In this document: positions 1-64,000 of the stretch, piece by piece
How positions within the stretch are numbered: the stretch's first letter is position 1
Layout of the letters: each line of letters starts with the position of its first letter
Source: an uncultured Muribaculaceae bacterium
GTDB taxonomy: Bacteria; Pseudomonadota; Alphaproteobacteria; Rs-D84
DNA length: 64,000 nucleotides
Reading direction: 5' to 3'
NCBI GenBank assembly: GCA_964619545.1
Contig: CAZUED010000002.1
Span: 1,253 to 65,252, forward strand
Position numbers and translations under genes: made by a program
Notes under the pieces: model-generated
The model's input: the letters and a program-made list of their open reading frames with translations, nothing else
What the model was told of the DNA's origin: nothing
Databases searched by the model: none

Positions 1-496
1 CGAAAGGACGTGCAAGTAAAAGTTCTTCTTCTGTCAATGTTCTTCCGCCCGGCGTTCGCCAAAAAACGAGCGGACAAATGGAAATGTCATCGCGTGTCAG
101 ATTTATTGCACCCAACATCTTATCAAATAATTCGCCGGCTTTTCCGGAAAGAATTTGTCCTGATTCGTCATCATCGGACGATGGGGCATCCGTGATAACC
201 AGCAGATTCTGGCCTTGCTTTGGCAGAATGGTATTTTTCGCAAACATTTTTAAGGGATGATTAAATTGGATAATAGCATCGTAAAGTTGGGATAAATTAG
301 CTGCTTTTTCTACAAGTTCTTTTGCATCGGCAGAATCAATAGGCGCGATTGGACTTGGTGCAATTTTGCTATCCGAATCACTAATTTTTTGAGGTTTATT
401 TTTTATATTTTTCTCTTTTGTTTTTTGCTGGATTTCGCCCAAAAGTTCCCATTTTACGCCCGCTAAATCCAAATCTTGCAATGAATCAAATCCCAT
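1..496 (-). CDS. Family-4 uracil-DNA glycosylase / phage-type DNA-polymerase-related UDG domain protein. Partial: the C-terminus runs off the left window edge.
   Basis: Minus-strand translation from the ATG at 496 gives MGFDSLQDL...GQNLLVITDAPSSDDDESGQILSGKAGELFDKMLGAINLTRDDISICPLVFWRTPGGRTLTEEELLLARPF, matching the family-4 UDG signature (GEAPG-like ...GxxFxGxAGxLL...). An AAGGGGAA SD precedes the ATG. The ORF is open to position 1, which is why it is missing from the ORF table. Confidence 0.6.
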   Translation of the reverse strand, partial: MGFDSLQDLDLAGVKWELLGEIQQKTKEKNIKNKPQKISDSDSKIAPSPIAPIDSADAKELVEKAANLSQLYDAIIQFNHPLKMFAKNTILPKQGQNLLVITDAPSSDDDESGQILSGKAGELFDKMLGAINLTRDDISICPLVFWRTPGGRTLTEEELLLARPF

Positions 497-572
497 AAGA
501 ATTCCCCTTGATTTTTCACATAATAGGATGTAAAGTAATAGCTGAACCAAAAAAATACAAGGGAGTATTTTC

Positions 573-992
573 ATGAAAATGCAAAAATTTGTTGTGTTGG
601 CGGGCGTCGCGAGCTTGCTGGCAGCATGTGGTGGCTCGAATAGAATTGTTGAGCCGGCCGATCTTAATGAACAGCGGGCTTTCTTTGATTTTGACTCTTC
701 TGCAGTCAATCAAAAAGCACAGAACAATCTGTTGGGTCAGTCGTTGTATATGAAGAATCATCCAGATACTAAAATCTTGGTTGCCGGTAATTGCGACGAG
801 CGTGGAACCAGCGAATACAACTTGGCATTGGGTGCACGTCGTGCCAACGCAGCCAAGGCTGTAATGGTCAAAGACGGTGTTGAAGCCAAACGTATCTCGA
901 CAATTTCTTATGGTAAAGAACGTCCATGGAAATTGGGTACTGGCGAATCAGTTTGGAAACTGAATCGTAACACGACTACAACCGTGAAATAA
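573..992 (+). CDS. pal: Peptidoglycan-associated lipoprotein Pal (OmpA-family C-terminal domain)
   Basis: Lipoprotein signal MKMQKFVVLAGVASLLAAC with an LAAC lipobox. OmpA-like domain: NCDERGTSEYNLALGARRANAAKAVMVKDGV. AAGGGAG SD upstream. Confidence 0.85.
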   Translation: MKMQKFVVLAGVASLLAACGGSNRIVEPADLNEQRAFFDFDSSAVNQKAQNNLLGQSLYMKNHPDTKILVAGNCDERGTSEYNLALGARRANAAKAVMVKDGVEAKRISTISYGKERPWKLGTGESVWKLNRNTTTTVK

Positions 993-1020
993 AAAAATCC
1001 GCCCAACGGGCGGATTTTTC
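991..1020 (+). terminator. Rho-independent terminator after pal
   Basis: 8-bp GC-rich hairpin ATCCGCCC-AAC-GGGCGGAT followed by TTTT. Confidence 0.7.
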
Positions 1021-1119
1021 ATAGTGAAAGGGTATGGCGAAACATTTATTGGCCACTCTTTCACTTTTTAATTTATCCATTTCTTGCAATCTTTTCCTCT
1101 TGTGATTATACTCGGAAAC

Positions 1120-2184
1120 ATGAAGATTCTAGATAGGTATCTGTCGCGGCAGATTGCCTCGTTTTTTGCGATTTTATTGCTGGTTTTGACTGGCTTGGCT
1201 TGGATGCTGCAAATTTTGTCTATGCTGCGAATACTTATACAATACAATGTTGGTATAGGTGGATTTTTAGGCCTTACTTTGATGATGGTTCCATTTATTG
1301 CGACACTTATTATTCCGTTCGCTTTATTTATTGCTGCAATGTTCGTTTATAATCGTATGATTGCAGATCGCGAGATAACCGTAATGGTGGGTACGGGCCT
1401 TTCACCAGCGGTAATCGCACGCCCTGCCCTGGTTTTTGCGGGTTTTTTAACAGCGGTACATTTGGTTTTAAGTCTTTGGTTGGTTCCAACGACCCAAGAA
1501 AGATTTTATCAAAAGCAATGGGAAATGCGGTATGGGCTTGCACATCTGGCTTTACAAGAAGCATCTTTCAATCAACTTGCTGATAACTTGGTGGTGTTTG
1601 TTAACAAAGTTAATGATCGTGACATTTCTGGCTTGATGCTTTTTGATAACCGCAGTTCAAAAAACCAGTTGGTGGCATTGGCCGATAAAGGAAAGTTGGT
1701 ATCAACCACGCGTGGTATGTCCATAATTATGGAAAATGGTTCAGTACAATCATTGGGCGAAACATTTGTAGTCGGTACTTTTGATGCGTTTGATATGGAT
1801 ATGAACATTTCGGATAAGCAAGTAAAATTTTCATTCAAGACCAGACGCATTTCTACGCCAAAACTGATTGCGGCCGCTCGCACCCCAAAAATGTTCAAAA
1901 CATCGGAATACAAGTTGTTGATTTCAGAGCTTGCAAATCGATTTTTGATGCCCTTTATGAATTTAATGCTGGTATTGATTGCAGCAACAATTTTGCTGCG
2001 CTCGTCATTGTTGCGCCGGCGGATAAGCATGGCGCCTTTGATGGCGACAGCTGGTATGGCAACAGCAATGGGTATGTTTATGACCTTTTCTGGTATTATT
2101 GGGTCATTTTCAGGTCTGGCGATCTTGGCAGCTGCCCAATTGCTGGTAATTATAGCATTAACATTTTTGTTGTTTAAGAAATGA
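1120..2184 (+). CDS. LPS export ABC permease, LptF/LptG family
   Basis: MKILDRYLSRQIASFF... N-terminus typical of LptF/G, and six TM helices with a periplasmic beta-jellyroll loop. Sits directly upstream of lptD. The ORF-table start at 1084 has no SD; 1120 (ATG) is preferred. Confidence 0.75.
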   Translation: MKILDRYLSRQIASFFAILLLVLTGLAWMLQILSMLRILIQYNVGIGGFLGLTLMMVPFIATLIIPFALFIAAMFVYNRMIADREITVMVGTGLSPAVIARPALVFAGFLTAVHLVLSLWLVPTTQERFYQKQWEMRYGLAHLALQEASFNQLADNLVVFVNKVNDRDISGLMLFDNRSSKNQLVALADKGKLVSTTRGMSIIMENGSVQSLGETFVVGTFDAFDMDMNISDKQVKFSFKTRRISTPKLIAAARTPKMFKTSEYKLLISELANRFLMPFMNLMLVLIAATILLRSSLLRRRISMAPLMATAGMATAMGMFMTFSGIIGSFSGLAILAAAQLLVIIALTFLLFKK

Positions 2185-4205
2185 GAAAATTATTTGTGAT
2201 TTGTTTTCCGTTATCTGTAATTTGCGTTGCTGCGGGCGGCGCAGGTCTTGACGCAAACGCACCAAAGACTATAAAAGCGCCCAAAATAGAATACAATGCA
2301 GGCGAAAAATCAATCAAAACACTTGGCCAGACATCTATAACAAATCAGACGGGACAAAGCATGACTCTGGTCGATGCATATCTGGGAGAAAAGAATGTTC
2401 AGGCCGAAGGCAGCGAACTGGTTTTATATCTTAACGAGCATACACGTATAACGGCGGAAAAAATAGAAAAAGATGGGGATAGAACCGTTGCGGTGGATCC
2501 TACATATACAACTTGCGCAAATTGTGGCGATTTCAGAGATGCGTGGAGCATTTCAGCATCCAAGCTTTATCACGAAGATGCAAATATGGAACTGACATTT
2601 TTTAATCCAGTTCTGTGGTTCTATGATATGCCGGTTTTTTGGTTCCCACAGATGGATTATCCAGATCCCAGGGTAAAGTATAAAAGTGGTTTTTTATTTC
2701 CGCATCTGAATTCTACTAATAATATGGGAATGCAACTTAATCTGCCATTTTATGTAAATTTTTCAGATTATCATGACCTTACCATTACCGCAGCATATTT
2801 GACCGAAGAAAATCCGCTGTGGCAAATAGAACATCGTTTAAACATGCCTCATTCAAGTATGAAAACAACAGGTTCATATACTCATAACAAAGCAGGCCTT
2901 GATAGATGGCATGTGTTCAACAATGATATGCTAGAACTGGGCGATAATGCACGTGCATTTGTCTTTTTCAACAGAACATCTGATACAACTTATTTGCAGC
3001 AGTATGATTTTTATAACAATCAGCCATATTTGGATTCGGGTGCGCGTTTGGAAATGTTCGCATCCAGAGGATATGCAAAGGTTGATACTCATTTTTTCCA
3101 GGAACTTCGCGTAATCAATGGCAATTATACAAACCCATCTGGGGATATACTTCCAAATATACATGGTATTTATCAGACAGCGCCAGTTTTTGGAAATACT
3201 TACCTTTCGTTTATGGGTGATGTATTGGGTATTAACAAAAGTGGCGCATCCAGTCAGCGATTAATAGGCGCTGGACAAATAGTATCGCCTTGGGTGCTGC
3301 CATTTGGTCAAAAATTAACGCTTTCTACATCTATGCGGTATGATGCCTATAATTTTATAAACACACCTGTTTACGGTGCCCCTGATGATTTTTCTGGCAT
3401 GCGCGCGCGATTCTTGCCCTCAGGATATGTTCAATGGTCACTACCCTTTATAAAAAATGGTGAAAATTGGTCTCACGTGATTGAACCCAAAGCAAAACTG
3501 ACGTTGCAGCGTCGATTGAAATCACCAGGATTTGTTAATACGGATTCTGCTGGATCGTTACTTTCGGACGCCATGCTGTTTTCTGATGATCGTTTAGCTG
3601 GTTATGACTTGTGGGCCAATGGAAACTATGCTGATTATGGACTTGGTTGGACGGCGTTTTCAACAGATGATTTGCGATCAGAACTTTTTATGGGCCAAAG
3701 TTATGATTTTTTTGCGCCAGCAAAACTTGACCCAAATTCAGGTTTTCATGATGGGGCATCTGATTATGTTGCGCGTGCGGCGTTTTATTCTGGTGACCAG
3801 TTAAGCATTATGAACAGATTCAGATTTGCGAATGATGGCCTGGGATTGCGCCATTTGGAATCTACTGCCCGTTTCGGGGCCAAAGATTTTGTAGAGGCCG
3901 GATATATTCGTGCAACTCAATTTTCCAATGCGCTGGTTTTGGACAAGGTAATAAGCGAGGCCGTTCTGGGTGGCGGCATTGAATTAACTGACAGAGTTTT
4001 CCTCCGCGCTCGCATTACTTACAATATAACAGATAACAACATACAGCGATTGAACACAGGCTTGTATTACGAGCACCCATGCTATACAGTATCACTTGAT
4101 TTTTCCGAAGACGGCGCAGAAAGAATTTATCCTGATGGTGAAAACTATTACGGCGGAACCCGCATAAGATTCCAGTTCGCATTAAAATTGGCCGGGGATA
4201 AATAA
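2181..4205 (+). CDS. lptD: LPS-assembly outer-membrane protein LptD (OstA/Imp)
   Basis: 674 aa with a signal peptide, an N-terminal OstA-like region, and a C-terminal beta-barrel. PDPRVKYKSGFLFP motif. Start overlaps the stop of the permease gene. Confidence 0.85.
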   Translation: MRKLFVICFPLSVICVAAGGAGLDANAPKTIKAPKIEYNAGEKSIKTLGQTSITNQTGQSMTLVDAYLGEKNVQAEGSELVLYLNEHTRITAEKIEKDGDRTVAVDPTYTTCANCGDFRDAWSISASKLYHEDANMELTFFNPVLWFYDMPVFWFPQMDYPDPRVKYKSGFLFPHLNSTNNMGMQLNLPFYVNFSDYHDLTITAAYLTEENPLWQIEHRLNMPHSSMKTTGSYTHNKAGLDRWHVFNNDMLELGDNARAFVFFNRTSDTTYLQQYDFYNNQPYLDSGARLEMFASRGYAKVDTHFFQELRVINGNYTNPSGDILPNIHGIYQTAPVFGNTYLSFMGDVLGINKSGASSQRLIGAGQIVSPWVLPFGQKLTLSTSMRYDAYNFINTPVYGAPDDFSGMRARFLPSGYVQWSLPFIKNGENWSHVIEPKAKLTLQRRLKSPGFVNTDSAGSLLSDAMLFSDDRLAGYDLWANGNYADYGLGWTAFSTDDLRSELFMGQSYDFFAPAKLDPNSGFHDGASDYVARAAFYSGDQLSIMNRFRFANDGLGLRHLESTARFGAKDFVEAGYIRATQFSNALVLDKVISEAVLGGGIELTDRVFLRARITYNITDNNIQRLNTGLYYEHPCYTVSLDFSEDGAERIYPDGENYYGGTRIRFQFALKLAGDK

Positions 4206-4223
4206 GAACAAGGACTAGTAAAT

Positions 4224-5057
4224 ATGAAAAAAATTCTGAATAAATTTACAATTGTTTATGCACTTTGCTTTATGCCATTTGCACTGCATGCCGCCAGTAT
4301 TGTCGCAACAATAAATGGCGCGCCAATAACAGATGCAGATGTAACATCGCGCGTCGGCCTCATGACGGCCCAAGGGCAAAATTATACTGACAACAGAAAA
4401 CGTGCATTAAATAACATCATAGACGATAGTGTAAAATTAAAATATGCTGAAAACTTCAAGGTTTCTATTACGGACAAAGAGGTTGAAAACGAGTTAAAAC
4501 GTATGAATCTGACAGGTCTTTCTGCAACAACGCGGGAAATGGCAAAGTCCGCAATAAGGGCGGATATGGCATGGCAGATAGTGATTGCCAGAACAATTAT
4601 GCCAACTATTTCAGTGTCAAAAGAAGAAATAACATATGAAACGGCCGAGTTGGAACGTGCCAAAGGATTGCCGCTGGAAATAACTTTTATTCGTCTGTTG
4701 GATATACCAGAATCTTCTGCAAAAAGTTTAACTAAACCAAAAGATTGCGATGATGCTATCCGTATCGCTAAAAATCTGGGTGGTGTACCGCAAAAATTAA
4801 CAGCTCCGCAGTACGAGTTAAGTGAAGACATTCGCGCACGCATGATTGGTATGGGTTTATTTCAGTGGTCGTCGCGCAAAGACAATTCTGTAATTTTAAT
4901 TTGTGATAAAAAGAAGATGAAAGATTACTCGAAATTAAGCGAAATTATAGAGAGAAATGCAACCTGGAAAAAAGCAATGTTTCAAGGTGATCAACAGCTG
5001 AAACAGCTGCGCCGCAAGGCCGTGGTCGTGATTATGGACGACAGATATAAAATTTAA
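4224..5057 (+). CDS. surA: SurA-like periplasmic chaperone. SurA N-domain only; no parvulin PPIase domains are evident.
   Basis: Signal peptide followed by SurA_N-like sequence (ATINGAPITDADV...). Conserved lptD-surA-rlmN neighbourhood. At 277 aa it is much shorter than E. coli SurA. Confidence 0.65.
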   Translation: MKKILNKFTIVYALCFMPFALHAASIVATINGAPITDADVTSRVGLMTAQGQNYTDNRKRALNNIIDDSVKLKYAENFKVSITDKEVENELKRMNLTGLSATTREMAKSAIRADMAWQIVIARTIMPTISVSKEEITYETAELERAKGLPLEITFIRLLDIPESSAKSLTKPKDCDDAIRIAKNLGGVPQKLTAPQYELSEDIRARMIGMGLFQWSSRKDNSVILICDKKKMKDYSKLSEIIERNATWKKAMFQGDQQLKQLRRKAVVVIMDDRYKI

Positions 5058-6118
5058 TGAAACAAATTCTTTTTGATTTTAATAATGCTCAACTGGAAAA
5101 ATTTATAACGGATTTAGGCCAGCCTAAATTTCGTGCGAAACAAGTCGCAGAATGGTTGAAACGTGGTGCACCCAATTTTTCTGTGATGAAAAATTTACCA
5201 GAATCACTACGCGTCAAGCTGGATCAGGTTGCAACTACCCTGCCCTGTGAAATTTCAAAAAAATTAGAATCATCAGACGGACAAACAACCAAATTTTTAT
5301 TAAAATTACATGATAATGAATTAATAGAATCGGTTTTAATGCGAACCAGCTATGGCAACAGTGTGTGTGTGTCGTCCCAAGTCGGCTGTGCAATGGGATG
5401 TAAATTCTGCGCCAGCACTTTACTGGGATTAAAACGGAACTTGACGACGAATGAAATGTTGGCCCAAGTGTTAATTGCACAATGGGAATTACGTGGGGAT
5501 ACTGGAAATTCGCGTGCAAATGGTGACGCAAATAACGGCGATGTTTCACACATAGTTGTTATGGGCACGGGCGAGCCCTTGCAAAACACAGAAAATCTGA
5601 AAGGTTTCTTGGAACGCGCAAATACAGACCTGAATATAGGCTGGCGACGCATGACTATTTCAACTTGCGGTATAATTTCTGGTATTGAACAATTAACCGA
5701 ATGGGGGCGTCCAATAAACTTGGCAATTTCGTTGCATGCCCCGGTGGAATGCATGCGCAGCGAATTGATGCCGATAAATAAAAAATATAATTTAATAAAA
5801 GTTTTAGACGCCGCGTTCAGTTTTTCGGAAAAAACAGGCCGTCAGTTAATGATAGAATACATATTATTGGGCGGCGTGAATGATTCAGTAGAAAATGCTA
5901 ATCAGTTAGTGGAACTTTTGCGTGAAAAAAATTGCATGGTGAATTTAATTCCATGGAACGCAGTAGAAGAACGCGATTTTATCGCCCCCAGCGGAAATAC
6001 GGTCCATAAATTTCAAGATGTTTTAATAAAAAATGGGGTCCATGCACGAATTCGTCGTACTCGCGGCAGTGATATAGGTAGCGCATGCGGCCAATTGCGC
6101 ATAAAAAACGCAGAATAA
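5057..6118 (+). CDS. rlmN: 23S rRNA/tRNA m2A methyltransferase RlmN (radical SAM)
   Basis: CAMGCKFCAS radical-SAM CxxxCxxC motif and a C-terminal GSDIGSACGQL motif. TAATG overlap with surA. Confidence 0.9.
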   Translation: MKQILFDFNNAQLEKFITDLGQPKFRAKQVAEWLKRGAPNFSVMKNLPESLRVKLDQVATTLPCEISKKLESSDGQTTKFLLKLHDNELIESVLMRTSYGNSVCVSSQVGCAMGCKFCASTLLGLKRNLTTNEMLAQVLIAQWELRGDTGNSRANGDANNGDVSHIVVMGTGEPLQNTENLKGFLERANTDLNIGWRRMTISTCGIISGIEQLTEWGRPINLAISLHAPVECMRSELMPINKKYNLIKVLDAAFSFSEKTGRQLMIEYILLGGVNDSVENANQLVELLREKNCMVNLIPWNAVEERDFIAPSGNTVHKFQDVLIKNGVHARIRRTRGSDIGSACGQLRIKNAE

Positions 6119-6208
6119 TCAAATGGTTATTTTTTATTTCGTGCGAAATAATTTTTCGTCTTGCCCGAATCGGTGGGTTTGGGTATCTTTTGCCCAAGGA
6201 AGGTTAAA

Positions 6209-6994
6209 ATGGCAAAAATAATCGCATTTGCAAATCAAAAAGGCGGCGTTGGTAAAACGACGACTGCAATAAACATTGGTGCGTCCTTGGCCGCAATTAA
6301 ACGACGTGTTTTGCTGGTAGATTTGGATCCCCAGGGTAATGCGGGTACGGGGCTCGGCTTTGTTCGCGCATCGCATCCACAAAGTGTTTATGGTGTAATT
6401 ATGGGTACAGATACTGCCGCAAATAATATACTTTCAACGGCTATTCCTAATATGCATATTTTACCCAGCAGCCAGCAGTTGTCCAGTGCGGAAGTAGAAT
6501 TGTTAGATATGGAAAACCGCGAGTATCGCTTGCGCGATTCTTTGGCGCAGGTTGCCCAGCATTATGATTATATTTTGTTGGATTGTCCCCCTGCCCTGGG
6601 CTATTTAACATTGAACGCGCTGACTACAGCGGATTCTTTGATTGTTCCCTTGCAATGCGAATTTTTCGCACTGGAAGGGATTCAGAGTTTAATGAGCGCA
6701 GTGAATGAAATAAAAAAGAAATGGAATCCATCGCTGGAAATTTTGGGTATAGTTTTAACAATGTATGATCGGCGCTATGGTTTGACACGCGCAGTCGAAG
6801 AAGATGTTCGTGGAACATTCGGAAATAAAGTTTTCCAAACAGTTGTGCCACGCAATGTCAGGGTTTCCGAAGCCCCCAGTCATGGCAAACCAGCCCTGTT
6901 CTATGATTTTAATTCGACGGGTGCCCAGGCATATCTGCGTTTGGCGACCGAGGTTGTAAATGCTTGTGGTGATAAAGGAGAAACAAATGTCTAA
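6209..6994 (+). CDS. parA: Chromosome partitioning ATPase ParA
   Basis: MAKIIAFANQKGGVGKTTTAINIGASLA deviant Walker A. AGGAAGG SD at 6197-6203. Confidence 0.85.
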   Translation: MAKIIAFANQKGGVGKTTTAINIGASLAAIKRRVLLVDLDPQGNAGTGLGFVRASHPQSVYGVIMGTDTAANNILSTAIPNMHILPSSQQLSSAEVELLDMENREYRLRDSLAQVAQHYDYILLDCPPALGYLTLNALTTADSLIVPLQCEFFALEGIQSLMSAVNEIKKKWNPSLEILGIVLTMYDRRYGLTRAVEEDVRGTFGNKVFQTVVPRNVRVSEAPSHGKPALFYDFNSTGAQAYLRLATEVVNACGDKGETNV

Positions 6995-7859
6995 ATTTGG
7001 TTTGGGGCGTGGATTGGCGGATTTACAAAAAGAAATGGGGCAAATGCCCGAAATTTCAGTTCTTGCAGGCGGCGAACGTGTTGCTGTTCGACATATTCCG
7101 ATTGTATCGATTGCACCTAATCCTGATCAGCCGCGTAAATCTTTTGCCGCTGCAGAGCTGGAAGAGTTGGCTAACTCTATTCGCGAAAAGGGCGTATTAC
7201 AACCAATTTTGGTGCGCAGTGTCATGGGGCGCGCGAATCAGTATGAGATTATTGCCGGCGAGCGTCGCTGGCGTGCCAGCCAATTGGCAGGTCTGTCAGA
7301 AATTCCAGCGTTGGTAAAGAATTTAGATGAAAACAGTGCGGCAGAAATAGCATTGATTGAAAATGTTCAGCGCGCGGACTTGAATGCGATAGAAGAGGCC
7401 GCCGCATACGAAAATTTAATGAAAAAAGCCGGTTATACGCATGAAGATGTTTCACGTTTAATTGGCAAATCGGTCAGCTATTTAAGAAATATATTACGTT
7501 TATCGGCTTTGCCTACATCTGTAAAAGAGATGGTTATAAATGGCCAGTTATCTGCGACCCATGCCAGAACTTTGGCAGTGGCAGATGATCCAGTGTTATT
7601 GGCCAAAAGAATCATTGCAGAAAATTTGTCAGTTAAAAATACCGAAGATTTAGTTAAAAATGCAAAAAGAAGTGAAAAAAGCCGGTCTTTTTCTGGAAAA
7701 CCACAAAATATGGCGGAAATCCAAGGGTTAGAAAAACAAATCAAGAAAAAGACCGGTCTTTTTGCAAAAATTCATATAAAAAGGAATGGGTCAGGTCAGC
7801 TGGTTTTGCATTTTGCCAATCGCGTTGAAATGGAACAAATCATAGGAAAATTACAATGA
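6987..7859 (+). CDS. parB: Chromosome partitioning protein ParB
   Basis: MSKFGLGRGLADL..., the ParB box GERRWRAS, and an HTH. AAAGGAG SD upstream. Overlaps the parA end. Confidence 0.9.
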   Translation: MSKFGLGRGLADLQKEMGQMPEISVLAGGERVAVRHIPIVSIAPNPDQPRKSFAAAELEELANSIREKGVLQPILVRSVMGRANQYEIIAGERRWRASQLAGLSEIPALVKNLDENSAAEIALIENVQRADLNAIEEAAAYENLMKKAGYTHEDVSRLIGKSVSYLRNILRLSALPTSVKEMVINGQLSATHARTLAVADDPVLLAKRIIAENLSVKNTEDLVKNAKRSEKSRSFSGKPQNMAEIQGLEKQIKKKTGLFAKIHIKRNGSGQLVLHFANRVEMEQIIGKLQ

Positions 7860-8749
7860 AAGTCGGAATAATTGGCGCAGGCGCATGGGGGACAGCGCTG
7901 GCAATGATTGCCGCGCGTGCCGGAAATCAGGTTGTTTTATGGGCATTTGAAAATACCGAATACATAAATAAACAGCATCAGAGTTCATCGTTGTCCGGGG
8001 GGCGTATTTCTTGCGAAATAATTACCACCAACAAACTTAGTGATTTATCTGATACGGACGTATGGCTGATAGCGACCCCGACAGAATTTTTTACGGAAAC
8101 TATTAAAAAAAGCCAGCCTTTTTGGAAAAAACAACCAATTATAATTTGTTCCAAGGGGATCGAGCCAAAAACGGGCAAGTTGCTTGTGCATGTGGTTGCT
8201 GAAATCATCAAGGGATCTGAAAAATTCATTGGTGTTTTAGCAGGTCCCCAGTTCGCGGCCGAGGCCGCGCGCGGCGCACCAACTGGCAGCACAATCGCTG
8301 GTAGCGCACGTGTACGTGGCTTTACACGTCGTTCATTGAATGGGATTTGTTTAGAAGAATCGACAGATTTAGTTGGGGTCCAAATTTGCGGCGCAGGTAA
8401 AAATGCAATTGCGATTCTGATGGGTTGGTTAGAGGGATCTGGTGCTGGTGAAAATGAAAAAGCGATGAAATTGACACTAGCATGGCAGGAAATTATGAAG
8501 TTTGGCCGGTTTTTTGGTGCAAAGCCCAAAACTTTTAACATGTTATGCGGGATAGGAGATTTGTTTTTGACAGCCACCAGTAAAACCAGCAGAAATTATT
8601 CAGCCGGAGAATCATTGGCGCACGGTAAAAAGCCAGTTGGAACGATAGAGGGTGTTGCTGCATTGAAATGGATTGTTAAAACTGCACGCGCAAATAAAAT
8701 TTCTATGCCAATTTTACAAGAATTTTCCAAAACAAAATTTAATTATTAA
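7856..8749 (+). CDS. gpsA: NAD(P)H-dependent glycerol-3-phosphate dehydrogenase GpsA
   Basis: MKVGIIGAGAWGTALA Rossmann N-terminus and a C-terminal GpsA domain. ATGA overlap with parB. Confidence 0.85.
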   Translation: MKVGIIGAGAWGTALAMIAARAGNQVVLWAFENTEYINKQHQSSSLSGGRISCEIITTNKLSDLSDTDVWLIATPTEFFTETIKKSQPFWKKQPIIICSKGIEPKTGKLLVHVVAEIIKGSEKFIGVLAGPQFAAEAARGAPTGSTIAGSARVRGFTRRSLNGICLEESTDLVGVQICGAGKNAIAILMGWLEGSGAGENEKAMKLTLAWQEIMKFGRFFGAKPKTFNMLCGIGDLFLTATSKTSRNYSAGESLAHGKKPVGTIEGVAALKWIVKTARANKISMPILQEFSKTKFNY

Positions 8750-9327
8750 ATTCTTTTCCGCAAATGTAATTTTGTAATTTCCACTATAAACCCATCGCCT
8801 GTTTCTGATGGAGTAAGTTTATAATCGAAATTATATTTTTCTTTTGCTATTGCTAGTTCTGCTTCAATTCCTGAGCCTTTCAGCAGATATGCTGGCGCAT
8901 GGGATTGCGCGATATAATCAAAAATCTTAATCAGTGGTGCAAACGCTCGCGCTGTAAAAATAATTTTTTCATTTTTATTTTTTCGTAAATAATTTTCAAC
9001 GCGATCATTTATTATTGTCAGATTTTCAAGGTTTAATTTTGTTTTTACTTCTTGCAAAAACAGGGCTTTTTTTCCAATAGATTCTATAGCCACTACTTGC
9101 CAGCCCAAAATAGCCAGAACTATTGAGGGGAAACCAGCACCGCTGCCCAGGTCTATAATTTTAATTTCTTTTGGCAGATGTTTGGCTAATTGCGCGGAAT
9201 CATCAATATGACGACCTTGGACATTATTTAATGTGCTGGGGGCGACCAAATTCATTCGATTTTGCGCGTCTTGCAAAATCTGAGAATAAAGGTCAAATTT
9301 TTCTTGTATTTCTGGGTCGTATTTCAT
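8746..9327 (-). CDS. rsmG: 16S rRNA m7G527 methyltransferase RsmG (GidB)
   Basis: IIDLGSGAGFPSIVLAI SAM motif. Typical rsmG-parAB neighbourhood, but inverted relative to parAB. Confidence 0.85.
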   Translation of the reverse strand: MKYDPEIQEKFDLYSQILQDAQNRMNLVAPSTLNNVQGRHIDDSAQLAKHLPKEIKIIDLGSGAGFPSIVLAILGWQVVAIESIGKKALFLQEVKTKLNLENLTIINDRVENYLRKNKNEKIIFTARAFAPLIKIFDYIAQSHAPAYLLKGSGIEAELAIAKEKYNFDYKLTPSETGDGFIVEITKLHLRKRI

Positions 9328-9341
9328 ACACTGATTATACT

Positions 9342-10976
9342 ATGAATTTTCCAAGAAACAAAAATTTTTCAACTGGTTTTGTCGGAGCGCTGTTACTGGG
9401 CGGCTGTATCGCCTTGGGTGCGGTTTTATGGAATCAGATACATGTAGAAGATGCAACGGTCAAATACGTATACCCAGAAACCAAGTTCGGAAATTATCTG
9501 GCAATAAAGCATGCCATCTGGGCCGATGATTTTCAGGCGGTAATAAAATTTTCCGAAGCATTAAAAGATTCTGATGTATCAACGGTAAAGATTGATGCAG
9601 CCATTGGGCGCTTTTTGGCTGGAAGTTTTGACGATTCCGCCAAGGTTTTAGCAGAAGAAAAATCATTGCCAGCGCGTGTCGCATATACTGCCTATCTTTT
9701 GAGGCAGGATGACTGGAGGGGTATTTACAAAATTTCAATAAAAGATAATTCACAAATCTTGTCGCCTCTGCGGATTTGGTCGGCGGTAGCCATTGGGAAA
9801 GAATCTGAAGCGTTAAAATTTATAGATCAGTTGAATACTTCCGAAAGCTGGAAACTGTTTGTGCGCGGCATGGTCTATGCGGAAACAAATCGCCCGGACA
9901 AAGCAAAGGAATTCTTTGATAAAGTGCCACTTGATTTCTTTAATCTGAATGATTATTTGTACTTGATCGCGTTTTATGAAAAGAACGGATTTGATAGTGC
10001 AGCAATAGATTTACGCGAAGAATTTTCAGCGACGCCCGGTGGATCCTTTGCCGGTGAGTATAAAGCAAATGCAGCCGATTTTATAGGAGTTAAAAAGGCG
10101 CTTTCATTTGGATTGATTCAGAATGTGTCGCATACGCCGGCTATGTCTTATTCTGGGGCTGCCTTAGTATTATTGAGATTAGCTCAGGCCGCTGACCAGG
10201 GCGAGAATGATGCAATAAATTATTATCTGGGAATGATGTTCTTTGTTTCCGATTCTGCAAACTATCCCCAGTATTTTGCAAAAGTTCGATCGACCAGTCC
10301 ATATTACCCACTGATTATGATGAAAAATGCTGAAAAAGCCGGCAATTTTAATAAAATGCGGCGCGGATTAGAAGGTGTTCTGAAAGAAAATCCGACTTTT
10401 ATGCCAGCTTTGACAAAGTTGGTTGCAATAAACTTACAGAAAGACCAGTCAAAAGATGCGTTGAAAATTGTAAATAATGCTTTGGGGCGGCCGGAAGTTT
10501 CAGAAAAAACACAATCTTATCTTTTGCGTTTGCGCGCCCGAATTTATATTGCAAGGGGTGATTTGGATAATGCAGAAGACGACCTGTTAAAGGCCGGAGA
10601 TTTGGTTCCAGAAAATCCAGAGGTTTTATCAGATATGGCTAAAATCTGGGCCGCAAAAAAAGAAAATCTGGACAGGGCATATTTATATGCAACTGCTGTG
10701 ATAAAAGATGCACCATCAGATTTGGATGGTTGGGACACTTTGGCGATGGTAGTTTGGGCGAAAGAGGACGCATCAGCTGCGGCCGAAATTCTGGAAAGGG
10801 TAGGGCGGGTTGCGGATGAAAATTCATTACTTTTCCAACACTTGGGTGATGTTCGCGCAGTGCTGGGCGATTCGCGTGGCGCAATCGAGGCGTATGAGCG
10901 TGCATTAAAACTTTCCGGCGATGGGCTGTCTTGCAGTGAAAAATGTTTGGAAAATAAAATTAAGCGCTTAAAATAA
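9342..10976 (+). CDS. Membrane-anchored TPR-repeat protein
   Basis: N-terminal hydrophobic anchor (GFVGALLLGGCIALGAVLW) followed by repeated TPR-like helical pairs. No other recognisable domain. Confidence 0.55.
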   Translation: MNFPRNKNFSTGFVGALLLGGCIALGAVLWNQIHVEDATVKYVYPETKFGNYLAIKHAIWADDFQAVIKFSEALKDSDVSTVKIDAAIGRFLAGSFDDSAKVLAEEKSLPARVAYTAYLLRQDDWRGIYKISIKDNSQILSPLRIWSAVAIGKESEALKFIDQLNTSESWKLFVRGMVYAETNRPDKAKEFFDKVPLDFFNLNDYLYLIAFYEKNGFDSAAIDLREEFSATPGGSFAGEYKANAADFIGVKKALSFGLIQNVSHTPAMSYSGAALVLLRLAQAADQGENDAINYYLGMMFFVSDSANYPQYFAKVRSTSPYYPLIMMKNAEKAGNFNKMRRGLEGVLKENPTFMPALTKLVAINLQKDQSKDALKIVNNALGRPEVSEKTQSYLLRLRARIYIARGDLDNAEDDLLKAGDLVPENPEVLSDMAKIWAAKKENLDRAYLYATAVIKDAPSDLDGWDTLAMVVWAKEDASAAAEILERVGRVADENSLLFQHLGDVRAVLGDSRGAIEAYERALKLSGDGLSCSEKCLENKIKRLK

Positions 10977-11015
10977 TTTGCAATTTATTATAAATTTGTT
11001 ATAATCGGCCACGCT

Positions 11016-11092
11016 GGACGCGTAGCTCAGTTGGTTAGAGTATCTCCTTGACATGGAGGGGGTCGGAAGTTCGAGTCTTCTCGCGTCCACCA
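11016..11092 (+). tRNA. tRNA-Val (anticodon GAC)
   Basis: Cloverleaf GGACGCG...CGCGTCC-A-CCA. Anticodon loop TTGACAT. T-loop GGTCGGAAGTTCGAGTC. Encoded CCA. Confidence 0.9.
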
Positions 11093-11236
11093 GAATTTAT
11101 AATCTATGACACACAAAGTTAAGATTTTTTCCGTTTTGTTCATGATGCGCCGTGGCGCATAATTATTCTATATCCCCATATTTCTATTTTACATTTGCCG
11201 TTTTACAATTTACACTTTCAATGAAAGGAAATTTTT

Positions 11237-12910
11237 ATGAATAAAAAATACTTGATAACCAGTGCATTGCCTTATGTAAATGCTATGCCTCATATCGGAA
11301 ATTTTGTAGGCAGCGTTTTGCCTGCTGATGTTTATGCCAGATTTATGCGCGCGCTCCATGGCGCAGAAAATGTTTTATTTGTCTGTGGTGCGGATGCTCA
11401 CGGCAGCCCTGTTGTTATCAGTGCCAAGAAAGAAAATATGCAGGTTGCTGAATTGGTTGAAAAGTATCAATCGCTGCATTCCAAAATCTTTAATGATTTT
11501 AGTGTGTCTTTTGACGGGGGGTACGGAACTACCCATACTAATGAGCAAACGCAGCTGGTTCATGAATTATTTGCCGCCTTAGATAAAAACGGATTCATTG
11601 AAGAAAAAACTACTATTCAGCCATATTCTGTTGATGACGGAATGTTCTTGGCAGACCGCCAGATTGAAGGAATTTGCCCAAAATGTGGATATGAAAAGGC
11701 TAGGGGGGATCAATGCGATAAATGTGGCGAATTATTGGATCCATCAGATTTAATAAATCCACGTGCGGTGGAAAGTGGTAGCCACAACATTGAAATGCGC
11801 GAAACAAAAAACTTGTTCTATCGCGCAGACAAAGTTAAAGTCGATGTTGAAAATTGGTTTAATCAAACGGCTGAAAAAAATGGTTGGTCAAAATATGCAA
11901 TTGGCGCAACCAAAAAATACCTGTCCGAAGATGTTCCGAACCCATCAATTACTCGCGATTTACCTTGGGGGATTCCAGTAAATAAACAAGGATATGAAGA
12001 TAAAGTTTTTTATGTCTGGTTTGATGCGCCTTGGGGTTATGTTTCGATTTCCAAGCGTGCGAATAAAGATTGGGTCCAGTGGTGGCATGGCGGGGAAAAT
12101 TGCCATTACACTCAATTTATGGGTAAGGATAATATAAAGTTTCATTCGTTGTTTTTCCCGGGTCAGATGTTTGCCTGGGCGGACGCAAATTGGAAAAAAG
12201 TCGATGTATTAAAGGGGCTTTGCTTCCTGAATTTCGAAGGCGATAAAATTTCTAAAAGCCGTGGCGCAGCATTGGCACTGGATAAAGTTTTGGAGGATGT
12301 GTCGGTCGATTGCTGGCGGTATGCTTTGATGGCATCCGCGCCGGAAACAGACGACACAGACTTTACAATTCAGCGCTTTGCAGATGTGGTTAATAAAGAT
12401 CTTAATGGAATTCTAGGGAACTTTGTTTCACGTGTTTGTAAAATTACCGAAAAGAATTTTGGCGGCAACGTTCCAAATAAATCAGATAATTTTGATACCG
12501 AGCTGGAACAAACATTAAATTCCAGACTTGCCGATTTAACAGCTGCATTGGAAGCATGTGAATTTCGTAAATCGATTGAGGTATTGCGTTCGCTTTGGGC
12601 CGCAGGTAACGAATTTTTTACCAAGGCAGAACCATGGGTTTTAATTAAAACAGATGCGGCAGCAGCCGGCGCGGTACTGAATGAATGTTTCCAGCTGATT
12701 GATTTTTATGCACGTATTTCTGCGCCGATAATTCCAAATTCTGCGGAAAAAATGCAAAACATTTTTGCATGCAAGCAAGATTTATCTTGGCCGAAAAAAT
12801 ACGAACGCAGAATTGCAGATAATTCAGAATTTATCGTGCCTGAAAATCTTTTTACTCGTATAGATGACGAAAAAATCGCTGTCATGGTTGAAAAGTATGT
12901 AAAAAAATAA
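11237..12910 (+). CDS. metG: Methionyl-tRNA synthetase
   Basis: HIGN (HIGH) motif at the N-terminus and KISKS (KMSKS) motif. Zinc knuckle CPKCG...CDKCG. At 557 aa it lacks the C-terminal tRNA-binding extension. Confidence 0.9.
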   Translation: MNKKYLITSALPYVNAMPHIGNFVGSVLPADVYARFMRALHGAENVLFVCGADAHGSPVVISAKKENMQVAELVEKYQSLHSKIFNDFSVSFDGGYGTTHTNEQTQLVHELFAALDKNGFIEEKTTIQPYSVDDGMFLADRQIEGICPKCGYEKARGDQCDKCGELLDPSDLINPRAVESGSHNIEMRETKNLFYRADKVKVDVENWFNQTAEKNGWSKYAIGATKKYLSEDVPNPSITRDLPWGIPVNKQGYEDKVFYVWFDAPWGYVSISKRANKDWVQWWHGGENCHYTQFMGKDNIKFHSLFFPGQMFAWADANWKKVDVLKGLCFLNFEGDKISKSRGAALALDKVLEDVSVDCWRYALMASAPETDDTDFTIQRFADVVNKDLNGILGNFVSRVCKITEKNFGGNVPNKSDNFDTELEQTLNSRLADLTAALEACEFRKSIEVLRSLWAAGNEFFTKAEPWVLIKTDAAAAGAVLNECFQLIDFYARISAPIIPNSAEKMQNIFACKQDLSWPKKYERRIADNSEFIVPENLFTRIDDEKIAVMVEKYVKK

Positions 12911-12915
12911 ACCAA

Positions 12916-13440
12916 ATGAATCAAACAGACAAAATAGTTTTAATGTCTTGTTGTGCGCCTTGTTCTTGCGGTGCCATTAACCAACTGAAAGAGCAGGGTG
13001 CAAATTTTATTGTTTTGTTTTTTAATCCGAACATTTTTCCAGAGTCCGAGTATCAAAAAAGACTGGTCGAGCAGATAAAATACTGCGATGCAAACGGCGT
13101 AAAATACCATGTTGGCGAATATAATCATGATGATTGGTTGCGCTGCGTCAGCGGACTGGAAAGCCAGCCTGAACGGGGGCATCGCTGCGCCCGTTGTTTC
13201 AAGATGCGGTTTGAATATGGGGATAAATTTGCACGTGAAAACGGATACAATAAAATAATGTCAGTTTTTGGGGTATCAAAACACAAAGATCAAAAGCAAG
13301 TTGATGAAGCAGCGGCAAATGTATCAGTTGAATATGTTTCGTTTCCATGGGAAGAACAACTGCGTCAAAAAATAAATCACGAATCTGATTTTTATCGGCA
13401 AAATTATTGCGGTTGTGAATTCAGCCAAAGAAAAAATTAG
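12916..13440 (+). CDS. queH: Epoxyqueuosine reductase QueH (DUF208)
   Basis: CCAPCS motif near the N-terminus plus the conserved C-terminal Cys pair (YCGCEFS). Confidence 0.75.
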   Translation: MNQTDKIVLMSCCAPCSCGAINQLKEQGANFIVLFFNPNIFPESEYQKRLVEQIKYCDANGVKYHVGEYNHDDWLRCVSGLESQPERGHRCARCFKMRFEYGDKFARENGYNKIMSVFGVSKHKDQKQVDEAAANVSVEYVSFPWEEQLRQKINHESDFYRQNYCGCEFSQRKN

Positions 13441-14780
13441 TCAAACGGATTTTCGGATTTTCTATATTCTATGAAAATAGGCAACTGCTCCCAGTCCATG
13501 GCCTTGGCAATGCCCTTACGCAGGTATCTGGTATAGCTTTCCGGCACATCAGATGCGCCACCTACATGAATTGCAATTTTTATCGGGTTGGTTGAAAACT
13601 GGCTGACGAATTTGATTTTCATTGGGCGCTTTAACCGCGACATTGGGGGTTGACGAGCCTCGATCAGTTTTTCAACCGTTCGGTTCAGCAGCGAAGTTGG
13701 TGCGCGATTCTCCATAATGTCATGTAACTGGAATACCCGTCGCATCAGGTTTTTGACACCAGTTCCGCTTTCCGCTGATATAGGCAAAATCATTGGTCGT
13801 ATGATTTGGAAAAAAGAATTCTTGAATTGGTGTTTTAACTTTAACAATTTTTCTTCGCGTACTTCTGGTTCAATCAAATCCCATTTGTTCAGTGCAATTG
13901 CCAGTATTTTTCCGGCGTCATAAACACGTGCAGCAATTCCCAAAGTTTGATTTTCAATGTTGCCAGTTGCATCCACCACCAAAATAACCGCATCTGTTTT
14001 TTCCAAAGCGTCCAAAGACTTTAACGCTGACAAAGTTTCTAATCCATCGGTAATGTTTGATTTGCGACGAAGTCCTGCCGTATCATTGATTATTAAATCG
14101 CGATTCAGATACTTTGCCTTTATCGCAATTGTATCACGAGTAACACCAGGTTCGTCCCGCACAATAACCCGTTTTTCACCCAAAATTTGATTTACCAAAG
14201 TTGATTTTCCAACGTTGGGCTGTCCCATAATTGTGACGCGTATCGCCGCGTCGATGGATGAAGGATTAGGGATGACGGATAAAGGTTTCAGTTCTTTTAT
14301 AAAATCATAAATTTTATCAAGTCCTTGTTTGTGTTCCGCGCTGATTGGAAAAGGCTGTCCGAAACCCAGTTTATAAAAATCTGAAAGATCTGCTGCGCGT
14401 TTAGTTGATTCTAATTTATTTGCCAATAACAAAACTTTACTTTTGTTTTTAGATACTTGTCTTCTTACGCTTTTTGCCCATTCTAAATCTTGGGCAGTAA
14501 CACCAACGCGTCCATCTACAATAAATAAAATCACATCTGCCAGATTTATTGCGTGCATTGCAAATTCAGTTGATTGTTTTTCTATTTCGGATCCTTTGGC
14601 CTCGAGTCCTGCGGTATCCATCAGCTCGAATTCCAGGTCTCCAATTTGGGCAGTGCCGGTCAAAACGTCGCGGGTAACACCCGGTCGGTCATGAACCAAC
14701 GCATCGCGTGAACGTGTCAACGCGTTGAACAGAGTAGATTTCCCAGTGTTTGGACGACCGGCTATTGCAACTTTTAGCAT
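13437..14780 (-). CDS. der: Ribosome-biogenesis GTPase Der (EngA), tandem GTPase domains
   Basis: Two G domains (GRPNTGKST and GQPNVGKST) and a KH-like C-terminus. Convergent 4-nt overlap with queH. Confidence 0.9.
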   Translation of the reverse strand: MLKVAIAGRPNTGKSTLFNALTRSRDALVHDRPGVTRDVLTGTAQIGDLEFELMDTAGLEAKGSEIEKQSTEFAMHAINLADVILFIVDGRVGVTAQDLEWAKSVRRQVSKNKSKVLLLANKLESTKRAADLSDFYKLGFGQPFPISAEHKQGLDKIYDFIKELKPLSVIPNPSSIDAAIRVTIMGQPNVGKSTLVNQILGEKRVIVRDEPGVTRDTIAIKAKYLNRDLIINDTAGLRRKSNITDGLETLSALKSLDALEKTDAVILVVDATGNIENQTLGIAARVYDAGKILAIALNKWDLIEPEVREEKLLKLKHQFKNSFFQIIRPMILPISAESGTGVKNLMRRVFQLHDIMENRAPTSLLNRTVEKLIEARQPPMSRLKRPMKIKFVSQFSTNPIKIAIHVGGASDVPESYTRYLRKGIAKAMDWEQLPIFIEYRKSENPFD

Positions 14781-14848
14781 GATTTTTCCTATTGAAATTT
14801 TTGTTTGTTGGCTTTATTATAGCCTCAAGAGATAGGAAAGGCAAAAAA

Positions 14849-15445
14849 ATGATTGCAAAGTTTAAAAGCTGGTTCCAGCACATAATTCATATTCTAACCC
14901 AGCCCAGACGTTTCTTTTCCAAAATTGTCGCTGATGGTAATTTGGAAGAATCCATGTTAAAGGCATTTATGTACGGTTTGCTGGGTGGAATTGCAGTATT
15001 GGCGTTACAATTGATTGGTGGTGCAACGATCACATTTGCAGTTGTATTTTCCAAACTTATCGTTGTTCCAGTGTTGGCTGTTGCCTTGCTGTTCTTGTTG
15101 GCTGGTATGATGATGATGGTGTCTGAAATAACTGGAGGCGAGCGTGATTGGGAAATTGCAGTAAAAGGATTAGCATCAGTGTTCTTTATCTATCCGGTGA
15201 TTTTGGTATTGAATTCTTTGGCTTGGAATTGTACAACTCTTTGGATTGTTAGTCTTTTGGTCGATGTATATGTTTTATTCCTGCTTTACAACATCGGTGT
15301 GTATTGCATGAAAGGCAACAAGACAAAGGTTATTATGGTAATCAGTGCATTTGCAATTTTTGCAATAACAATCTATGTGACTGATTATAGACTGGGCTGG
15401 TTTATGTTGAAAAATACCGGCGCAGCGCTGAAATGTTTAGTATAA
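14849..15445 (+). CDS. Small polytopic membrane protein, possibly Yip1-like
   Basis: Hydrophilic N-terminus followed by about five TM helices. No catalytic motif. ATG at 14849 preferred over the upstream in-frame start. Confidence 0.4.
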   Translation: MIAKFKSWFQHIIHILTQPRRFFSKIVADGNLEESMLKAFMYGLLGGIAVLALQLIGGATITFAVVFSKLIVVPVLAVALLFLLAGMMMMVSEITGGERDWEIAVKGLASVFFIYPVILVLNSLAWNCTTLWIVSLLVDVYVLFLLYNIGVYCMKGNKTKVIMVISAFAIFAITIYVTDYRLGWFMLKNTGAALKCLV

Positions 15446-15469
15446 AAAATCCCGCTTTGCGGGATTTTA
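15446..15469. terminator. Bidirectional rho-independent terminator between the convergent membrane-protein gene and the porin gene
   Basis: ATCCCGC-TTT-GCGGGAT hairpin flanked by an A-run and a T-run. Confidence 0.7.
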
Positions 15470-15470
15470 A

Positions 15471-16583
15471 TCAGAATTTTAACATCAATCCGGCCGATAT
15501 AAATGGTGATGTGTGTTTTGCTGAAACAATTCCACCACTGGTCCAGACATTCCAGAACTGATCAATTTTATAACGAATCGATACTATACCAGTGTTGGCA
15601 AAATAATCGCTTTCATCATGAAAAACCCCAACTTGGGATAACATATAAGAAGCCGATGCAGACCATTTCAGAAAGTCATAGCTGACACCAGTTCCAAATG
15701 CCAAACCATCCGAAAGTGCACCGATTGGATTTTGGTCATAAACAGCCTTGGCTGAAACTCCCCATATCCAGCTGTTGTATTGTAAATTCATTCCAGTAGA
15801 AACTGCCCCGCGCCAATCCGCGGTGGTTCGTGGGGCATAAATTTCACCAATTAAATTATCAGGATTATCTATGAATGAAGCTCCAAGCGATAACGCCATT
15901 TTCGTTTTTCCAGCAGCCTTTTTATATTTAATTCCAAAATCTGTCGCGCTGTCGAAATGTTGGTTCTTTGGCGCGAATGAAAAACCAAATTGAATTGGTC
16001 CAGGCACGCTGACCACATTTGCGCGCAGTGCTGATGAAGTGTCGGAAATTATAGTTTCAGAAATCATAGGTGATGGGTTTGCAAAATCATAAACCAGTGG
16101 ATCGCGTCCGATTCGCATCCCTCCTACATCAGGTAGCCCCAATCCCAGTTTGGTTGCTATGCTATCGGTCCAGCCCAGCTCCAGTCGCCCCCATGGTGTC
16201 TGGGTGTATCCAAATGCATCCATAAAAGGATCTTCTCGGTCCAGATTCCATGCGCTGTGTGAAACTACCGCGCCAAATAACCAGTTGTCTGATTTACGAT
16301 AACTGGCCTGGGCACGTACTTGCCAATCATTCATTATTCCAGAATCTTCGTCAGTCTGCACACCGCCGGCCATGCCATATCCAGACAAATTAAAATTCCA
16401 TTTGCCGTAATTGTTTTCCAATGCTTCAGCCGTGTTTGTGCAAAACACAAAACTTAATGAGCAAAGAGCAAATAACAAAGAGCGAATATGGCAACGGCAT
16501 TCGCCGACATTTTTATAATTATTAAATTGTGCGCGCAGCGAACACGTTAATTGCTCTTGGCTCTTTGCTCTTTGCTCTTTCAT
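15471..16583 (-). CDS. Outer-membrane beta-barrel porin-like protein
   Basis: Signal-like segment LLFALCSLSFVFCTNTAEA, alternating amphipathic beta-strands, and a C-terminal GLMLKF with terminal Phe. The ATG at 16583 overlaps the rpoH stop and lies inside a heptamer repeat. The true start may be the in-frame TTG just before the signal peptide. Confidence 0.6.
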   Translation of the reverse strand: MKEQRAKSQEQLTCSLRAQFNNYKNVGECRCHIRSLLFALCSLSFVFCTNTAEALENNYGKWNFNLSGYGMAGGVQTDEDSGIMNDWQVRAQASYRKSDNWLFGAVVSHSAWNLDREDPFMDAFGYTQTPWGRLELGWTDSIATKLGLGLPDVGGMRIGRDPLVYDFANPSPMISETIISDTSSALRANVVSVPGPIQFGFSFAPKNQHFDSATDFGIKYKKAAGKTKMALSLGASFIDNPDNLIGEIYAPRTTADWRGAVSTGMNLQYNSWIWGVSAKAVYDQNPIGALSDGLAFGTGVSYDFLKWSASASYMLSQVGVFHDESDYFANTGIVSIRYKIDQFWNVWTSGGIVSAKHTSPFISAGLMLKF

Positions 16584-17476
16584 TTTTTGCTTCCCTCATT
16601 GTCTTGCAAAATGGCTTTCTGTAATTTTTCAAATGCGCGTTCTTCTATCTGGCGAACACGCTCGCGCGAGATTCCATATTCATTTGCCAGTTGTTCCAAT
16701 GTTTTAGCAGGCTGGACAAGTCTGCGTGCGGTCAAAATTTCACGATCTCTTTCAGATAAATCAGCCAAGTGCTTTTTCAAAAGCGCCATACCATTTTTTC
16801 GTGTTTGAAATGCAGACAGGCGGTCTTCAATAGATTCTGTTTCGTCTTCCAGATTAGAAAGAATGTCGGACGAATCGGAATCGGCACGGGCCGGCGCATT
16901 CAATGAAACATCGCGCGCACCAATTCTTTGTGCCATGCGGGCCACATCATTTTCACCAACATCTAAATACTCGGCAATTTGCTTAGCTTCGTCTGGGGAA
17001 ATGTTGCTGTTCATAATTCCCAATGCCCGTTTAGCCCGTGCCAAGTTAAAGAATACGCGTTTCTGATTCGCAGAAGTTCCAATTTTTACCATCGACCAGT
17101 TAGACAAGATCAGATCGTACATTTCTGCCTTGACCCAAAACATTGCGTAAGTAGAAAATCGAAATCCCTTTTCAGGATCAAATTTTTGAAGGGCTTGCAT
17201 CAAACCCAGATTGCCAGATGCAATAAGTTCAGAAACTGGAATGCCGTAATTCTTGAACTCATATGCGACAGCCACTACCAATCGCAAATGCGATGTTATT
17301 AATTTTTCTGCCGCTTCTGCATCATGTGCGCTAGCCCATGCATTTGCATATTCATATTCTTGTGAAGCGGTAAGTATAGGGTACCTTTTGATATAATCAA
17401 TATAGCGCGCCAAAGAATAGTCGTCAGATATGGCGGGAAGGTTTGTATTATTGATTACGGGTAGTGTTTCGGACAT
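16580..17476 (-). CDS. rpoH: RNA polymerase sigma-32 factor RpoH
   Basis: Sigma-70 regions 2 and 4 and the RpoH box (QRKLFFNLR-like QKRVFFNLARAKR). The ORF extends upstream to 17641, but the conserved protein starts at MSETLPV (ATG 17476). Confidence 0.9.
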   Translation of the reverse strand: MSETLPVINNTNLPAISDDYSLARYIDYIKRYPILTASQEYEYANAWASAHDAEAAEKLITSHLRLVVAVAYEFKNYGIPVSELIASGNLGLMQALQKFDPEKGFRFSTYAMFWVKAEMYDLILSNWSMVKIGTSANQKRVFFNLARAKRALGIMNSNISPDEAKQIAEYLDVGENDVARMAQRIGARDVSLNAPARADSDSSDILSNLEDETESIEDRLSAFQTRKNGMALLKKHLADLSERDREILTARRLVQPAKTLEQLANEYGISRERVRQIEERAFEKLQKAILQDNEGSKK

Positions 17477-17565
17477 AAATACATTATAAGTCAGCCAGTG
17501 ATGAAAATCAACTTGCAGGGAGTGGATAAAATTACTATGATTTTCTAAAATCAAAAGGACAAAAA

Positions 17566-18249
17566 ATGGCGAATATGTTGTCGCGGAATAAAAACATAAA
17601 ACCCGCAAAGAAAACCCAAGAAGATCATGCCGAAGACGCACTTTATCGCGAAATCAGCGAAGAGGTTCATGCAGAAAAACTTTACAGCTTTGTAAAAAAG
17701 CATCTGCGTTTGGTTATAGCAGGCGCAATTTTAATAGTTATCACAGCAATCGGGATACAGCTGTACTTGCATCAGCGAAATGTTGCACGCGATTCTGGTG
17801 CCCGTCTTTTCGAGTCTGCATTGATTTCAGGCGCAAATGGTGATTTTGACAAGGCCCAAGATGCATTTGCGCGTGCTGCGGCAAAATCAGACAGAGGTAT
17901 GGCTGATTTGGCATTATGGGAATCGGCAATGATGGGTTTGCGTGGCGGCAAGGGTACGGCAAAGCTGGAACAACTGGCCGCAGATGGCGCAACGCGGGAT
18001 TTTCGCGATTTAGCCCTGATAAGATTGTCAGTGATTTCTGGCAATAAAATGGATAGTGCACAGATGGAAAAATTCTTATCGCCTGTTTTAACTGATCGTT
18101 CTCCATTCTATTACACCGGTATGCTTCTGGTTGCCCAGAAGTATTTGGCGTCCGGAGATTCAGCTTCAGCAGACAAATGGCTGAATAAAATAATCAACGA
18201 CAAAAATGCGCCATCCAGTATTTCTGCGATGGCACAAATGCTTCGTTAG
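17566..18249 (+). CDS. YfgM-like membrane-anchored TPR-like protein (ancillary SecYEG/Bam partner family)
   Basis: Single TM anchor (LRLVIAGAILIVITAIGIQLYL) followed by a helical TPR-like domain. Conserved position immediately upstream of a bamB-like gene. Confidence 0.55.
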   Translation: MANMLSRNKNIKPAKKTQEDHAEDALYREISEEVHAEKLYSFVKKHLRLVIAGAILIVITAIGIQLYLHQRNVARDSGARLFESALISGANGDFDKAQDAFARAAAKSDRGMADLALWESAMMGLRGGKGTAKLEQLAADGATRDFRDLALIRLSVISGNKMDSAQMEKFLSPVLTDRSPFYYTGMLLVAQKYLASGDSASADKWLNKIINDKNAPSSISAMAQMLR

Positions 18250-18291
18250 AGCATAAGTTATAAGCAATAGATTATCAAAAGAAGTAAGTCC

Positions 18292-19071
18292 GTGAAATTA
18301 AAATTATTTTTTATCTATACCCTATGCCTTGTGCCTTGTGCCTTGTTAAGTGCTTGCTCGAAACCTGATCCGATTCTGCCGGGCTTACGGACACCTATAT
18401 TTGGTGCGACGGCAAATTCAACACTTTTGGGTGCAATTCCAGAAAAAGTTTTATCAGATAGTTTCTCACGGATAAAAGTTACAAATATGCAAAATGATTA
18501 CGAACAAAATCTGAATAATGAGGTTTTCCAAGTTTTACCTGATGGCACGAAAAGAAAAATTTTTGCAGGATTTCCAACAAATGACAAAATCGAAGTTAAG
18601 CGCGCACCTGTTTTTTATAAAAATTTCGTGTATGCGGGGCTGACGACAGGCGAACTGATAAAAATAAACCCGAAAAACCGCGAAGTTGTTTGGATTGCAG
18701 ACATTTATAAAGATTTAGATATGTTAGGCGGTGGTTCGATTTTGGACATTGTTGCCCCAGTTGTCATAGACGAAGACCGGTTGTTTACTGGTGGAATGGG
18801 CCGCGCTTTTTGTCAGATAAATATCCAAAACGGCAACAAAAAATGGTGTGCAGACATTTCTGTGGCGGGGCCGTTTTTGATTGCGGGCGATTTAGCCTTT
18901 GTGATAGGCGCGGATGAAAACCTTTATGCAATTAATACCGGGAATGGGTCTGTTTATTGGATTGCCCAAATAGATGAAACATCTGCACCACAGCTGAAAT
19001 CAAAAGATGGAAAATTTATATTAGATGTTGATGGTCAGCAATTTGATGCAACGACTGGACAACCCAAGTAA
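18292..19071 (+). CDS. bamB: BamB-like PQQ-repeat beta-propeller lipoprotein (short)
   Basis: Lipoprotein signal with an LLSAC lipobox. Repeated Y/W-x-hydrophobic beta-propeller blades (VVWIADIY, VYWIAQID). GTG start. At 259 aa it is short for BamB. Confidence 0.55.
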   Translation: MKLKLFFIYTLCLVPCALLSACSKPDPILPGLRTPIFGATANSTLLGAIPEKVLSDSFSRIKVTNMQNDYEQNLNNEVFQVLPDGTKRKIFAGFPTNDKIEVKRAPVFYKNFVYAGLTTGELIKINPKNREVVWIADIYKDLDMLGGGSILDIVAPVVIDEDRLFTGGMGRAFCQINIQNGNKKWCADISVAGPFLIAGDLAFVIGADENLYAINTGNGSVYWIAQIDETSAPQLKSKDGKFILDVDGQQFDATTGQPK

Positions 19072-19073
19072 AA

Positions 19074-19805
19074 ATGCAAATACTTGCAAGTACATTTTCA
19101 TCTGTTATTGATTTTTTATTTCCCCCAACGTGTCCGATTTGTAATTCTGCAGTTGCCCAGCACGGAACGCTGTGTCACGATTGTTGGAAACAATTTAATT
19201 GGATTTCAGACCCTAAATGCTGCGTATGTGGCTATCCTTTTCCCGCAAACTTGGATTTAGGCGCTAGGCCATTGTGTCCTGTTTGTGCAGCGGGCGAAAA
19301 CGAGTTAGATTGGATGCGCAGCGCATGTGTTTATGATGATTTTTCACGGAATGTCATGTTGCCTTTTAAACATGCAGGTCAAATACGTTATCAAAAAATT
19401 ATGAGTCGCGCCATGTTAATGGCACTGCAAGAAATGGATAAAAGCGTAGATGTTGTTATGCCAGTTCCATTGGCAAATCGGCGTTTGTTTAAGCGCGGTT
19501 ATAACCAATCAACACTTCTGGCGCGGCCAATTGCAAAACATTTTGGTGTTAAGATAGATGTTGATTCTGTACGGCGAAAATACAAACCGGACATGGGACA
19601 TAAAAACGCAAAGCAGCGCGCAGAAAACATTCGTGGAGTTTTCAGTGTCGATCATCCAGAAAATATATGCGGAAAATCTATTTTGTTGGTTGACGATGTT
19701 ATGACGACCGGCGCGACATTTGCCGAATTACATAAAGTATTAAAGCATGCGGGCGCAAAAGCAGTTTATGGGGTTGTGTTTTGTCGGGTAGTTCGGGCAA
19801 TTTAA
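19074..19805 (+). CDS. comF: ComF-family protein (double zinc-ribbon plus phosphoribosyltransferase fold)
   Basis: CPICNS...CHDCW and CCVCGYPF...CPVC zinc ribbons. PRTase motif ILLVDDVMTTGATF. Confidence 0.75.
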   Translation: MQILASTFSSVIDFLFPPTCPICNSAVAQHGTLCHDCWKQFNWISDPKCCVCGYPFPANLDLGARPLCPVCAAGENELDWMRSACVYDDFSRNVMLPFKHAGQIRYQKIMSRAMLMALQEMDKSVDVVMPVPLANRRLFKRGYNQSTLLARPIAKHFGVKIDVDSVRRKYKPDMGHKNAKQRAENIRGVFSVDHPENICGKSILLVDDVMTTGATFAELHKVLKHAGAKAVYGVVFCRVVRAI

Positions 19806-19876
19806 TTAGTTTGATTTTCGTATTTTCCTGTGCTATTTTTTCAAGTGTCCGATGTAAAAATCCAAAAGGAATAAAA

Positions 19877-20419
19877 ATGAAAATAAAATCTATACTGGGT
19901 GTTGTTTGCGGGATGTTTTGTGTTGGTGCAGCAAACGCCTTGCCGCTTACCGGTTTTTATCAAACTATTGATGATGCAACGAAAAAACCTAAATCAATTG
20001 TCGCGCTTTATGAATGCAAAGAAGCCGGCGATGATGATGCCGAGTTGTGCGGTCGAATTGTTGCCCTGTATGATCAAGAAGGTAATGGAAAAATAACTGA
20101 AACCCTTAATAATCCAGTTCGTATTGCAGACAAGGTAAAGGGTAGCCCAAAAATGGCTGGATTGGACATTATTTGGGGTATGGAATGGGACGAAGATGAT
20201 GCAAAGTACGAGGATGGAAAAATTATGGATCCGAAAAAAGGCAGCGTTTATTCGTCAGTGATCTGGCTGGATAAAAAAGATGCAGCAAAGTTGCAAGTTC
20301 GCGGAAAAATTGGACCATTCGGTCGGACTCAGACTTGGAATGTTATGAAAATTTCTGATTTGCCAAAAGATGTGCAAAAATTAGACACTAGCAAATGGGA
20401 AGTTGTGGTCATTAAATAG
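19877..20419 (+). CDS. DUF2147-family secreted protein
   Basis: Signal peptide followed by GFYQTIDDATKKPKSIVALYE...GRIVAL, matching the DUF2147 signature. AAAGGA SD upstream. Confidence 0.6.
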   Translation: MKIKSILGVVCGMFCVGAANALPLTGFYQTIDDATKKPKSIVALYECKEAGDDDAELCGRIVALYDQEGNGKITETLNNPVRIADKVKGSPKMAGLDIIWGMEWDEDDAKYEDGKIMDPKKGSVYSSVIWLDKKDAAKLQVRGKIGPFGRTQTWNVMKISDLPKDVQKLDTSKWEVVVIK

Positions 20420-20550
20420 CGGAATACGCAATTTGCGTGTTCCGCGATGCTGCGCTGACCCGGGTCCCAATCACAAGCAAAGCGCGTGATTGGGTGGGAA
20501 CCGCAGCATTTTTAATTTTAAAATGCCAAGATAGTAAAAGGGTAAATATA

Positions 20551-23061
20551 ATGCCGTATGGAAAAAGAGAATTAGATGCCAAGCTAGATTCTAATGCAAT
20601 AGAAAATCGTTGCATAGAATACTGGGAAAATGATGGGGTTTATAAATTCAACCCAGACATCGCGCGCGAAAATACTTTTGCAATTGATACGCCACCCCCA
20701 ACCGTATCTGGACATTTGCATATTGGACATATTATGTCATATTCCCAGGCAGACATTTTGGCACGTTTTCAACGAATGAATGGTAAAAATATGTTTTTCC
20801 CGATTGGCTGGGATGACAATGGTTTGCCGACCGAGCGTCGCGTTCAGAATTACTTTAACATCAAGTGCGATCCGTCAGTCCCGTATGACGAAAATTTTGT
20901 ACCGATGCATAAAGAAAAATTTGATGATGCCGCGCGTCCGGTTTCGCGTAAAAACTTTATCGAGGCATGCCAAATTTTAATAGATCAGGATGAAAAGGTT
21001 TTTGAAGATATATTCCGTCGTATGGGATTTTCTTATGATTGGGATCTAAGGTATTCTACGATTTCAAGATTGGCAATTCGCGTTGCCCAAGAAAACTTTT
21101 TGAATCTTTATAAAAAAGGGAATGTTAAATCTGTGGAATCGCCAACTATGTGGGATACGGGCTTTCAGACAGCTGTCGCCCAGGCCGAAATAGAAGATCG
21201 TGAAACAGCTGGATTTTTCCATGATATAAAATTCCGCGCAGATGATGGGACAGAATTTATTATTGCAACAACCAGACCCGAATTTTTACCGGCTTGCATT
21301 GCGATTGTTGCGCATCCTGATGACTCTAGATATAAAAACTTGTTCGGCAAAAAAGCAATTGTTCCATTATTTGGACACAGCGTTCCGATTATGGCGTCCC
21401 AGCATGCAAATCCTGAAAAAGGCACCGGCATCATGATGGTCTGCACCTTTGGTGATGCCGAAGACGTGAAGTTCTGGAAATTAAATGGATTGCCTTTGCG
21501 TCAAATAATTGGTCGTGATGGAAAAATAATTGATACGGGCATTTTACCAGATGATGAACACTTTGCAAAAATGATTGGATTGCCAGTCAAAGCTGCCAGA
21601 AAAGTTATCGTTGAAATGTTGCAAGAATCTGGCGATTTGATAAATGATCCACGTCCTTTGATTCATCCTGTAAAGTTTTATGAAAAGGGTGATGTGCCAA
21701 TTGAATTTGTCCCCAGTCGTCAGTGGTTTGTATCATTATTAGATAAAAAAGAAGTATTGAATAAAAATGGGGCACAGATAAATTGGACCCCGACCCATAT
21801 GGGAAAAAGGTTGGAAAATTGGATTGACGGATTAAACCAGGATTGGGCAATTTCGCGCCAAAGATTTTTTGGTGTGCCATTCCCGGTTTGGTATCGCTTA
21901 AATGAAAATGCCCAGCCTGATTTTGATAATCCAATTCTGGCGACCACGTTGCCATGTGACCCTATGGCAGAATGCCCTGATGGATATAAAAGCAATCAGC
22001 GCGGTCAACCAAATGGATTTATCGGAGATCCAGATGTTATGGATACTTGGGCGACCAGCTCTCTGACGCCAAAAATAGCCCAAGCTGTTGCTGGCGTTAA
22101 TATGGGAACATTTGATGCGCGTCCCCAGGCACATGACATTATTCGGACTTGGGCGTTTTACACAATTGCACAAAGTTTAATGAATGATAATACTTTGCCT
22201 TGGAAACAGGCGTGGATAAGTGGCTTTGTTTTGGATCCGGATAGAAAGAAAATGTCAAAGTCCAAGGGAAATGTTGTCGTGCCGAATACGCTTATTGAAA
22301 AATACGGCGCAGACGCAGTTCGTCTGTGGGCCGCATCCAGCAAATTGGGTATGGACGGAATCGCAGATGAAAAAGTTATGGAACAAAAACGCAAGCTGGT
22401 GACAAAGTTCTTTAATGCATCCAGATTTGTGTTTGGCTTTGGCACGGCAGAGCACATGCCTGTCTCAAAAAATTACAATCCAGTTGATTTGGCGTATATT
22501 GCAAAATTAAACTTGGCAATAAAATCTGCAGAAAAGAGCTTTACAGAAAATGATTGCACTGGCGCGCTGATAGCGACCGAGCAAGCATTCTGGGATTTTT
22601 GCGATAACTATCTGGAAATTGTAAAGGGACGCGCCTATGCGGGCGATAAATCGGCGTTATCATCATTACTGATGACATTGGAGACTTTCTGTGCTTTGTT
22701 TGCGCCATTTATGCCGTTCCTTGCGGAAGAGGTTTCAATGGCTCATCCATGGAACAAAGAAGGTAAATCAATACACAATATATTATTCCCAAGTTTATGG
22801 AAAGATTTTGTTCCAAAAGAATTTTCTGAAAAATACACTGGCTATGAAGTTTTGAGCGAGTTGGTAGCAATCGTGCGTGGTAAAAAGAGCGAATCCAGTA
22901 AATCTATGAAATTTCCAATTGCAAAATTAATAGTTCGCGATGATGAGTTTTTGCGCAGCGCCAAGATAGACATTAAAAATGTTTTGAATGTTGAAACGCT
23001 GGAATTTTCTGGTGATGAATTGGTTGGTGGATTAGTTTGGGGCGAGCAAAATGATCAATAA
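20551..23061 (+). CDS. valS: Valyl-tRNA synthetase
   Basis: HIGH motif (PTVSGHLHIGH) and KMSKS motif. Editing and anticodon-binding domains present. The start is chosen at the ATG preceding MPYGKREL. Confidence 0.9.
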   Translation: MPYGKRELDAKLDSNAIENRCIEYWENDGVYKFNPDIARENTFAIDTPPPTVSGHLHIGHIMSYSQADILARFQRMNGKNMFFPIGWDDNGLPTERRVQNYFNIKCDPSVPYDENFVPMHKEKFDDAARPVSRKNFIEACQILIDQDEKVFEDIFRRMGFSYDWDLRYSTISRLAIRVAQENFLNLYKKGNVKSVESPTMWDTGFQTAVAQAEIEDRETAGFFHDIKFRADDGTEFIIATTRPEFLPACIAIVAHPDDSRYKNLFGKKAIVPLFGHSVPIMASQHANPEKGTGIMMVCTFGDAEDVKFWKLNGLPLRQIIGRDGKIIDTGILPDDEHFAKMIGLPVKAARKVIVEMLQESGDLINDPRPLIHPVKFYEKGDVPIEFVPSRQWFVSLLDKKEVLNKNGAQINWTPTHMGKRLENWIDGLNQDWAISRQRFFGVPFPVWYRLNENAQPDFDNPILATTLPCDPMAECPDGYKSNQRGQPNGFIGDPDVMDTWATSSLTPKIAQAVAGVNMGTFDARPQAHDIIRTWAFYTIAQSLMNDNTLPWKQAWISGFVLDPDRKKMSKSKGNVVVPNTLIEKYGADAVRLWAASSKLGMDGIADEKVMEQKRKLVTKFFNASRFVFGFGTAEHMPVSKNYNPVDLAYIAKLNLAIKSAEKSFTENDCTGALIATEQAFWDFCDNYLEIVKGRAYAGDKSALSSLLMTLETFCALFAPFMPFLAEEVSMAHPWNKEGKSIHNILFPSLWKDFVPKEFSEKYTGYEVLSELVAIVRGKKSESSKSMKFPIAKLIVRDDEFLRSAKIDIKNVLNVETLEFSGDELVGGLVWGEQNDQ

Positions 23062-23785
23062 ATATATCGAAAATAAAATAGTAAAAACATATCAGTGTGA
23101 CAAACACGGGTTTATTAGGCCAGTTATTTTGATGAATTATTTGCAAGATGTGGCTGATACACATGCCGAAGTTTTGGGTGCAGGTCGTGCTTTTTGTATA
23201 GAGAAAGGTATTGCCTGGGTAGTGACGCACTATCTGATAGATATAGTTCAATTGCCGCGTGAAATGGACAAGCTGATCGTTACAACATGGCCGGCGGCGC
23301 ATGGTTCGTTAAAGGCGATTCGTGATTTCCAAATTCATAACGAAAATGGTGATTTAATGATTCGTGCCACAAGTCAGTGGATTTTAATAAATATGGAAAA
23401 ACGTATACCATTGCGCTTGGATAATTATCTGCCAGCGGATTGGACCAATGGGGTCGAGCGTGCGCTGGATTTACCATTTGATAAATTCCCAGACTTTGCT
23501 GCAAATACAGAAAACAATCGGTTTTTAGTGCGATATGATGATGTGGATGTAAATCAGCATGTAAATAATGGTGTTTATGCAAAATGGGCAACAGAAAGTG
23601 TGGGCTTTGATTTTCGCGACAAACATAATTTGAAAAAAATATATCTGAATTTCAAGAAAGAAATACCATTTGATACAAAAGAAGCGTTTATAGAAACGGC
23701 AATAGATGGACTGATCAGTCATCACAAAATAAAATCAGGTGATTCTGAAAATGCCAATGTTATTTGCCAATGGAAATTAAATTAA
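23051..23785 (+). CDS. Acyl-ACP thioesterase family protein
   Basis: Two hot-dog halves. N-terminal YQCDKHGFIRPVILMNYLQDVA and a second half with DVDVNQHVNNGVYAKW. Confidence 0.65.
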   Translation: MINKYIENKIVKTYQCDKHGFIRPVILMNYLQDVADTHAEVLGAGRAFCIEKGIAWVVTHYLIDIVQLPREMDKLIVTTWPAAHGSLKAIRDFQIHNENGDLMIRATSQWILINMEKRIPLRLDNYLPADWTNGVERALDLPFDKFPDFAANTENNRFLVRYDDVDVNQHVNNGVYAKWATESVGFDFRDKHNLKKIYLNFKKEIPFDTKEAFIETAIDGLISHHKIKSGDSENANVICQWKLN

Positions 23786-23816
23786 AATAAAAATCGCCCG
23801 AAAGGGCGATTTTTTA
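23786..23816. terminator. Bidirectional rho-independent terminator (thioesterase and rpmH)
   Basis: ATCGCCC-GAAA-GGGCGAT hairpin flanked by an A-run and a T-run. Confidence 0.75.
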
Positions 23817-23966
23817 TCTTGCTGCGGATACCGCGACGCGGGCACGCCCTTTGGCGCGACGGCGATTCAGGACATCACGTCCGCTTTTAGTTGCCATCTT
23901 TTCACGAAACCCGTGTGTTTTTACCCGACGGGTATTGGATGGTTGATAAGTTCTTTTCGTTGCCAT
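23814..23966 (-). CDS. rpmH: 50S ribosomal protein L34
   Basis: Minus-strand translation [50 protein letters not shown]. Not in the ORF table because it is 50 aa. Confidence 0.9.
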
Positions 23967-24163
23967 TATAAAATCCTTGTTGGTGCGGGCATTAAATCAC
24001 AGCTTTATCAGATTTGCAAGCAAAAACTACCAATTATTTCTTGCGCTCAATAACACCCAGCCAGGACAAAAATTCTGTAAAAATGCACCATACAAACAAA
24101 ATCGCAAAGATCGTGCTGATTGGGCCAAGAAGAATTGCAGCATCCATGATTAAATCTGTTTTT

Positions 24164-24520
24164 TTAAAGCTGTCTGTTGTCCAGAAGTTTTTTCAGCATT
24201 ATTTTTTTGGCATCTGCTGGTGTTTTGCCGAAAAACTTGTTTCTGGTACCAATAAGTGTAAAAAAGTTTATATTACAATTTTCTGATGTTTTTTTTACGT
24301 CCTTGATCCCATAAATGTGGTAACGGATGCTTTCTCCGGTCGAGTAACTACATATGTTTTTTACTTCGGCATAGGTTATTTCGAATGTTTTATGGGATAT
24401 ATTATTTGAAAATTTTACGCTTTGTCCGATTTTATAGATCGGAGCTTCTGGTGTCTTATGTAATGGTATCATTTTAAATCCTTTTTTATTGATCGGGAAA
24501 AATATATCACATAAAAACAT
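24164..24520 (-). CDS. Hypothetical protein (AT-rich ORF in the rpmH-gyrA spacer)
   Basis: ORF only, with no recognisable domain and a lysine-rich tail. It overlaps an alternative plus-strand ORF (24014-24286). It may not be a gene at all. Confidence 0.2.
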   Translation of the reverse strand: MFLCDIFFPINKKGFKMIPLHKTPEAPIYKIGQSVKFSNNISHKTFEITYAEVKNICSYSTGESIRYHIYGIKDVKKTSENCNINFFTLIGTRNKFFGKTPADAKKIMLKKLLDNRQL

Positions 24521-24688
24521 TTTGTCAAGTTTTTTAGGGCTAGGGATAAAGAATGGTAAAAAATAGAAAAAAGGCGTTAATGGCTGTATGAAATTTTTCC
24601 ATTATTTTTTGATTTTTTTGGATTATTTCTCTTGCTCGCCAGGTAGCAATTTGCTATGGTTTATGTACGAAAAAACGGAGTATTTTTT

Positions 24689-27382
24689 ATGTCAGAAATT
24701 AATGAGATTTCCCCAGAAATTAAAGTCCCGACCAGTGCGCTTGAACATGAAATGCGCGGCAGCTTTTTGGACTATGCCATGTCAGTTATTGTTGATCGTG
24801 CTTTGCCAGATGTGCGTGACGGATGCAAGCCTGTTCATCGTCGTATTTTATATGTTATGAACGATGTTGCTCCAGCTACACGTTCAACGGTAAAGTCCGC
24901 ACGTATTGTTGGCGATGTTATGGGAAAATACCATCCGCATGGCGACAGCAGTATTTACGAGGCTATGGTTCGTATGGGGCAGGATTTTTCTATGGGTGCA
25001 TGCTTGGTTCAGGGGCAGGGAAATTTTGGCAGTATGGACGGAGACAAGGCTGCTGCTATGCGTTATACCGAAGCGCGTTTAAGCAAATTGGGTGCGTCAT
25101 TAATGGACGATATGGACAAAGGCACTATTGAATGGATGCCGAATTTTGACGGCAGTTTGCAAGAACCCCAGGTTTTGCCCGCAAAATTTCCAAACTTCTT
25201 GGTAAACGGCGGCAGTGGAATTGCGGTTGGTATGGCGACCAATGTTCCAACCTATAATCTGGGCGAGGTTTGTGATGGTTTGTTGGCTATTCTGGATAGC
25301 TCGGCGCTTACTGATGATGAATTGTTTGGTATTATCCAAGGACCGGATTTTCCAACCGGTGGAATTATGATGGGGCGCTGCGGCGCGTTTAAGGCACACA
25401 CAACTGGTCGTGGCAGTGTTATTGTTCGGGCAAAAACCCATTTTGAAGACTTGAAAGATCGTCACGCGATAATTGTTGATGAAATTCCTTATCAAGTGAA
25501 CAAGGCTCAATTGATAATCAAAATTGCAGAGTTGTCAAAAGATAAACGTGTTGAAGGAATTAGTGAAATTCGTGATGAAACCAGCAAAGAAGGTGTTCGT
25601 ATTGTTATCGAATTAAAGCGTGATGCAATTGGTGATGTTGTATTAAACCAATTATTCCAATATACGGAATTACAAAGCAGTTTTCCCGTAAATATGATGG
25701 CATTAAATCGTGGTCGTCCAATGTTGTTTAATGTTCGTGGAGTTTTAGATGCCTTTATAGATTTCAGAATAGAGGTTATTCGTCGCAGAACCATTTTCGA
25801 ATTGAATAAGGCCAGAAATAAAGCACACACTTTACTGGGTTTGTCTGTTGCGGTTGGAAACTTGGACGAAATTATTGCGCTGATAAAGTCCAGCGAATCG
25901 CCCGAGGCCGCACGCTCATCGCTTGTTGCGCGTAGCTGGAAGGCGTCAGACATTGAAAATTATATCAAGTTGATTGACGATCCAAATACAGAGTACGAAA
26001 ACGGAATGTTCCGTATGAGTGAAGAGCAAGCAAAGGCTATTTTGGAATTGCAGCTGCACAGATTGACTGGATTAGAGCGTGAAAAAATTCACAACGATTT
26101 GGTGGATTTGGGCGCGATTATCAAAGAGTTGTTGGAAATACTGGGCAGCCATGAACGTATTGTTCAAATTATTCGTGATGAAACATCAGCCGTGCGTGAT
26201 AACTGGGCAACGCCGAGAAAAACAATAATTTCAGATGCCGAAGTAGATATGGATATGGAAGACTTGATTGCGCGCGAAGATATGGTTGTTACAATTACCA
26301 ATACCGGATATATCAAACGCGTTGCGCTGGATACTTATCGCGCGCAAAAACGTGGGGGCAAGGGACGCAATGCAATGACAACCAAAGAAGATGATTATGT
26401 TTCCCAGTTGTTTGTTGCAAATACTCATACTCCATTGATGTTCTTCAGCAGTAAGGGTATGTGCTATCGGTTAAAAACTTATAAGCTGCCCGAGGCCGCA
26501 GCCAGCGCCAAGGGCCGTCCATTGATAAATCTGTTGCCATTGTCCGCCGGCGAAACTATAACCGCGATTTTGCCAGTGCCAGATGTTGATGCTGGAACAT
26601 TCTTGATGTTCGCAACCAGCATGGGAACAATCCGCAGAAATGATTTTTCAGACTTTGAAAGCATCCGCGCAAACGGAAAGATTGCAATGAAGTTGGAAGA
26701 GGGCGAAAGCTTGGTCAGTGTTATGCTGTGTAATGAAAACCAGGATGTGTTCTTGTCTACTTATCGTGGCCGCTGCATCAGATTCCCAGTGAATGAAATT
26801 CGCGTATTCCAAAGCCGTAATTCAACCGGTGTTCGCGCAATTAAATTGGCCAAGGATGACACGATTATCGGCATGGCAATGTTGAATCATTCGGACGCAG
26901 ACGCTGAAACACGCGCTGCATATATCAAGCAAAGCCGCGCGCTGCGTCGCGCAGCCGGCGCCGAAGAAGAAGCCGGCGATGAAGAAGAAACAACCAGCAT
27001 TGTTTTGGGCGAATCAACGATGACGGATATGGCACGCGAAGAACAATTTATTTTAACCATCAGTGAAAATGGATTTGGGAAACGCACCAGTTCGTATGAG
27101 TACAGATTGACCCATCGTGGAGGCAGCGGTATCACAGCAATAAAGCTGGGTGGTAAAAACACAGCGGTTGCAGGCAGTTTCCCGATTGATGCCGAACATG
27201 ACATCATGATGGTAACTGATGGCGGTAAAATTATCAGAACTCCGGCAGACGCGGTTCGTATTGCGGGACGTTCTACGGCAGGCGTTACCTTATTTAAAAC
27301 TGCCGAGAACGAGCGGGTAATCAGTGCGACCGCAATTGAAAAAGAAGAAGAAACCGGGGGCGAGGCCACAGATGGCGAATGA
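24689..27382 (+). CDS. gyrA: DNA gyrase subunit A
   Basis: Catalytic region [10 protein letters not shown] with the active-site Tyr. QRDR-like [16 protein letters not shown]-terminal beta-pinwheel repeats and an acidic tail. ACGGAG SD upstream. Confidence 0.95.
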
Positions 27383-27758
27383 ATCATTTCTTTCGATAAA
27401 TGATGTATCAAAGCAATTGGAAATTCCTGCGCATACTTTGCGTTATTGGGAAAAACAATTTCCAGTTGCTATCAAGCCAATAACTGGCGCAGGTGGGCGT
27501 CGATACTATCGCCCTGAAACAATTTCTGCGCTGGGGCATATTCGCACACTGCTTTATGATCGAGGCATGACCATTGCAGGCGTTAAAAAGATGATGAAAG
27601 ATGGTCAATTCAAAAATCATGAAAAGATAACGCCAGTTGAAAAACCAACTAAGTCAGTGGAACAAACATCAGTATCAAAATCAAATTCTGTATCCAGAGT
27701 TGAAGTAGATAGAATTATAGAATCGTTAGAGCAGGCTCGCGAATTATTAAACCCATAA
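27372..27758 (+). CDS. MerR-family HTH transcriptional regulator
   Basis: [28 protein letters not shown]. 4-nt overlap with the gyrA stop. Confidence 0.7.
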
Positions 27759-27760
27759 TA

Positions 27761-27788
27761 AAAATCCCGGTATTTGCGGGGATTTTTA
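27761..27788. terminator. Bidirectional rho-independent terminator
   Basis: ATCCCGG-TATTTG-CGGGGAT hairpin followed by TTTTT. Lies between convergent genes. Confidence 0.7.
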
Positions 27789-28820
27789 TTAAATCAGGTG
27801 GAATTTATAAACCAAGGACAAAGATACCGAATTATCCCTGCCATGCATCAATCCATCCATTTCATTAGAATTTATTTTTTTATAGGCATAAGAAAGTTGC
27901 AAAGATAAATTTTCTATAAAGTTATAACCAACAAATGCCGAGTATTCATATTCATGTATTTTTGATTTATATGGCTCGGATGGCTCAGGTGCTTTATATT
28001 GGGTTTTAATATATTCATATCCCAGCCCAAAGTAAAAATGAATGCTTTTAGGAAAATAAGTGTAGTTAAAGGTAAAACCATATAAGTCTTTGTCTTGATA
28101 GTTTTTTTCAGTATTAAAGTATCTGTAAAATGGGGTCAATCTTAAAACATGTTTTTCATTCAAGTATAATCGGTTTATTAAAAATACAGAATAAACGTAC
28201 CTATTTGTTTCATCGGTTATATTTGAATTATATTCGCGCTTTTCAATTTCAGTGTCCAAAGTGGTATTAAAATTGTTAAAGAAAGAATGGTTTATTTTTA
28301 TTAATGCCCCAAAACCATTGAAAAGCTTTCTGTGGTAAGACCATTCGTCACCATATAAAAACTTTGCAGAAATTTTTGTGTTTTTATCAGGCATTAAAAA
28401 ACTGGGCCCAGTTTGTAATTTAAAATAAAAATCATCAAGTGTCTTATATTGCTTGTAATCACGATAAGTTCCATCAAAAATTGTATCCCAAACGGTATAA
28501 TTAGTAAATTGAAGGACGTTAACCAAATATAATTTGTTCATGGTATAATTGTCATCGTTTGTATTATTAAGAACAAGATTATCTTCATAGTAAAGTGGGT
28601 TTTGTGTATAGGTAAAAGCGGAATTAAAATACCCATATAAATGGATTAGCTTTTGTTTGTCTTCGATATATGATTCTGGAAGTTTATATTTTAATACACC
28701 TTTGTTTCTATAGTATCTGTAATCAATCTCATCACCATCAATATGTTGTGGAACATGATTTGCAAATGCAGAAAAGCAAGGTATAGTAAATAAAAATAAA
28801 TAAATTGTTATTTTTCTCAT
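27789..28820 (-). CDS. Tyr/Asn-rich putative outer-membrane or secreted protein (AT-rich, possibly horizontally acquired)
   Basis: Signal peptide MRKITIYLFLFTIPCFSAFA. Abundant Y/N/F with alternating-hydrophobic beta-strand pattern near the C-terminus (SVSLSLVYKF). GC content is clearly below that of the flanks. Confidence 0.5.
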   Translation of the reverse strand: MRKITIYLFLFTIPCFSAFANHVPQHIDGDEIDYRYYRNKGVLKYKLPESYIEDKQKLIHLYGYFNSAFTYTQNPLYYEDNLVLNNTNDDNYTMNKLYLVNVLQFTNYTVWDTIFDGTYRDYKQYKTLDDFYFKLQTGPSFLMPDKNTKISAKFLYGDEWSYHRKLFNGFGALIKINHSFFNNFNTTLDTEIEKREYNSNITDETNRYVYSVFLINRLYLNEKHVLRLTPFYRYFNTEKNYQDKDLYGFTFNYTYFPKSIHFYFGLGYEYIKTQYKAPEPSEPYKSKIHEYEYSAFVGYNFIENLSLQLSYAYKKINSNEMDGLMHGRDNSVSLSLVYKFHLI

Positions 28821-28836
28821 AAATTAGAACTTTTGG

Positions 28837-29430
28837 TTAAAAAGTATCCCACCAGTTTCTGAAAGGATTTCTAGTTTTAAATAGTTTTTCATCATCCGAA
28901 CCATAAGAGCCCTGACGAGTATTGCTAATGCTTGTACTGCCACCCCCATTATCACCTGACCCACCCCCGTTATTATTACTGCCACCGGCATTTCCAACAT
29001 CTTTATCATTTCCTTGGTTTCCAGGGCCAGTGTTTCCAACCCCACCGCCACTATTTCCATTAGAATTTCCAGCGCCAGAATCTGTAATTACATTGGATGA
29101 GTTACCACCGGCATTACTGCTGCTGGAATTATCAGATGATGAACTGGATGAAGAAGAGTTATCATTTGCACTTGATGATGAGTTACTACCAGCATTACTG
29201 CTGCTGGAATTATCAGATGCTGCGCTGGATGCAGCAGAATTACCACCAGCATTACTATTAGAGTTTGCATTAGATGATGAATTACCACCTGCGTTGCTGT
29301 TGCCATTAGAGCTGTTGGATGCCGCGTTTGAAGACGCTGAATTGCCATTACCATTGTTTGTAGCAATACTTGTGTTCGAGATAAATAAAGCTGTTAAACA
29401 TGATAGAAAAATAGGGTAAATTTTTTTCAT
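28837..29430 (-). CDS. Ser/Asn/Gly-rich low-complexity secreted protein
   Basis: Signal peptide MKKIYPIFLSCLTALFISNTSIA followed by about 150 aa of N/S/G/A repeats (NSSSSN, GGNSS...), ending in NWWDTF. The DNA contains degenerate tandem repeats, and large ORFs also appear in the other two frames, a sign of low-complexity repeat sequence. The minus strand is chosen because of the signal peptide. Confidence 0.45.
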   Translation of the reverse strand: MKKIYPIFLSCLTALFISNTSIATNNGNGNSASSNAASNSSNGNSNAGGNSSSNANSNSNAGGNSAASSAASDNSSSSNAGSNSSSSANDNSSSSSSSSDNSSSSNAGGNSSNVITDSGAGNSNGNSGGGVGNTGPGNQGNDKDVGNAGGSNNNGGGSGDNGGGSTSISNTRQGSYGSDDEKLFKTRNPFRNWWDTF

Positions 29431-29527
29431 GAATATTCATCCTTTGTATCAGAATGTTTATTCAATTATAACTTTTGCGCTTGCTGGAAATAATAGGCAG
29501 ATATTCTTAAATAAAAATAAATGAACT

Positions 29528-29603
29528 TGGCACTCCCAACGGGAATCGAACCCGTGTTTTCAGAATGAGAATCTGACGTCCTGGACCGCTAGACGATGGG
29601 AGC
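29528..29603 (-). tRNA. tRNA-Glu (anticodon CUC as read; Glu isoacceptor)
   Basis: Reverse complement GCTCCCATCGTCTAGCGGTCCAGGACGTCAGATTCTCATTCTGAAAACACGGGTTCGATTCCCGTTGGGAGTGCCA. Glu-type D-arm. Anticodon loop TTCTCAT. Confidence 0.8.
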
Positions 29604-29619
29604 ATAACCTAAAAATAAT

Positions 29620-29693
29620 TGGTTGGCGCGCACAGATTCGAACTGCGATAAAGAGAACCAAAATCTCTTGTCCTACCATTAGACGACGCGCCA
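29620..29693 (-). tRNA. tRNA-Gln (anticodon UUG)
   Basis: Reverse complement TGGCGCGTCGTCTAATGGTAGGACAAGAGATTTTGGTTCTCTTTATCGCAGTTCGAATCTGTGCGCGCCAACCA. U1-A72 pair typical of Gln. Anticodon loop TTTTGGT. Confidence 0.85.
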
Positions 29694-29753
29694 TCAAAGA
29701 TTCACGATTATAAACGACTGCAAAACGAAATCAACAGAAAATTAGGTTTTCTG

Positions 29754-30482
29754 TTATTGTCCAGACCATTTGTTGTTCGTCACAATCAGTCGGGTGTCCA
29801 TTGAAACCCTGCCGCCGGCTTCGCTTACCAGTAACTCGCCCGCACATATTTGGGCATAATCAAGCGGCTGTGAAACAAATCCATCGAATTTTCCAGCAGC
29901 TACCCATGCCATATCAATTGCCGGACATCCAGTTACACGAATTTGCGCAGCAGTTTGGTTGTCATCAATCAAGTCCGCGGAACCAAAAGCAATTGTTAAA
30001 TCCGCAGGCTGGCTGAGGTTAGAAACCTTTATACGCGCAGAGTGAAATGCGGAAAATGCAAATGCACCAGCGCCACTTTCTGCATAATATAATCTTTCGT
30101 CAATCGGGCTGTATACCAGTGCGATTTTGGTTTCGTCATTTGAACGCAAGGCCAATGAAATTGCAAAGTTAGGATTGCTACGAATAAAGTTTTCTGCGCC
30201 GGACAATGCCATAACGAATTCATCACGACCATCGCCATCGCGCGAATAGTTCGGGGTCAGTATGCCAGCCGCTGGTCGTACCAAGGTAAGGTCTTGCAAA
30301 ATAGATTCTTCAATCCGTTGGGCCGCTTTTTTTACAAAATCGCGCGCACCCGAAAGAGATTGCTGTAAGTTTTCAATTTCACCAAAGTCATGACGCAACC
30401 CGGCCGCAGTACGTGCAAGGGCCGCAAACATTTTATTCAGCTCGGACGAGCCTTTTATCAAATGCTCGGTTTGTTCTTTCAT
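29754..30482 (-). CDS. Inositol monophosphatase family protein (SuhB/CysQ-like)
   Basis: IMPase fold motifs (NFIRSNPNFAISLAL; WVAAGKFDGF). The canonical DPIDGT metal-binding motif is not conserved. Start overlaps the rpmE stop. Confidence 0.7.
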   Translation of the reverse strand: MKEQTEHLIKGSSELNKMFAALARTAAGLRHDFGEIENLQQSLSGARDFVKKAAQRIEESILQDLTLVRPAAGILTPNYSRDGDGRDEFVMALSGAENFIRSNPNFAISLALRSNDETKIALVYSPIDERLYYAESGAGAFAFSAFHSARIKVSNLSQPADLTIAFGSADLIDDNQTAAQIRVTGCPAIDMAWVAAGKFDGFVSQPLDYAQICAGELLVSEAGGRVSMDTRLIVTNNKWSGQ

Positions 30483-30691
30483 TAAAACTTGAATCCGTCA
30501 AATTTTTTCTTGAAGTCGGCGGCGCGTTGTCCCTTGTCTGCGGCGGCGCGTTGTCCTGTCCAAGCAGAGTGATTCAGGTTATCAACAGACAAAACAAGAT
30601 CCTTGTTTACTGACGAATACATTTTGATTGTTTTTCCATCAGTCCGGGTGACTTTGATTTCGTGGTATTCCGGATGAGTATTTTTTTTCAT
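30482..30691 (-). CDS. rpmE: 50S ribosomal protein L31 (Cys-free alphaproteobacterial type)
   Basis: MKKNTHPEYHEIKVTRTDGKTIKMYSS...HSAWTGQ. No CxxC, as in other alphaproteobacterial L31. Confidence 0.85.
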   Translation of the reverse strand: MKKNTHPEYHEIKVTRTDGKTIKMYSSVNKDLVLSVDNLNHSAWTGQRAAADKGQRAADFKKKFDGFKF

Positions 30692-30764
30692 AGTTAAACC
30701 CTTTTTAGCCCGTGGATTATACAGGGAAAATTTGTAAAATCAAGAGAAAGTATATAATTATAAA

Positions 30765-30797
30765 CCCAAAAAAAAGCGCCCAAGGCGCGATTTTTTA
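30765..30797 (-). terminator. Rho-independent terminator downstream of the 174-aa gene
   Basis: GCGCC-CAA-GGCGC hairpin flanked by A8 and T6. On the minus transcript it is followed by a U-run. Confidence 0.65.
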
Positions 30798-31319
30798 ATA
30801 ACCCCCAACACAGCCCAGATAAAAATTACCCGAGCATTCTATAAAATTTTGGAATTTTGTTTGGTTTTTTCCAGTAAACAAGGCCAAAATAGTACCCGAT
30901 TCTGTCGCCAACATATCCGATACACTGACCCCAAAGCTGGTTGCTTTCTTGAAAAAGCCAGGCGTTGGAAAGATTTCCGCTGCAAAAAGTTTGTTCTGTT
31001 CCTTTGATTGAAGACGTTGTTCCTTTGCAATCACCATTAAAGTACAATCTTTGGATAATGAAATTTTCTCGCATATTTTTGCCTGACCACCCAATAGTTC
31101 CCCCCACCAACCAGATGTTCCAGAAAATACGGGATAATAAAGAAACTCATCAGGTGAATTCTTGAAAAAATCGGCCATTTCAAATTCCCCAGATACAACA
31201 CGGGGCATTTCACCATGTCGATCAGAAATTATTCGGCGCGCAGACTGGTATGCGTCCGAATCGCGAGCCCTTGACTTGGGCCAGAATAGTGACGGGGAAC
31301 TTAAAGTTTGATAACTCAT
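30795..31319 (-). CDS. Hypothetical soluble protein (174 aa) downstream of membrane paralog P1
   Basis: Clean ORF with no signal peptide, no TM and no recognisable motif. Co-directional with P1 and followed by its own terminator. Confidence 0.45.
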   Translation of the reverse strand: MSYQTLSSPSLFWPKSRARDSDAYQSARRIISDRHGEMPRVVSGEFEMADFFKNSPDEFLYYPVFSGTSGWWGELLGGQAKICEKISLSKDCTLMVIAKEQRLQSKEQNKLFAAEIFPTPGFFKKATSFGVSVSDMLATESGTILALFTGKNQTKFQNFIECSGNFYLGCVGGY

Positions 31320-31427
31320 TGCCCGAATTATAACAGATTCGGATACAGGATTAAAGTCGGTGACAAAAAATAAATTACTTGACTTTTAACCTGATAACAA
31401 GGGATACGGAATTGTCCGGGAATTTTT

Positions 31428-32795
31428 TTACTTTTTTATTTCCTGCCACCACTTTTTCATATTGTCAGTGATTTTTTTCAGGTTATCTTTAGTATCTTTA
31501 TAAAGCTGGTCTGGTATTTTTACATTACCAAATAATGCCCCGGCCAATGCCGGTATGGCGTTCATAAACATCGCCAAAAACAGACCCAGCATAACAATAG
31601 TTATCAGACTTCCATTATTCATCATCAGTCCATCTATTAAAATATGTGAATCATTTTGCGCCAGTGCTGTCTGCAGGGCGCTGGCGCCTTGCCATTTACT
31701 AAACGCTGCGTTCAAGAATAATACCGAAAATGCAGTAAAAATCCCGACCATTGCAATGCCCAAAGTATTTTGGATTACTTGGTCTATAATTATCTGGATG
31801 TTTTTTTTGCCATCGGGCAAAATCATCCAAGGCTTTCCACTGACTGGATCTTGGAATAACCATGCCAGCAGCATCAACGGCAGCATAACCAGATTCATTC
31901 CCAGTTGGATAAATGTTTCCAGAAAGTAAAGCGGAACAGGCAGCAAAGCAAAGAAAAATAAAACTATAATTAAAAGCCCTGCCAAAAACATTGCTACATT
32001 AGGGAAAATTGGAATGCCGAAAATCAGCTTGTGCATATGTTGATCATTGAAAGACATATTCATAATTGTCCAGCCAGCAGTCATACCCAGGCCGGTCATC
32101 TGATGAATCTGACCAACCTGGCATGCCAGATTATGGCGCAACTTTGGTGAAAAAGCCCCATCAGTTGCGGCGCTTTTATCCGCGCTGGTCGGGTCCATAA
32201 CGGCAGTTGCGACCAGGCAGGATTCAAAAGAATACTCGTTGTCGGTACCTGCTGCGAACTTTCCATCCACCGCATGCGAAAGCGATAATCCTACATTAAA
32301 AATAGGCTCTATCGCGACATTAGTGATAAAGCGCGGAACTGGCATAGCCAGCAGTAATACAACAAAAGTCAGTTTTACCAGGTGTGTGCCCAACTTTCCT
32401 GAAAATCCCCATGCGTCTGGGCTTTTTGGTGTGCCCTCGATTCCCAGGTATCCTTTCAGGACTTCCCATCCAAAATATACAGCGGTCAGTCCAAATGCCA
32501 AAGGAATGCAGACAGCACCGATTGCAGAATAAATGCGTGGCAGAATGTTTGATATAACCAACATAATGTCGCCCATCATGCCACAAGACCAGCAGCTGGA
32601 AAAAAAGGAAAGCGCATCCGCCATATTTACCGGCGCCATAGAGCGATAGATAGAAAAGCCGGCTATTGCGACGCCGCCCCCAATGGCTCCGATGGCCAAT
32701 GGCGCAATTGCCCCAGCAGAAAGGGGCATGAAAGAAAGAAAGAGTATCCAAAATTTTTTAAGTCTGGTCACAACAGAATTATACCATAATTTCAT
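31428..32795 (-). CDS. Polytopic membrane protein, paralog 1 of a five-member family (VirB6/TrbL-like topology)
   Basis: About six TM helices, a large central hydrophilic loop after TM2 containing MPVPRFITNVAIEP, and a K-rich C-terminal tail. The N-terminal CWSCG motif aligns with the CWSCP of paralog 3. The ORF is open up to a TTG at 32819. The first ATG is 32795. Paralog alignment suggests the mature N-terminus may begin near MADALSFFSSCWSC (about 32624). Confidence 0.6.
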   Translation of the reverse strand: MKLWYNSVVTRLKKFWILFLSFMPLSAGAIAPLAIGAIGGGVAIAGFSIYRSMAPVNMADALSFFSSCWSCGMMGDIMLVISNILPRIYSAIGAVCIPLAFGLTAVYFGWEVLKGYLGIEGTPKSPDAWGFSGKLGTHLVKLTFVVLLLAMPVPRFITNVAIEPIFNVGLSLSHAVDGKFAAGTDNEYSFESCLVATAVMDPTSADKSAATDGAFSPKLRHNLACQVGQIHQMTGLGMTAGWTIMNMSFNDQHMHKLIFGIPIFPNVAMFLAGLLIIVLFFFALLPVPLYFLETFIQLGMNLVMLPLMLLAWLFQDPVSGKPWMILPDGKKNIQIIIDQVIQNTLGIAMVGIFTAFSVLFLNAAFSKWQGASALQTALAQNDSHILIDGLMMNNGSLITIVMLGLFLAMFMNAIPALAGALFGNVKIPDQLYKDTKDNLKKITDNMKKWWQEIKK

Positions 32796-32822
32796 CTGGC
32801 TTTTTATGCTATAATCCAAAGA

Positions 32823-34094
32823 ATGAAAAAAGCTCTTGTATTTTTTCTGGTAACGGCTTTCTGTTCGTTGGTATCGGTCCAGGCCAATGCGGCCTGGAGT
32901 ATTGTGGATTCGTTGGACATTTCGCCTTTTGTTCCAATTGTTTTGGACGCAATGATGTCGGTCGCTATGGCAGGTTATGAATTTTTTGTGGGTAAAGGTG
33001 ATGGAATTATTTACTTGTTTGTTTGGGGTTGGTTGGGTTGGTTTATCGCTTTATACCTTGTAAAAATGTATTTTCCACAAAATTGGTTGGACTTTTTCGG
33101 GATGAAGGGTGGACAGATGTGGAACAAACCATCTGCACTGAAGATTTCTGAAGATGTATTAAAGCCTTGCATTCGTGGCGTAATTGCAGCAGCGTTGTTG
33201 CTTCCCATAAAGCCGCAATACATTACAGGAATTATAGTTGATCCTTTCTTGCAATTTGGTGCGCTTTATACGCAAAGCATTTCTGACAATGTAAATCAGA
33301 TGAATTTAAGCGCTCCTGTGCAGAAAGAAAAAGTCATGTGTCCACCGGAAATTATTGATAAAGGATATATCTCGGCCGCCAGCTGCCAGTTCTTGGTTCA
33401 GCCTGTCGCAGAAATAACGCATGCAAACAATCAGGTTATAAAACGCGGGTTGGGTTTTGTTACCGCTGGATTGGCTGGCCTGATGACTTTGATTCCGCAC
33501 GGCGGTGGGGACATTATGAATTTGGTAACAGGTATTTTCTTGGTATTTGCATTTGTCGCCAGCAATTTCTTTATGGCCCTGTTGATAATTCAAGGAATTT
33601 TTGAATTTGGTATGGCGCTGATAATGTATCCGTTCAAGGTTTTAATGTTTGTTGCAAAAAATTCCAAAGATTGGGTAAATCCATGGCCCGCATTCGAAGG
33701 AATTATAAAAAGCCTGAAAAAACTAGTAATAACAATGATTGCTTGCGCGTTTGTTTTGGCGATAAATTTGGCAGCGATAAAGGCTTTGTTTAACTTTAAT
33801 CAATCAGCATTTGTTGTGGCTGCTGGTGGCAGTGCGTCCAGCAATGTTCCGGTTGTGGCGGCTGGCATCAATGGATTTGGGCAACACTCTATAATATGGC
33901 TGTCTGCAATGCTGACATTCTTTTTAATGTTCAAGATTTTCGAGCTGACCAAAAAGCAGTTATTGGATTATACAGGATCTGGTTCGGACGCTTTGTATAA
34001 AAAAGCAACCGGTGACGCCAAAAACGTATGGAGCAAAACAAACGAGTGGGGCCGCGGCGCGGCCAAGGTATTTGGCTGGATTAAGAAAAAATGA
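32823..34094 (+). CDS. Polytopic membrane protein, paralog 2 (signal peptide; VirB6/TrbL-like topology)
   Basis: Signal peptide MKKALVFFLVTAFCSLVSVQANA. TM pair, then the loop LPIKPQYITGIIVDPFLQFGALYTQSI, then 3-4 TM helices, then a K-rich tail (...GWIKKK). Shares the NSKDW...P.F motif with paralog 3. Confidence 0.65.
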   Translation: MKKALVFFLVTAFCSLVSVQANAAWSIVDSLDISPFVPIVLDAMMSVAMAGYEFFVGKGDGIIYLFVWGWLGWFIALYLVKMYFPQNWLDFFGMKGGQMWNKPSALKISEDVLKPCIRGVIAAALLLPIKPQYITGIIVDPFLQFGALYTQSISDNVNQMNLSAPVQKEKVMCPPEIIDKGYISAASCQFLVQPVAEITHANNQVIKRGLGFVTAGLAGLMTLIPHGGGDIMNLVTGIFLVFAFVASNFFMALLIIQGIFEFGMALIMYPFKVLMFVAKNSKDWVNPWPAFEGIIKSLKKLVITMIACAFVLAINLAAIKALFNFNQSAFVVAAGGSASSNVPVVAAGINGFGQHSIIWLSAMLTFFLMFKIFELTKKQLLDYTGSGSDALYKKATGDAKNVWSKTNEWGRGAAKVFGWIKKK

Positions 34095-35305
34095 ACGGAA
34101 TGATTGATTCTTTTGTTTCAAATTCAGTGCAGTGTTGGAGCTGCCCTGTCTTTGATCGCCTGTTCCAAATAATTTCTGCCGCGACATCTGCGGTTTATGG
34201 CAAGTTGTCTGTTCTGGCGGCTGTTTTGCTTTGTGTTTTTGTTGCGTTCTATGTTTTGTATTCGGTTATAACAAATCTGCGTGATGTAAAAAACATTGAT
34301 CCGACTTATCAGACTTACTTGAAGCCGGTAATGATAAACTCGCTGTTTGTAATCGCTATTTTGGGATTGGGGGTTATGGTGCCGCGGTTTATCACCCGGG
34401 TCAGTTTTGAGCCGGTTGCAGATATGACGCTTATCTATACCCAATCCATGCTGAATACAAACATGTCAGATGTAGCGCAAAAGGTTCAATACAATCCTGA
34501 AAAAATGCCTGATGACGGATTTTATCGTCCAGAGCTTCGCGATAAAATAATTCAGCTGATGAAAACCAGTATCACCCAATTCCAGTCAATGGTAAGGCTG
34601 GGGATGACTATTATGGATAATGCGTTTTCTTGGGATGTGTTGCTGGGGGTGGGTGCGCTGGTAAAACACATAATACTATTTTTTATGGGGCTTTATATTG
34701 CATGGGCCTTTTTCAAGCTGTTTATAAAATTCTGTTTTTATTTTGTTGATGTTGTAATAGACATGACTTTCTTTGCATTTTTCTTCCCATTTATGTTGGT
34801 CTTTTGGGTTTTCAGAAATTCTAAAAGTGCGGATTGGATAAAAAGTATGGGTGATAAAATAACACCAGCATTTTTCCAAAACTTAATAAACTCTATCGTG
34901 TCATTGGCGACGGTTGTTATAACCTATGTTGTGATAATAACCATAATGGCAAAGTTCCTGACGGGCTTTGGCAGCGGCAGCGCCGAAATGACGCGTCAAA
35001 TTATGGACGGCAGCATATTTGCAGGCGACCTGTCTGATGATAATCTGGCAATGATTACTTTGGGTGGCACATTGGTATTGGTCTATGTGGTTCAGTATCT
35101 GGCAGACAATATAAAGAATGTATCCAGAGAAATAACAGAAACTTTTGGAGTCAAAGACAGACATGAAGCCGGTGATTCTTTGGGTGAAGATGTATTAAAA
35201 ATAGGCAAAAACACATTTGACTTTGCGAAAAGCACAGGCAAAATTATTATGGCCGCAGCGACAGGTAAAGAGGCCGATAAAAAAGAAGAGTCAAGCAGCA
35301 AGTAA
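34091..35305 (+). CDS. Polytopic membrane protein, paralog 3
   Basis: N-terminal CWSCPVFDRLF motif. TM1-TM2, then loop VPRFITRVSFEPVADMTLIYTQSM, then four TM helices. C-terminal tail ...GKEADKKEESSSK. ATGA overlap with paralog 2. Confidence 0.65.
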   Translation: MNGMIDSFVSNSVQCWSCPVFDRLFQIISAATSAVYGKLSVLAAVLLCVFVAFYVLYSVITNLRDVKNIDPTYQTYLKPVMINSLFVIAILGLGVMVPRFITRVSFEPVADMTLIYTQSMLNTNMSDVAQKVQYNPEKMPDDGFYRPELRDKIIQLMKTSITQFQSMVRLGMTIMDNAFSWDVLLGVGALVKHIILFFMGLYIAWAFFKLFIKFCFYFVDVVIDMTFFAFFFPFMLVFWVFRNSKSADWIKSMGDKITPAFFQNLINSIVSLATVVITYVVIITIMAKFLTGFGSGSAEMTRQIMDGSIFAGDLSDDNLAMITLGGTLVLVYVVQYLADNIKNVSREITETFGVKDRHEAGDSLGEDVLKIGKNTFDFAKSTGKIIMAAATGKEADKKEESSSK

Positions 35306-36765
35306 TGTTAAAAAACAAACTTATCTTGACAGCGGTAAAGGCGGCGATGTGGATTATCGCGATTGGCATTGGCATCTGGTATTTGTCGGCCAGTATCAAT
35401 GGCGATTCTATTACTTACGCCAGCATGAATAGTTTCTTGCAGACCACAGGTGCATGCAAGGGCGCTGTTTGCGACATCAGTGCAACGAATGGATGCTTTC
35501 TTTGCCCGTATGTAAATCAATTGTTTAATGTAATTGGTACTGCGACAAATGATTTTTGGGATGCACTGGTTGGCAACCTATGGGTATTGATTGCCCTGGG
35601 CTTTATAATTTTTCTGTTTGTTCATACCTGGAAAACAATGGCAAAGGCGAATAAAGAAAACATTGCCGTGGGCGCAGGGGAACGTAAATTTGATTTCAAG
35701 GAATGGTTTGACGGAGTATGGAAGCAAGCTGCACGGGTTTTGGCAGTCGGCGCATTTTTGGGCGCGATAAGTTTTGGTGGCACAGGAGTTCTGCGAGCAG
35801 TATCAGACATCACCATACGCCCTGTGATGTATGTCGGGGCAGAATTGGCAATGGCTGCAACTGGCGAAGTTGGCGCGGCCCATTGCCCAGCGCTGGAATC
35901 GATGAGCGAATCAAATGTGGTTGGTCCTGCGTTAAAACCTTTTATGTGCGTGGTTGGAAATGCCAGCAATGTTATTCTGGCGGGTGCATCTGGCGGATTT
36001 GCATTGATGAATTTTTCATGGATGGGAATGGGCGGCGGGCTTTTTACTTGGATGGCTGGATTGGGGCTGGTCATAATGTTTTTAGTTATCGGATTTGGTT
36101 TGTTCTTTGACATTCTGAATGTAGTTTTCAGATTGGTATTTATAATTATTTTCTTACCCATAATTATCGCCAGCTATGCGTATGAAAATGTTTGGGGAGT
36201 ATTAAAGGGGGCAATCGGCAAATCGGTCGAGATGTTGGTAAATTGCGCGGTCAGGGTTGCCGCAATTACACTGAAAGTTTTAATAATTTACGCGGTTGTT
36301 TCTGTTGCAGCGGACGAGTATTTCCCAGGGCCGACAGATGGGTACTCGGCAATACTTCCGCCAGGTTTTGCTGGAATGCAAACCGCGCAAAATTCTGAAA
36401 ACCAAGTCGTTGCCCAAGTGTTTGCGAATTGCGAAAAAGTGTCAGTTGTGAATGGCGCGATGGACAAGAATTTATTCAAGGCTTGTTTTGACCGCCAAAA
36501 AGCAACGGCTGAAATTATGCATCCGGGGGCATTTGATTTTATGGGCAATGGTTGGGAATTCTTTATGCTGATGCTGGGTATATTCTTGTTGTATTTCTAT
36601 GTAGTTCAGAAAAAGATAGATGAAGTTTTAGTGGTGGGTAAAGACGGCAAAGACCCCATATTCAACATTGGCAGCCAGTTCAAGGAATTTGGTAAAAAAG
36701 TATGGGACATCCCAGCCCAGCTGACCAAGAAGATAACGGACGCAACGGAAAAAAATAAGGAATAA
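35305..36765 (+). CDS. Polytopic membrane protein, paralog 4
   Basis: N-terminal anchor followed by a Cys cluster (CKGAVC...CFLCPYVNQLF), aligned with the CWSCP region of paralog 3. Loop RAVSDITIRPVMYVGAELAMAATG. Multiple TM helices. Tail ...KKITDATEKNKE. Start overlaps the stop of paralog 3. Confidence 0.65.
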   Translation: MLKNKLILTAVKAAMWIIAIGIGIWYLSASINGDSITYASMNSFLQTTGACKGAVCDISATNGCFLCPYVNQLFNVIGTATNDFWDALVGNLWVLIALGFIIFLFVHTWKTMAKANKENIAVGAGERKFDFKEWFDGVWKQAARVLAVGAFLGAISFGGTGVLRAVSDITIRPVMYVGAELAMAATGEVGAAHCPALESMSESNVVGPALKPFMCVVGNASNVILAGASGGFALMNFSWMGMGGGLFTWMAGLGLVIMFLVIGFGLFFDILNVVFRLVFIIIFLPIIIASYAYENVWGVLKGAIGKSVEMLVNCAVRVAAITLKVLIIYAVVSVAADEYFPGPTDGYSAILPPGFAGMQTAQNSENQVVAQVFANCEKVSVVNGAMDKNLFKACFDRQKATAEIMHPGAFDFMGNGWEFFMLMLGIFLLYFYVVQKKIDEVLVVGKDGKDPIFNIGSQFKEFGKKVWDIPAQLTKKITDATEKNKE

Positions 36766-38069
36766 TGGCTTCGCTTCGTTTACATCTTAAAAAAATAATT
36801 GCACCAAGTATGGTGGCGGTCATATTTGCTTTTTGCACCTTGTTTTTTACAGGTTCATCTTATGCCGAAGCGAATGTTCCAACCACCAGCGACATTGGAA
36901 ATTATGGAGTTTGGGCGACCGAGCACAATCGGCAGCTTTTAATAAACAATCTTTCTACGGACATAAGTTCTTTCCAAGGCAATACCCAAAAGGCGATTGT
37001 TGGCGACTATGTTCCAGTAGAGGCGCGCGTGGGCAAAGCACTTATCGGCGCACTGGATCGGGTAGGCCAGGCATTGCAGCGCAGTCTTTTTGACTTTGTC
37101 CGAGTTCTGTTGGTTGCATTGTTTGCTTTTTGGTTGGCGTTCGAAGCATATAATTTAATTCAGTCAAAGGGTGATTCTAAAAAGCTGGCGCTGGACATTG
37201 CAAAAAAAACTATGCTGATTTCAATTTGGATTTGGGTGTTGGGAAATAATCCTGGTCAAATTTTTATGACAATTTTTGGACCGATCATTTCAGTTGGCAG
37301 CTATGCATCAGATTTAATACTGAATTCTATTACCAATGCTGCTGGGACCAGTTTACCAGATACTTGCAATGCTATACGAGGCTTCATAGGCTCGACCGAT
37401 AATAACTATACTGCTGATTTGTTGTGCATGCCGACCAGATTGTCCGGATTCTTTTATACCTGTGTGGCGGCAGGATTCAAATGGATGGCGGCGGGAATTG
37501 GTGAAAGCGCGCTTACCTTTGTTGCCGGCGCGGTCTTTGTTGTGATTTTCTCGATAAATATATGGAAGTTCGCATTACTGGCATTGGGTGTAATAACTGA
37601 TTTGTTCTTGGCGATTTTGCTTCTGCCATTTACGGCTATCCAAGAATGCTTTGGCAAAGGGACAAATCTGAAAGGTGTCGCTGGAAATATATTCAAGGCT
37701 TTTGCAGGAATTTTCAAGTCCGCCAGTTTAAGTGAGCAAATTATGCGTTTTATTAAGGCAGTGATATATTTTGTTGCCTTGGCATTGATGGCGGCAATTG
37801 GTGCAGCTTTGCTGGGCGGGGTAGTCAGCACTGATTTAGCGTCTGCGACGCCATCGGTACAAAGCGATAGTTTTATGTCGGTTTTGATAGTCGGGTGTCT
37901 GGTTGCGTATATGGTATCAAAATCATCAAAGTGGGCAGAAAATTTTGGTGGCAAAATAGATGATTCGTTCGGCAAGCAGGTTCAGGGCGATATGAAAAAG
38001 CTATGGGACAATACAAAAAAGCAGGTTTCAGACTGGCGGAAAATTTATCAGGAACAAAAGAAAAAATAG
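36765..38069 (+). CDS. Polytopic membrane protein, paralog 5 (signal peptide)
   Basis: Signal peptide, then a 100-aa periplasmic N-terminal region, then TM helices. Tail ...KKQVSDWRKIYQEQKKK. Start overlaps the stop of paralog 4. Confidence 0.6.
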   Translation: MASLRLHLKKIIAPSMVAVIFAFCTLFFTGSSYAEANVPTTSDIGNYGVWATEHNRQLLINNLSTDISSFQGNTQKAIVGDYVPVEARVGKALIGALDRVGQALQRSLFDFVRVLLVALFAFWLAFEAYNLIQSKGDSKKLALDIAKKTMLISIWIWVLGNNPGQIFMTIFGPIISVGSYASDLILNSITNAAGTSLPDTCNAIRGFIGSTDNNYTADLLCMPTRLSGFFYTCVAAGFKWMAAGIGESALTFVAGAVFVVIFSINIWKFALLALGVITDLFLAILLLPFTAIQECFGKGTNLKGVAGNIFKAFAGIFKSASLSEQIMRFIKAVIYFVALALMAAIGAALLGGVVSTDLASATPSVQSDSFMSVLIVGCLVAYMVSKSSKWAENFGGKIDDSFGKQVQGDMKKLWDNTKKQVSDWRKIYQEQKKK

Positions 38070-38097
38070 GGTATAATTAGAAAAAAAAGGAAAGAAG

Positions 38098-39174
38098 ATG
38101 TTATCTGGCTTGTTATCAAATCTTGGTTATGAAATGGGTGGAGGCGCGCTGTTTGCCTGTGGCTTTATCGGGGCATTTTTAATTATGCTGGCGTTCGGGC
38201 GCAGATATATCAATGCTATGCGCCGTTGGCAGAAAAAGGGTCAGCCAATCAGCGAAAATGTGCCAGCTTCCCATTTGGCAAAGGCTGGAACCCCCACAAT
38301 AGGTGGCGGTCTGATGTTGGCGGCAATACTGGTATCCAGTATTCTGTTTATGGATTATTATAATCCTGCGCCGTGGATTGCATTGGGTGCATTGGTGTGG
38401 TTTGGCGCAATCGGATTTGCAGATGATTATAAAAAAGTAACCAGCCAAAGCGTCAAGGCCTCGAACGGCTTGTCGCCGAAAATGCGACTGATTCTAGAAG
38501 GGGTCGGCGTGATAGCATTGGCGTATTGCGCAGATGCGATTATGCCTTTTTATCTGCCATCATATTCTGTAGTATTCCCTGGTGGATATATTTTCCCTAT
38601 TGGAATTTTGTATTTTGGATTTGCTTATTTTGTAATAGCTGGGACGGCAAACGCTGCAAACATTACCGATGGTTTGGATGGTATGCTGTCAAAGATTTAT
38701 CTGCCGATTTTAGTTGTTATGTTGATTGCTTTATTTGGCGCAACAAGGGTCGGATTTATTCCTAACTCTTTATTACTGCCAGACGCAGCCGGATTGTTCC
38801 CAGTATTAGGTGCGGCATTTGGAGCATTGGTTGGATTTTTATGGTTTAATTCATCGCCAGCATCAATTTTCATGGGTGATACCGGCAGCCTGGCACTGGG
38901 TGGATTTATAGGCACCATTGCGATGTTATTAAAAGTTGAAATAGTAATGGGCGTGGCCAGTTTAATGCTGGTTGCGATTTTGCTGTCCAGCTTTATCCAA
39001 ACCTTTGTTTATAAACTGACCAAGAAAAATGGGGTTGGAAAAAGGGTTTTCTTGCGCGCACCACTGCATCATCATTTGGAAGAACTGGGATTGCCCGAAT
39101 CAAAAATCGTGGAAAGATTTTTTATAATGTCGGTTTTGTTTAGCGGTCTGGCCTTGTTATTACTGAGGTTGTAA
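38098..39174 (+). CDS. mraY: Phospho-N-acetylmuramoyl-pentapeptide transferase MraY
   Basis: Conserved DD and DGLDG motifs, and the HHH motif (LHHHLEELG). 10 TM helices. Confidence 0.9.
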   Translation: MLSGLLSNLGYEMGGGALFACGFIGAFLIMLAFGRRYINAMRRWQKKGQPISENVPASHLAKAGTPTIGGGLMLAAILVSSILFMDYYNPAPWIALGALVWFGAIGFADDYKKVTSQSVKASNGLSPKMRLILEGVGVIALAYCADAIMPFYLPSYSVVFPGGYIFPIGILYFGFAYFVIAGTANAANITDGLDGMLSKIYLPILVVMLIALFGATRVGFIPNSLLLPDAAGLFPVLGAAFGALVGFLWFNSSPASIFMGDTGSLALGGFIGTIAMLLKVEIVMGVASLMLVAILLSSFIQTFVYKLTKKNGVGKRVFLRAPLHHHLEELGLPESKIVERFFIMSVLFSGLALLLLRL

Positions 39175-39175
39175 A

Positions 39176-40321
39176 ATGATAAAACGCGGCGAAGAAAGCA
39201 CTCTTACCAGCTGGTATTTTGAAATAGATTGGCGTCTGTTCTGGTGCGTCATAGTAATGTCTTTGGTAGGATTGCTGGCGATGGTGTCGGCGGGAAGCGT
39301 CGCGGCCGAGCGGTTAAATCCCCCCCAGCCCTGGCACTTTTTCTTGGTAAAGGCAATTCCGCTTTACATAATTGGAATAATAACTTTGTTGGTGTCGTCT
39401 TTCTTGGGTAAGCGCCAGGTTCTGACTATTGCGGTATTGAATGTATTGGTCTGTTTATTGCTTTTGGCGGCAACGTTAGTTATGCCAGCTGCGGTCAAGG
39501 GAAGCGCCCGTTGGGTTGATTTGGGTTTTGCATCCGTTATGCCCAGCGATTTAATGAAGCCCGGTTTTATAATTATAACTTCTTGGTTTTTGGTGCGAAT
39601 GGAAAAATTGTCACCAGGTGATATATTTTTTGCAAAAAGGGCATGGAAATGGGACGCTTGGCCGGCGTATTTGGCAGTATTCTTGCCGATGCTGCTTATT
39701 ATTCTGACGCATCCGGATTTCGGATCTTTCGTGCTTTATTTGGCTGTGTTTTCAGCAATGATTTTTCTGGCTGGACTGCCGATGTATTTTATTCCCATTT
39801 TTGCAGGACTGGGGGCAGGGGCGTTTGTCTTTGCATTCCTGACAATGTCACATGTGCGACTGCGAGTTCTGGGCTTCCTGGGTTTGGCCGGTGGTGGTGA
39901 TAATTATCAGATTAGAAAATCAGTCGAGGCCGTACAACATGGTGGCTTGTTCGGTCGCGCAGAAGATAGTTTTATAAAGCAATCATTACCTGATGCACAT
40001 ACAGACTTTGTGTTTTCAGCGATTGCAGAAGATTCAGGTGCGATAATAGCATGTATTCTTTTGCTGGGCTTTTTATACGTATTAAAACGTCTTGCGGTGA
40101 ATGCAATGAATGCCAAGGACAAGTTAGTGTTTTATGCATGTGGTGGTCTGATGGCCTTGTTTGGCGCCCAAGTATGTATAAACTTGATGTCTGCGCTGGG
40201 ATTGTTTCCACCCAAAGGAATGACACTGCCGTTTATTTCGTATGGTGGATCCTCTTTTGTTGCATTTTGCCTTGCGTTTGGTATGATTTTGGCGTTGGTC
40301 CGCGAGGACAAATGGAAATAA
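39176..40321 (+). CDS. ftsW: Peptidoglycan glycosyltransferase, SEDS family (FtsW/RodA)
   Basis: SEDS topology and a C-terminal PFISYGGSS motif. Position between mraY and murG. Confidence 0.85.
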   Translation: MIKRGEESTLTSWYFEIDWRLFWCVIVMSLVGLLAMVSAGSVAAERLNPPQPWHFFLVKAIPLYIIGIITLLVSSFLGKRQVLTIAVLNVLVCLLLLAATLVMPAAVKGSARWVDLGFASVMPSDLMKPGFIIITSWFLVRMEKLSPGDIFFAKRAWKWDAWPAYLAVFLPMLLIILTHPDFGSFVLYLAVFSAMIFLAGLPMYFIPIFAGLGAGAFVFAFLTMSHVRLRVLGFLGLAGGGDNYQIRKSVEAVQHGGLFGRAEDSFIKQSLPDAHTDFVFSAIAEDSGAIIACILLLGFLYVLKRLAVNAMNAKDKLVFYACGGLMALFGAQVCINLMSALGLFPPKGMTLPFISYGGSSFVAFCLAFGMILALVREDKWK

Positions 40322-40339
40322 ATAAAATCGGAGGTCTAA

Positions 40340-41401
40340 ATGAAAATCTGGATAGCCACAGGCGGAACAGGTGGACATATTTTCCCAGCACTCAGCGTGG
40401 CTGAGGAATTAGTTCGTCGTCATCACAGCGTTATAATTTCCAGCGATAGCCGTGGTATGGCTATGGTAAAAAAGAACAAGCCTGGGCGTGCCGGTACAGC
40501 ATTTATTTGGGCGGCTGGTGTAGGTGCGAAATCAAGTGTTCAACAAGCAATAGCGCTGTTCAAGATTGCAGCATCGGCAATCGCCTTGACTTTGCGGTTT
40601 ATGATTTTCAGACCAAACAGAGTAGTGGCGTTTGGTGGCTATTCGTCCGTGCCGGTTGTTTTAGCAGCAAAAATGTGGCATGTTCCAATCTTGCTGCACG
40701 AGCAGAATGCGCACATAGGTCGCGCAAATAAATTCACAGCACGCTGGATAAACACCCTTATGATAAGTTTTCCAAAAGTAAAAGGAATCGACGAATCAAA
40801 AACAAAAATTGTTTATACTGGATTGCCAGTGCGTAAAGAGTTTTTATCATCATCTCTTGTTGCGCCATCATCTTTTAATCTTTTGGTAACAGGTGGCAGC
40901 CTGGGCTCGCAAATTCTGGATGATGTTGTCCCAGATGCAGTTATGAAATTATCGGCTGCGATGCGGAAAAAATTATTCATAACCCAGCAAACGCGTCCTG
41001 AAAATGTTGCGCGGCTGCAAAGGTTTTATGCCAGTAATGGAATCAAGGCAAATGTTGTCGGATTTATAAACGATATGGCGGCGGCCCTTTCGTCGGCCGA
41101 ACTGGTTATCGGTCGCGCTGGCGCCAGCACGATTGCAGAATTGCAGGCCATTGGTCGACCAGCAATTCTTGTGCCATTGGGAATAAATCCAGATCAGGCA
41201 GCAAATGCCGAATCTTTTGCATCAACCGGTGGAGCGCTGGCAATAGAACAGAAAAGCTTTACAGCAAAATGGTTGTCAGCAGAATTAGAGGAACTTTTTG
41301 GCAATCCAGCAAGATTAAAGAAAATGGCTGACAAGGCAAAACTGACAAACAATGCTGTTAAAAATATAGTCGAAGAAGTTCTGAAAACAGAAAAAAATTA
41401 A
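40340..41401 (+). CDS. murG: UDP-GlcNAc:lipid I GlcNAc transferase MurG
   Basis: GGTGGH N-terminal motif (TGGTGGHIFPALSVAEEL) and the GT28 C-terminal domain. GGAGG SD. Confidence 0.85.
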   Translation: MKIWIATGGTGGHIFPALSVAEELVRRHHSVIISSDSRGMAMVKKNKPGRAGTAFIWAAGVGAKSSVQQAIALFKIAASAIALTLRFMIFRPNRVVAFGGYSSVPVVLAAKMWHVPILLHEQNAHIGRANKFTARWINTLMISFPKVKGIDESKTKIVYTGLPVRKEFLSSSLVAPSSFNLLVTGGSLGSQILDDVVPDAVMKLSAAMRKKLFITQQTRPENVARLQRFYASNGIKANVVGFINDMAAALSSAELVIGRAGASTIAELQAIGRPAILVPLGINPDQAANAESFASTGGALAIEQKSFTAKWLSAELEELFGNPARLKKMADKAKLTNNAVKNIVEEVLKTEKN

Positions 41402-41450
41402 TTGTAAAATACGGCATTCGGTTTTTTCAAAATTAATGTAGAATTATGTC

Positions 41451-41483
41451 TTGATTTTTTAATCATTATAAATTATAATCATT
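41451..41483 (+). promoter_or_regulatory. Putative sigma-70 promoter (TTGATT-17-TATAAT) with overlapping AATCATT direct repeats. Candidate MarR operator.
   Basis: -35 TTGATT at 41451-56 and -10 TATAAT at 41474-79. AATCATT at 41461-67 and 41477-83. Lies about 25 nt upstream of marR. Confidence 0.35.
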
Positions 41484-41508
41484 TTCGCTTTTAATGAACT
41501 GGTGAAAA

Positions 41509-41985
41509 ATGCCAAAGAAAGAATTTGTACATCTTATAGAACAGAATATGCTTATTTTGGCATGGTTGACTGACAGGCTGAAGATAAGCAATAGTGTATT
41601 TTTTCGCCATCCGCGTCAGCAGCTAGAGCTGTTAGTGCGCTTGCATTTAGGCGGACGCGCACGATTAAAAGACATATCAGAAAGAGAATGCACGCCCACA
41701 TCAAATTTGTGTGCGACTTTTCGTATTCTGGAAAGCCAGGGACTTGTGCGCCGTGAAATTGATGAATTTGACAGACGCAATACTTGGTATTCGGTTACGT
41801 CTAGGGGCGCGAAACTGGCAATTCAGACCATAGAATTATTCCGTAAGCGAATAATGGAAATTTTTTCCGGATTAAACCCAGCAGACGAGGTCAGATTAAC
41901 CAGCGCTTTGCGAACTATCAATGAATTAGTAACGAAAATGAAAGAAGAAAATATAAATTCGAATGTGAAAGAAAAAAGGAAATAG
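41509..41985 (+). CDS. MarR-family transcriptional regulator
   Basis: Winged-helix region (RLHLGGRARLKDISERECTPTSNLCATFRILESQGLVRRE...DRRNTWYSVTSRG). Confidence 0.7.
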   Translation: MPKKEFVHLIEQNMLILAWLTDRLKISNSVFFRHPRQQLELLVRLHLGGRARLKDISERECTPTSNLCATFRILESQGLVRREIDEFDRRNTWYSVTSRGAKLAIQTIELFRKRIMEIFSGLNPADEVRLTSALRTINELVTKMKEENINSNVKEKRK

Positions 41986-41986
41986 G

Positions 41987-43324
41987 ATGAAGATTAAAAA
42001 AAGTTTTTTTATATGTTTGTTTTTGCCGTTTGTTTCTTTGGTATCGGTGGTATTTACGCCATGTTATGCGCGCGATCTTTCTTTTAATGATGCAGTAAAG
42101 ATGATAGAGAAAGAATCAAACGATATAAAAAGCGCCGATGCAAATGTTAAAAAAGCAGATGCACAACTGGATGCTGCAAAATCTAATCGCTGGTTACATG
42201 TTGATGGTACGGCCAGTTATATGAATTTGGTAAATGTAAAAAAACCAAGCAGTCCAAATGGGGTCGAACTGCCACCAGAACTTGGTGGATTAATTTCTAA
42301 TCTTACTGGTTCATCGGCTAACGTAACAATTCCCGATAACATTTTTATGGCTGGGGTCACCGTCAGTCAGCCAATATATACTTTTGGGAAAATAGGTAAT
42401 GCAGTGGATGCTATGCGGAATGTGGTTGATATGTCAAAACTGGGTAAAGAGCTGACACAGCGCGAGGTTCGATATGCTGCTGCGCAGCTTTACTGGACTG
42501 CTAAGATGGCAGATGGGGCAGTCCAGATTGCTGAAAAAACTTTGAATGAGTCATATGCATCGCGTAAGAAATTAACATCTACTGGACGACCAGGGCGCGC
42601 AAATTTGGTAAAGATAGAGGCCGACATCGCATCTAAGGAAATCAATCTTTCGGATGCTAAATTTAATCGCGACACTGCAAATCGTATGTTGAAAATAATG
42701 GCAGGAATTGATGTAGACGAAGAGCTGGTTTTAACAGATGATTTCCCATCGTCTTTTGGTACGTTGCAAGCTGGAAAAATGGAAAGTAATCCTGAATGGG
42801 AAATTTTGGAGAATCAAGTGCAAATGTATGAAAAAAATGCAAGTGCTAAGCGCGCCGGATACTTACCTACATTAGCTGCTACTGCATCTTATAATTATGT
42901 AGCAACTCATGATGATGCACAGATGTGGCATGGAAATAAAGCACAGAATGCTTATTGGGGGCTGGCGCTGAGCGTTCCGATTTTTGACGGCGGCTTAAAT
43001 CGTGCCAATGCGACGGCTGCTGCAATGGATGCAGAAGTTGCACGTCAAGATCTGGATAAGTCTAAAAAACTGAAGACAGAAGAATATAGAACTGCGATAG
43101 AAAAATACGATCATCTGCGGGGAAATTTGGCTAACTTGGAAAATGCGCGAAGCTTGGCACAAAAGGCATATGGATATAGTCTTGAAAGATTCGCAGCTGG
43201 TCAAACCAGCGCAGTCGAAGTTTCCGAAGTTTCCGCCGCCGCCGCTCAAATGGAAATGGCGGTCTTGAATGCAAAATACAACATTGTGTTGGCCCAGGAA
43301 CAGATAAAGAAATTGAACAAATGA
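41987..43324 (+). CDS. TolC-like outer-membrane efflux channel
   Basis: Signal peptide. Two OEP repeats with coiled-coil segments. Sits in an operon with the MFP and RND pump. Confidence 0.75.
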   Translation: MKIKKSFFICLFLPFVSLVSVVFTPCYARDLSFNDAVKMIEKESNDIKSADANVKKADAQLDAAKSNRWLHVDGTASYMNLVNVKKPSSPNGVELPPELGGLISNLTGSSANVTIPDNIFMAGVTVSQPIYTFGKIGNAVDAMRNVVDMSKLGKELTQREVRYAAAQLYWTAKMADGAVQIAEKTLNESYASRKKLTSTGRPGRANLVKIEADIASKEINLSDAKFNRDTANRMLKIMAGIDVDEELVLTDDFPSSFGTLQAGKMESNPEWEILENQVQMYEKNASAKRAGYLPTLAATASYNYVATHDDAQMWHGNKAQNAYWGLALSVPIFDGGLNRANATAAAMDAEVARQDLDKSKKLKTEEYRTAIEKYDHLRGNLANLENARSLAQKAYGYSLERFAAGQTSAVEVSEVSAAAAQMEMAVLNAKYNIVLAQEQIKKLNK

Positions 43325-43899
43325 AAAAGCAAACAAAACTTATTTATATTTTAATTGGTGTTATCATTACTGGTTGGATTGGCTATCGCGTTTATGCGAT
43401 TTATCATGAAGCCAGACGCGAAGTATTTAATGCAGCACGCGCATCAGCAGCGCCGGCAGAAACCATGATTGTGACCCAAAAATTGGGCGTATTGCGCGAG
43501 CCTTTGTTTATAAAAAACAACCAGGCATTTGTTTCGGGGACGCGCGTAAACAGATTTGGTATAGGCCAAAAAGTCGGCCCAGCAGGTCGAATAATTTCTG
43601 TTTCCAGCAAAGTCGATTTAGATACTGGAATGTATTTGATACAAACATCCGGCGCAGCCGATGGGGAACAATTTGCCGAGCAAAAATATACTGGTTTTTT
43701 CATCCCTGCATCAGCAGTCCGTGATGGTAAAATAATGATAGTCCAAAATGGAGTTGTAGTTGCTAACGGGGTAAAAATTGTAAATCGCGATTCTGAAAAT
43801 GTCTTGATTCAACGTGGTTTGAATGATGGCGATATAGTGGTTTTATCCAGAGTAGAAGAAGGGACCAGGGTAACATACGGGGTGCAGAGAAATGATTAA
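43321..43899 (+). CDS. Short membrane-fusion (periplasmic adaptor) protein, HlyD/AcrA-like
   Basis: N-terminal TM anchor and a beta-barrel/membrane-proximal region (IVQNGVVVANGVKIV, DIVVLS). At 192 aa it lacks the usual alpha-hairpin length. Confidence 0.5.
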   Translation: MKKQTKLIYILIGVIITGWIGYRVYAIYHEARREVFNAARASAAPAETMIVTQKLGVLREPLFIKNNQAFVSGTRVNRFGIGQKVGPAGRIISVSSKVDLDTGMYLIQTSGAADGEQFAEQKYTGFFIPASAVRDGKIMIVQNGVVVANGVKIVNRDSENVLIQRGLNDGDIVVLSRVEEGTRVTYGVQRND

Positions 43900-46800
43900 A
43901 TTTTTTGTAAAAAGACCAGTTACAACAATAATGTTTGTGCTGCTTTGGGTTGTTCTGGGTATTGCAGCATTTCCGAATATGAATATAGAGCGCACGCCGG
44001 CCATAGATTTTCCAATGGTTACGGCAACACTTGTTTATCCCGGCGCATCACCTGCGGAAATTGAATCACAAGTAGTGCAAAAGGCCGAAGACGCTATTTC
44101 AGAAGTTGCAGGTGTAAAAAAAATTACCAGCCAAGCATTTGAAAATGGCGGCTTTGTAATGGCGGAGTTTAACTTGGGTGTAAATGTTAACGACAAAGCG
44201 TCCGAGGTAAAGGCAAAGCTGGACGCGATTGGTTCAGAATTTCCAGAAGGATTAAAACAACCAGTTGTTGAAAAATTAAATCCGCTACAAGAATCTGTGA
44301 TAGACATTGTTTTAACTGGTGCTTCGGCGCGTGATTTGGAATTTTATGCAACCGATGTGCTTTCCAATAAAATTACTGCAACCAAGGGTGTTGCAGGTAT
44401 AAGTGTGTTTGGTGGTGAGCAGCGTGCAGTGCGAATATGGATGAATCCAGAATTAATGGCGGCGCGTGGTGTTGCAGTAATGGATGTTGTTGCGGCATTG
44501 GGTGCGCAAAATCTGAATGTTCCAGGTGGACGTATCGAGCAGGGAACAGATTCCAACAATATACGTTTCATCGGTGAATTTGCCAGCATTAGTGATATAG
44601 AAAATCTTCGGATTACAACAACCGAAGGTCAGAATTTTTCATTAAGTGAAATTGCGCAGGTAGTCGATACCGCACGGGATGTGGAAACCGGCGCCAGATA
44701 TAATGGCAAGCCAGTTGTGATTTTGTCGGTTGTAAAAGCATCAGATGGAAATGCAATAAAAATTTCGGAAAATCTGCGCAAACAATTACCTGCTATGCAG
44801 CAATCTATACAAACACGCTTTCCTGATGCGCGTATGGAAATAATTTCCGATTCTTCAATTGCGATTGCAAACGAAACAAACAATACTTTGCGCGACATTT
44901 TTTTAGGTTTGGGGCTGACCATAATTGTTTTGTTAGCATTCACGCGAAATTGGCGCACAACAATAATTGCAGGTGTTATGATTCCGGCGTCATTAGTGGC
45001 GGGATTATTCTTTATGGATCTGTCTGGTTTTACCATAAACGCTATGACATTATTGGCGATAGCAACAGCACTTGGAACTTTGATTACTGACGCCATTATT
45101 TTGATCGAGTCAGCATTAGGAATGATAGAAAAAGGAATGTCACCCGAAGAAGCAGCAGTAGAGGGGACAAAGAAAGTTGCAGTGCGAATTTTTGCCACGA
45201 TTTTGACCCATGTTGTGGTGTTTTTACCCCTGGCATTTATGGAAGGAATCGTTGGTCAATTTATGAAGCAATTCGGTTTGTCGGTCGTGTATTTTGTTTT
45301 GCTGTCATCTGTATTTTCATTCACTTTGACACCAATGATGATTGCAAAAATTTTGCGCCCGCGACCAAAGTCAAAACTTAAAACAGAAAAGACCAAGGGA
45401 GATTTGACTTGGTTTCGTCCTTTCTATGATTGGCAGTTAGCGCATCCATGGCGCGCGGTTGGAATTGCGGCAGCGGCATTGGTTATCACGATTATTCCAA
45501 TGCGTTGGGTTGGAAACGAATTCCAACCACCAATTGATGCGAATGAAATCACGATAACGGCGCGTGCGCCAGCTGGCAGCAACTTTGCAAGATCTGAACA
45601 AGTCGCACAACAAATTGAACAAAAGTTGCATGACTTTAAAGAAGTAAAATCGACTTCTGTTAAAATTGGTCAGCGTGGACTTCAGAACATTGATGTTCGG
45701 GTAGAGCTGGTTCCACGCGCAGAACGCAGCCTTTCAGACAAGCGTATTGCCCAAAAAATGGCAAAAAAACTTTATGAAGTTCCAGATGCGGAAATTCAGA
45801 TTCGTGCTGGTGAATCGGTGGGGGGCGCAGGTTTTTCATCCGATATAGTTATGAACATTAGTGGTGAAAACGATGCAATTCGTGAAGATTATGCCAATCA
45901 AGTAATAAAGTTGCTGAATCAGATTCCTGAAATTCAAAGCGCGGTTCGTGCACAACAAACACCTGGCGAGGAATTAAAATTTATTCCCAATAATGATAAT
46001 ATGAGTTTTTGGGGTATTAAAAACGCATCGGCCGGTACGGCTTTACGGACAGCATTGTTTGGTAATGATGATTATAAATATAAAGAGGCCGGAAAAGAGT
46101 ATCCAATAATTTTGGAGTTTTCTAAATCTTTCAAAAATCGCGAAATGTTCGATAATGTTTTTGTTTCATCACCAAAGGGGCTGGTGCCTTTGTCGCAACT
46201 TGGCGGAGTAGAAGAGGCTCAAGCAACTCCTGATATACGTAGATTGGATAAAAATCGTATAACCCAAATAGATATAAATCTGGGTAAAAGCACAATCGGA
46301 CCTGTGCAATCAAAAATAGAAGCCGCATTAAAAACAATAGACTGGAAGCCAGGATACCAAGCGAGCTTTGGTGGAATGAGCGAGATTCAATCCGAAACAA
46401 CCGGTGAAATTGGGACTGCGTTTTTACTGGCAACCATTCTGACATTCATGTGCTTGGCCGCGATACTGAATTCATGGGCGCACCCACTTACTATTGCAAC
46501 TGGAATACTTACCGGCTTTTCCGGGGTATTCGTTTTAATGTTCCTGGTCGGCGCAACAATTAATGTCGCATCAATGTTGGCGCTGATAATGTTAGTTGGA
46601 CTGGCTGTCAGCACAAACATTTTGGTATTAGAGCCAACGCTGGAAGATATAGAACGCGGAATCCCCGCAAATAAAGCGCTGTGGGATCAATTCGTGGATA
46701 AAAAACGCATGTTAGCGATGACAACAATAGCGGTGGTCGCAGGATTGGTGCCGCAATTATGGTCTGTTGACGGAATGAAAACCAGTATGGGCGCAGTTAT

Positions 46801-46921
46801 TATTGGCGGAATACTGGCGTCATTGTTCTGGACTTTCTTTTTAACCCCGGCTATATTCACGCTAATGGAAAGAACCAGGAAAAAGAAAAATGCTGAAAAA
46901 ACAAAAAATAGTGGTATTTGA
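43892..46921 (+). CDS. RND-family efflux transporter (AcrB-like)
   Basis: 1009 aa. 12 TM helices with two large periplasmic loops. Typical N-terminus MIKFFVKRPVTTIMFVLLWVVLGIAAF. Confidence 0.9.
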   Translation: MIKFFVKRPVTTIMFVLLWVVLGIAAFPNMNIERTPAIDFPMVTATLVYPGASPAEIESQVVQKAEDAISEVAGVKKITSQAFENGGFVMAEFNLGVNVNDKASEVKAKLDAIGSEFPEGLKQPVVEKLNPLQESVIDIVLTGASARDLEFYATDVLSNKITATKGVAGISVFGGEQRAVRIWMNPELMAARGVAVMDVVAALGAQNLNVPGGRIEQGTDSNNIRFIGEFASISDIENLRITTTEGQNFSLSEIAQVVDTARDVETGARYNGKPVVILSVVKASDGNAIKISENLRKQLPAMQQSIQTRFPDARMEIISDSSIAIANETNNTLRDIFLGLGLTIIVLLAFTRNWRTTIIAGVMIPASLVAGLFFMDLSGFTINAMTLLAIATALGTLITDAIILIESALGMIEKGMSPEEAAVEGTKKVAVRIFATILTHVVVFLPLAFMEGIVGQFMKQFGLSVVYFVLLSSVFSFTLTPMMIAKILRPRPKSKLKTEKTKGDLTWFRPFYDWQLAHPWRAVGIAAAALVITIIPMRWVGNEFQPPIDANEITITARAPAGSNFARSEQVAQQIEQKLHDFKEVKSTSVKIGQRGLQNIDVRVELVPRAERSLSDKRIAQKMAKKLYEVPDAEIQIRAGESVGGAGFSSDIVMNISGENDAIREDYANQVIKLLNQIPEIQSAVRAQQTPGEELKFIPNNDNMSFWGIKNASAGTALRTALFGNDDYKYKEAGKEYPIILEFSKSFKNREMFDNVFVSSPKGLVPLSQLGGVEEAQATPDIRRLDKNRITQIDINLGKSTIGPVQSKIEAALKTIDWKPGYQASFGGMSEIQSETTGEIGTAFLLATILTFMCLAAILNSWAHPLTIATGILTGFSGVFVLMFLVGATINVASMLALIMLVGLAVSTNILVLEPTLEDIERGIPANKALWDQFVDKKRMLAMTTIAVVAGLVPQLWSVDGMKTSMGAVIIGGILASLFWTFFLTPAIFTLMERTRKKKNAEKTKNSGI

Positions 46922-47519
46922 TTTTGATGGAACACTGAGTGCTTCGGACTCTAATAAAGAGTTTATAAAGTACTGCTTTGCTCACAGTATGCGTCCATGG
47001 CTGTTTTCACCAATGATTTTATTGGGTGCAGGATTATCTTTATTTGATCGCAAGGATACTGATTTACGCCGACGCCCTATTGCAAAACTTTGGCGGGAAA
47101 TCATGCGTCGATTTGTCAGTAAAAAACTGGTGCGTTGCTTGGCCCCGGATTTTATAAAAGAACACCTAAGTCGTCGCTTTGCGTGGGCCGCAAAATGTGT
47201 TTCTGAACAGCGTAAAGAAAAAAATGTTATGGTTATTTTAATTTCAGCTGGTCCAGATTATTTAATTCCGCATCTTGTTAGTGATATGGATTTTGATGTT
47301 GTGCTTTGCAGCCAAATGCAAAAAAATCGTCCATGGAAATTTAATACTTTATGCTGGGGTTCTGGTAAGGTTGCGGCATTGAAAAAATGGGCAAAAGAAA
47401 ATAATGTTCAGCCAATTGTTTTGCGCAGTTATGGCGACAGCTATGGTGATATGCCATTGATGAAATTGGCCAAAGAACAAATTTGGATTGATTCCAAGAC
47501 TGGGAATCGTCGCATTTAA
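46890..47519 (+). CDS. HAD-superfamily hydrolase (subfamily IB-like)
   Basis: DFDGTL motif I (VVFDFDGTLS) and the C-terminal GDSYGD motif. Confidence 0.6.
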   Translation: MLKKQKIVVFDFDGTLSASDSNKEFIKYCFAHSMRPWLFSPMILLGAGLSLFDRKDTDLRRRPIAKLWREIMRRFVSKKLVRCLAPDFIKEHLSRRFAWAAKCVSEQRKEKNVMVILISAGPDYLIPHLVSDMDFDVVLCSQMQKNRPWKFNTLCWGSGKVAALKKWAKENNVQPIVLRSYGDSYGDMPLMKLAKEQIWIDSKTGNRRI

Positions 47520-47522
47520 TTT

Positions 47523-48413
47523 TTATTCGCCAAATTCAAGTTCTTTTAATTTTTCTGCGCGCGGTGTTATCTTTTTGATGGAAGTTTGCATTTCTTCCAA
47601 ATCATTTTCAGTCATCTTGAAATGATTTTCAACCTTTGCTGCACGTTCTGATAGACGTGATAAATCCATCAACAACAAATCCAATTCTTTCTTTATTTGT
47701 TCGGCTACGCGTTTAATTTTTATATCCGACAGGACGGCGCGGATAGTGTTTAATGTTGCCCACAGCGTCGCCGGCGAAACAATAAAGACCTTTTTTCGTG
47801 CAGCATAATCAATTATGTTTGGGAATTCACGATGCAGCGTTTCAAATATAGATTCCGATGCAATAAACATCATTGCGCTTTCAGCTGTCTTGCCAGAAAT
47901 TATGTATTTTGATGCAATTGCATCAATATGAGTCCGAACGGACAGCTCGAAAATTTTGCGATTACCTTCATCTGGTTTTTCAGTATATTTCGAGTATCCT
48001 TCCAATGGAAATTTGCTGTCTATAATCATGTCGCCCGGAGGATAAGGCAGACGGATAATACAATCAGGACGTACCCCATTTTCCAAAGTTTTCTGGAAAT
48101 AATAAGATTCAGGCGGCATTATGTCGGCGACCAAATCTTCCAGCTGACGTTCGCCAAAACTTCCGCGAGCTTGCTTTGATCCCATTAAAACATTCTTAAA
48201 ATTCGCTATGTCACCGCTGATGTTTTTCAACTCGATCGCATTTTGCGCCAATGCGCCCAAACGCTCGGCCAGACGTTCGCGCAGACGTGCATTATCTTCG
48301 CGCAGTGAAGACAAATCCACAGATTGTTTTTTGACCAGCACCGCGACCAGCAAAATTATGATTATGCCCAGTAATACGAAAATGATTGCCATTTTAATTT
48401 CCTTTGATAACAT
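47523..48413 (-). CDS. rmuC: DNA recombination protein RmuC
   Basis: N-terminal TM, a coiled-coil, and the RmuC nuclease-like C-domain (GSFGERQLEDLV...PDCIIRLP). Confidence 0.75.
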   Translation of the reverse strand: MLSKEIKMAIIFVLLGIIIILLVAVLVKKQSVDLSSLREDNARLRERLAERLGALAQNAIELKNISGDIANFKNVLMGSKQARGSFGERQLEDLVADIMPPESYYFQKTLENGVRPDCIIRLPYPPGDMIIDSKFPLEGYSKYTEKPDEGNRKIFELSVRTHIDAIASKYIISGKTAESAMMFIASESIFETLHREFPNIIDYAARKKVFIVSPATLWATLNTIRAVLSDIKIKRVAEQIKKELDLLLMDLSRLSERAAKVENHFKMTENDLEEMQTSIKKITPRAEKLKELEFGE

Positions 48414-48421
48414 TATAGATA

Positions 48422-48940
48422 ATGAAATACAAATTACAAATGAAACTTTGCGGCGACTTGATTCTGCGCGAAAAATGCGTGCCTGTTGATGGTGCGTCTA
48501 AATTTGTGGGTGTTTTGGATGAAATGGTTAGTATGATGGATGATCAGCATGGCGTTGGTCTGGCTGCACCCCAGGTTGGAATTGCGCGCCGTTTTATTGT
48601 TATGAAGGATGTCAAAAATCGCAAAGACCCCGGCACAATTCATAAAATGATAAATCCGAAAATTATATCAAAATCGGAAAAGACATGTGTAATAGAGGAA
48701 GGTTGCCTGTCGGTGCTGGGACCAGATGATTTGCCAATTTATGCAGATGTCGAGAGACCTGAATCAGTGGTTGCAGAATGGACGGATGAGAAAGGCACAA
48801 AACAAACCCGCGAATTTTCTGGCTATTCTGCGCGTATTGTTCAGCATGAATTGGATCATCTGGATGGAATTTTATTTATTGATTATCTGCCCCCCGTTCG
48901 ACGCGAAATTGTAATGCGCAAAATTCGGAAAAGAAAATGA
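48422..48940 (+). CDS. def: Peptide deformylase
   Basis: GVGLAAPQ, EGCLS and QHELDHLDG motifs. Confidence 0.85.
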   Translation: MKYKLQMKLCGDLILREKCVPVDGASKFVGVLDEMVSMMDDQHGVGLAAPQVGIARRFIVMKDVKNRKDPGTIHKMINPKIISKSEKTCVIEEGCLSVLGPDDLPIYADVERPESVVAEWTDEKGTKQTREFSGYSARIVQHELDHLDGILFIDYLPPVRREIVMRKIRKRK

Positions 48941-49761
48941 ATCTGATTTTACTGGGCACTTCAGATTTTGTCGTGCCGATTTTTGATAAAGTTGCAAACG
49001 CTCATGAAATCAGGGCTGTATTTACCCGCGCGCCAAAACCCATGGGACGCAAAAAAATCATAACTAAATCGCCAGTGCATGTTTGGGCAGAATCGCGTGG
49101 AATCCCAGTTTTTACAAATATAAATGATTTTAATTCAGACGAAATCCAAAAACAGAAATCAGAAATTGATTATATTTTGGTAATTTCTTATGGCGTAATT
49201 TTGCGGAAAAATGTTTTGGACTTTGCACGCTGTATAAACATTCACCCCAGCGATTTGCCAAAGTATCGTGGACCTTCGCCAATTATCAGCGCGATTTACA
49301 ATGGAGATACGGACAGCGCCGTTTGCTTGATGAATTTGTCGACCAATTTGGATGCCGGTGATGTTTTAATGCGTCAAAAATTTGTGATTGGCGAAAATGA
49401 GACTTTATCTGAAATTGAAAGCAAAGTTTCAGAAATTTCCGCGCAAATGATTTTGGGATACTTTGACGCGCCTGAAAAATATATTCCAGTTCCTCAATCT
49501 GGTCAGCCCAGTTGGACGCAGAAATTTAGCGGTGCAGATGAAATTATTGATTGGTCAAAATCTTACATACAAATTCATAATCAGATTCGCTGTATTGGTG
49601 GACGCACAAAAATAAATGGCGTTGATGTTAAAATTTTGGAAACAAAAATTGTGGATTGCAAATTAGAGATTGTGCGCATTCAGCCAGCTGGGAAAAAGCC
49701 AATGGGCTGGAAAGATTTTGTAAATGGACTGCACGGTGAAAAAATAGAATTTGTAAAATGA
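48937..49761 (+). CDS. fmt: Methionyl-tRNA formyltransferase (short form)
   Basis: Formyl-transferase N-domain (INIHPSDLPKYRGPSPI). def-fmt synteny. 274 aa. Confidence 0.8.
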   Translation: MNLILLGTSDFVVPIFDKVANAHEIRAVFTRAPKPMGRKKIITKSPVHVWAESRGIPVFTNINDFNSDEIQKQKSEIDYILVISYGVILRKNVLDFARCINIHPSDLPKYRGPSPIISAIYNGDTDSAVCLMNLSTNLDAGDVLMRQKFVIGENETLSEIESKVSEISAQMILGYFDAPEKYIPVPQSGQPSWTQKFSGADEIIDWSKSYIQIHNQIRCIGGRTKINGVDVKILETKIVDCKLEIVRIQPAGKKPMGWKDFVNGLHGEKIEFVK

Positions 49762-50498
49762 AACGATACAAACTGAATCTTGAGTATGACGGAACAGATT
49801 TGATTGGTTGGCAGGAAAATCGTCAAGGTCCATCGGTTCAGTCCTTGGTTCAGGGCGCAATCAAAAGCTTTTGTCAGACGGACGCAGATGTTATTGCTGC
49901 CGGACGCACTGACGCTGGCGTGCACGCTTATTCTATGACGGCACATGTGGATTTGCCGGAATCCAATCCTGAAACAATTAAACGGGCATTAAATTTTTAT
50001 CTAAATGATTCGTCTGTATCTGTTTTGGATTGCGTGCTTGTTTCAGATGAATTTCATGCCAGGTTTTTATGTGTTCGCCGAAATTACAGATACATTGTTC
50101 TGAATCGCGGCGCAAAGCCCGCATTGGATAAAAACCGAGTTTGGTGGATACCCCAAAAATTAAACATTGATGCCATGCGCGCTGCAGCCGAAAAATTAAA
50201 AGGCAATCATGACTTTACCAGTTTTCGCGCGGCCGAGTGTCAGGCAAAAAGTCCGATAAAGACCCTGGATGAAATAAAAATAACGACAGATGGCGATTTA
50301 ATTTATTTTGATTTTTCTGCGCGGTCTTTTCTGCATCACCAGGTTAGAAATATGGTTGGGACCCTGGTTGAAATAGGGTTGGGAAAACCATTAGACATTG
50401 ATGAAATTTTCGCCGCGAAAAATCGCAGTGCGTCTGGACCTAATGCGCCTGCATCTGGTCTTTATTTTGTTTCGGCCGAATATGCCACCAACGATTAG
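49758..50498 (+). CDS. truA: tRNA pseudouridine(38-40) synthase TruA
   Basis: RYKLNLEYDGTDLIGWQ with the catalytic Asp context (AAGRTDAGVHA). Confidence 0.85.
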   Translation: MKRYKLNLEYDGTDLIGWQENRQGPSVQSLVQGAIKSFCQTDADVIAAGRTDAGVHAYSMTAHVDLPESNPETIKRALNFYLNDSSVSVLDCVLVSDEFHARFLCVRRNYRYIVLNRGAKPALDKNRVWWIPQKLNIDAMRAAAEKLKGNHDFTSFRAAECQAKSPIKTLDEIKITTDGDLIYFDFSARSFLHHQVRNMVGTLVEIGLGKPLDIDEIFAAKNRSASGPNAPASGLYFVSAEYATND

Positions 50499-52329
50499 CC
50501 GTAATATATTCAACACGTCCAGTTTTATAAATCACTAATGGCCCGTGCAGAATTCTTGCATGGCAGTCTTTCCCAGCGTCTATATCCAAATAAGAAATTA
50601 TGAAATCATTTTCATTGCACATTTTTCCGATGTTGTTTAACAGCGGAATAAATTTTTGAGTATAAGCCAATGACCATTTTTCAGTCTGAATAATACATAA
50701 TCCTTTTTCGCATTTTATGCGTTTGTTTGGGGTACCTGTTTTTTCAAAGTTATTCTGCTTCCATGCGTCAAAGGCAAAGTAATTATTGCTGGATTTATTT
50801 CGGTTAAAATGCAATTCATCATTTTGAATAATTGCAATCAGTTCGTGATTAGCGCTGGCATAAAAAATTGGTTTTGGTTTTGTTATAGTCAAGATTACTG
50901 ACAACATATATAAAACTGCGAACAGGGGAAATTTTAATTTTTTGTTTTTTATTAAAATCAGACAAACCAGTCCAATAACCATCATAATCAAAGCGGATGC
51001 CGGTATGTTTGGGATTTGTATTTGGGCATATGGAAATGTCGTAATCCAGTCTGCTATACCCAGCGTCCAGTTATAAACTGCGTCCGCGTAAGATGTCAGT
51101 CCCAGCATAGTCAGCGGCATTATCAAAAGTGAAAAAATCGGCAAACATATCAAATTACCCAGCAGACTATAAATCTGGAGTGTATGAAAATGGTATGCAA
51201 TAAAAGGTATTGTGAAAAGTGTTGCGATAAAGGTTGTTAAAATCATAATCTTTATAGCACGCCATACTTTCATAGGAACTGAGAGTTTTTCATATTTTGT
51301 GTCGCCGAAAAACCAAATCAGTCCGAAAATTGCGGAAAATGAAAGTTGAAAACCAGGCTGGACCAGATAATGAGGATTTGTTATTAAAAGTGCCGCGAAT
51401 ACAAGTGCCGCATTTCGCATGGTGAAAACATTTCGCCCCAGTATGAATGCCGCGAACATTAAACTTGTTGTCAGAAAGGCCCTTTGTGTTGCAACATCTG
51501 CGCCCGATAAAAACAAATAAAATGATAACCCAATAAATGAGAAAACCATCGCGGGATAACGCGCAGATGTTCTTTTTGTTACCCATGGAAGCAGTCGGAA
51601 TAAAAAATAAAACAATGCAAAAAACCATCCACCAACAAGTGTTATATGAAATCCGCTAATAGAAAAAACATGGGAAATACCAGCCGTCTTCCAAGCATCT
51701 ATTTCTTTATCTGTCAGTGCATGTTTGTATCCCAAAACAAGCGTATCAAAAAGTTTAGAATCAAATTTATTATGCAAATAATTGCGAAAAGTTGTAATGC
51801 CCGTTTCTGTACCATCATTATTGATAGTTAAATCTGATACAAATCCAGTTGCAGTAAGGCCATCAAAATATGCCCACTCGGCCGCGTCAAATCCACCAGG
51901 CGTATCGGCAGGGCTGGGCGGAAAAAGCGTTGCATTTGCAATTATATTTGCACCGATTTCTGGAATTGGAATTTCGTTGGACACAGATAACCTGTAAATT
52001 GCCCCAGTGGCGGAATCTTGCAAGAATAAACGCGCTTTGTCCGGTGTATAGTCTATATTTTTCACGACCGCCACAATTTCAATGTCGCGTTTTGGGCTTG
52101 TAATGTCGGGTATGTCAATCAGTCGGACATAAGCAGTGGAATAAAAAAATCCAAACAAGAATACAAAAACTGGGGCAATAGATTTTTTCCGAAATACGAA
52201 AAAGTTCGCTGCGCACAGAATCGAAATAATTAAAGGAAATGCAATGGCAGGTTCAAACGGGAATGCGAAATAAACAGCAATCCCTGCGCAGAAAGCAAAA
52301 AGACTGAACATTAAATTCATCCTGAACAA
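50440..52329 (-). CDS. comEC: ComEC/Rec2-family competence membrane protein
   Basis: DUF4131-like N-terminus and a competence domain with multiple TM helices (SGFHITLVGGWFFALF). No C-terminal metallo-beta-lactamase domain is visible. Confidence 0.7.
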   Translation of the reverse strand: MFRMNLMFSLFAFCAGIAVYFAFPFEPAIAFPLIISILCAANFFVFRKKSIAPVFVFLFGFFYSTAYVRLIDIPDITSPKRDIEIVAVVKNIDYTPDKARLFLQDSATGAIYRLSVSNEIPIPEIGANIIANATLFPPSPADTPGGFDAAEWAYFDGLTATGFVSDLTINNDGTETGITTFRNYLHNKFDSKLFDTLVLGYKHALTDKEIDAWKTAGISHVFSISGFHITLVGGWFFALFYFLFRLLPWVTKRTSARYPAMVFSFIGLSFYLFLSGADVATQRAFLTTSLMFAAFILGRNVFTMRNAALVFAALLITNPHYLVQPGFQLSFSAIFGLIWFFGDTKYEKLSVPMKVWRAIKIMILTTFIATLFTIPFIAYHFHTLQIYSLLGNLICLPIFSLLIMPLTMLGLTSYADAVYNWTLGIADWITTFPYAQIQIPNIPASALIMMVIGLVCLILIKNKKLKFPLFAVLYMLSVILTITKPKPIFYASANHELIAIIQNDELHFNRNKSSNNYFAFDAWKQNNFEKTGTPNKRIKCEKGLCIIQTEKWSLAYTQKFIPLLNNIGKMCNENDFIISYLDIDAGKDCHARILHGPLVIYKTGRVEYITANRWWHIRPKQNKDQMQAH

Positions 52330-52363
52330 AATCCTAGTAAATAAAGGATGAAAAATCTATAGA

Positions 52364-52717
52364 TTAAAATTTTTTGCCGAACAGGAATTCTGGACTTTGG
52401 GAATATGCAATAATAGCGTCCTGATTATCGTCAGACGCAGATTTGCAACGCCTGATTTTTCCACACTTTTCGCATTTATGAATAATGATAAATTTATCGC
52501 CAGCAGTTTCAATTCCAATTGGCCGCATAGCTCCACCGCAATTGGATGCTCGGTCGCCAGGATTTATATCAACGCAACGTGACCATAAACAATTTGGGCA
52601 ATGATTAGTGTATCCGTTTCCATGAACAGATGTGCCACAATTAGTGCAAACAAAATCTTCAATGTTTCTAGTGAATCTTTTCATAGATAAAAAATAGATG
52701 TCAGATTTATCTGACAC
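52364..52717 (-). CDS. RNHCP-domain zinc-ribbon protein
   Basis: FVCTNCGTSVHGNGYTNHCPNCLWSRCVD...CEKCGK, i.e. two CxxC pairs with an RNHCP signature. Confidence 0.55.
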   Translation of the reverse strand: MSDKSDIYFLSMKRFTRNIEDFVCTNCGTSVHGNGYTNHCPNCLWSRCVDINPGDRASNCGGAMRPIGIETAGDKFIIIHKCEKCGKIRRCKSASDDNQDAIIAYSQSPEFLFGKKF

Positions 52718-52729
52718 CTATCAAAGTTA

Positions 52730-52978
52730 TTAAAGCCCCAATGCGTTCCGGTACATTTTGGTCAGCTCGTCAGCTTCATCTAACTCGTCTGGGTCCAACT
52801 TGCGCAATCTGATCATTTGACGAATATATTTCGGGTCATAGCCAGCGGATTTTGCCTCGGTAAAAATTTCTTTGATGTCCGCAGCGATACCGGCGGTTTC
52901 TTCGTTCAGTTTTTCAATACGTTCAATAATAGTTATCAATTGTTGATTATCTAATTGTCCGTGGTTTTCGTTTGACAT
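52730..52978 (-). CDS. gapR: GapR-like nucleoid-associated protein (DUF2312/UPF0335)
   Basis: QLITIIERIEKLNEETAGIAADIKEIFTEAKSAGYDPKYIRQMIRLRK matches the alphaproteobacterial GapR family. Start chosen at MSNENH. Confidence 0.65.
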   Translation of the reverse strand: MSNENHGQLDNQQLITIIERIEKLNEETAGIAADIKEIFTEAKSAGYDPKYIRQMIRLRKLDPDELDEADELTKMYRNALGL

Positions 52979-53090
52979 AAAATCTCCCTTGTTTATTTGA
53001 TTGGATATGTTATCATTGCAATCGCAAAATGCAAGAAAAACAATCCGCGGGGAAGCCGTCTCTTCCGCCGCTTTAAACAAAGGTATTTTT

Positions 53091-54458
53091 ATGACAAAAC
53101 TTACAAAAATTATCGCATCTATCGGACCTGCCAGCGAAAATTACGATACATTAAAGTCAATGATAGAGCGTGGCGTGAATGCATGCCGTTTGAATTTTTC
53201 CCATGATACTGGTGATGCCCAGGGACGCAAAATAGATTTAATTCGTAAAATCTCGGTCGAGCTGAATCGACCTGTAGCGGTTATCGCCGACCTGCAGGGA
53301 CCAAAACATCGTATTGGGGATTTCCAAACCGAAAATCATTACCCATTAAAATTGGGGCAAAATTTCATATTGGATAATAATCCAGAACGAGGCGATGGAA
53401 CCAGAGTCTTTCTGCCGGACAGCGATGTGTTGAACTCGTTAAAAATTGGCGACAGAGTTTTATTAAACGATGGAAAAATTGAATTAGAAGTTTCGAATTC
53501 CGAGCCGGGAAAAATCACAACTATTGTAAAGCGCGGGGATGAAATTTGGTCGCGCCGTGGGTTTAACATTCCCGATACAGAAATTGAAACCAGCGTACTG
53601 ACACCAAAAGATCGTACAGATTTGGAATATGTTTTAACAAAAAATCCAGACTTTGTTGCAATTTCTTTCGTTCAGCGTCCCGAAGATGTTGCCGAGGTTC
53701 GCGACTTTATAACTGCGCAAACTGATGCGCCCATTAAAATTATTTCCAAGATAGAGCGTCCACAAGCATTAGAAAAATTGGAAGAAATTATACAGGTTTC
53801 AGATGCAATAATGTTTGCGCGTGGCGATTTGGCGGTTGAAGTTCCTTTTGAGAAATTGCCAGCATTACAACGCCTGACCATTCGTATGTGTCGCAAGATG
53901 AACAAGCCCGTGATTGTTGCAACCCAAATGTTGGGCAGCATGGTTCATTCAGAATTTCCACTGCGTGCAGAAATTTCAGATGTGGCGCTGGCATCTTATT
54001 TGCGTTCTGATTGTGTTATGACATCCGAAGAAACAACCATCAGCGACAATCCGTTGAATGTTATTGATACTATGTCAAAAATTGTGACCAATGCGGACAT
54101 AGATGTTTATGAAAATGGGAATGATTGGTCGCGTATAGAAAATTTACCGGAAAATGATTGGTCGCGCAGTGTGGCGTCAATGGCTTATCTGAATAAAGCG
54201 GCGGCTATTATTGTTTTTGATTCTGGAACAGAGGTTGCGACCGCTATTTCTTGTCGCAAGCCGGACGTTCCGATTATTGGGGTATTCAACGATGCAATAG
54301 ATGCCAGCCAATTGTGTATTTCACGTGGAGTTTATCCGATTTTTGACCAGAAATTATTTGGGCAAAAAGATGCGCCATCCGTGGCACGAAATTTTGGAAT
54401 TACTGGCGGAAAGTTGGTAATTGTTGATGGTGATAAAATTTCATTACGCGATGTTTAA
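53091..54458 (+). CDS. pyk: Pyruvate kinase
   Basis: TKIIASIGPAS N-terminus. Active-site region MFARGDLAVEVPFEKLPALQ. C-terminal regulatory domain. Confidence 0.9.
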   Translation: MTKLTKIIASIGPASENYDTLKSMIERGVNACRLNFSHDTGDAQGRKIDLIRKISVELNRPVAVIADLQGPKHRIGDFQTENHYPLKLGQNFILDNNPERGDGTRVFLPDSDVLNSLKIGDRVLLNDGKIELEVSNSEPGKITTIVKRGDEIWSRRGFNIPDTEIETSVLTPKDRTDLEYVLTKNPDFVAISFVQRPEDVAEVRDFITAQTDAPIKIISKIERPQALEKLEEIIQVSDAIMFARGDLAVEVPFEKLPALQRLTIRMCRKMNKPVIVATQMLGSMVHSEFPLRAEISDVALASYLRSDCVMTSEETTISDNPLNVIDTMSKIVTNADIDVYENGNDWSRIENLPENDWSRSVASMAYLNKAAAIIVFDSGTEVATAISCRKPDVPIIGVFNDAIDASQLCISRGVYPIFDQKLFGQKDAPSVARNFGITGGKLVIVDGDKISLRDV

Positions 54459-54483
54459 ATTGTACAAAACAATACCCAGATTG

Positions 54484-54509
54484 TCGCGCAACAGCGCGGC
54501 ATTTTTTTA
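54484..54509 (+). terminator. Rho-independent terminator after pyk
   Basis: CGCGC-AACA-GCGCG hairpin followed by a T7 run. Confidence 0.65.
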
Positions 54510-54551
54510 TTATATTGACCCAATGCGGTGATTTTTTGTATTCTTTGGGTT

Positions 54552-55679
54552 ATGAGAAAATTATCTTCATTTTTTGCAGGTATTTGTGCCCTGTTTTTTA
54601 TATCTTGTGCGGCGCATGGTTCGGAATACAATGCTGTTTTAGTTGCTGATATGGATACTGGTCGTGTTTTGTATTCTGAAAATATGAACGATTTAAACTA
54701 TCCAGCGTCTTTAACAAAAATCATGACACTTTATTTGACATTTGATGCGCTGGAGCATTCCAGATTAAAGCTGGATGATTATTTGATAGTTTCGCAAAGC
54801 GCGGCGAACGCGGCACCGGTAAAACTGGGGTTGGCCGCAGGCAGCAAAATTAAAGTGGAAGACGCGATAAAGGCATTGGCGGTACACAGCGCAAATGACG
54901 TTGCGCGTGTTTTGGCAGAAAATCTGAAAGGTGGCAAAGAGGGTAACTTTGCTTCCCTGATGACCCAGGTCGCAACAGAAATTGGATTGTCTAAAACCAA
55001 TTTCGAAAATTCATCAGGTCTGCCCGATGACGATCATTTATCCAACGCGCGCGATATAGCTTTGTTATCAATGGCGGTTTACAAGCATTTCCCCCAGTAT
55101 TGGAAGTACTTTGGAATAAAAAGTTGGACCTATAATGGACAGACTTATACAAATGGTAATCGTTTGTTGGGCAGTTATGCGGGGTGTGACGGAATGAAAA
55201 CAGGATATACAAACAAGTCGCGATATTCTTTGGTAGCGACGGCGGTTCGCGATGGCCGGCATGTTATGGCGGTTGTTATGGGTGCGCAAAGCAAGGATGT
55301 TCGCGCGAATGTTGCAACAAATATGTTGGATAAGGGTTTTAGCTTGCTTGGTGTAAAAAATTCCGGCACAAAAATAATTTCCACACCAATTATTGAAAAT
55401 CCAAAAAAGAAAATAGAAACTTATAATCAGCCAATCAGCCAATCTGGCAATTCGGTAAAAAGCGGTAAATCTGGTGTTCAGTTTGGCGCATTTGCATCGT
55501 CCACGGCGGCCCAGGCGCAAATAATAAAAGTGCTCAAGGCAACAGGTATAAAGTCAGATATAGAAACCGCGCCCAATGGAATGTTCCGTGTGCGTGCAAC
55601 AAATATGTCAGAAAGTGCGGCGCAAAGCGCGTGCGCATCAGCAAAATCGCAATCAATAGATTGTTTTGTATTTCGTTAA
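54552..55679 (+). CDS. D-alanyl-D-alanine carboxypeptidase (S11, PBP5-like) with C-terminal SPOR domain
   Basis: Signal peptide. SxxK (PASLTKIM), SxN and KTG motifs. C-terminal SPOR-like region (VQFGAFASSTAAQAQ...FRVR). Confidence 0.75.
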   Translation: MRKLSSFFAGICALFFISCAAHGSEYNAVLVADMDTGRVLYSENMNDLNYPASLTKIMTLYLTFDALEHSRLKLDDYLIVSQSAANAAPVKLGLAAGSKIKVEDAIKALAVHSANDVARVLAENLKGGKEGNFASLMTQVATEIGLSKTNFENSSGLPDDDHLSNARDIALLSMAVYKHFPQYWKYFGIKSWTYNGQTYTNGNRLLGSYAGCDGMKTGYTNKSRYSLVATAVRDGRHVMAVVMGAQSKDVRANVATNMLDKGFSLLGVKNSGTKIISTPIIENPKKKIETYNQPISQSGNSVKSGKSGVQFGAFASSTAAQAQIIKVLKATGIKSDIETAPNGMFRVRATNMSESAAQSACASAKSQSIDCFVFR

Positions 55680-55680
55680 A

Positions 55681-56268
55681 ATGAATCCAAAGATAGAAAA
55701 ACTTATTAAACAATTTGCAAAACTTCCACGCGTTGGGAGCAGGGCGGCTCAGCGAATAGTTTTGGCATTGTTGCAAGACAAGACTGGGCGTGCGTCAACA
55801 TTGGCGACGGCTTTGACTGATGCCGCAGAAAAAATTCATCCTTGTCCTGTGTGTGGTTGTCTGACCGATAGCGAGTGTGAGTTCTGCAATAACCCGGCGC
55901 GCGCAAATGGAACACTGTGCATAGTTCGCGATTTGGGCGATGTTTGGACATTGGAAAAATCAGAAGTGTTTCATGGTCGTTATCATATCCTCGGTGGTTT
56001 GCTGTCGGGCGCGGCAGGGATGACGCCCGAAGATTTGAATCTGGCAAATCTGCCGGCGCGGATTAAAGATGAAAAAATTACCGAGGTTATTTTCGCATTG
56101 CCTAATACTTTTGAGGGCAAAACAACCCAGCACTATGCAATGTCTATAATTGGTGATAGTGATGTTGTCTTTTCCGAATTGGCGTCTGGTGTTCCGCTGG
56201 GCGGTGACATTGATTACTTGGATAATGGAACTTTAAGCATTGCATTCGGTGGGAGAAAACAAATATGA
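55681..56268 (+). CDS. recR: Recombination protein RecR
   Basis: HhH (LPRVGSRAAQRI), C4 zinc finger (CPVCGCLTDSECEFC) and Toprim domain. Confidence 0.9.
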   Translation: MNPKIEKLIKQFAKLPRVGSRAAQRIVLALLQDKTGRASTLATALTDAAEKIHPCPVCGCLTDSECEFCNNPARANGTLCIVRDLGDVWTLEKSEVFHGRYHILGGLLSGAAGMTPEDLNLANLPARIKDEKITEVIFALPNTFEGKTTQHYAMSIIGDSDVVFSELASGVPLGGDIDYLDNGTLSIAFGGRKQI

Positions 56269-57083
56269 GCGGAAATAATCATTTGTTAAATCTTCCGCCG
56301 GTTTCAGAAATGATGCGTGATGCTGGGTTAGAGCCTAAAAAGCAACTTGGCCAGAATTTTTTATTTGATTTGAATTTGACGCGAAAAATCGCGCGCAGCG
56401 TGCCAAACATAGATGGCGTAACTATTATAGAGGTCGGGCCGGGACCTGGCGGTTTGACGCGGGCTTTGCTGGAAAGCGGGGCGTCGCGGGTAATTGCGAT
56501 TGAAAAAGACACAGCAACCAAACCTATTTTGCAACGAATAGCAGATGCATCAGACGGGCGGTTGGAAGTAATTTACGCAGATGCCATTAAATGGATGAAG
56601 GAAGAAGGAAGAAGTATGAAGCTGAATTATTCTGTTTGTTCGAATCTTCCATATAATGTTGGGACAGAGTTATTAATTCATTGGCTGCATATGATGGAAT
56701 CAATAACATCCCTGACATTAATGTTTCAGCGTGAGGTTGCAGAAAGAATAGTTGCCAAACCAGGCGATAAGCAATACGGCAGATTAAGTGTTTTAACAAG
56801 CTTGGTTGCAGATGCAAAAATTTTATTTAATGTTCCAAACACTGCTTTTTTCCCGGCACCGAAAGTGCAAAGCGCGGTTGTTCAAATAATACCAAAGCGT
56901 GCAGATGTAGACTTGGCAAAGGTAGAGAAAATAACAGCAAAACTTTTTGGGCAACGTCGAAAAATGCTGCGTGGAATTATCCCAGGTATTGATTGGGCAA
57001 AGTTCGGGCTGTTGGGAACTGAACGAGCCGAAGAATTACGACCAGAAAAATTTGTAGAAATTGCCGCACAGGTTGTGGTATAA
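56265..57083 (+). CDS. rsmA: 16S rRNA (adenine1518/1519-N6)-dimethyltransferase RsmA/KsgA
   Basis: LGQNFL motif and SAM site (IIEVGPGPGGLT). ATGA overlap with recR. Confidence 0.9.
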   Translation: MSGNNHLLNLPPVSEMMRDAGLEPKKQLGQNFLFDLNLTRKIARSVPNIDGVTIIEVGPGPGGLTRALLESGASRVIAIEKDTATKPILQRIADASDGRLEVIYADAIKWMKEEGRSMKLNYSVCSNLPYNVGTELLIHWLHMMESITSLTLMFQREVAERIVAKPGDKQYGRLSVLTSLVADAKILFNVPNTAFFPAPKVQSAVVQIIPKRADVDLAKVEKITAKLFGQRRKMLRGIIPGIDWAKFGLLGTERAEELRPEKFVEIAAQVVV

Positions 57084-57112
57084 ATCTGGCCGAGAAGCAA
57101 GAGAGAGAAATT

Positions 57113-58798
57113 ATGACTACTTCTATTTTTATATTTTTGGGCATTGTTTTTGGTCTGGTTTTTTTTGCACGATTGGCGCGCGTTGGGACTTTGATTGCAT
57201 TTCTGACAGCTGGAATTATTGCTGGCCCGTATGTATTAAATTTATGGCAGATTTCTGACATCTGGTCATTTCTGGGGGAAATTGGGATAACGTTTTTGTG
57301 GTTTGTGATTGGTTTAGAGTTGAATATGAAACGATTGTGGAGTCTGCGACGCGATATATTTGGTTTCGGTGCAGCCCAAGTTATTATGGTGGCCATAATT
57401 TTATTTCCAATTCTATTCGGATTGACTACTTGGACAATCATGGGAACAATAATGGTTGCATTGATGTTGGCCATGTCCAGCACTTCTAACGATTTACAGG
57501 TTTTGGCAGATCGTAATGAATTGCAGACTAATGTTGGTCGCCAGACATTTTCTATTTTATTATTCCAGGATTTATTGTCGATTCCATTGTTGGCAATGCT
57601 TCCGATTTTTGCAGGGCACAGCTTTAACTTGGGCGGTCAAATTATTGACTTTTTGGTTATGTCGGCTGGATTGGTGTTTGGCGTTATGATTGTCGGACGC
57701 TTGCTGCTGAATCCATTGATGCGCGTGGTAGTGCGATTAAAGTCTAAAGAGGCATTTCTGCTTGCGATTCTGCTGAACATTGTTCTGTGGGCGGTGGTAT
57801 TTGGCTATCTGGGGTTGCCGCCTGCGATGGGCGCATTCCTGGCTGGAATGTTGTTTTCTGAGACCATTTTCCGTCATCAAGTCCAGGCAGATATACAGCC
57901 TTATCAGATTCTTTTTCTTTCATTCTTTTTCATTGCGCTGGGAATTGGACTAGATGTTCAAGCTTTAATGAGAAATTGGTGGATTGTTGCGCTGGGCGTG
58001 GTTTGTCTGATTATTATAAAATTTGCAGCAATTTACATAGTGGCACGGGTTCGTAACATTTCCAATAGGGAATCATTCTTTATTGCGTTAGTTTTGGCCC
58101 AGGGTGGCGAGTTCGGTTTGCTGATTCTGCAAACAATGAAGTCCAGTGGTATAGAAGCCATCCCGACATGGCAGGGTGAAATTCTGACCGCAGTTATAAT
58201 TATATCAATGATGATGACCCCAATCCTTATGGCGTTTTATGACAGACTGATGAACAGCGGTTTGTTTGGTAGCAGAAAAATTGATAAGCCTGATTCGCCC
58301 AATATACAACCAGAAGTGGTTATTTGCGGCTTTGGTCGTGTAGGGCAAACAATTGCGCAAATGCTGGAATCGCAAAAAATCCCTTATGTGGCTATAGATT
58401 CCAATATAGATGCGGTTATGTCGGGAAAAGAGGTTGGATTTAATGTGTTTTTCGGAGATACAACCAGTGCAAATGTATTACAGGATATTGGACTTGCCCC
58501 GCGGCGGACACGTGCGGTGGTGGTGGCATTGAATAATGCCGCTGTTGCAAAAAGAACAATCCGCGCGGCACGCAGTGTTTCAAAGAATGTTCGTATATTT
58601 GCACGAGTTCGTAATATGCAGGAATCTGAAAATTTGCGCAGCGAAGGTAAGTTGGTCGCATTGCCAGAAACAATAGAATCTAGCTTTGTCCTGGGGCAAG
58701 AGGTTTTAGAAGCCTTGGGTGTGCGTGAAAAAACGATAGAAGATTTAATGACGACCCTTCGCCGCGATAATTATCACGCTCTTTGTGCAAGTGCATAG
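57113..58798 (+). CDS. Monovalent cation:proton antiporter (CPA2, KefB/KefC-like) with C-terminal RCK/TrkA-N domain
   Basis: 12-13 TM Na_H_Exchanger core and a Rossmann GFGRVGQTIAQML RCK domain. Confidence 0.8.
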   Translation: MTTSIFIFLGIVFGLVFFARLARVGTLIAFLTAGIIAGPYVLNLWQISDIWSFLGEIGITFLWFVIGLELNMKRLWSLRRDIFGFGAAQVIMVAIILFPILFGLTTWTIMGTIMVALMLAMSSTSNDLQVLADRNELQTNVGRQTFSILLFQDLLSIPLLAMLPIFAGHSFNLGGQIIDFLVMSAGLVFGVMIVGRLLLNPLMRVVVRLKSKEAFLLAILLNIVLWAVVFGYLGLPPAMGAFLAGMLFSETIFRHQVQADIQPYQILFLSFFFIALGIGLDVQALMRNWWIVALGVVCLIIIKFAAIYIVARVRNISNRESFFIALVLAQGGEFGLLILQTMKSSGIEAIPTWQGEILTAVIIISMMMTPILMAFYDRLMNSGLFGSRKIDKPDSPNIQPEVVICGFGRVGQTIAQMLESQKIPYVAIDSNIDAVMSGKEVGFNVFFGDTTSANVLQDIGLAPRRTRAVVVALNNAAVAKRTIRAARSVSKNVRIFARVRNMQESENLRSEGKLVALPETIESSFVLGQEVLEALGVREKTIEDLMTTLRRDNYHALCASA

Positions 58799-58888
58799 AT
58801 AGTATATTTGTTACGGCATTGTCCGCGACATTTTGATTGCAGTGATAGTAATTTTCGCTATAATGCCCCCGTCGGAAAGGATAGTACT

Positions 58889-59413
58889 ATGAAAAAATTA
58901 TCTGTGCTGCATGCTGTGTGCCTTATGTTTTTGGTTGTTGTGATTGATCAGCTGACCAAGGGCGTATTACTTTATATGATTACGGGTGGCGTCCCTGTTG
59001 GTGGTGCTGCATTTCAATTGGTTCCATATCCATACTTGATGTCGCATGTGACGGATTTTTTTAACATAGTATTTACTTGGAACCCGGGGACCAGCTTTTC
59101 GCTTTTTCGCGCGCTGGGTGAATCTGCGCCATTGGTGATAATAACTATGACCGGTATAATTATTGGATTTTTGGGGTATCAGTTGTTTGCACGAAAAAAT
59201 ACGCGACTGGAAACAACTGCTTTTGCATTGATTATCGGTGGCGCGGTTGGAAATTTAATTGATAGAATTCGCTTTGGCGCGGTAATAGACTTTTTGGATT
59301 TTCATATTGGCGGATTGCACTGGCCAGCGTTCAATGTTGCAGACATAAGCATATGCATTGGTGTAGGCCTGTTGGTTTTGACATGGGTGTTTAATAAAAA
59401 AGGAAAAAAATAA
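58889..59413 (+). CDS. lspA: Lipoprotein signal peptidase (signal peptidase II)
   Basis: Four TM helices. Conserved FTWNPGTSF region and the C-terminal FNVADISI motif. GGAAAGG SD. Confidence 0.8.
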
Positions 59414-60981
59414 TGGTTCGATATTTGGATAATAATAATTCTGGGTTTAATTCTTGGCTTGCATCAAAAAACACAGATAATAAGAAATCAAAACTTACAG
59501 GTTTTCTTATTTGGTTGGCAATTTTTTTGCTGGCTTGGTGGGCTTTTTCTGCTTGGTTTACACCAAAAAATAAATCAGAAATCAAAAATCAAAATTCAGA
59601 TTCCACAATTGTCGCAGAAAGCGTTTCTAATGTTCCCGCACATGTTTTGACTTCGGAAAAACTGAATGCAAAAGTCCAGGGTTTACGTATTTCCGAAATT
59701 TCGTTGAATAATTTTACCGATAAAATCGATGGAGCCGATCCAGTTAAACTGTTGAATGGGAATATGGAATTTGCCGAGGTTGGAATCCTTGCCAATGGCA
59801 CAGCCGCGCCAACTATGGACACAAAATGGGGAAGCGCTGGCGTGATGAAATGGCGCAATGTTGATGGCGTTGAATTTTCTCGTAACATCGAAGTTAAAGA
59901 CTATGTAATAACAATTAATGACGAAATCAAAAATAACACCAAACGTGACTTTTCTGTATCGCCTTATGCACGTATAGTTCGCTCCAAAGGTTCAGATTCT
60001 ATGGGGGTTGCAGCTGGTGGCATTGCATTCGCTGCGGACAGCATAGAACGCGAGTCCTGGAAGTCAGTTGGAAAAAAATCTTATGTTTGGACCACTTCTG
60101 CGGGTTTTGCTGGATTCGAAGAGCAATACTGGCAGACAATCGTATCGGTAAATTCCCCAGATCAAACCATAAAAATAAAGCCCTTGGCTGACGGACGTTT
60201 GCAGTCTGAAACCAGCGCTTCGGCAGTTCAAGTTCCAGCTGGCAAAACAATAATTTTGACCACAAACTTGTTCGCAGGCCCCAAAACCCCGGATGTATTA
60301 AAAACTGCCGCATCGTCAATTTCAGGAATAGACAGAACGATAGATTATGGCTGGTTCTGGTTTTTATCGCGCCCATTTTTATGGTCGTTTAACGCGCTTT
60401 ATGGATTGGTATTAAACTATGGTTTGGTAATTATTTTGTTGACCATTGGCATCAGAATTTTAATGTGGCCTCTTACCAGAAAATCTTTTATAGGTATGGC
60501 TGCGATGCAGAAAATGCAACCAGAAATGCAACGTATACAAAAACTTTATGGGGATGATAAAGTCCGTATGCAGGCCGAAATGATGAAGCTGTATAAAAAC
60601 AGCAAGACTTCACCAATGTCCGGATGTCTGCCCATGTTGTTGCAGATTCCTATTTTCTTTGCGCTGTATAAGGCATTATTGATTGCGGTGCCACTTCGCC
60701 ATGCAGGTTTTTTATGGCTGAATGATTTGGCGGTAATGGATCCTTACTTTATTCTGCCGATTTTGATGGGCGCAACAATGTGGTGGCAGCAACATTTGCA
60801 GACCGCAGCAATAAATACAGATCCAAACGACCCAATGGCCCAGACCCAAAAAATGATGAAGTGGATGCCAGTTATCTTCACTGCTTTATTTGCATGGATG
60901 CCATCAGGATTAGTATTGTATTGGACGATTTCCAATTTGTTTGGAATTGGTCAAATGTGGTGGATTAAAAAAAATAATTAA
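59413..60981 (+). CDS. yidC: Membrane protein insertase YidC
   Basis: N-terminal TM, a large periplasmic domain, and the conserved C-terminal 5-TM core (PLRHAGFLWLNDL; Q...PMQK). Confidence 0.9.
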   Translation: MVRYLDNNNSGFNSWLASKNTDNKKSKLTGFLIWLAIFLLAWWAFSAWFTPKNKSEIKNQNSDSTIVAESVSNVPAHVLTSEKLNAKVQGLRISEISLNNFTDKIDGADPVKLLNGNMEFAEVGILANGTAAPTMDTKWGSAGVMKWRNVDGVEFSRNIEVKDYVITINDEIKNNTKRDFSVSPYARIVRSKGSDSMGVAAGGIAFAADSIERESWKSVGKKSYVWTTSAGFAGFEEQYWQTIVSVNSPDQTIKIKPLADGRLQSETSASAVQVPAGKTIILTTNLFAGPKTPDVLKTAASSISGIDRTIDYGWFWFLSRPFLWSFNALYGLVLNYGLVIILLTIGIRILMWPLTRKSFIGMAAMQKMQPEMQRIQKLYGDDKVRMQAEMMKLYKNSKTSPMSGCLPMLLQIPIFFALYKALLIAVPLRHAGFLWLNDLAVMDPYFILPILMGATMWWQQHLQTAAINTDPNDPMAQTQKMMKWMPVIFTALFAWMPSGLVLYWTISNLFGIGQMWWIKKNN

Positions 60982-61646
60982 ATAATTTTGCTCAGCGCGG
61001 CGACCGCAGCGGTTTCTGCGCGCAAAATTGTTTTTCCCAGTGAAATTCCAATTGCGCCCGCTGCATCCAGTTCGGAAAATTCGTTTTCAGAAAATCCTCC
61101 TTCGGGACCAACAAGCAATGTGCAATTTGCAAAGTTCAAAGTGCAATTATTTTGTTTTGTTTTATCATGAGCAAATCTTTCATCTGCAAATACTAAATCT
61201 TTTTTATCTAATTCGGAAAATTTAATTGGTTGTTCTAATTTCGGAATGCTGTTGCGACCTGATTGCTCGGACGCTTCAATAATGATTTTTTTTATCCTTC
61301 CCCATTTCGGAAAATGTTCAGTCGTGCGCTCGGTAATAACTGGTTGCAAAACCGCAACACCCATCTGAGTTGTTGCGTTCAGCATTTCTTCCATTCTGGA
61401 TTGCTTTATCGGCGCAAAGCAAAACACAATTTTATTACCGGGGTCTTTATGACTCGTAATTTCAACAATTTCCAATTTGTCTTTTTTGACAGATGCCGAA
61501 AACTCAACACCATCATTGAATACCAGGCATTTATCTGTGCGCATTACGCGCGTTAAATAGTGGGCTTGGTCAACGGAAAGCGGTATTTGTTTTCCAACTT
61601 CCAATTTTTCATTTATAAAGATTCTGGGTAAGTTTTGCATTATCAA
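60978..61646 (-). CDS. rsmE: 16S rRNA m3U1498 methyltransferase RsmE
   Basis: PUA-like N-terminus and the SPOUT C-domain (LLVGPEGGFSENE). Confidence 0.75.
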   Translation of the reverse strand: MIMQNLPRIFINEKLEVGKQIPLSVDQAHYLTRVMRTDKCLVFNDGVEFSASVKKDKLEIVEITSHKDPGNKIVFCFAPIKQSRMEEMLNATTQMGVAVLQPVITERTTEHFPKWGRIKKIIIEASEQSGRNSIPKLEQPIKFSELDKKDLVFADERFAHDKTKQNNCTLNFANCTLLVGPEGGFSENEFSELDAAGAIGISLGKTILRAETAAVAALSKII

Positions 61647-61675
61647 ACACCAATTTTTTTGATATAATATATTTA

Positions 61676-63889
61676 ATGGCTGAAAAATTCAACATTTTAT
61701 CGTTTTCGGGTAAGGGCAAGGGTTTGAAAATCTTTGACTCGTCCGCGTACAAGGACCACGAAAAGGCCCCAATGGGGCGTATGTTTTGGAATATGCGATA
61801 CAAAGTTATCGTATGGCTGTCTTGCTTTTTCGTATTTATTTTGGCGTTTCCGATTGAGCATTTGTGGCGATATGGATGGTCGCCCGCATCTGCAAAATGG
61901 ATTGGTATTTATTTTACAAACTTTTTATACAGTGTTGGTTTATCTGTTTTTGCAGAGATTCCAGAATGGTTAAGTCGCGCTGCAACTCAGCCAGACATTG
62001 CAGCTATTGCCCCATTGCTGCCTATTGCGATATATTTTGTTCTGACGGACGAAACTTTATTGAAAGAATTTAATCCGTTTGGCAAAGATGTTTTGAAAGA
62101 AGAATCATCCCGCAAAGCAAATGATGAAGACATCAAAAAAATGGGATTAATGGATGGCTTTATGATGGTGTTGGGATACTGGAAGAAAAAACCATTGATG
62201 ATGAAGGAAACGCTGTCTGCGCTTTGTTTAGCGCCCCCCGGGACCGGTAAAACCCAAGGTGTTGTATTGCCGACAATCTTTGAGTGCAACAATGTTTCGA
62301 TGATTATCAATGATCCAAAGCCCGAATTAAAACAGCAATCGTCGGCCTATCGTGCGCAGAATGTTGGGCCTGTGTTCATTATGAATTGGGCGGGACAAGA
62401 TGATCCAATGGCTGGAATTTATTACCCTTCATGGAATCCATTATCGCCATCCCATGTGCCATTTATTACCGAAGAGCGTGATTTGTATATTGATTCTATT
62501 TGCGCGACATTGATTGCGGATAAAACCAGTTCGTCGGCAGATCCGCACTGGACGATTTCTGGACGCGCGGCATTGTCAGGCTTGATAAACTTTATGGTGT
62601 CCAAGATTGATAAAGCCAAAGCGGACGAATATTTTTATGCGCGTTTGCAATCAGGCGAATTTGATGCCGAAGATGCGGCGTTGCTGGGCGAGTATTACAC
62701 AATGATGAATGACCCAAATGCTGATGCTGCACGGTATGCGTTGGCAAATGGTCAGCTGAATGCAATGAATTATGTTCATGTTGGAACATGGGCGATGATT
62801 CCGGACGACTGGGTTGGTCGCGAAGCATCAATGTCCATGATTCTGGATTGGCTGAATAAAAGCCAGGTGCGAATTGCGGAAGAGTTGGAAAATCGACGCA
62901 AGCAAGGCGATCAAATGGTTATGATGGCCGATCCTATGAAAGATTTGTTCCAAAATGCTGTGAATGAGGCATTACAATACGGATACTCGCACCGTGCGGT
63001 TTTGGAATTGACACAACTTGCAAATACTCCGGATAAAGAACGCGGTTCTATTATTTCAACCGTTCTGGCGGGACTTTCTATTTTCAGAAATGCGGCCGTT
63101 CGCAATCGCACCAGCCACAGCGACTTCCACTTCAGCGATTTGCGTGGAATGATTGATCCACGTGATGGCAAAGTAAAGCCAGTATCCGTTTACCTTTCTA
63201 TTAATCAAGTTGATTCCGAAGCATTAAATCCAATAACTGCAATCTTTATTGAATTGATGTCCAGGTTCTTGATAGCAAATGCCCCCGATGGCGAACACGC
63301 AGGGCAAAAGTTGGGCCCATATCCAGTGTTATTTGTTTTGGACGAGATGCCAAAAATGCAAAAGATGCAGGCGATTATCCAGGGTCCCGACATAGGTCGT
63401 GGTCAGCAAGTTTCGTATTTGATTATCGGTCAGGACATTGCGCAAATTCGTGAAAAATATGGCGCGGACGCGGCGCAGACTATCATTTCTACGACTGCGG
63501 CAAAGGTTATCTTGCGCCAGAATAATATGGAAACTGCAGAAATGTTTTCCAAGATGATGGGTGAAAAAGTAGAATCTAAAAAGAGCAAAGGCCCAGATGG
63601 TAAAGAAACTGAAAGCACGGACAGAAAGCCGCTTTACAGCTCTATGGACATCATGAAACTTGATTCGAAAAAGCAGCTGGTTATATTCCAGGGTTATTAC
63701 AATCGCCCGATCGAGGCAGATTACAGCCCGGCCTATGCGGACGAGACTTTGCAAAAGTACAGAAAGTTGGGCGAAAGTCCGCCATTACCAGAATTCTTGG
63801 TTGCATCCCATCATGCTGCTATGCGGTATCGTGGCACTCCTCGTCAATATGACCCAATGACAAAGACCATAAAGGATTTGGCGGCGTGA
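61676..63889 (+). CDS. virD4: Type IV secretion coupling protein (VirD4/TraG family ATPase)
   Basis: Two N-terminal TM helices. Walker A LCLAPPGTGKTQGVVLPTIF (cf. VirD4 LVVAPTRAGKGVGVVIPTLL). Walker B VLFVLDEMPKMQKMQ (cf. VLFLLDEFKHLGKL). C-terminal SYLIIGQDIAQIREKYG region (cf. MFIIQSLSALSGTYDEAG). An alternative start is M33 (61772). Confidence 0.75.
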   Translation: MAEKFNILSFSGKGKGLKIFDSSAYKDHEKAPMGRMFWNMRYKVIVWLSCFFVFILAFPIEHLWRYGWSPASAKWIGIYFTNFLYSVGLSVFAEIPEWLSRAATQPDIAAIAPLLPIAIYFVLTDETLLKEFNPFGKDVLKEESSRKANDEDIKKMGLMDGFMMVLGYWKKKPLMMKETLSALCLAPPGTGKTQGVVLPTIFECNNVSMIINDPKPELKQQSSAYRAQNVGPVFIMNWAGQDDPMAGIYYPSWNPLSPSHVPFITEERDLYIDSICATLIADKTSSSADPHWTISGRAALSGLINFMVSKIDKAKADEYFYARLQSGEFDAEDAALLGEYYTMMNDPNADAARYALANGQLNAMNYVHVGTWAMIPDDWVGREASMSMILDWLNKSQVRIAEELENRRKQGDQMVMMADPMKDLFQNAVNEALQYGYSHRAVLELTQLANTPDKERGSIISTVLAGLSIFRNAAVRNRTSHSDFHFSDLRGMIDPRDGKVKPVSVYLSINQVDSEALNPITAIFIELMSRFLIANAPDGEHAGQKLGPYPVLFVLDEMPKMQKMQAIIQGPDIGRGQQVSYLIIGQDIAQIREKYGADAAQTIISTTAAKVILRQNNMETAEMFSKMMGEKVESKKSKGPDGKETESTDRKPLYSSMDIMKLDSKKQLVIFQGYYNRPIEADYSPAYADETLQKYRKLGESPPLPEFLVASHHAAMRYRGTPRQYDPMTKTIKDLAA

Positions 63890-64000
63890 AAACCAGACTT
63901 GCAAAGTTCATAGCTGATTCCGGACTTGCGTCGCGTAGGGTTGCAGAAAAGCTGATTACAGACGGCAAAGTTTTTGTAGATGGCGTTCGCATTGATACCC
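63886..64000 (+). CDS. Pseudouridine synthase (RsuA/RluB family), N-terminal S4 domain. Partial: runs off the right edge.
   Basis: VKTRLAKFIADSGLASRRVAEKLITDGKVFVDGVRI is an S4 RNA-binding domain. GTG start overlaps the virD4 stop by 4 nt. Confidence 0.55.
   Translation, partial: MKTRLAKFIADSGLASRRVAEKLITDGKVFVDGVRIDT

Follow-up and report, generated by a model that had tools for sequence, protein, structure and literature searches.

A two-gene cassette beside tRNA-Glu and tRNA-Gln couples a predicted outer-membrane barrel with remote Slam affinity to a tailed low-complexity protein

Two adjacent genes in a DNA stretch of 64,000 nucleotides (the window) encode a 343-aa protein, predicted to form a 14-stranded outer-membrane barrel, and a small Ser/Asn/Gly-rich protein of 197 aa, and the two are conserved together. 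Every barrel-family gene with readable upstream DNA is preceded by a small low-complexity ORF with a tail (8/8: the window, L001 twice, L007, L008, L010, L011 and L012), and barrel identity across these eight pairs drops as low as 20-31%; the contigs of P0011 and P0014 are short and give no usable upstream context. This co-conservation suggests a minimal secretion or surface-display pair. We propose, with middling confidence, that the patch is a two-gene operon in which a Slam-like translocon lacking the TPR domain is combined with a disordered, tailed protein that serves as its cargo or partner.

The features of the locus are collected in the table. On the minus strand the order is tRNA-Gln, tRNA-Glu, small gene and barrel gene, with gyrA and merR as the outer neighbours on one side and suhB and rpmE on the other. 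Only 16 nt separate the stop codon of the small gene from the start of the barrel gene (3-25 nt in relatives, on a single strand), and an AGGA ribosome-binding site stands 8 nt 5' of the ATG of the small gene. A promoter-like site, TTGATT-16-TATAAT (10/12, a consensus match only), lies just upstream of tRNA-Gln at 29734-29707. At the far end, the terminator arms (27756-27768 and 27779-27791, 13 nt each) are 100% complementary and carry an A-run and a T-run; the hairpin overlaps the converging stop codons of merR on the plus strand and the barrel gene on the minus strand, and is common to both. It is possible that the operon is co-transcribed with both upstream tRNAs and ends at this shared terminator. 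Rfam gave no family besides the tRNAs. The original prediction had described this anatomy correctly: the ORF list, ARAGORN and Rfam place the two ORFs and their tRNA neighbours where it had put them, and the perfect 13-nt inverted repeat is the strong bidirectional terminator it had named. It was also right about the products, as amino-acid composition agrees with one Tyr/Asn-rich and one Ser/Asn/Gly-rich protein, both N-termini, judged by eye, resemble Sec/SPase I signal peptides, and no catalytic domain is matched in either by Pfam or NCBIfam.

Table. Positions, in window coordinates, of the features of the two-gene locus
Feature	Position	Strand	Basis
tRNA-Gln, anticodon TTG	29620-29693	-	ARAGORN; Rfam tRNA, 57.9 bits
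tRNA-Glu, anticodon CTC, 3' end toward the cassette	29528-29603	-	ARAGORN; Rfam, 62.3 bits
Small-protein gene, 197 aa, Ser/Asn/Gly-rich, secreted	28837-29430	-	ORF; composition
Signal peptide of the small protein, residues 1-23, MKKIYPIFLSCLTALFISNTSIA, cleaved before TN	29362-29430	-	Read from sequence, SPase I type; cleavage site by inspection
81-nt (27-codon) tandem repeat, 1.9 copies, repeat family D2	29096-29251	-	Tandem Repeats Finder, 84% matches, score 221
Gly/Asn unit GAGNSNGNSGGGVGNTGPGNQGNDKDVGNAGG, residues 119-150	28981-29076	-	Alignment A3; translations
Conserved C-terminal tail NPFRNWWDTF-COOH, proposed recognition or docking motif	28840-28869	-	Partner alignment
Barrel gene, 343-aa outer-membrane protein	27789-28820	-	ORF; family census; hhalign
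Signal peptide of the barrel protein, residues 1-20, MRKITIYLFLFTIPCFSAFA, cleaved before NH	28761-28820	-	Read from sequence; cleavage site by inspection
Predicted 14-stranded beta-barrel, residues 59-342	27795-28646	-	AlphaFold2
Bidirectional intrinsic terminator	27756-27791	both	Inverted repeat I11; terminator scan

The small protein is conserved at its very end. Ser (28%), Asn (22%) and Gly (18%) together make up 68% of the mature chain, and no Pfam or NCBIfam family matched the 197-aa protein. The partner proteins of L001 and L011 have the same signal-peptide architecture. A lipoprotein cargo was considered and rejected, as the Cys at residue 11 is part of the hydrophobic core and no lipobox stands at a usable position. 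The 81-nt repeat falls in the Ser/Asn-rich portion of the gene, and the Gly/Asn unit is present once in the window protein, twice in the 148-aa partner of L001 and three times in L007. Outside the tail the partners cannot be aligned with one another, being made of GN units or of DTPDIP, GGT or PVEE repeats. In the tail, on the other hand, five close partners share F, N, W, W, D and F without exception (alignment A3). The pattern W-[WF]-[DE]-x0-2-F-stop occurs 8 times in 158 kb (13,084 six-frame stops), and all eight occurrences are the ORF directly upstream of a barrel gene; moreover, the type of tail follows the barrel clade (NWWD[TI]F, HWWDELF or SWF[ED]F). A search for other proteins bearing the tail found none; it returned only three small secreted proteins with a common GVGNTGPGNQGN unit.

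The 343-aa protein contains 12% Tyr, 9% Asn and 8% Phe. AlphaFold2, run on shallow input alignments of 7 sequences, gave 14 strands in both of two independent runs (pLDDT 73.4, pTM 0.73; pLDDT 71.6, pTM 0.70), with pLDDT mostly 80-93 in the barrel region; the beta-barrel topology that the original prediction had proposed to look for is what the structure prediction returns. The Foldseek matches in the PDB are generic barrels of 14-16 strands, such as FadL, CymA, OmpG (TMt 0.67-0.68) and PgaA. Residues 1-56 have pLDDT below 50, and the 35-residue N-terminal extension that follows the signal peptide is modelled as disordered; seven of its positions, H22, P24, H26, G29, D30, I32 and D33, are invariant (alignment A1). 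A TPR domain is absent from the 343-aa protein, with no Pfam match and only ~35 residues between the signal peptide and strand 1.

The barrel family is very small, with 10 matches among 1.84 billion protein representatives, and is confined to uncultured low-GC Alphaproteobacteria-type contigs. A scan of GTDB genomes with the family alignment and two metagenome scans found nothing, a word-seeded search with A2 returned known members only, and a sequence search of the PDB gave neither a barrel relative nor a solved Slam barrel. In Pfam, no SlipAM (PF04575) match was obtained with the window protein, with six relatives or with the family consensus (E up to 1-10). The best Pfam match is OMP_b-brl (PF13505) at 24.8 bits, under the cut-off of 28.7, and Porin_4 (PF13609) reaches 7.8-16.8 bits against a cut-off of 27; neither Autotransporter nor POTRA matches the window protein, and Omp85 appears only below threshold in the relative P0009 (15.5 bits against 24).

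By profile comparison, the barrel nonetheless appears to be remotely related to the Slam/DUF560 barrels of type 11 secretion. Two of the four matches outside the family in the 1.84-billion search, P0011 and P0012, are positive for Pfam SlipAM, and the A1 profile matches them library-wide at E values of 1e-6 and 9e-5. Aligned by hhalign, the barrel family and the SlipAM-positive proteins give 98.8% with an E value of 5.5e-17, and the 282 aligned columns span the entire barrel and begin directly after the TPR domain of the SlipAM-positive proteins; both sides have in common the motifs TGP, E-[KR]-R-x-[YF]-x-N, Y-x-D and SY-x-x-K-x-[IV]-x-SN. As a control, the autotransporter barrel of L012 gave just 1.1%, and an autotransporter-like split was rejected on this value. 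The connection to Slam is remote, as it takes two steps by way of two SlipAM members that score marginally (38.8 and 33.9 bits), and the outgroups P0013 and P0014, which are equally similar, match porin/BBP2 models instead. The SlipAM-positive pair has a weak N-terminal TPR_Slam match just under the cut-off, and a third extra-family match has a weak TPR match ahead of its barrel.

Considering the known Slam/T11SS proteins (Neisseria Slam1/2, Xenorhabdus NilB, HrpB), the likeness lies in a single outer-membrane barrel with 14 strands, as in DUF560 barrels (PMC8406197) and as predicted here, in a barrel gene that adjoins the gene of a Sec-exported protein with a conserved C-terminal element, and in a location in a variable region; T11SS loci tend toward mobile or variable regions, and many T11SS clusters are without a known cargo (PMC12282271). 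The window barrel differs in that it has neither a PF04575 match nor the ~140-aa N-terminal periplasmic TPR domain, and its family is tiny and found in uncultured Alphaproteobacteria-type hosts. Known T11SS cargo is defined by an 8-stranded C-terminal barrel (PMC12282271), whereas the partner here is not a lipoprotein, has no 8-stranded TbpBBD/lipoprotein-C barrel, and offers instead a tail of ~10 residues after about 165 low-complexity residues. As both the PF04575 match and the canonical cargo domain are absent, the pair is not a member of T11SS/Slam. In NilB, small deletions in the TPR region cause colonization defects, which were relieved when the N-terminal domain was removed as a whole (PMC8406197). 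Another parallel is marine cluster 3 of the Rhodobacteraceae, in which alphaproteobacterial DUF560 proteins co-occur with DUF1194 proteins and the cargo is non-canonical (PMC12282271); there, too, the cargo is not of the canonical C-terminal barrel type, and P0011, which among the SlipAM-positive proteins recovered is the nearest relative, is of marine metagenomic origin and may be placed in this cluster. The partners differ, DUF1194 proteins there and tailed low-complexity proteins here, and P0011 has weak N-terminal TPR_Slam matches whereas the window family has no TPR domain. The monomeric barrels OmpG, CymA and FadL are the top Foldseek matches and have an equal strand number, but they share only 9-13% identity with the window barrel, show no sequence-profile match, and have no dedicated tailed partner gene. 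The original prediction overlooked both the co-conserved two-gene module and the Slam-like affinity of its barrel.

We propose the following sequence of events. Both products would be exported by Sec; the 343-aa protein would then form the 14-stranded outer-membrane barrel, a relative of Slam/DUF560 without the periplasmic TPR domain, while the 197-aa protein would stay an unfolded Ser/Asn/Gly chain, with the tail F-x-N-W-W-D-[TI]-F-COOH as its sole conserved feature. The barrel may bind this tail and thread the disordered chain across the outer membrane, in the way Slam1 handles its cargo; Slam1 acts as a translocon on its own and takes unfolded cargo, for which the model of the authors includes a C-terminal specificity motif (PMC9090332). 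The chain would finally reach the cell surface, where it would be set free or stay attached through its tail, and the exposed repeats would be able to drift in sequence and copy number while tail and barrel co-evolve. The more specific form of this proposal, a minimal type-11-like system whose TPR-less barrel exports or displays a disordered, non-lipidated protein by means of a W-[WF]-acidic-x-F-COOH tag, is one that we regard as possible but rather doubtful.

If it were true, the pair would represent a new class of cargo and the first short, transplantable secretion signal in the Slam superfamily. As a natural pair of bare barrel and unfolded chain, the latter with 5-10 conserved residues at its tail, it would make it directly testable how Slam/T11SS barrels recognise cargo, and whether they need the TPR domain or the 8-stranded barrel of the cargo; such a tail may also be of use as a compact tag for surface display. 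For annotation, two 'hypothetical proteins' become a recognisable module. The family is extremely rare, its hosts are all uncultured, and the functional steps are computational proposals throughout.

The same pairing might mean that the small protein is not cargo but a stable partner, whose aromatic-acidic tail docks inside or beneath the barrel and serves as plug, latch or anchor. Such a complex would be a gated channel, or a periplasm-facing tether that replaces the missing TPR domain. Co-conservation would suit any physical interaction, the conserved part is merely a short tail ending in Phe-COOH, like beta-signals or PDZ-type ligands, and the N-terminal extension of the barrel is conserved yet unstructured. 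However, ~170 residues of hypervariable low-complexity repeats are rare in accessory subunits, and repeat type and copy number shift between close relatives, as is typical of exposed regions; when the barrel and the last 45 residues of the small protein were modelled by AlphaFold2 as a single-chain fusion, the tail was left unplaced (pLDDT about 23), which gives no docking signal but does not count as evidence against docking either. We consider this arrangement unlikely. Still less probable is an ordinary porin or channel that shares its operon with an unrelated secreted protein, or a fibre or exopolysaccharide export pair of the YjbE/YjbH, GfcA/GfcD or curli kind. Small low-complexity proteins are found in outer-membrane protein operons such as E. 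coli yjbEFGH and gfcABCDE, and the weak Pfam matches to OMP_b-brl and Porin_4, the Foldseek list (FadL, CymA, OmpG, porins, PgaA) and Gly/Asn units loosely reminiscent of amyloid repeats all fit this idea. Chance co-occurrence, however, cannot account for eight pairs out of eight, and a common fibre subunit is unlikely because the tail is kept across barrel clades while the repeats change. Curli, Fap and exopolysaccharide export were rejected, as there is no Pfam match to the curli, Fap or YjbH families and no glycosyltransferase or other export gene nearby.

In base composition the two genes differ, and the claim that both are GC-poor stands for the barrel gene, with 28.5% GC against 41.5 +/- 2.7% in the 57 other ORFs of the window (z = -4.8), but not for the small gene, whose 41.1% is the window average (z = -0.16) and which is low at codon position 3 only (27.3%, z = -2.45, tied with gidB). 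The 1-kb bin of the barrel gene, at 30.2% GC, is the minimum of the window, the next-lowest bin having 36.6%. The very high GC at position 2 of the small gene (60%) is due to its Ser/Gly/Ala codons, and since GC1 and GC2 are shifted too, amino-acid bias accounts for part of the atypical-GC signal. In distant homologues the GC of the barrel gene equals that of neighbouring genes.

The patch is an accessory, dispensable cassette. The nearest relative, L015/L016 (GCA_964368385.1; GyrA 92.8%, flanks about 85% identical in nucleotides), has no cassette; there, suhB, tRNA-Gln and tRNA-Glu are followed by some 60 nt that contain the same terminator and by merR, and the junction in L015 reads AAAAATCCGCCAAATGGCGGATTTTTT. 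Compared with this relative, the indel opens about 13 nt past tRNA-Glu, window position 29515 corresponding to L015 position 8978 (BLAST). L007 and L008, like the window, carry one cassette, and the more distant L001 (GyrA 89.5%) carries two, together with five further low-GC genes, in the same gap. The variable presence that the original prediction had proposed to look for is therefore real. Given the tree ((window, L015), L001) and a cassette that occupies one and the same site, downstream of tRNA-Glu, in both the window and L001, parsimony favours an ancestral cassette that L015 has lost over a recent integration; the ancestor of the clade probably had the cassette, which the L015 lineage later lost. 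Within one alphaproteobacterial clade, this tRNA-flanked site emerges as a hotspot at which the module is gained, lost, duplicated and decaying.

The reading of the patch as a foreign islet, recently integrated at tRNA-Glu/tRNA-Gln and carrying host-interaction or antigenic-variation genes, seems improbable to us on this record. The cassette does resemble tRNA-associated islands: it lies 3' of two tRNA genes, one of its genes has atypical GC, the lowest in the window, and its presence and copy number vary, from none in the nearest relative to two in another. In L016, 186 nt of inserted DNA, bounded by a repeat of the tRNA-Gln 3' end, separate the two tRNAs, so the site does accept DNA, and many contigs of the sister species break right after tRNA-Glu. 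Against recent arrival, no integrase, transposase or att-like repeat surrounds the cassette in the window or in L001, and it measures only 1.8 kb; the direct repeat of the tRNA 3' end looked for at the far boundary is missing there, and no tRNA-derived direct repeat occurs in window positions 27300-29800 or L001 positions 6100-13450. In addition, the window and L001 bracket the cassette-free L015 by GyrA/SuhB distances, which favours loss, and a barrel identity of 54% is within the range of the neighbour MerR (58.6%). Repeat length is constant across three samples of the window strain, which carry identical repeats and so give no sign of antigenic variation. What survives of the islet reading is its accessory and variable nature; of the description as surface or secreted proteins of foreign or fast-evolving origin, recent foreign gain is not supported, and the part that holds is that of exported envelope proteins outpacing core genes, with barrel identity at 47-54% compared with 89.5% for GyrA and 100% for L31.

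The barrel belongs to a very rare family. A search of 5.8 billion clusters returns five relatives for the 343-aa protein, one of which is identical, and the family profile gathers 10 proteins at E <= 1e-3 from 1.84 billion representatives; a scan of GTDB genomes with the family alignment matched nothing, two metagenome scans were likewise empty, and the hosts that can be named are uncultured Alphaproteobacteria MAGs. Gene context is readable for eight family genes: that of the window, a tandem pair in the relative locus L001, and one each in the loci L007, L008, L010, L011 and L012, with P0007 (L010), P0009 (L011) and P0010 (L012) as distant homologues at 31%, 22% and 20% identity. In all eight, a small gene on the same strand lies 3-25 nt upstream of the barrel gene and encodes a low-complexity product, and the four partners whose contig covers the N-terminus (those of the window and L011 and both in L001) have a readable signal peptide.

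The repeats of these partners differ wholly by clade (Gly/Asn units in 1, 2 or 3 copies, DTPDIP, GGT, PVEE), and the conserved part is the extreme C-terminus: NPFRNWWDTF in the window, RDFNNWWDIF and SPFRNWWDIF in the L001 copies, NPFKNWWDTF in L007 and L008, RRHWWDELF in L010, DSSWFEF in L011 and DDSWFDF in L012. The pattern W-[WF]-[DE]-x0-2-F-stop has 8 matches in 158 kb (13,084 six-frame stops), every one in an ORF upstream of a barrel gene; since it was drawn up post hoc from these same tails, it is the lack of any background match that carries information. Tail type follows barrel clade. This co-conservation is the strongest evidence that the two products act together. AlphaFold2 left the tail unplaced in a single barrel-tail fusion. 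Small secreted proteins from a phage-like contig of 63% GC with terminase and primase (L009:10001-10405; P0037-P0039) have the exact unit GVGNTGPGNQGN...GNAGG in common with the window small protein; they carry another, Cys-containing C-terminal domain, without a WWDxF tail, and this unit is possibly a module that moves between proteins.

Gene order and features at the cassette locus
Feature	Coordinates	Strand	Remark
suhB	29754-30482	minus	first in minus-strand order toward the cassette
tRNA-Gln(TTG)	29620-29693	minus	between suhB and tRNA-Glu
tRNA-Glu(CTC)	29528-29603	minus	between tRNA-Gln and the 197-aa ORF
197-aa ORF (small protein)	28837-29430	minus	after tRNA-Glu
343-aa ORF (barrel)	27789-28820	minus	16 nt beyond the 197-aa ORF
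bidirectional terminator	27756-27791		perfect 13-nt inverted repeat, flanking A and T runs

The position beside two tRNA genes and the strong bidirectional terminator are as originally described. MerR (to 27758) and gyrA converge with the 343-aa ORF, and the inverted repeat overlaps the stop codons of both merR and this ORF. The claim that both genes are AT-rich holds for one only: the 343-aa gene has 28.5% GC against 41.5 +/- 2.7% for the 57 other window ORFs (z = -4.8; window overall, 41.5%), is low at codon positions 1, 2 and 3 alike and occupies the lowest-GC 1-kb bin, whereas the 197-aa gene has 41.1% GC and is low at third positions only (27.3%, z = -2.45). The described compositions fit the measured ones (Tyr 12% and Asn 9% in the barrel protein; Ser+Asn+Gly 68% of the mature small protein), and each protein starts with what looks like a signal peptide of the SPase I type, in keeping with the signal peptides noted before. 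Neither protein matches Pfam or NCBIfam above threshold, in line with the reported lack of recognisable catalytic domains; Rfam returned the two tRNAs and no other family. The second most AT-rich window ORF (24164-24520, minus, 118 aa, 31.7% GC, no family match) lies between an acyl-ACP thioesterase gene and gyrA, and L001 and L015 have a 102-108-aa gene called at the matching position, by position alone. The merR frame overlaps the gyrA end (27324-27382), its longest ORF starting at GTG 27324; relatives back the start at ATG 27372 (MANESF...), with which the two genes overlap by 11 nt.

The original prediction saw a possible island integrated at the tRNAs. Indeed, presence varies among relatives. 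In the nearest relative, represented by contig L015 (GCA_964368385.1; GyrA 92.8% and SuhB 88% identical, flank DNA ~85%), the order is suhB, tRNA-Gln, tRNA-Glu, ~60 nt with the same terminator, and merR, the cassette being cleanly absent. This species is frequently sampled, yet no barrel homologue of it appears in the 5.8-billion-cluster or 1.84-billion-representative searches; thus, we infer that the cassette is missing from the species as a whole. In L001, a more distant relative (GyrA 89.5%), the cassette occurs twice, between tRNA-Gln and tRNA-Glu and again after tRNA-Glu, and the two copies share 52.5% identity; a NUDIX gene, a GDSL lipase and three unknown genes lie in the same suhB-merR gap, all at 29-36% GC versus 42-45% in the flanks. 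L007 and L008 carry further variants of the locus. Because cassette and AT-rich gene content vary in this way, the suhB-merR gap is a hotspot for accessory, AT-rich genes. Recent island integration is not supported: no integrase, transposase or tRNA-derived direct repeat was found around the cassette, and the slot is identical in two lineages bracketing cassette-free L015, so loss is more parsimonious than recent gain. P0006, a 137-aa protein from another metagenome, joins the first 100 to the last 25 residues of a cassette-A-type barrel, apparently by internal deletion, which suggests that the cassette also decays in place.

At 47-54% identity, the barrels have diverged beyond GyrA, SuhB and L31, and similarly to the neighbouring MerR (58.6%). 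Neither the suggested antigenic variation nor phase variation finds support, since three samples of the window strain are 99.96-100% identical over the region examined, with repeat length unchanged. Eight of ten sister-species suhB contigs (L017-L024) stop at or <= ~65 nt past tRNA-Glu, the window's cassette position, which suggests that the sister species is heterogeneous at the hotspot and that this breaks assemblies. In L016, also from the nearest relative, a 186-nt GC-rich insert between tRNA-Gln and tRNA-Glu (8850-9075), missing in L015 and the window and without an Rfam match, is flanked by the 13-nt direct repeat CCCAACCAATTAT, a duplicated tRNA-Gln 3' end, and resembles a small integrating element's footprint. 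An accessory gene family follows the barrel gene at L001:11134-12580, L007:1885-2235 and L008:1333-1677 and is missing in the window; it repeats the motif ...N-[YH]-AV-[LTI]-M/L-x-I-[AT]-KN... PPLL-x-[LI]I..., and the one family that Pfam returns for it, weakly, is DUF5751.

The OMP-like description agrees with structure prediction: two AlphaFold2 runs (7-sequence alignments) gave 14 strands over residues 59-342, with a conserved 35-residue N-terminal extension modelled at low confidence. Foldseek against the PDB returned generic 14-16-strand barrels only (FadL, CymA, OmpG, PgaA), and no solved Slam barrel was found there for comparison. The barrel profile has four matches outside the family. 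P0011 and P0012 exceed the gathering threshold of Pfam SlipAM (DUF560, the Slam/T11SS barrel) and have weak N-terminal TPR_Slam matches slightly under that model's cut-off; in P0013, a weak TPR match and an acidic linker precede the barrel, and the P0014 barrel follows an acidic N-terminus. By hhalign, the family aligns with P0011 and P0012 at 98.8% probability (E 5.5e-17, 282 columns), from the exact end of their TPR domain to the C-terminus with motifs in common, and with P0013 and P0014 at ~98.3%, against 1.1% for an autotransporter barrel as negative control. The SlipAM model itself detects neither the window protein nor the family consensus; we therefore treat the window barrel as a remote, TPR-less relative of the Slam superfamily, outside PF04575.

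The T11SS pair of OMP and cargo is the system whose working the cassette most resembles, but the cassette lacks three of its defining features, namely the Pfam model match, the TPR domain and a cargo barrel of 8 strands. Barrels of the DUF560 type have 14 strands, and in NilB removing the whole N-terminal domain relieves the colonization defects of small TPR-region deletions (PMC8406197). Slam1 alone moves unfolded cargo across, and its authors' model has a C-terminal specificity motif (PMC9090332); many T11SS clusters are without known cargo (PMC12282271). By analogy with this work, we propose that Sec would export both proteins, that the barrel would recognise the small protein, naturally unfolded, by its aromatic-acidic Phe-COOH tail, and that it would thread this protein to the cell surface, where it could be released or stay tethered by that tail; the exposed repeats would then be free to diverge. 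In the chief alternative, the tail docks as a plug or anchor with no translocation. A generic porin beside an unrelated gene explains the data less well, as does an exporter of fibres or polysaccharide.

Elsewhere in the window, five adjacent genes (31428-38069) encode polytopic membrane proteins (404-486 aa, ~6-8 hydrophobic segments each) that are distant paralogues of one another, 21-23% identical in three BLASTP-detected pairs and without a Pfam or NCBIfam match. L001 and L015 conserve the array. Given the VirD4-type coupling protein at 61676-63889, its products may represent VirB6-like components of type IV secretion.

Follow-up and report, generated by a model that had tools for sequence, protein, structure and literature searches.

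As polytopic inner-membrane proteins of type IV secretion systems (T4SSs), VirB6 proteins form the base of the central stalk or channel. The Anaplasmataceae keep four VirB6 paralogs, not five. In R388, by comparison, VirB6 is pentameric (PMC9259494). Rickettsia species carry five tandem paralogs (RvhB6a-e) with about 80% amino acid divergence, a VirB6/TrbL domain that averages 413 aa, and T4SS genes that are scattered over five islets (Gillespie et al. 2009, PMC2653234); duplicated B4, B8 and B9 and the lack of B5 are further hallmarks of this rvh system.

We analysed a 64-kb stretch of DNA (the window) from the Rs-D84 / Ca. Enterousia lineage of gut Alphaproteobacteria, in which five adjacent genes, P1 to P5, encode proteins that are annotated as "hypothetical" in every database. 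Their coordinates and sizes agree with an earlier note on this DNA, which described five adjacent open reading frames of 404-486 aa, one on the minus strand and four on the plus strand. The features discussed here are:

30795..31319, minus strand: N174, a 174-aa soluble protein, directly downstream of P1 and on the same strand as P1
31428..32819, minus strand: P1, VirB6-like paralog, 463 aa from a TTG start
32772..32822, no strand: P1-P2 divergent intergenic region, ~51 bp given a P1 GTG start at 32771
32823..34094, plus strand: P2, VirB6-like paralog, 423 aa
34091..35305, plus strand: P3, VirB6-like paralog, 404 aa
35305..36765, plus strand: P4, VirB6-like paralog, 486 aa
36765..38069, plus strand: P5, VirB6-like paralog, 434 aa
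61676..63889, plus strand: VirD4/TraG-type type IV coupling protein, 737 aa (Pfam PF02534 at 4e-52, PF12696, PF10412)

We propose, with a probability of roughly 0.65, that P1-P5 are VirB6/TrbL paralogs forming one hetero-oligomeric inner-membrane platform or channel of a scattered, rvh-like T4SS that includes VirD4.

Because P1 orthologs begin at the GTG at 32771, this codon is probably the true start of P1, giving a protein of 447 aa. By inspection, the intergenic region that results has a TATAAT hexamer on each strand, a scan of it for promoter consensus was not above background, and the equivalent gap in locus L001 measures 86 bp; this region presumably acts as a promoter shared with P2, from which P1 would be transcribed divergently. 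Stop and start codons overlap between P2 and P3 (ATGA), P3 and P4 (TAATG), and P4 and P5 (TAATG), and P2-P5 are thereby probably translationally coupled; given the overlaps and the shared intergenic region, roughly matched expression of all five genes is expected. The array is flanked by an inositol-monophosphatase/N174 block on one side and by mraY or uvrD on the other (here mraY begins 28 nt after P5). N174 is conserved beside the array on every contig long enough to include it (76 of the 81 Rs-D84 loci, L001-L081), has no Pfam family, and is unrelated to P1-P5 (0.1-0.2% in hhalign). The window also contains comEC and a comFC-like gene.

VirD4 lies 23.6 kb downstream of the array, alone among housekeeping genes, with intact Walker A (APPGTGKT) and Walker B (LFVLDE) motifs. 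Its context is solitary in three genomes; orthologs, about 70% identical, occur throughout the lineage on contigs of the same size as those that bear the array, and in the closed 716-kb chromosome OZ246409.1 VirD4 is ~41 kb from the array. VirD4 is thus a probable functional partner of the array. The earlier statement that no T4SS genes stand beside the array is correct for its immediate neighbours but not for the window; a total absence of other T4SS core genes, which that note held would refute the VirB6 reading, is not what we found, as a conserved VirD4 is present. VirB4, VirB8-B11, VirB2, VirB3 and VirB5 were found neither in the 64-kb window or ~1.7 Mb of Rs-D84 loci, nor adjoining relatives in other lineages. 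Since the sequence covered amounts to ~7% of this genome (plus the same syntenic region in other genomes), and since rickettsial T4SS genes are also scattered, the absence of such genes near the array says little. On our reading, the remainder of the T4SS would be encoded in this genome.

An unlikely though serious alternative accepts the VirB6 homology and holds that the proteins were co-opted and serve no classical T4SS, with neither VirB4 nor an outer-membrane core complex: they might, for example, form a stand-alone inner-membrane channel with VirD4 only, take up or exchange DNA or metabolites, or act in envelope biogenesis. No T4SS is known to lack VirB4, and a coupling protein conserved at ~70% implies a working translocation channel, both of which weigh against co-option. 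On the other side are the lack of VirB4 and VirB8-B11 in all of the sequence covered (the window, the Rs-D84 loci and the relatives' neighbourhoods), the solitary VirD4, the arrays of the same superfamily in five other lineages, which have housekeeping genes around them and nothing recognisable as T4SS next door, and comEC and the comFC-like gene of the window. Co-option would also suit a lineage that lacks the standard importers for sugars, amino acids and peptides (PMC12306168); yet the small fraction of the genome covered, together with the spread of rickettsial T4SS genes over five islets (PMC2653234), counts against it.

Three independent lines support P1-P5 as very distant members of the VirB6/TrbL superfamily, although the sequence similarity shows only through intermediates. 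Pfam PF04610, the family with which the earlier note had linked the paralogs, is matched by none of the five window proteins; no TrbL/VirB6 family was detected in them with Pfam and NCBIfam, no Pfam TrbL among 79 P3 and 74 P1 orthologs, and no confident match to any other family in P1-P5 or the P1 and P3 orthologs. Direct hhalign of each P1-P5 family against plasmid TrbL gave at most 1.1%, and the P3 profile found nothing among PDB sequences; a broader profile reaches TrwI only at E 0.11. By contrast, a profile of 62 relatives from outside Rs-D84 matches a canonical TrbL alignment of 120 sequences at 95.8% (E 6.9e-9, 258 columns) and all five families at 99.1-99.9% (P2, 99.1%; P4, 99.7%; P5, 99.7%), against at most 1.8% for N174 and for six unrelated membrane families (MraY, FtsW, ComEC, KefB, LptF/G and YidC); as these intermediates were gathered with the P3 profile, the matches to P1 and P3 are in part built in, and only those to TrbL, P2, P4 and P5 are independent. 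The P3 profile recovered 74 distant relatives, of which 27 match PF04610, and no other family recurs among them; in P0190 and P0264 the TrbL match falls within the P3-aligned region, and one relative bears the NCBI name "type IV secretion system protein". In structure, both modelled paralogs resemble TrwI/VirB6 most, with nearly the whole TrwI chain covered, and TrwI/VirB6 takes the top three Foldseek places for the P3 model. The earlier note had hesitated between a far-derived branch of VirB6 and a novel family of membrane proteins; the profile bridge and the relatives with Pfam TrbL favour the former.

It is accordingly very improbable that the array represents a new polytopic family unrelated to VirB6, for instance a CysZ/EI24-like anion permease whose likeness is a coincidence of long hydrophobic helices. 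Such a reading could draw on the missing direct Pfam TrbL match and on weak EI24/CysZ matches in 20 of the 79 P3 orthologs (best 7e-7), but the EI24 match scores 30 bits against a Pfam gathering score of 32 and is absent from the window P3 and from 74/74 P1 orthologs, and the TrbL bridge is significant where the six unrelated families are not.

The five proteins are distant paralogs, anciently diverged and individually conserved, and the paralogy that the earlier note had seen is far above chance. BLASTP links P1 to P3 at 3e-14, with weaker links among the remaining paralogs, and hhalign of the ~80-member ortholog alignments, over 290-350 columns, gives 98% for P1-P3, 95.5% for P2-P5, 94.6% for P1-P5, 93.5% for P1-P4 and 90% for P4-P5. 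P1-P5 occur in identical order in all 80 full-length loci of the lineage, with exactly five members per locus, the window included. That they are interchangeable duplicates of one VirB6, redundant or antigenically variable and kept for variation or dosage, and not distinct subunits of one assembly, is hardly credible even though some Anaplasmataceae VirB6 paralogs have very large variable extensions (PMC7648143): every genome carries a separate ortholog of each of the five, in most genomes roughly 40-60% identical, against only about 20% between paralogs (21-28% over the longer alignments), none of the 80 loci has lost or gained a copy, paralog-specific features (CxxC presence or absence, distinct Cys pairs) are 100% conserved, and duplicates would be lost in genomes of 0.7-1 Mb.

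Hydropathy shows one plan in P1-P5: two transmembrane (TM) segments are followed by a hydrophilic loop (73-107 aa), then come a long double-TM stretch and a further pair of TM segments, and the C-terminal tail, 32-66 aa long, is rich in K/R (Lys-rich in P1). The architecture claimed earlier thus stands, except that an N-terminal signal or anchor is not universal: P1 and P4 have an anchor, P2 a cleavable-looking signal peptide and P5 a signal peptide, but P3 has neither. Most of the quoted motifs are present as described: CWSCG (P1), CWSCP (P3), CFLCP (P4), the loop-start motifs PRFITNV, PRFITRV, PQYITGI and ITIRPV, and NSK..DW (NSKDW in P2). The motif given as IYTQS[IM] in P2 and P3 is better written [IL]YTQS[IM], as P2 reads LYTQSI, and the N-terminal Cys motif is confined to P1 (CWxC, C76/C79), P3 (CWSC, residues 15-18) and P4 (C64/C67), where CxxC is 100% conserved; P2 and P5 lack it. 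Cys pairs conserved at 99-100% are found in P1 (C201/C233 in the loop, invariant), P2 (C173/C188 in the loop, 99-100%), P4 (C194/C215 and C376/C394, both invariant) and P5 (C201/C221 in the loop, invariant); P1 W331 and P3 W249 are invariant as well. The pair in the large loop of four paralogs suggests a disulfide.

Each paralog amounts to roughly the core domain of VirB6, and in all but P3 a signal peptide or anchor stands ahead of it. In the likely topology, drawn from hydropathy and cysteine patterns only, the segment ahead of core TM1 (with CWxC in P1, P3 and P4) and the large loop after TM2 (with the invariant Cys pair in four paralogs) would be periplasmic, and the Lys-rich tail cytoplasmic. 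The five proteins most likely form a hetero-oligomer, assembling together into a single inner-membrane platform or channel, possibly a 1:1:1:1:1 heteropentamer in place of the R388 homopentamer; the four paralogs of the Anaplasmataceae and the four members of a related array, L091, make a strict heteropentamer rule doubtful. Substrates would be handed to this platform by the VirD4 coupling ATPase, which is chromosomal and conserved, and the platform would belong to a genomically scattered, rvh-like T4SS. Rs-D84 bacteria are predicted to be obligate symbionts or parasites without standard transporters (PMC12306168). If so, such a metabolically dependent gut bacterium could act on partner cells via a T4SS.

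P1-P5 share a polytopic helical architecture with R388 TrwI/VirB6 (PDB 7O3V, 8RT9) and canonical VirB6/TrbL (Pfam PF04610), as well as a conserved Trp after the central hydrophobic hairpin (TrbL W212, aligned to P1 W331). They differ in that five heterologous copies replace the one gene that yields the R388 homopentamer, in a larger central loop with Cys pairs, in the N-terminal CWxC, which canonical TrbL lacks, and in that their genes belong to no virB or trb operon. Legionella DotA, part of the Dot/Icm type IVB system, is far larger (solved chain of 857 residues, PDB 9NGY), no Dot/Icm genes were seen, and the VirD4 found here matches type IVA TraG/VirD4 Pfam models. Comparable arrays, of the same superfamily and likewise unannotated, are the tandem sets of three to five members in other uncultured Alphaproteobacteria (L085 and L090 with five each, L091 with four, L093 and L094): they too lie in a chromosomal housekeeping context, and CWxC is nearly invariant in them, but their proteins are mostly larger (229-955 aa, with other relatives up to about 1000 aa) and some match Pfam TrbL, from sub-threshold to significant, whereas P1-P5 do not.

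The analogy that the earlier note drew with the Rickettsiales is apt (PMC2653234): both have five tandem VirB6-family genes, each conserved across genomes, whose products differ greatly from one another (about 80% divergence in rvh; 21-28% identity over the longer alignments in P1-P5); the 404-486 aa of P1-P5 match the rvh VirB6/TrbL domain; and both are chromosomal, the host being an alphaproteobacterium of reduced genome whose T4SS genes are dispersed and not in one operon. Yet RvhB6 proteins have 674-1154 aa with long flanking extensions and are detected by PF04610 and COG3704, whereas P1-P5 are core-only and are not; rvhB6 genes come after rvhB3-rvhB4, whereas P1-P5 stand between the inositol-monophosphatase/N174 block and mraY or uvrD; one copy in the array is divergently transcribed, unlike rvhB6; the CWxC motif of P1, P3 and P4 is not reported for RvhB6 in the text covered; and the host order, Rs-D84, is outside the Rickettsiales in GTDB. 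The array represents a new and compact form of the multicopy VirB6 arrays that Rickettsiales carry.

The five adjacent genes for VirB6-like membrane proteins (P1 to P5) and the gene for the soluble protein N174, directly downstream of P1, are arranged as follows in the window, which has a G+C content of about 41%:

30795-31319, minus strand: N174, 174 aa, soluble, without a Pfam family
31428-32819, minus strand: P1, ORF of 463 aa
32823-34094, plus strand: P2, ORF of 423 aa
34091-35305, plus strand: P3, ORF of 404 aa
35305-36765, plus strand: P4, ORF of 486 aa
36765-38069, plus strand: P5, ORF of 434 aa

Positions and sizes of the five ORFs agree exactly with those reported in the earlier note, and the motifs it quoted are found in the sequences. 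A hydropathy scan gives P1-P5 a common plan: two transmembrane (TM) segments are followed by a hydrophilic loop (73-107 aa), a hydrophobic stretch of 40-60 residues corresponding to two helices, another pair of TM segments and finally a tail rich in K/R (32-66 aa). The single architecture previously claimed for all five thus holds for this core but not for the N-terminus, which carries an extra membrane anchor in P1 and P4 (hydropathy scan), is signal-peptide-like in P2 and P5, and is neither in P3.

Two sets of cysteines stand out in the ortholog alignments (about 80 sequences per paralog). Those of a CWxC/CxxC motif are 100% conserved in P1 (C76, C79), P3 (C15, C18) and P4 (C64, C67), and the motif is not present in P2 or P5; it follows the extra anchor in P1 and P4, and lies on a short, nearly uncharged N-terminal tail in P3. 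The second set forms pairs within the large loop, conserved at 99-100%: C201/C233 in P1, C173/C188 in P2, C194/C215 in P4 and C201/C221 in P5, with no such pair in the P3 loop; P4 has a further pair, C376/C394, in its second loop. Because of these paired invariant cysteines we infer that the large loop after TM2 is periplasmic, like the so-called P2 loop of VirB6; with that loop periplasmic and the K/R-rich tail cytoplasmic, the CxxC segment just ahead of core TM1 would be periplasmic too. The K/R counts, the hydropathy and the loop cysteine pairs of four paralogs are compatible with a VirB6-like topology.

The paralogs are only distantly similar to one another, with BLASTP matches that are weak yet connected (P1-P3, 3e-14; P2-P3, 3e-5; P2-P5, 6e-5; P3-P4, 3e-4) and identities of 21-28% over the longer alignments. 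When the ortholog alignments were compared pairwise by hhalign, probabilities over 290-350 columns reached 98% for P1-P3, 95.5% for P2-P5, 94.6% for P1-P5, 93.5% for P1-P4 and 90% for P4-P5. N174 was considered as a sixth member of the family and rejected, as it scored no more than 0.2% against any of the P1-P5 families. Because of this difference (90-98% vs at most 0.2%), P1-P5 are one superfamily made up of five old, non-redundant branches.

A survey of one genome per GTDB species yielded 80 loci carrying the array, from gut, rumen and termite metagenome-assembled genomes (MAGs), Candidatus Enterousia among them; genomes of this order, Rs-D84, measure 0.7-1.0 Mb (PMC12306168). The gene order, N174 and P1 on the minus strand and P2, P3, P4 and P5 on the plus strand, is identical in every locus long enough to judge. 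HMM searches recovered exactly five superfamily members from the window and from every one of the 80 full-length loci, the sole exception being a truncated 5-kb contig. Ortholog identity is mostly 40-60% for each paralog and at most 95% in the closest genomes. In 76 of the 81 Rs-D84 loci (L001-L081) N174 is the neighbour of P1 and shares its strand, with 44-94% identity; in L011 it lies on the opposite strand. For P3, the protein collection holds 889 homologs, all unnamed and all without a Pfam domain, in MAGs that bear the label Alphaproteobacteria or 'Rickettsiales bacterium'. Several records (L002, L003, L007, L011, L021/L088, which is the closed chromosome OZ246409.1, and L074) have the title 'uncultured Muribaculaceae bacterium' or 'Bacteroides fragilis'; their gene content, with the VirB6-like array, mraY and a VirD4 that are 50-95% identical to the window, indicates that these titles are wrong.

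Within the array, P2 and P3 meet in an ATGA overlap, and P3/P4 and P4/P5 in TAATG overlaps. Such stop/start overlaps are the classic signature of translational coupling, and P2-P5 carry it. Orthologs of P1 start where GTG 32771 stands in the window; with this start the divergent P1-P2 gap is about 51 bp and contains TATAAT on both strands, and a generic promoter scan did not rise above background. The array's neighbours are an inositol monophosphatase gene, N174 and mraY-ftsW-murG, the last starting 28 nt past P5. A functional tie to mraY-ftsW-murG was rejected, because most of the other genomes carry mraY at the far side of the array, inverted, or outside the 10-kb flank. In the window mraY, ftsW and murG form a fragment of the dcw cluster (38098-41401, plus strand) with murD missing between mraY and ftsW, and the array occupies the spot where murF would normally precede mraY.

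Other features of the window were recorded alongside. A cluster of parA, parB, gpsA and gidB (rsmG, minus strand) lies at 6161-9327, the cumulative GC skew climbs throughout, and the plus strand holds most genes; because of these three features, the window is suggested to lie near the replication origin on a single replichore. At 28837-29430 (minus strand) a signal peptide heads a 197-aa protein that consists almost entirely of Ser/Asn/Gly repeats; the mirror ORF at 28922-29419 (plus strand) is its compositional shadow, and a beta-barrel outer-membrane protein is encoded next to it at 27789-28820 (minus strand). At 41509-46921 (plus strand) a MarR regulator gene precedes the gene of a TolC-like outer-membrane factor, an ORF of 192 aa that lacks a Pfam family, and the gene of an RND pump of the AcrB type; no membrane-fusion protein was recognised between TolC and AcrB, where one is expected.

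Direct assignment of P1-P5 to a family failed. The earlier note had called for a check of each paralog against PF04610 (TrbL/VirB6); a Pfam scan gave no match at E<1 in any of the five, nor did an NCBIfam scan find TrbL/VirB6 at that threshold. TrbL was not among the families of 79 P3 orthologs (25 of 37 families listed), nor among all seven Pfam families reported for 74 P1 orthologs. Searches of PDB sequences with P3 and an alignment, A1, by phmmer and by profile returned no match, A1 gave no significant hhalign match to a single TrbL, and each P family scored at most 1.1% against 120 canonical P-type TrbL proteins. A weak competing signal came from EI24/CysZ (PF07264), which matched 20 of the 79 P3 orthologs, at best with 30 bits vs a gathering score of 32 (residues 24-209 of the P3 ortholog P0032), and was found neither in the P3 of the window nor in any of the 74 P1 orthologs; with no match above the gathering score, we rejected membership and read these matches as noise from hydrophobic segments.

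Three more sensitive approaches were positive. Structure prediction also drew on a superfamily alignment of search hits. An AlphaFold2 model of P3 (pLDDT 68) has as its top three Foldseek matches TrwI, the VirB6 of the R388 type IV secretion system (T4SS), at probabilities of 0.84-0.87, with unrelated proteins in the top ten at no more than 0.28; the predicted structure thus has the three-dimensional fold of VirB6. A HMMER search with the P3 profile over 1.84 billion representatives finds, besides orthologs, many proteins of 400-1000 aa at E-values of 1e-18 to 1e-3. PF04610 matches 27 of 74 such distant relatives (best 2.9e-8), in which no other membrane family recurs in Pfam; in two of them, P0190 and P0264, the TrbL match falls within the stretch aligned to P3, and one cluster of relatives carries the NCBI name 'type IV secretion system protein'. 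The CWxC motif is nearly invariant in distant relatives too. Finally, the homologous region was cut from 62 relatives outside Rs-D84 and aligned, and this intermediate profile bridges the gap: by hhalign it scores 95.8% (E 6.9e-9, 258 columns across the TrbL domain) against the canonical TrbL alignment and 99.9, 99.1, 99.9, 99.7 and 99.7% against P1, P2, P3, P4 and P5, and plain HMMER with it matches each of P1-P5 in the window (1e-25 to 1e-59). None of the controls MraY, FtsW, ComEC, KefB, LptF/G and YidC exceeds 1.8% with the intermediate, TrbL or P3 profile. With a broad superfamily profile, TrwI ranked second of 177,635 PDB sequences, yet at E 0.11. Through the intermediate profile the conserved Trp of the TrbL motif GxSQWTRE, W212, falls on the invariant W331 of P1 and within a few residues of an invariant or near-invariant Trp in P2, P3 and P4, with none in P5, the register being approximate throughout; canonical TrbL has no counterpart of CWxC in the profile alignment.

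Because structure, exhaustive HMMER search and intermediate profile all agree, we consider P1-P5 very probably members of the VirB6/TrbL superfamily, both structurally and evolutionarily. Of the two possibilities raised earlier, a highly derived VirB6 family or a new membrane-protein family, the TrwI matches, the TrbL-positive relatives and the intermediate-profile bridge support the former. The five are a subfamily beyond the reach of current curated models.

Related arrays, again chromosomal, in tandem and surrounded by housekeeping genes, occur in other uncultured Alphaproteobacteria: five superfamily members in L085 (5291-15968; 770, 781, 857, 474 and 650 aa) and in L090 (1839-9461), four in L091 (7731-15207), and at least three in each of the short contigs L093 and L094. 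In the first three of these the members are mostly larger (229-870 aa) and are nearly all annotated as hypothetical. The nearest paralog is P1 for some relatives, P3 for others and P4 for yet others, so that at least some of the paralogy predates Rs-D84.

When every window ORF of at least 150 aa was scanned for families, all but one were housekeeping or without a Pfam match, the exception being:

61676-63889, plus strand: VirD4/TraG coupling protein, 737 aa (PF02534, 4e-52; also PF12696 and PF10412)

Its Walker A (APPGTGKT) and Walker B (LFVLDE) motifs are intact. It was previously said that no other T4SS genes accompany the array; none adjoins it, but this VirD4 lies 23.6 kb downstream; in OZ246409.1, a closed chromosome, about 41 kb separate the two. 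VirD4 is about 70% identical across Rs-D84, more conserved than the VirB6-like genes, with orthologs on contigs equal in size to those bearing the array, and stands solitary among housekeeping genes in three genomes. In the window it is flanked by yidC and an RNA methyltransferase gene upstream and a pseudouridine synthase gene downstream; directly 3' of it in two genomes come genes for a lipoprotein-like protein, conserved and 422 aa long, and for a member of the LpoB family. In the closed chromosome, about 8 kb upstream of VirD4 (L088, 824-2161, plus strand), a 445-aa protein with the prepilin-like N-terminus GGMLIELLLTLALVAV hints that components of a type II secretion or type IV pilus-like system are present, which are unreported for the lineage. 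The window also encodes a ComEC competence channel (PF03772; 50440-52329, minus strand) and a ComFC-like protein with a double zinc ribbon and a phosphoribosyltransferase domain (19074-19805, plus strand), parts of a DNA-uptake pathway kept in a genome of about 0.9 Mb besides the T4SS coupling protein.

For tblastn we used VirB2-B11/D4 of an Erythrobacter plasmid and TrbB-L/TraG of Bartonella pBHa; in the Erythrobacter operon the protein at the position of VirB6 is soluble, which made this operon unusable as a reference for VirB6. On the window, the 81 Rs-D84 loci (about 1.7 Mb) and seven further loci, both sets recovered VirD4 only. No T4SS genes were found beside VirD4 in three genomes, beside the distant relatives of five lineages, or upstream of the window, and VirB4 and VirB11 were not found within the accessible sequence of the window and the Rs-D84 loci. 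The separation of the array from virB3/virB4 was likewise borne out, since neighbouring genes and tblastn show no virB3, virB4, virB5 or virB8 beside it. A literature search on T4SS in Rs-D84 found nothing relevant.

Five non-redundant proteins of VirB6 fold are thus strictly co-conserved, and translationally coupled, in genomes where an intact VirD4 is retained as well. We hypothesize that P1-P5 co-assemble into one hetero-oligomeric inner-membrane platform, that VirD4 hands substrates to this platform within a scattered T4SS, and that Rs-D84 cells, which are metabolically dependent (PMC12306168), use this system on partner cells. We put the probability of this role at roughly 0.65. The main rival, a VirB6-derived channel working without a classical T4SS, would sit with the failure to find VirB4 and VirB11 in the accessible sequence and less readily with the intact, well-conserved VirD4; we regard it as rather improbable. 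As for the stoichiometry of the proposed T4SS platform, it may be a heteropentamer at the five-fold VirB6 position. A strictly 1:1:1:1:1 assembly seems doubtful, because Anaplasmataceae have four VirB6 copies and L091 has four members. The R388 stalk is a VirB6 pentamer bearing a VirB5 pentamer (cryo-EM, PMC9259494), and exactly five coupled, divergent copies set against this homopentamer make the heteropentamer a concrete and testable hypothesis. Its widest form, in which an obligate heteropentamer at the stalk base is an asymmetric, subunit-specialised channel that also explains RvhB6 and other five-member arrays, with an rvh-like T4SS in Rs-D84, is an unlikely conjecture; we found no literature joining the VirB6 pentamer with the rickettsial VirB6 paralogs.

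A five-gene block annotated as hypothetical in every Rs-D84/Ca. Enterousia genome found, in a lineage without any secretion system described so far, thereby gains a fold as well as a probable role. These bacteria are widespread in human and animal guts, and how they acquire their metabolites is a puzzle. Under the unlikely conjecture above, an rvh-like T4SS, now regarded as a Rickettsiales signature, would also be present in a gut order whose members may be epibiotic, and could be the long-sought route by which these transporter-poor bacteria of 0.7-1 Mb exploit partner cells. The array extends multicopy VirB6 arrays past the recognised Rickettsiales and bears on when and how secretion-based dependence on hosts or partners arose in Alphaproteobacteria; its relevance is to T4SS evolution, to the biology of reduced-genome gut Alphaproteobacteria and to the heteropentamer idea. 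The subfamily is missed by Pfam and NCBIfam, and a new HMM could be built from its signature (CWxC before TM1, P-x-x-I-x5-E-P after TM2, and the loop Cys pairs). The compact, extension-free P1-P5 should also be easier to model or purify than rickettsial RvhB6.

The closest described system is the rvh T4SS (Rickettsiales vir homolog). That multicopy VirB6 is an rvh hallmark, as had been asserted, is stated in PMC11077975, which lists multicopy RvhB6 with duplicated RvhB4, RvhB8 and RvhB9 and no VirB5, and calls rvh a bona fide rickettsial signature. According to PMC2653234, virB6 occurs in Rickettsia in 'an extraordinary five copies', arranged in tandem, diverging by about 80% among themselves and each conserved across genomes, with VirB6/TrbL domains averaging 413 aa within proteins of 674-1154 aa, and T4SS genes spread over five islets. 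The present array has the same copy number, divergence pattern, domain size and scattered context: P1-P5 are multicopy, tandem and mutually divergent, each with an ortholog in 80 loci. They differ in being core-only, at 404-486 aa and without the large flanking extensions of the RvhB6 proteins in that account, which agrees with the earlier remark on their smaller size (404-486 vs 674-1154 aa). They also differ in being undetected by Pfam, in being detached from virB3/virB4 (the rvh array adjoins rvhB3-rvhB4), in having one copy divergently transcribed, in the CWxC motif, and in belonging to another order, Rs-D84. The array is not categorically new; it is a new, compact, previously unrecognised variant of multicopy VirB6 arrays.

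Follow-up and report, generated by a model that had tools for sequence, protein, structure and literature searches.

The gene at 61676..63889 of the window (the whole 64-kb stretch of DNA analysed here) encodes a genuine type IV coupling protein (T4CP). We think it probable that this protein is the functional coupling ATPase of a chromosomal, vertically inherited type IV secretion system (T4SS) of the VirB/VirD4 type, split into islands among housekeeping genes. The DNA of the window belongs to Candidatus Enterousia (order Rs-D84), an alphaproteobacterium of the gut. Enterousia occurs widely in the guts of humans, ruminants, birds and termites, its genomes of ~0.7–1 Mb are without respiration, the TCA cycle and standard importers, and its livelihood is unexplained (PMC12306168). 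The literature that we searched makes no mention of a T4SS in Enterousia or Rs-D84.

As we picture it, the system would consist of three islands: (i) the solitary T4CP gene, with its own conserved extended -10 promoter and divergent from rsmE; (ii) a six-gene module, 24 kb off in the window, that includes five divergent VirB6-like polytopic paralogues; and (iii) a unit made up of VirB3, VirB4 and a secreted HExxH protein, seen in relatives, where it lies 5 to more than 30 kb off. Two transmembrane (TM) helices would anchor the T4CP in the inner membrane as a TrwB/Cagbeta-like, presumably hexameric ATPase. Substrates would be recognised via its enlarged all-alpha domain, with a clade-specific insertion, and through a putative coupling to VirB4 and VirB6 would be passed to a VirB4-energised, VirB6-lined inner-membrane channel, for presumed delivery to a partner cell.

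Family, motifs and fold of the coupling protein

The gene and the elements of its product are as follows.
61676..63889, + strand: T4CP (VirD4/TraG/TrwB family), open reading frame with an ATG start, 737 aa (coordinates include the stop codon)
61799..62053, + strand: N-terminal membrane domain, two TM helices (aa ~42–62 and ~106–126) with a ~45-aa loop between them
62231..62254, + strand: Walker A / P-loop APPGTGKT, aa 186–193, K192 invariant
62630..62794, + strand: clade-specific insertion of ~55–60 aa (aa ~319–373), inside the enlarged all-alpha domain
63326..63346, + strand: Walker B VLFVLDE, aa 551–557, D556 invariant

The preliminary description had assigned this protein to the VirD4/TraG-type coupling proteins, and Pfam, a clade profile and a fold search agree on that assignment. 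The protein matched PF02534 at 178 bits (E = 4e-52; cutoff 20.1), PF12696 at 77.7 bits (1e-21; cutoff 22) and PF10412 at 66.4 bits (3e-18; cutoff 20.5); the first and last of these were the families that the description had proposed to search, and both lie above cutoff. A single-sequence phmmer search of PDB sequences gave nothing at E <= 0.01, missing both Cagbeta and TrwB, while the clade profile recovered Cagbeta at 1e-13 and TrwB at 2e-4. The AF2 model (pLDDT 86) has a TrwB-like fold, with a RecA-like nucleotide-binding domain interrupted by an all-alpha domain. When this model was used in Foldseek, Cagbeta (8DOL) was the best match (E = 9e-19, target-normalised TM 0.63–0.68); TrwB gave E = 1e-12 and TM 0.71, and DotL came next, so that T4CPs stood ahead of all other ATPase families, including HerA and VirB4. 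Identity as FtsK, HerA or VirB4 was rejected because T4CP structures rank 6–12 orders of magnitude better in E-value in Foldseek. Cagbeta (Cag5 of H. pylori, 8DOL) and TrwB (R388, 1E9R/1E9S/1GKI) share with the Enterousia protein the combination of a nucleotide-binding domain and an all-alpha domain and are its nearest solved structures by profile and fold, at a structural-alignment identity of only 12–16%.

Assignment to a named subfamily failed: the protein falls below every NCBIfam equivalog cutoff for VirD4/TraG/TraD. Its best match there is the Gram-positive family CD1115 (158.6 against a cutoff of 250), and scores were also low for PRK13897 (118.9 against 728), PRK13850 (71 against 681) and TraG PRK13880 (99 against 586).

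Two hydrophobic peaks near the N-terminus (aa ~42–60 and ~106–124 by hydropathy) and long N-terminal helices in the AF2 model bear out the two TM helices that had been proposed. Both the Walker A lysine and the Walker B acidic pair are intact. The Walker A had been called non-canonical, a description that we do not retain: APPGTGKT fits [AG]x4GK[ST], is invariant in the clade and is also found in the plasmid T4CPs of three loci (L082, L083 and L091). It does differ from the classical VirD4/Cagbeta P-loop, APTRSGKG. The all-alpha region spans roughly aa 265–490 in the model and is longer than that of TrwB, which we take to be ~115 aa. The insertion within it is modelled as helical (pLDDT ~90) and occurs in every chromosomal member of the clade, down to 31% identity; it is missing from the three nearest plasmid T4CPs.

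Genomic context and vertical inheritance

Three features adjoin the T4CP gene.
60978..61646, - strand: rsmE (16S rRNA m3U1498 methyltransferase family, PF04452), divergent neighbour of the T4CP gene
61640..61668, + strand: promoter-like site TTATCA-17 nt-TATAAT with a TG extension, its -10 ending 7 nt 5' of the T4CP ATG
63886..64000, + strand: 5' end of an RluB-type pseudouridine synthase gene (S4 + PseudoU_synth_2), GTG start

As previously described, rsmE is divergent and the start of the pseudouridine synthase gene overlaps the T4CP stop by 4 nt (GTGA). The spacer between rsmE and the T4CP gene is only ~30 bp. The two genes adjoin divergently in essentially all 80 loci (~80 species), with all other neighbours shuffled, and the same rsmE context is found in deeper relatives too. 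The pseudouridine synthase gene lies downstream of the T4CP gene in the sub-clade of the window and upstream of rsmE in most other species. The T4CP gene had been called an orphan, and it is one: no virB8-B11 genes lie beside it, VirB4 is absent from the 64-kb window, and apart from the membrane-protein array discussed below the rest of the window is housekeeping. The promoter-like site is the region's top consensus match (10/12), and TGnTATAAT is invariant upstream of the T4CP gene in 12 species. The T4CP mRNA is presumably leaderless.

An orphan coupling protein might be a leftover from a conjugative element or plasmid that had integrated, serving no purpose today or serving only the element's own transfer. 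Its closest characterisable relatives do sit in conjugative-type operons with MobA/MobL relaxases, and its GC (0.444) and GC3 (0.456) are slightly above the 0.415 of the window overall. However, gyrA has a similar GC (0.451), and the gene itself is under strong purifying selection (dN/dS 0.03–0.05, zero stop codons, six orthologues). The window has neither a relaxase nor an integrase, and the T4CP gene is not bounded by repeats or joined by a tRNA (tRNAs are >30 kb away); the preliminary description had named a nearby relaxase as a sign of an integrated conjugative element. In 2.9 Mb of clade DNA, tblastn detected no homologue of the relaxase (MobA/MobL), Rad52 or plasmid primase; with these and a DnaB-like query, housekeeping topoisomerase I alone was matched. 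Given also an rsmE context common to ~80 species and deeper relatives, we regard an element remnant as highly improbable. Because of the conserved rsmE pair, the dN/dS values and the lack of a nearby relaxase or mobile-element gene, we conclude that the T4CP gene belongs to the vertically inherited core and does not form part of an integrative and conjugative element. A pseudogene was likewise ruled out, by synteny, selection and gene content.

Candidate partner genes

The window holds five polytopic membrane-protein paralogues at 31428-38069, 23.6 kb upstream of the T4CP gene, together with one small soluble protein.
30795..31319, - strand: soluble protein o174, 174 aa, travels with the five-paralogue module, no family match
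31428..32819, - strand: VirB6-like paralogue 1, 463 aa, polytopic, CxxC; paralogy to the open reading frame at 34091 at E = 4e-13
32823..34094, + strand: VirB6-like paralogue 2, 423 aa; paralogy E 2e-5 to 8e-5
34091..35305, + strand: VirB6-like paralogue 3, 404 aa; the paralogue used for modelling
35305..36765, + strand: VirB6-like paralogue 4, 486 aa; weak paralogy (E 8e-4 to 2e-3), CxxC motif
36765..38069, + strand: VirB6-like paralogue 5, 434 aa; paralogy E 2e-5

The array proteins have 6–8 hydrophobic segments each by hydropathy, and a CxxC motif near the N-terminus is invariant in the family. The six-gene unit (the five paralogues and the 174-aa protein) recurs with different flanks in another locus (L096), and the family of paralogue 3 shows 48–93% identity across the genus, with all members annotated "hypothetical". 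A VirB6-like array ~25 kb from the T4CP gene had been reported; the array stands and a putative likeness to VirB6 shows at the level of fold, but no TrbL/VirB6 profile matches it. None of the five paralogues matched PF04610 or the VirB6/TrbL models, and these proteins, the 174-aa protein and other no-match open reading frames gave nothing at all in Pfam (E <= 10) or NCBIfam (E <= 1). A profile of the family found nothing among PDB sequences, hhalign against plasmid VirB6-position proteins was negative, and blastp, phmmer and hhalign comparisons of the paralogues, V0 (the HExxH protein of the VirB3-VirB4 island), V3 and V21 with the VirB2-B11 proteins of four related plasmid operons found nothing.

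The likeness emerged from a medium-confidence AF2 model of paralogue 3 (pLDDT 63). Among 350,542 Foldseek targets, eight chains of the R388 stalk complex (TrwJ/VirB5-TrwI/VirB6) took ranks 1–5, 7, 10 and 32, with probabilities of 0.87–1.0 and E-values of only 0.015–0.15, which are marginal. The output gives the entry name and not the stalk subunit of each chain; we take the matched chains of ~260–270 residues to be TrwI/VirB6. Like TrwI/VirB6 of R388 (7O3V, 8RT9, 8RTD), the array proteins are polytopic, all-helical inner-membrane proteins; the model of paralogue 3 aligns over ~326 columns. Unlike it, they are without PF04610, share 11–14% identity with it, carry the invariant CxxC and occur as five paralogues away from other vir genes. 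On this model, the array would be VirB6-like at fold level.

Relatives carry a VirB3-VirB4-V0 island elsewhere on the same chromosomes as the T4CP gene. The evidence for this island comes from relatives, among them termite-gut metagenomes in which sub-clade relatives of the window occur as well; for the window's own genome the island is a presumption. VirB4 (PF03135) is present once per locus, with at least 78% identity among the best 120 matches and a minimum of 64% in another 80 loci from metagenomes; VirB3 (PF05101; 30.3 bits, cutoff 23.9) is paired with it in 75 of 85 loci. The island lies 5–32 kb or more from the T4CP gene, and where the two share a contig (JAAVBP010000004.1 and L022) the spacings are 32 kb and 5.6 kb. 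VirB6-like genes never occur inside it; their module stands alone.

A census of virB genes, as the preliminary description had suggested, confirmed VirB3 and VirB4 in relatives but did not find VirB8-B11 in the clade DNA sampled. Small HMMs for VirB2, 5, 6, 8, 9 and 10 had no matches among all open reading frames of 1.7 Mb and, in an enlarged set, 2.9 Mb of clade DNA (which samples ~458 gene families against a total of ~820–960 genes, about half a gene complement), VirB11 HMMs matched only a ~545-aa PilB-type pilus ATPase in the 2.9 Mb, and VirB8/9/10 are not among the precomputed Pfam annotations around the islands. Since VirB2, B5, B8, B9, B10 and B11 went undetected in this DNA, a complete envelope-spanning channel is not demonstrated.

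Taken at face value, these blanks would describe a minimal, inner-membrane-only machine, in which the outer-membrane core complex and VirB11 were lost and the T4CP, VirB3/VirB4 and VirB6-like proteins (with the HExxH hydrolase) were kept. This would be a Gram-positive-style T4SS in a diderm, either working through a different envelope conduit (the co-occurring R64-like type IVb pilus, for example) or restricted to inner-membrane-only DNA or protein transfer. The VirB2/5/8/9/10 profiles were blank in DNA where VirB4 and the T4CP score 460–630 bits with comparable small profiles, and this favours such a machine, as do the restriction of VirB11 matches to the pilus ATPase, the missing VirB8/9/10 annotations around the islands and the Gram-positive CD1115 family as top NCBIfam match of the T4CP. 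Both islands also repeatedly have type IVb pilus genes nearby, and in distant relatives the T4CP gene lies directly beside a prepilin peptidase gene. However, only about half of the gene complement was sampled, and the VirB6-like proteins show that components can diverge past profile detection. The pilus genes keep a stable linkage with lpxK/lpxC and not with VirB4, so their proximity to the islands may be chance. We know of no diderm that runs a T4SS without VirB7/9/10, and overall we find the minimal machine doubtful. Nor did we adopt the idea that the T4CP works together with the type IVb pilus or competence genes: the pilus is tied to lpxK/lpxC, and ComEC/ComF plus the pilus already make up a canonical competence set.

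It remains a speculative proposal, then, that Enterousia and allied uncultured Alphaproteobacteria have a stripped-down T4SS of T4CP, VirB3, VirB4, five highly divergent VirB6-like proteins and a secreted HExxH hydrolase, with no VirB7/9/10 outer-membrane core or VirB11 and perhaps aided by an R64-like type IVb pilus in making cell contact. If true, it would be a previously undescribed T4SS architecture and would give a first molecular indication that these gut bacteria, abundant and with tiny genomes, make their living by exploiting other cells through contact.

To return to the favoured VirB/VirD4-type system split into islands, the T4CP, VirB3/VirB4 and the five-fold VirB6-like family, which lies outside all profile databases, are under strong purifying selection genus-wide. 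Their conservation points to a contact-dependent transfer machine in the core biology of these organisms, and the partner genes elsewhere on the chromosome hint that these uncultured bacteria inject material of some kind into the cells around them. Since no relaxase was found in the clade DNA and the ~0.7–1 Mb genome is without respiration, the TCA cycle and standard importers, the system would most likely deliver protein effectors to a partner cell rather than transfer plasmid DNA. This gives experimenters a handle in the search for partner cells and candidate effectors.

Relation to plasmid and rickettsial systems

Among annotated replicons, the nearest relatives of the T4CP are on alphaproteobacterial megaplasmids of Erythrobacter aureus (NZ_CP031358.1), Microvirga (pMVF16-3, NZ_CP069357.1) and Sphingosinicella (p1, NZ_CP035502.1), with 31–34% identity over ~77–80% of the length (E ~1e-78 to 1e-86). 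The best plasmid relatives of the T4CP (33%, E = 1e-85) and of VirB4 (32%, E = 1e-123) lie in the same complete virB2-B11/T4CP operons. The megaplasmid T4CPs have a P-loop, APPG[TA]GKT, and a Walker B as in the Enterousia protein, but their genes end a contiguous virB2-B3-B4-B5-B6-B8-B9-B10-B11 operon, by a MobA/MobL relaxase and replication genes. The Enterousia gene, in contrast, is solitary and chromosomal, is not accompanied by a relaxase and encodes the ~55–60-aa all-alpha insertion. The Enterousia system looks derived from a plasmid-type VirB/D4 system, with a coupling protein that now looks to be a free-standing gene with an altered substrate-recognition domain.

The preliminary description had seen here a scattered, rvh-like T4SS. 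The dispersal is borne out, with VirB3-VirB4 elsewhere in relatives, but the layout is not that of rvh and plasmid systems are nearer. The rvh layout groups virD4 with virB8-B11 in islet C and places virB3-virB4a directly next to virB6a-e in islet A; virB4, virB8 and virB9 are duplicated, virB1, virB2, virB7, virB10 and virB11 are present and virB5 is absent (Gillespie et al. 2009, PMC2653234). Both systems are chromosomal, vertically inherited and scattered in islets in a reduced-genome alphaproteobacterium. Both have a VirB3-VirB4 pair, five VirB6 or VirB6-like paralogues (those of Enterousia being putative VirB6 proteins, by fold only), no detected VirB5, and a D4 protein under strong purifying selection (dN/dS 0.06 in rvh against 0.03–0.05 in Enterousia). 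Unlike in rvh, the T4CP, VirB3-VirB4 and VirB6-like units are all separate in the Enterousia clade, and virB8-B11 and duplicated virB4/8/9 were not found in its DNA (about half a gene complement).

These striking parallels with the published architecture (PMC2653234) are what might make the system a true rvh orthologue, descended vertically from an ancestral vir locus shared with Rickettsiales, with the T4CP as an RvhD4 displaced from its islet. Several metagenome-assembled genomes are in fact labelled "Rickettsiales bacterium", and among NCBIfam models that bear the names VirD4, VirB4 or VirB3 the best scores came from the PRK13897/13898/13899 series, presumably Rickettsia-derived. Even so, the curated VirD4 and VirB4 scores (119 and 214) are far under the respective equivalog cutoffs of 728 and 1050, whereas plasmid VirB/D4 systems from Sphingomonadales and Hyphomicrobiales reach ~300–400 bits and are thus far nearer. 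In addition, the T4CP gene is outside any virB8-B11 islet, virB3-B4 is not contiguous with the VirB6-like genes, and the VirB6-like proteins, of 400–490 aa, are missing the PF04610 signature. Descent as an rvh orthologue thus appears unlikely, somewhat less so than an element remnant. Since the nearest relatives are megaplasmid VirB/D4 systems and not curated VirD4 equivalogs, "rvh-like" describes architecture only and not membership. Enterousia apparently provides a second example of "archipelago" fragmentation combined with VirB6 proliferation in a reduced-genome alphaproteobacterium, one that probably arose independently of rvh.

Identity of the coupling protein

The coupling-protein gene (T4CP) and its divergent neighbour are as follows:
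61676..63889, + strand, T4CP, ATG start, 737 aa
60978..61646, - strand, rsmE, separated from T4CP by ~30 bp

The preliminary description had called the product a VirD4/TraG-type coupling protein, and the profile search it proposed bears this out (PF02534, 178 bits, best; PF12696, 78; PF10412, 66; all well over threshold). Its two N-terminal TM helices correspond to hydrophobic helices spanning aa ~42-62 and aa ~106-126, and its account of the flanks was also accurate: besides the divergent rsmE, a pseudouridine-synthase gene starting with GTG at 63886 shares GTGA with the T4CP stop. APPGTGKT at aa 186-193 forms the P-loop, and VLFVLDE at aa 551-557 is the Walker B motif. A single T4CP sequence gave zero matches in the PDB; a profile of the T4CP clade matched Cagbeta (1e-13) and TrwB (2e-4). 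A structure search with the high-confidence AF2 model (pLDDT 86, pTM 0.74) returned first Cagbeta (E 9e-19) and TrwB (E 1e-12, TM 0.71), then DotL, with HerA and VirB4 ranking below these. This ranking rules out FtsK or another AAA family, and the coupling-protein call therefore stands.

T4CP falls under the cutoff of every NCBIfam equivalog: the top model is the Gram-positive CD1115 family (159 vs 250); scores for the VirD4 models are 71-119, with cutoffs of ~700. The nearest annotated relatives are T4CPs on Erythrobacter, Microvirga and Sphingosinicella megaplasmids (31-34% identity, E ~1e-78 to 1e-86), where the gene closes a complete virB2-B3-B4-B5-B6-B8-B9-B10-B11 operon beside MobA/MobL relaxases. 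Since these plasmid proteins share the loop APPG[TA]GKT with Enterousia T4CP, whereas Cagbeta carries the classical VirD4-type APTRSGKG, the Walker A is, by sequence comparison, a subfamily trait and no anomaly; it fits [AG]x4GK[ST], and the label 'non-canonical' should be dropped. Unlike the plasmid T4CPs, the chromosomal clade has a helical insertion of ~55-60 aa (aa ~319-373) lying within an enlarged all-alpha region. As the all-alpha domain of TrwB, VirD4 and PcfC contributes to substrate specificity, we can reasonably infer that the substrate range of the chromosomal clade would be altered. Taken alone, T4CP is an ordinary, though divergent, member of a known family, and the NCBI pipeline already names such proteins. 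In some distant chromosomal T4CPs (P0134, P0136, P0140 and P0146 of alignment A2) the P-loop is degenerate (AAPGNNKT or GSTNEGKT), and in some LDD or LDN replaces the Walker B LDE; such degenerate-motif proteins may be catalytically impaired.

Carriers and conservation of the locus

Full-length homologues of T4CP number in the hundreds (64-96% identity). They come from MAGs of human, ruminant, chicken and termite guts that carry the label Alphaproteobacteria, 'Rickettsiales' or Candidatus Enterousia; one such record is a single 716-kb chromosome. Enterousia (order Rs-D84) has genomes of ~0.75-1.0 Mb without TCA cycle, respiration or standard importers (PMC12306168), and no mention of a T4SS in Enterousia or Rs-D84 was found in the literature searched. 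Four MAG records with Enterousia-type genes (loci L002, L006, L035 and L064) are titled 'uncultured Muribaculaceae bacterium'. Their T4CPs are 71-96% identical with the same synteny, one being the 716-kb 'chromosome 1' (OZ246409.1), and the Muribaculaceae labels of these alphaproteobacterial records look wrong.

The rsmE-T4CP divergent pair is kept in ~80 species-level loci, and nearly all other neighbours are reshuffled housekeeping genes; within the window's sub-clade the pseudouridine synthase lies downstream of T4CP, in most other species upstream of rsmE. T4CP shows dN/dS of 0.03-0.05 against orthologues with zero disruptions, and its composition is unremarkable. Relatives at 35-49% identity in other uncultured Alphaproteobacteria are likewise solitary amid housekeeping genes. 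Because the context is conserved, selection purifying, composition ordinary and the distant relatives also solitary, we rejected an integrated conjugative element, which the preliminary description had named as the alternative, or its remnant. Consistent with this, the 64-kb window contains no relaxase or integrase; apart from the membrane-protein array, the rest of its genes are chromosomal housekeeping ones, namely lptFG/lptD, parAB, metG, der, a sigma factor, leuS, gyrA, mraY-ftsW-murG, a MarR-TolC-AcrB operon, rmuC, def-fmt-truA, comEC, pyk, recR, ksgA, lspA and yidC. In two distant solitary-T4CP clade members, a prepilin peptidase (Peptidase_A24; L095 2690-3394, L094 483-1220) lies directly downstream of T4CP or no more than 9 kb away.

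An extended -10 element (TGnTATAAT), invariant in 12 species, ends 7-9 nt before the T4CP ATG. This suggests that T4CP has its own promoter and that its mRNA is probably leaderless or near-leaderless. The upstream region (window 61640-61675; ~9960-10000 in relatives' loci L002-L070) has no Shine-Dalgarno sequence.

The VirB3-VirB4 island and the VirB6-like module

VirB proteins from related plasmid operons served as probes for the rest of the machine. One Enterousia locus has, 5.6 kb from T4CP, a VirB4 homologue (32% identity, E 1e-123) that follows a VirB3-like ORF. The VirB4 family (PF03135) shows at least 78% identity among the 120 best matches, which NCBI annotates only as 'hypothetical'; a further 80 metagenome loci, with identity down to 64%, include termite-gut samples that also contain relatives of the window's sub-clade. 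The surrounding island is invariant: a 229-aa SufBD-like protein (V3), VirB3 (30.3 bits in Pfam, threshold 23.9), VirB4 and V0. V0 is secreted, ~208 aa long, with a conserved HEDEH (HExxH), is tandemly duplicated in some loci, and is translationally coupled to VirB4, whose stop codon it overlaps in nearly all of 75 VirB4 loci. V0 (for example L084 12414-13040 and L022 4282-5025) matches no family and may be a periplasmic metallo-hydrolase in the VirB1 role. V3 (L084 8503-9183 and equivalents), a weak SufBD-core match always found between ychF and virB3, may belong to the island. On contig JAAVBP010000004.1, VirB3-VirB4-V0 lies 32 kb from T4CP.

The window itself holds a six-gene module (30795-38069) comprising a 174-aa soluble protein and five polytopic membrane proteins (31428-38069), which are distant paralogues (E 4e-13 to ~1e-3) with 6-8 hydrophobic segments each. 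It recurs whole, with different flanks, in another species (L096). An N-terminal CxxC is present in three of the five and invariant in the family of the third (34091..35305, +), which is 48-93% identical across the genus and annotated 'hypothetical' everywhere. Profile databases recognise none of the module's proteins; the five paralogues match neither PF04610 nor any model of NCBIfam, permissive cutoffs included, and profile and hhalign comparisons of the family were negative. With a moderate AF2 model of the third paralogue (pLDDT 63, pTM 0.58), Foldseek placed R388 stalk-complex (TrwJ/VirB5-TrwI/VirB6) chains at ranks 1-5, 7, 10 and 32 of 350,542 (probability 0.87-1.0, ~326 columns, but E just 0.015-0.15); the next unrelated matches had probability <=0.3. 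The output gives the entry, not the subunit, and we take the matched chains of ~260-270 residues as TrwI/VirB6. The best reading of this array is thus 'VirB6-like' at the level of predicted fold only: the earlier designation holds for the fold and gains nothing from the family models or profiles. Directly after the array come mraY-ftsW-murG (38098-41401); the dcw cluster is broken here, as murE/murF/ftsI are not upstream. In L096 mraY-ftsW-murG is inverted and apart from the array.

A probable dispersed secretion system

The rvh system comprises five islets: virB3-virB4a-virB6a-e (A), virB2 (B), virB9a-B8a-B7-B8b-B9b-B10-B11-virD4 (C), virB1 (D) and virB4b (E), with five VirB6 paralogues and no VirB5 (PMC2653234). 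Like rvh, the Enterousia system is strewn over the chromosome as an archipelago, and it includes a VirB3-VirB4 pair and five VirB6-like genes. Unlike rvh, its layout departs on both counts, T4CP and VirB6, and its T4CP and VirB4 sequences are nearer plasmid MPF_T systems than the curated VirD4/VirB4 models. For these two reasons we treat it as working like rvh, by analogy a domesticated, dispersed effector-type T4SS, and not as an rvh member. Of the scattered rvh-like T4SS first proposed, the dispersal stands, with the VirB3-VirB4 island and VirB6-like module separate in the clade; the rvh layout does not, and rvh orthology is improbable.

Small HMMs from four related plasmid operons were run against 172 loci of clade DNA (2.9 Mb). 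They recovered VirB4 (~600 bits), T4CP (~460 bits) and VirB3, and gave zero matches there for VirB2, B5, B6 (plasmid type), B8, B9 and B10; VirB11 profiles matched only a PilB-type ATPase of ~545 aa, which belongs to a type IVb pilus cluster, and the same DNA yielded no relaxase homologue. The main rival reading is that the lineage really lacks the outer-membrane core and VirB11 and retains only a minimal machine in the inner membrane, which would be a new architecture. We consider this unlikely: the absence is suggestive only, because the 2.9 Mb samples ~458 families of at least 100 aa vs ~820-960 genes per genome. We favour, with reasonable though not strong confidence, a reading in which T4CP serves as active substrate-receptor ATPase in a dispersed T4SS that derives from VirB/D4 and belongs to Enterousia core biology. 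Since no relaxase was found and the lifestyle is dependent, protein effectors would be the likeliest substrate. The interest lies in an undescribed dispersed system, an unrecognised VirB6-like family and their meaning for an abundant uncultured gut lineage with reduced genomes.

Finally, the R64-like type IVb pilus cluster (L084 19390-22421; L086/L087 19163-22415; L056-L058 ~16.7-21.4 kb; L014-L017, L075) encodes PilO (PF06864), a T2SSE ATPase of ~545 aa, a T2SSF platform protein and a small prepilin, along with two proteins (437 and 461 aa) whose N-termini resemble those of prepilins. Many species have the cluster 7-9 kb from VirB4, and some have it <10 kb from T4CP; its stable linkage is to lpxK/lpxC, not VirB4. 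The window also encodes the competence proteins ComEC (50440-52329, -) and ComF (19074-19805, +) in a reduced genome; together with the relatives' type IV pilus genes, these would form a conventional route of DNA uptake that does not depend on the T4SS. Elsewhere in the window, a 197-aa secreted protein of nearly all Ser/Asn/Gly low-complexity sequence (28837-29430, -) adjoins a predicted outer-membrane beta-barrel protein (27789-28820).
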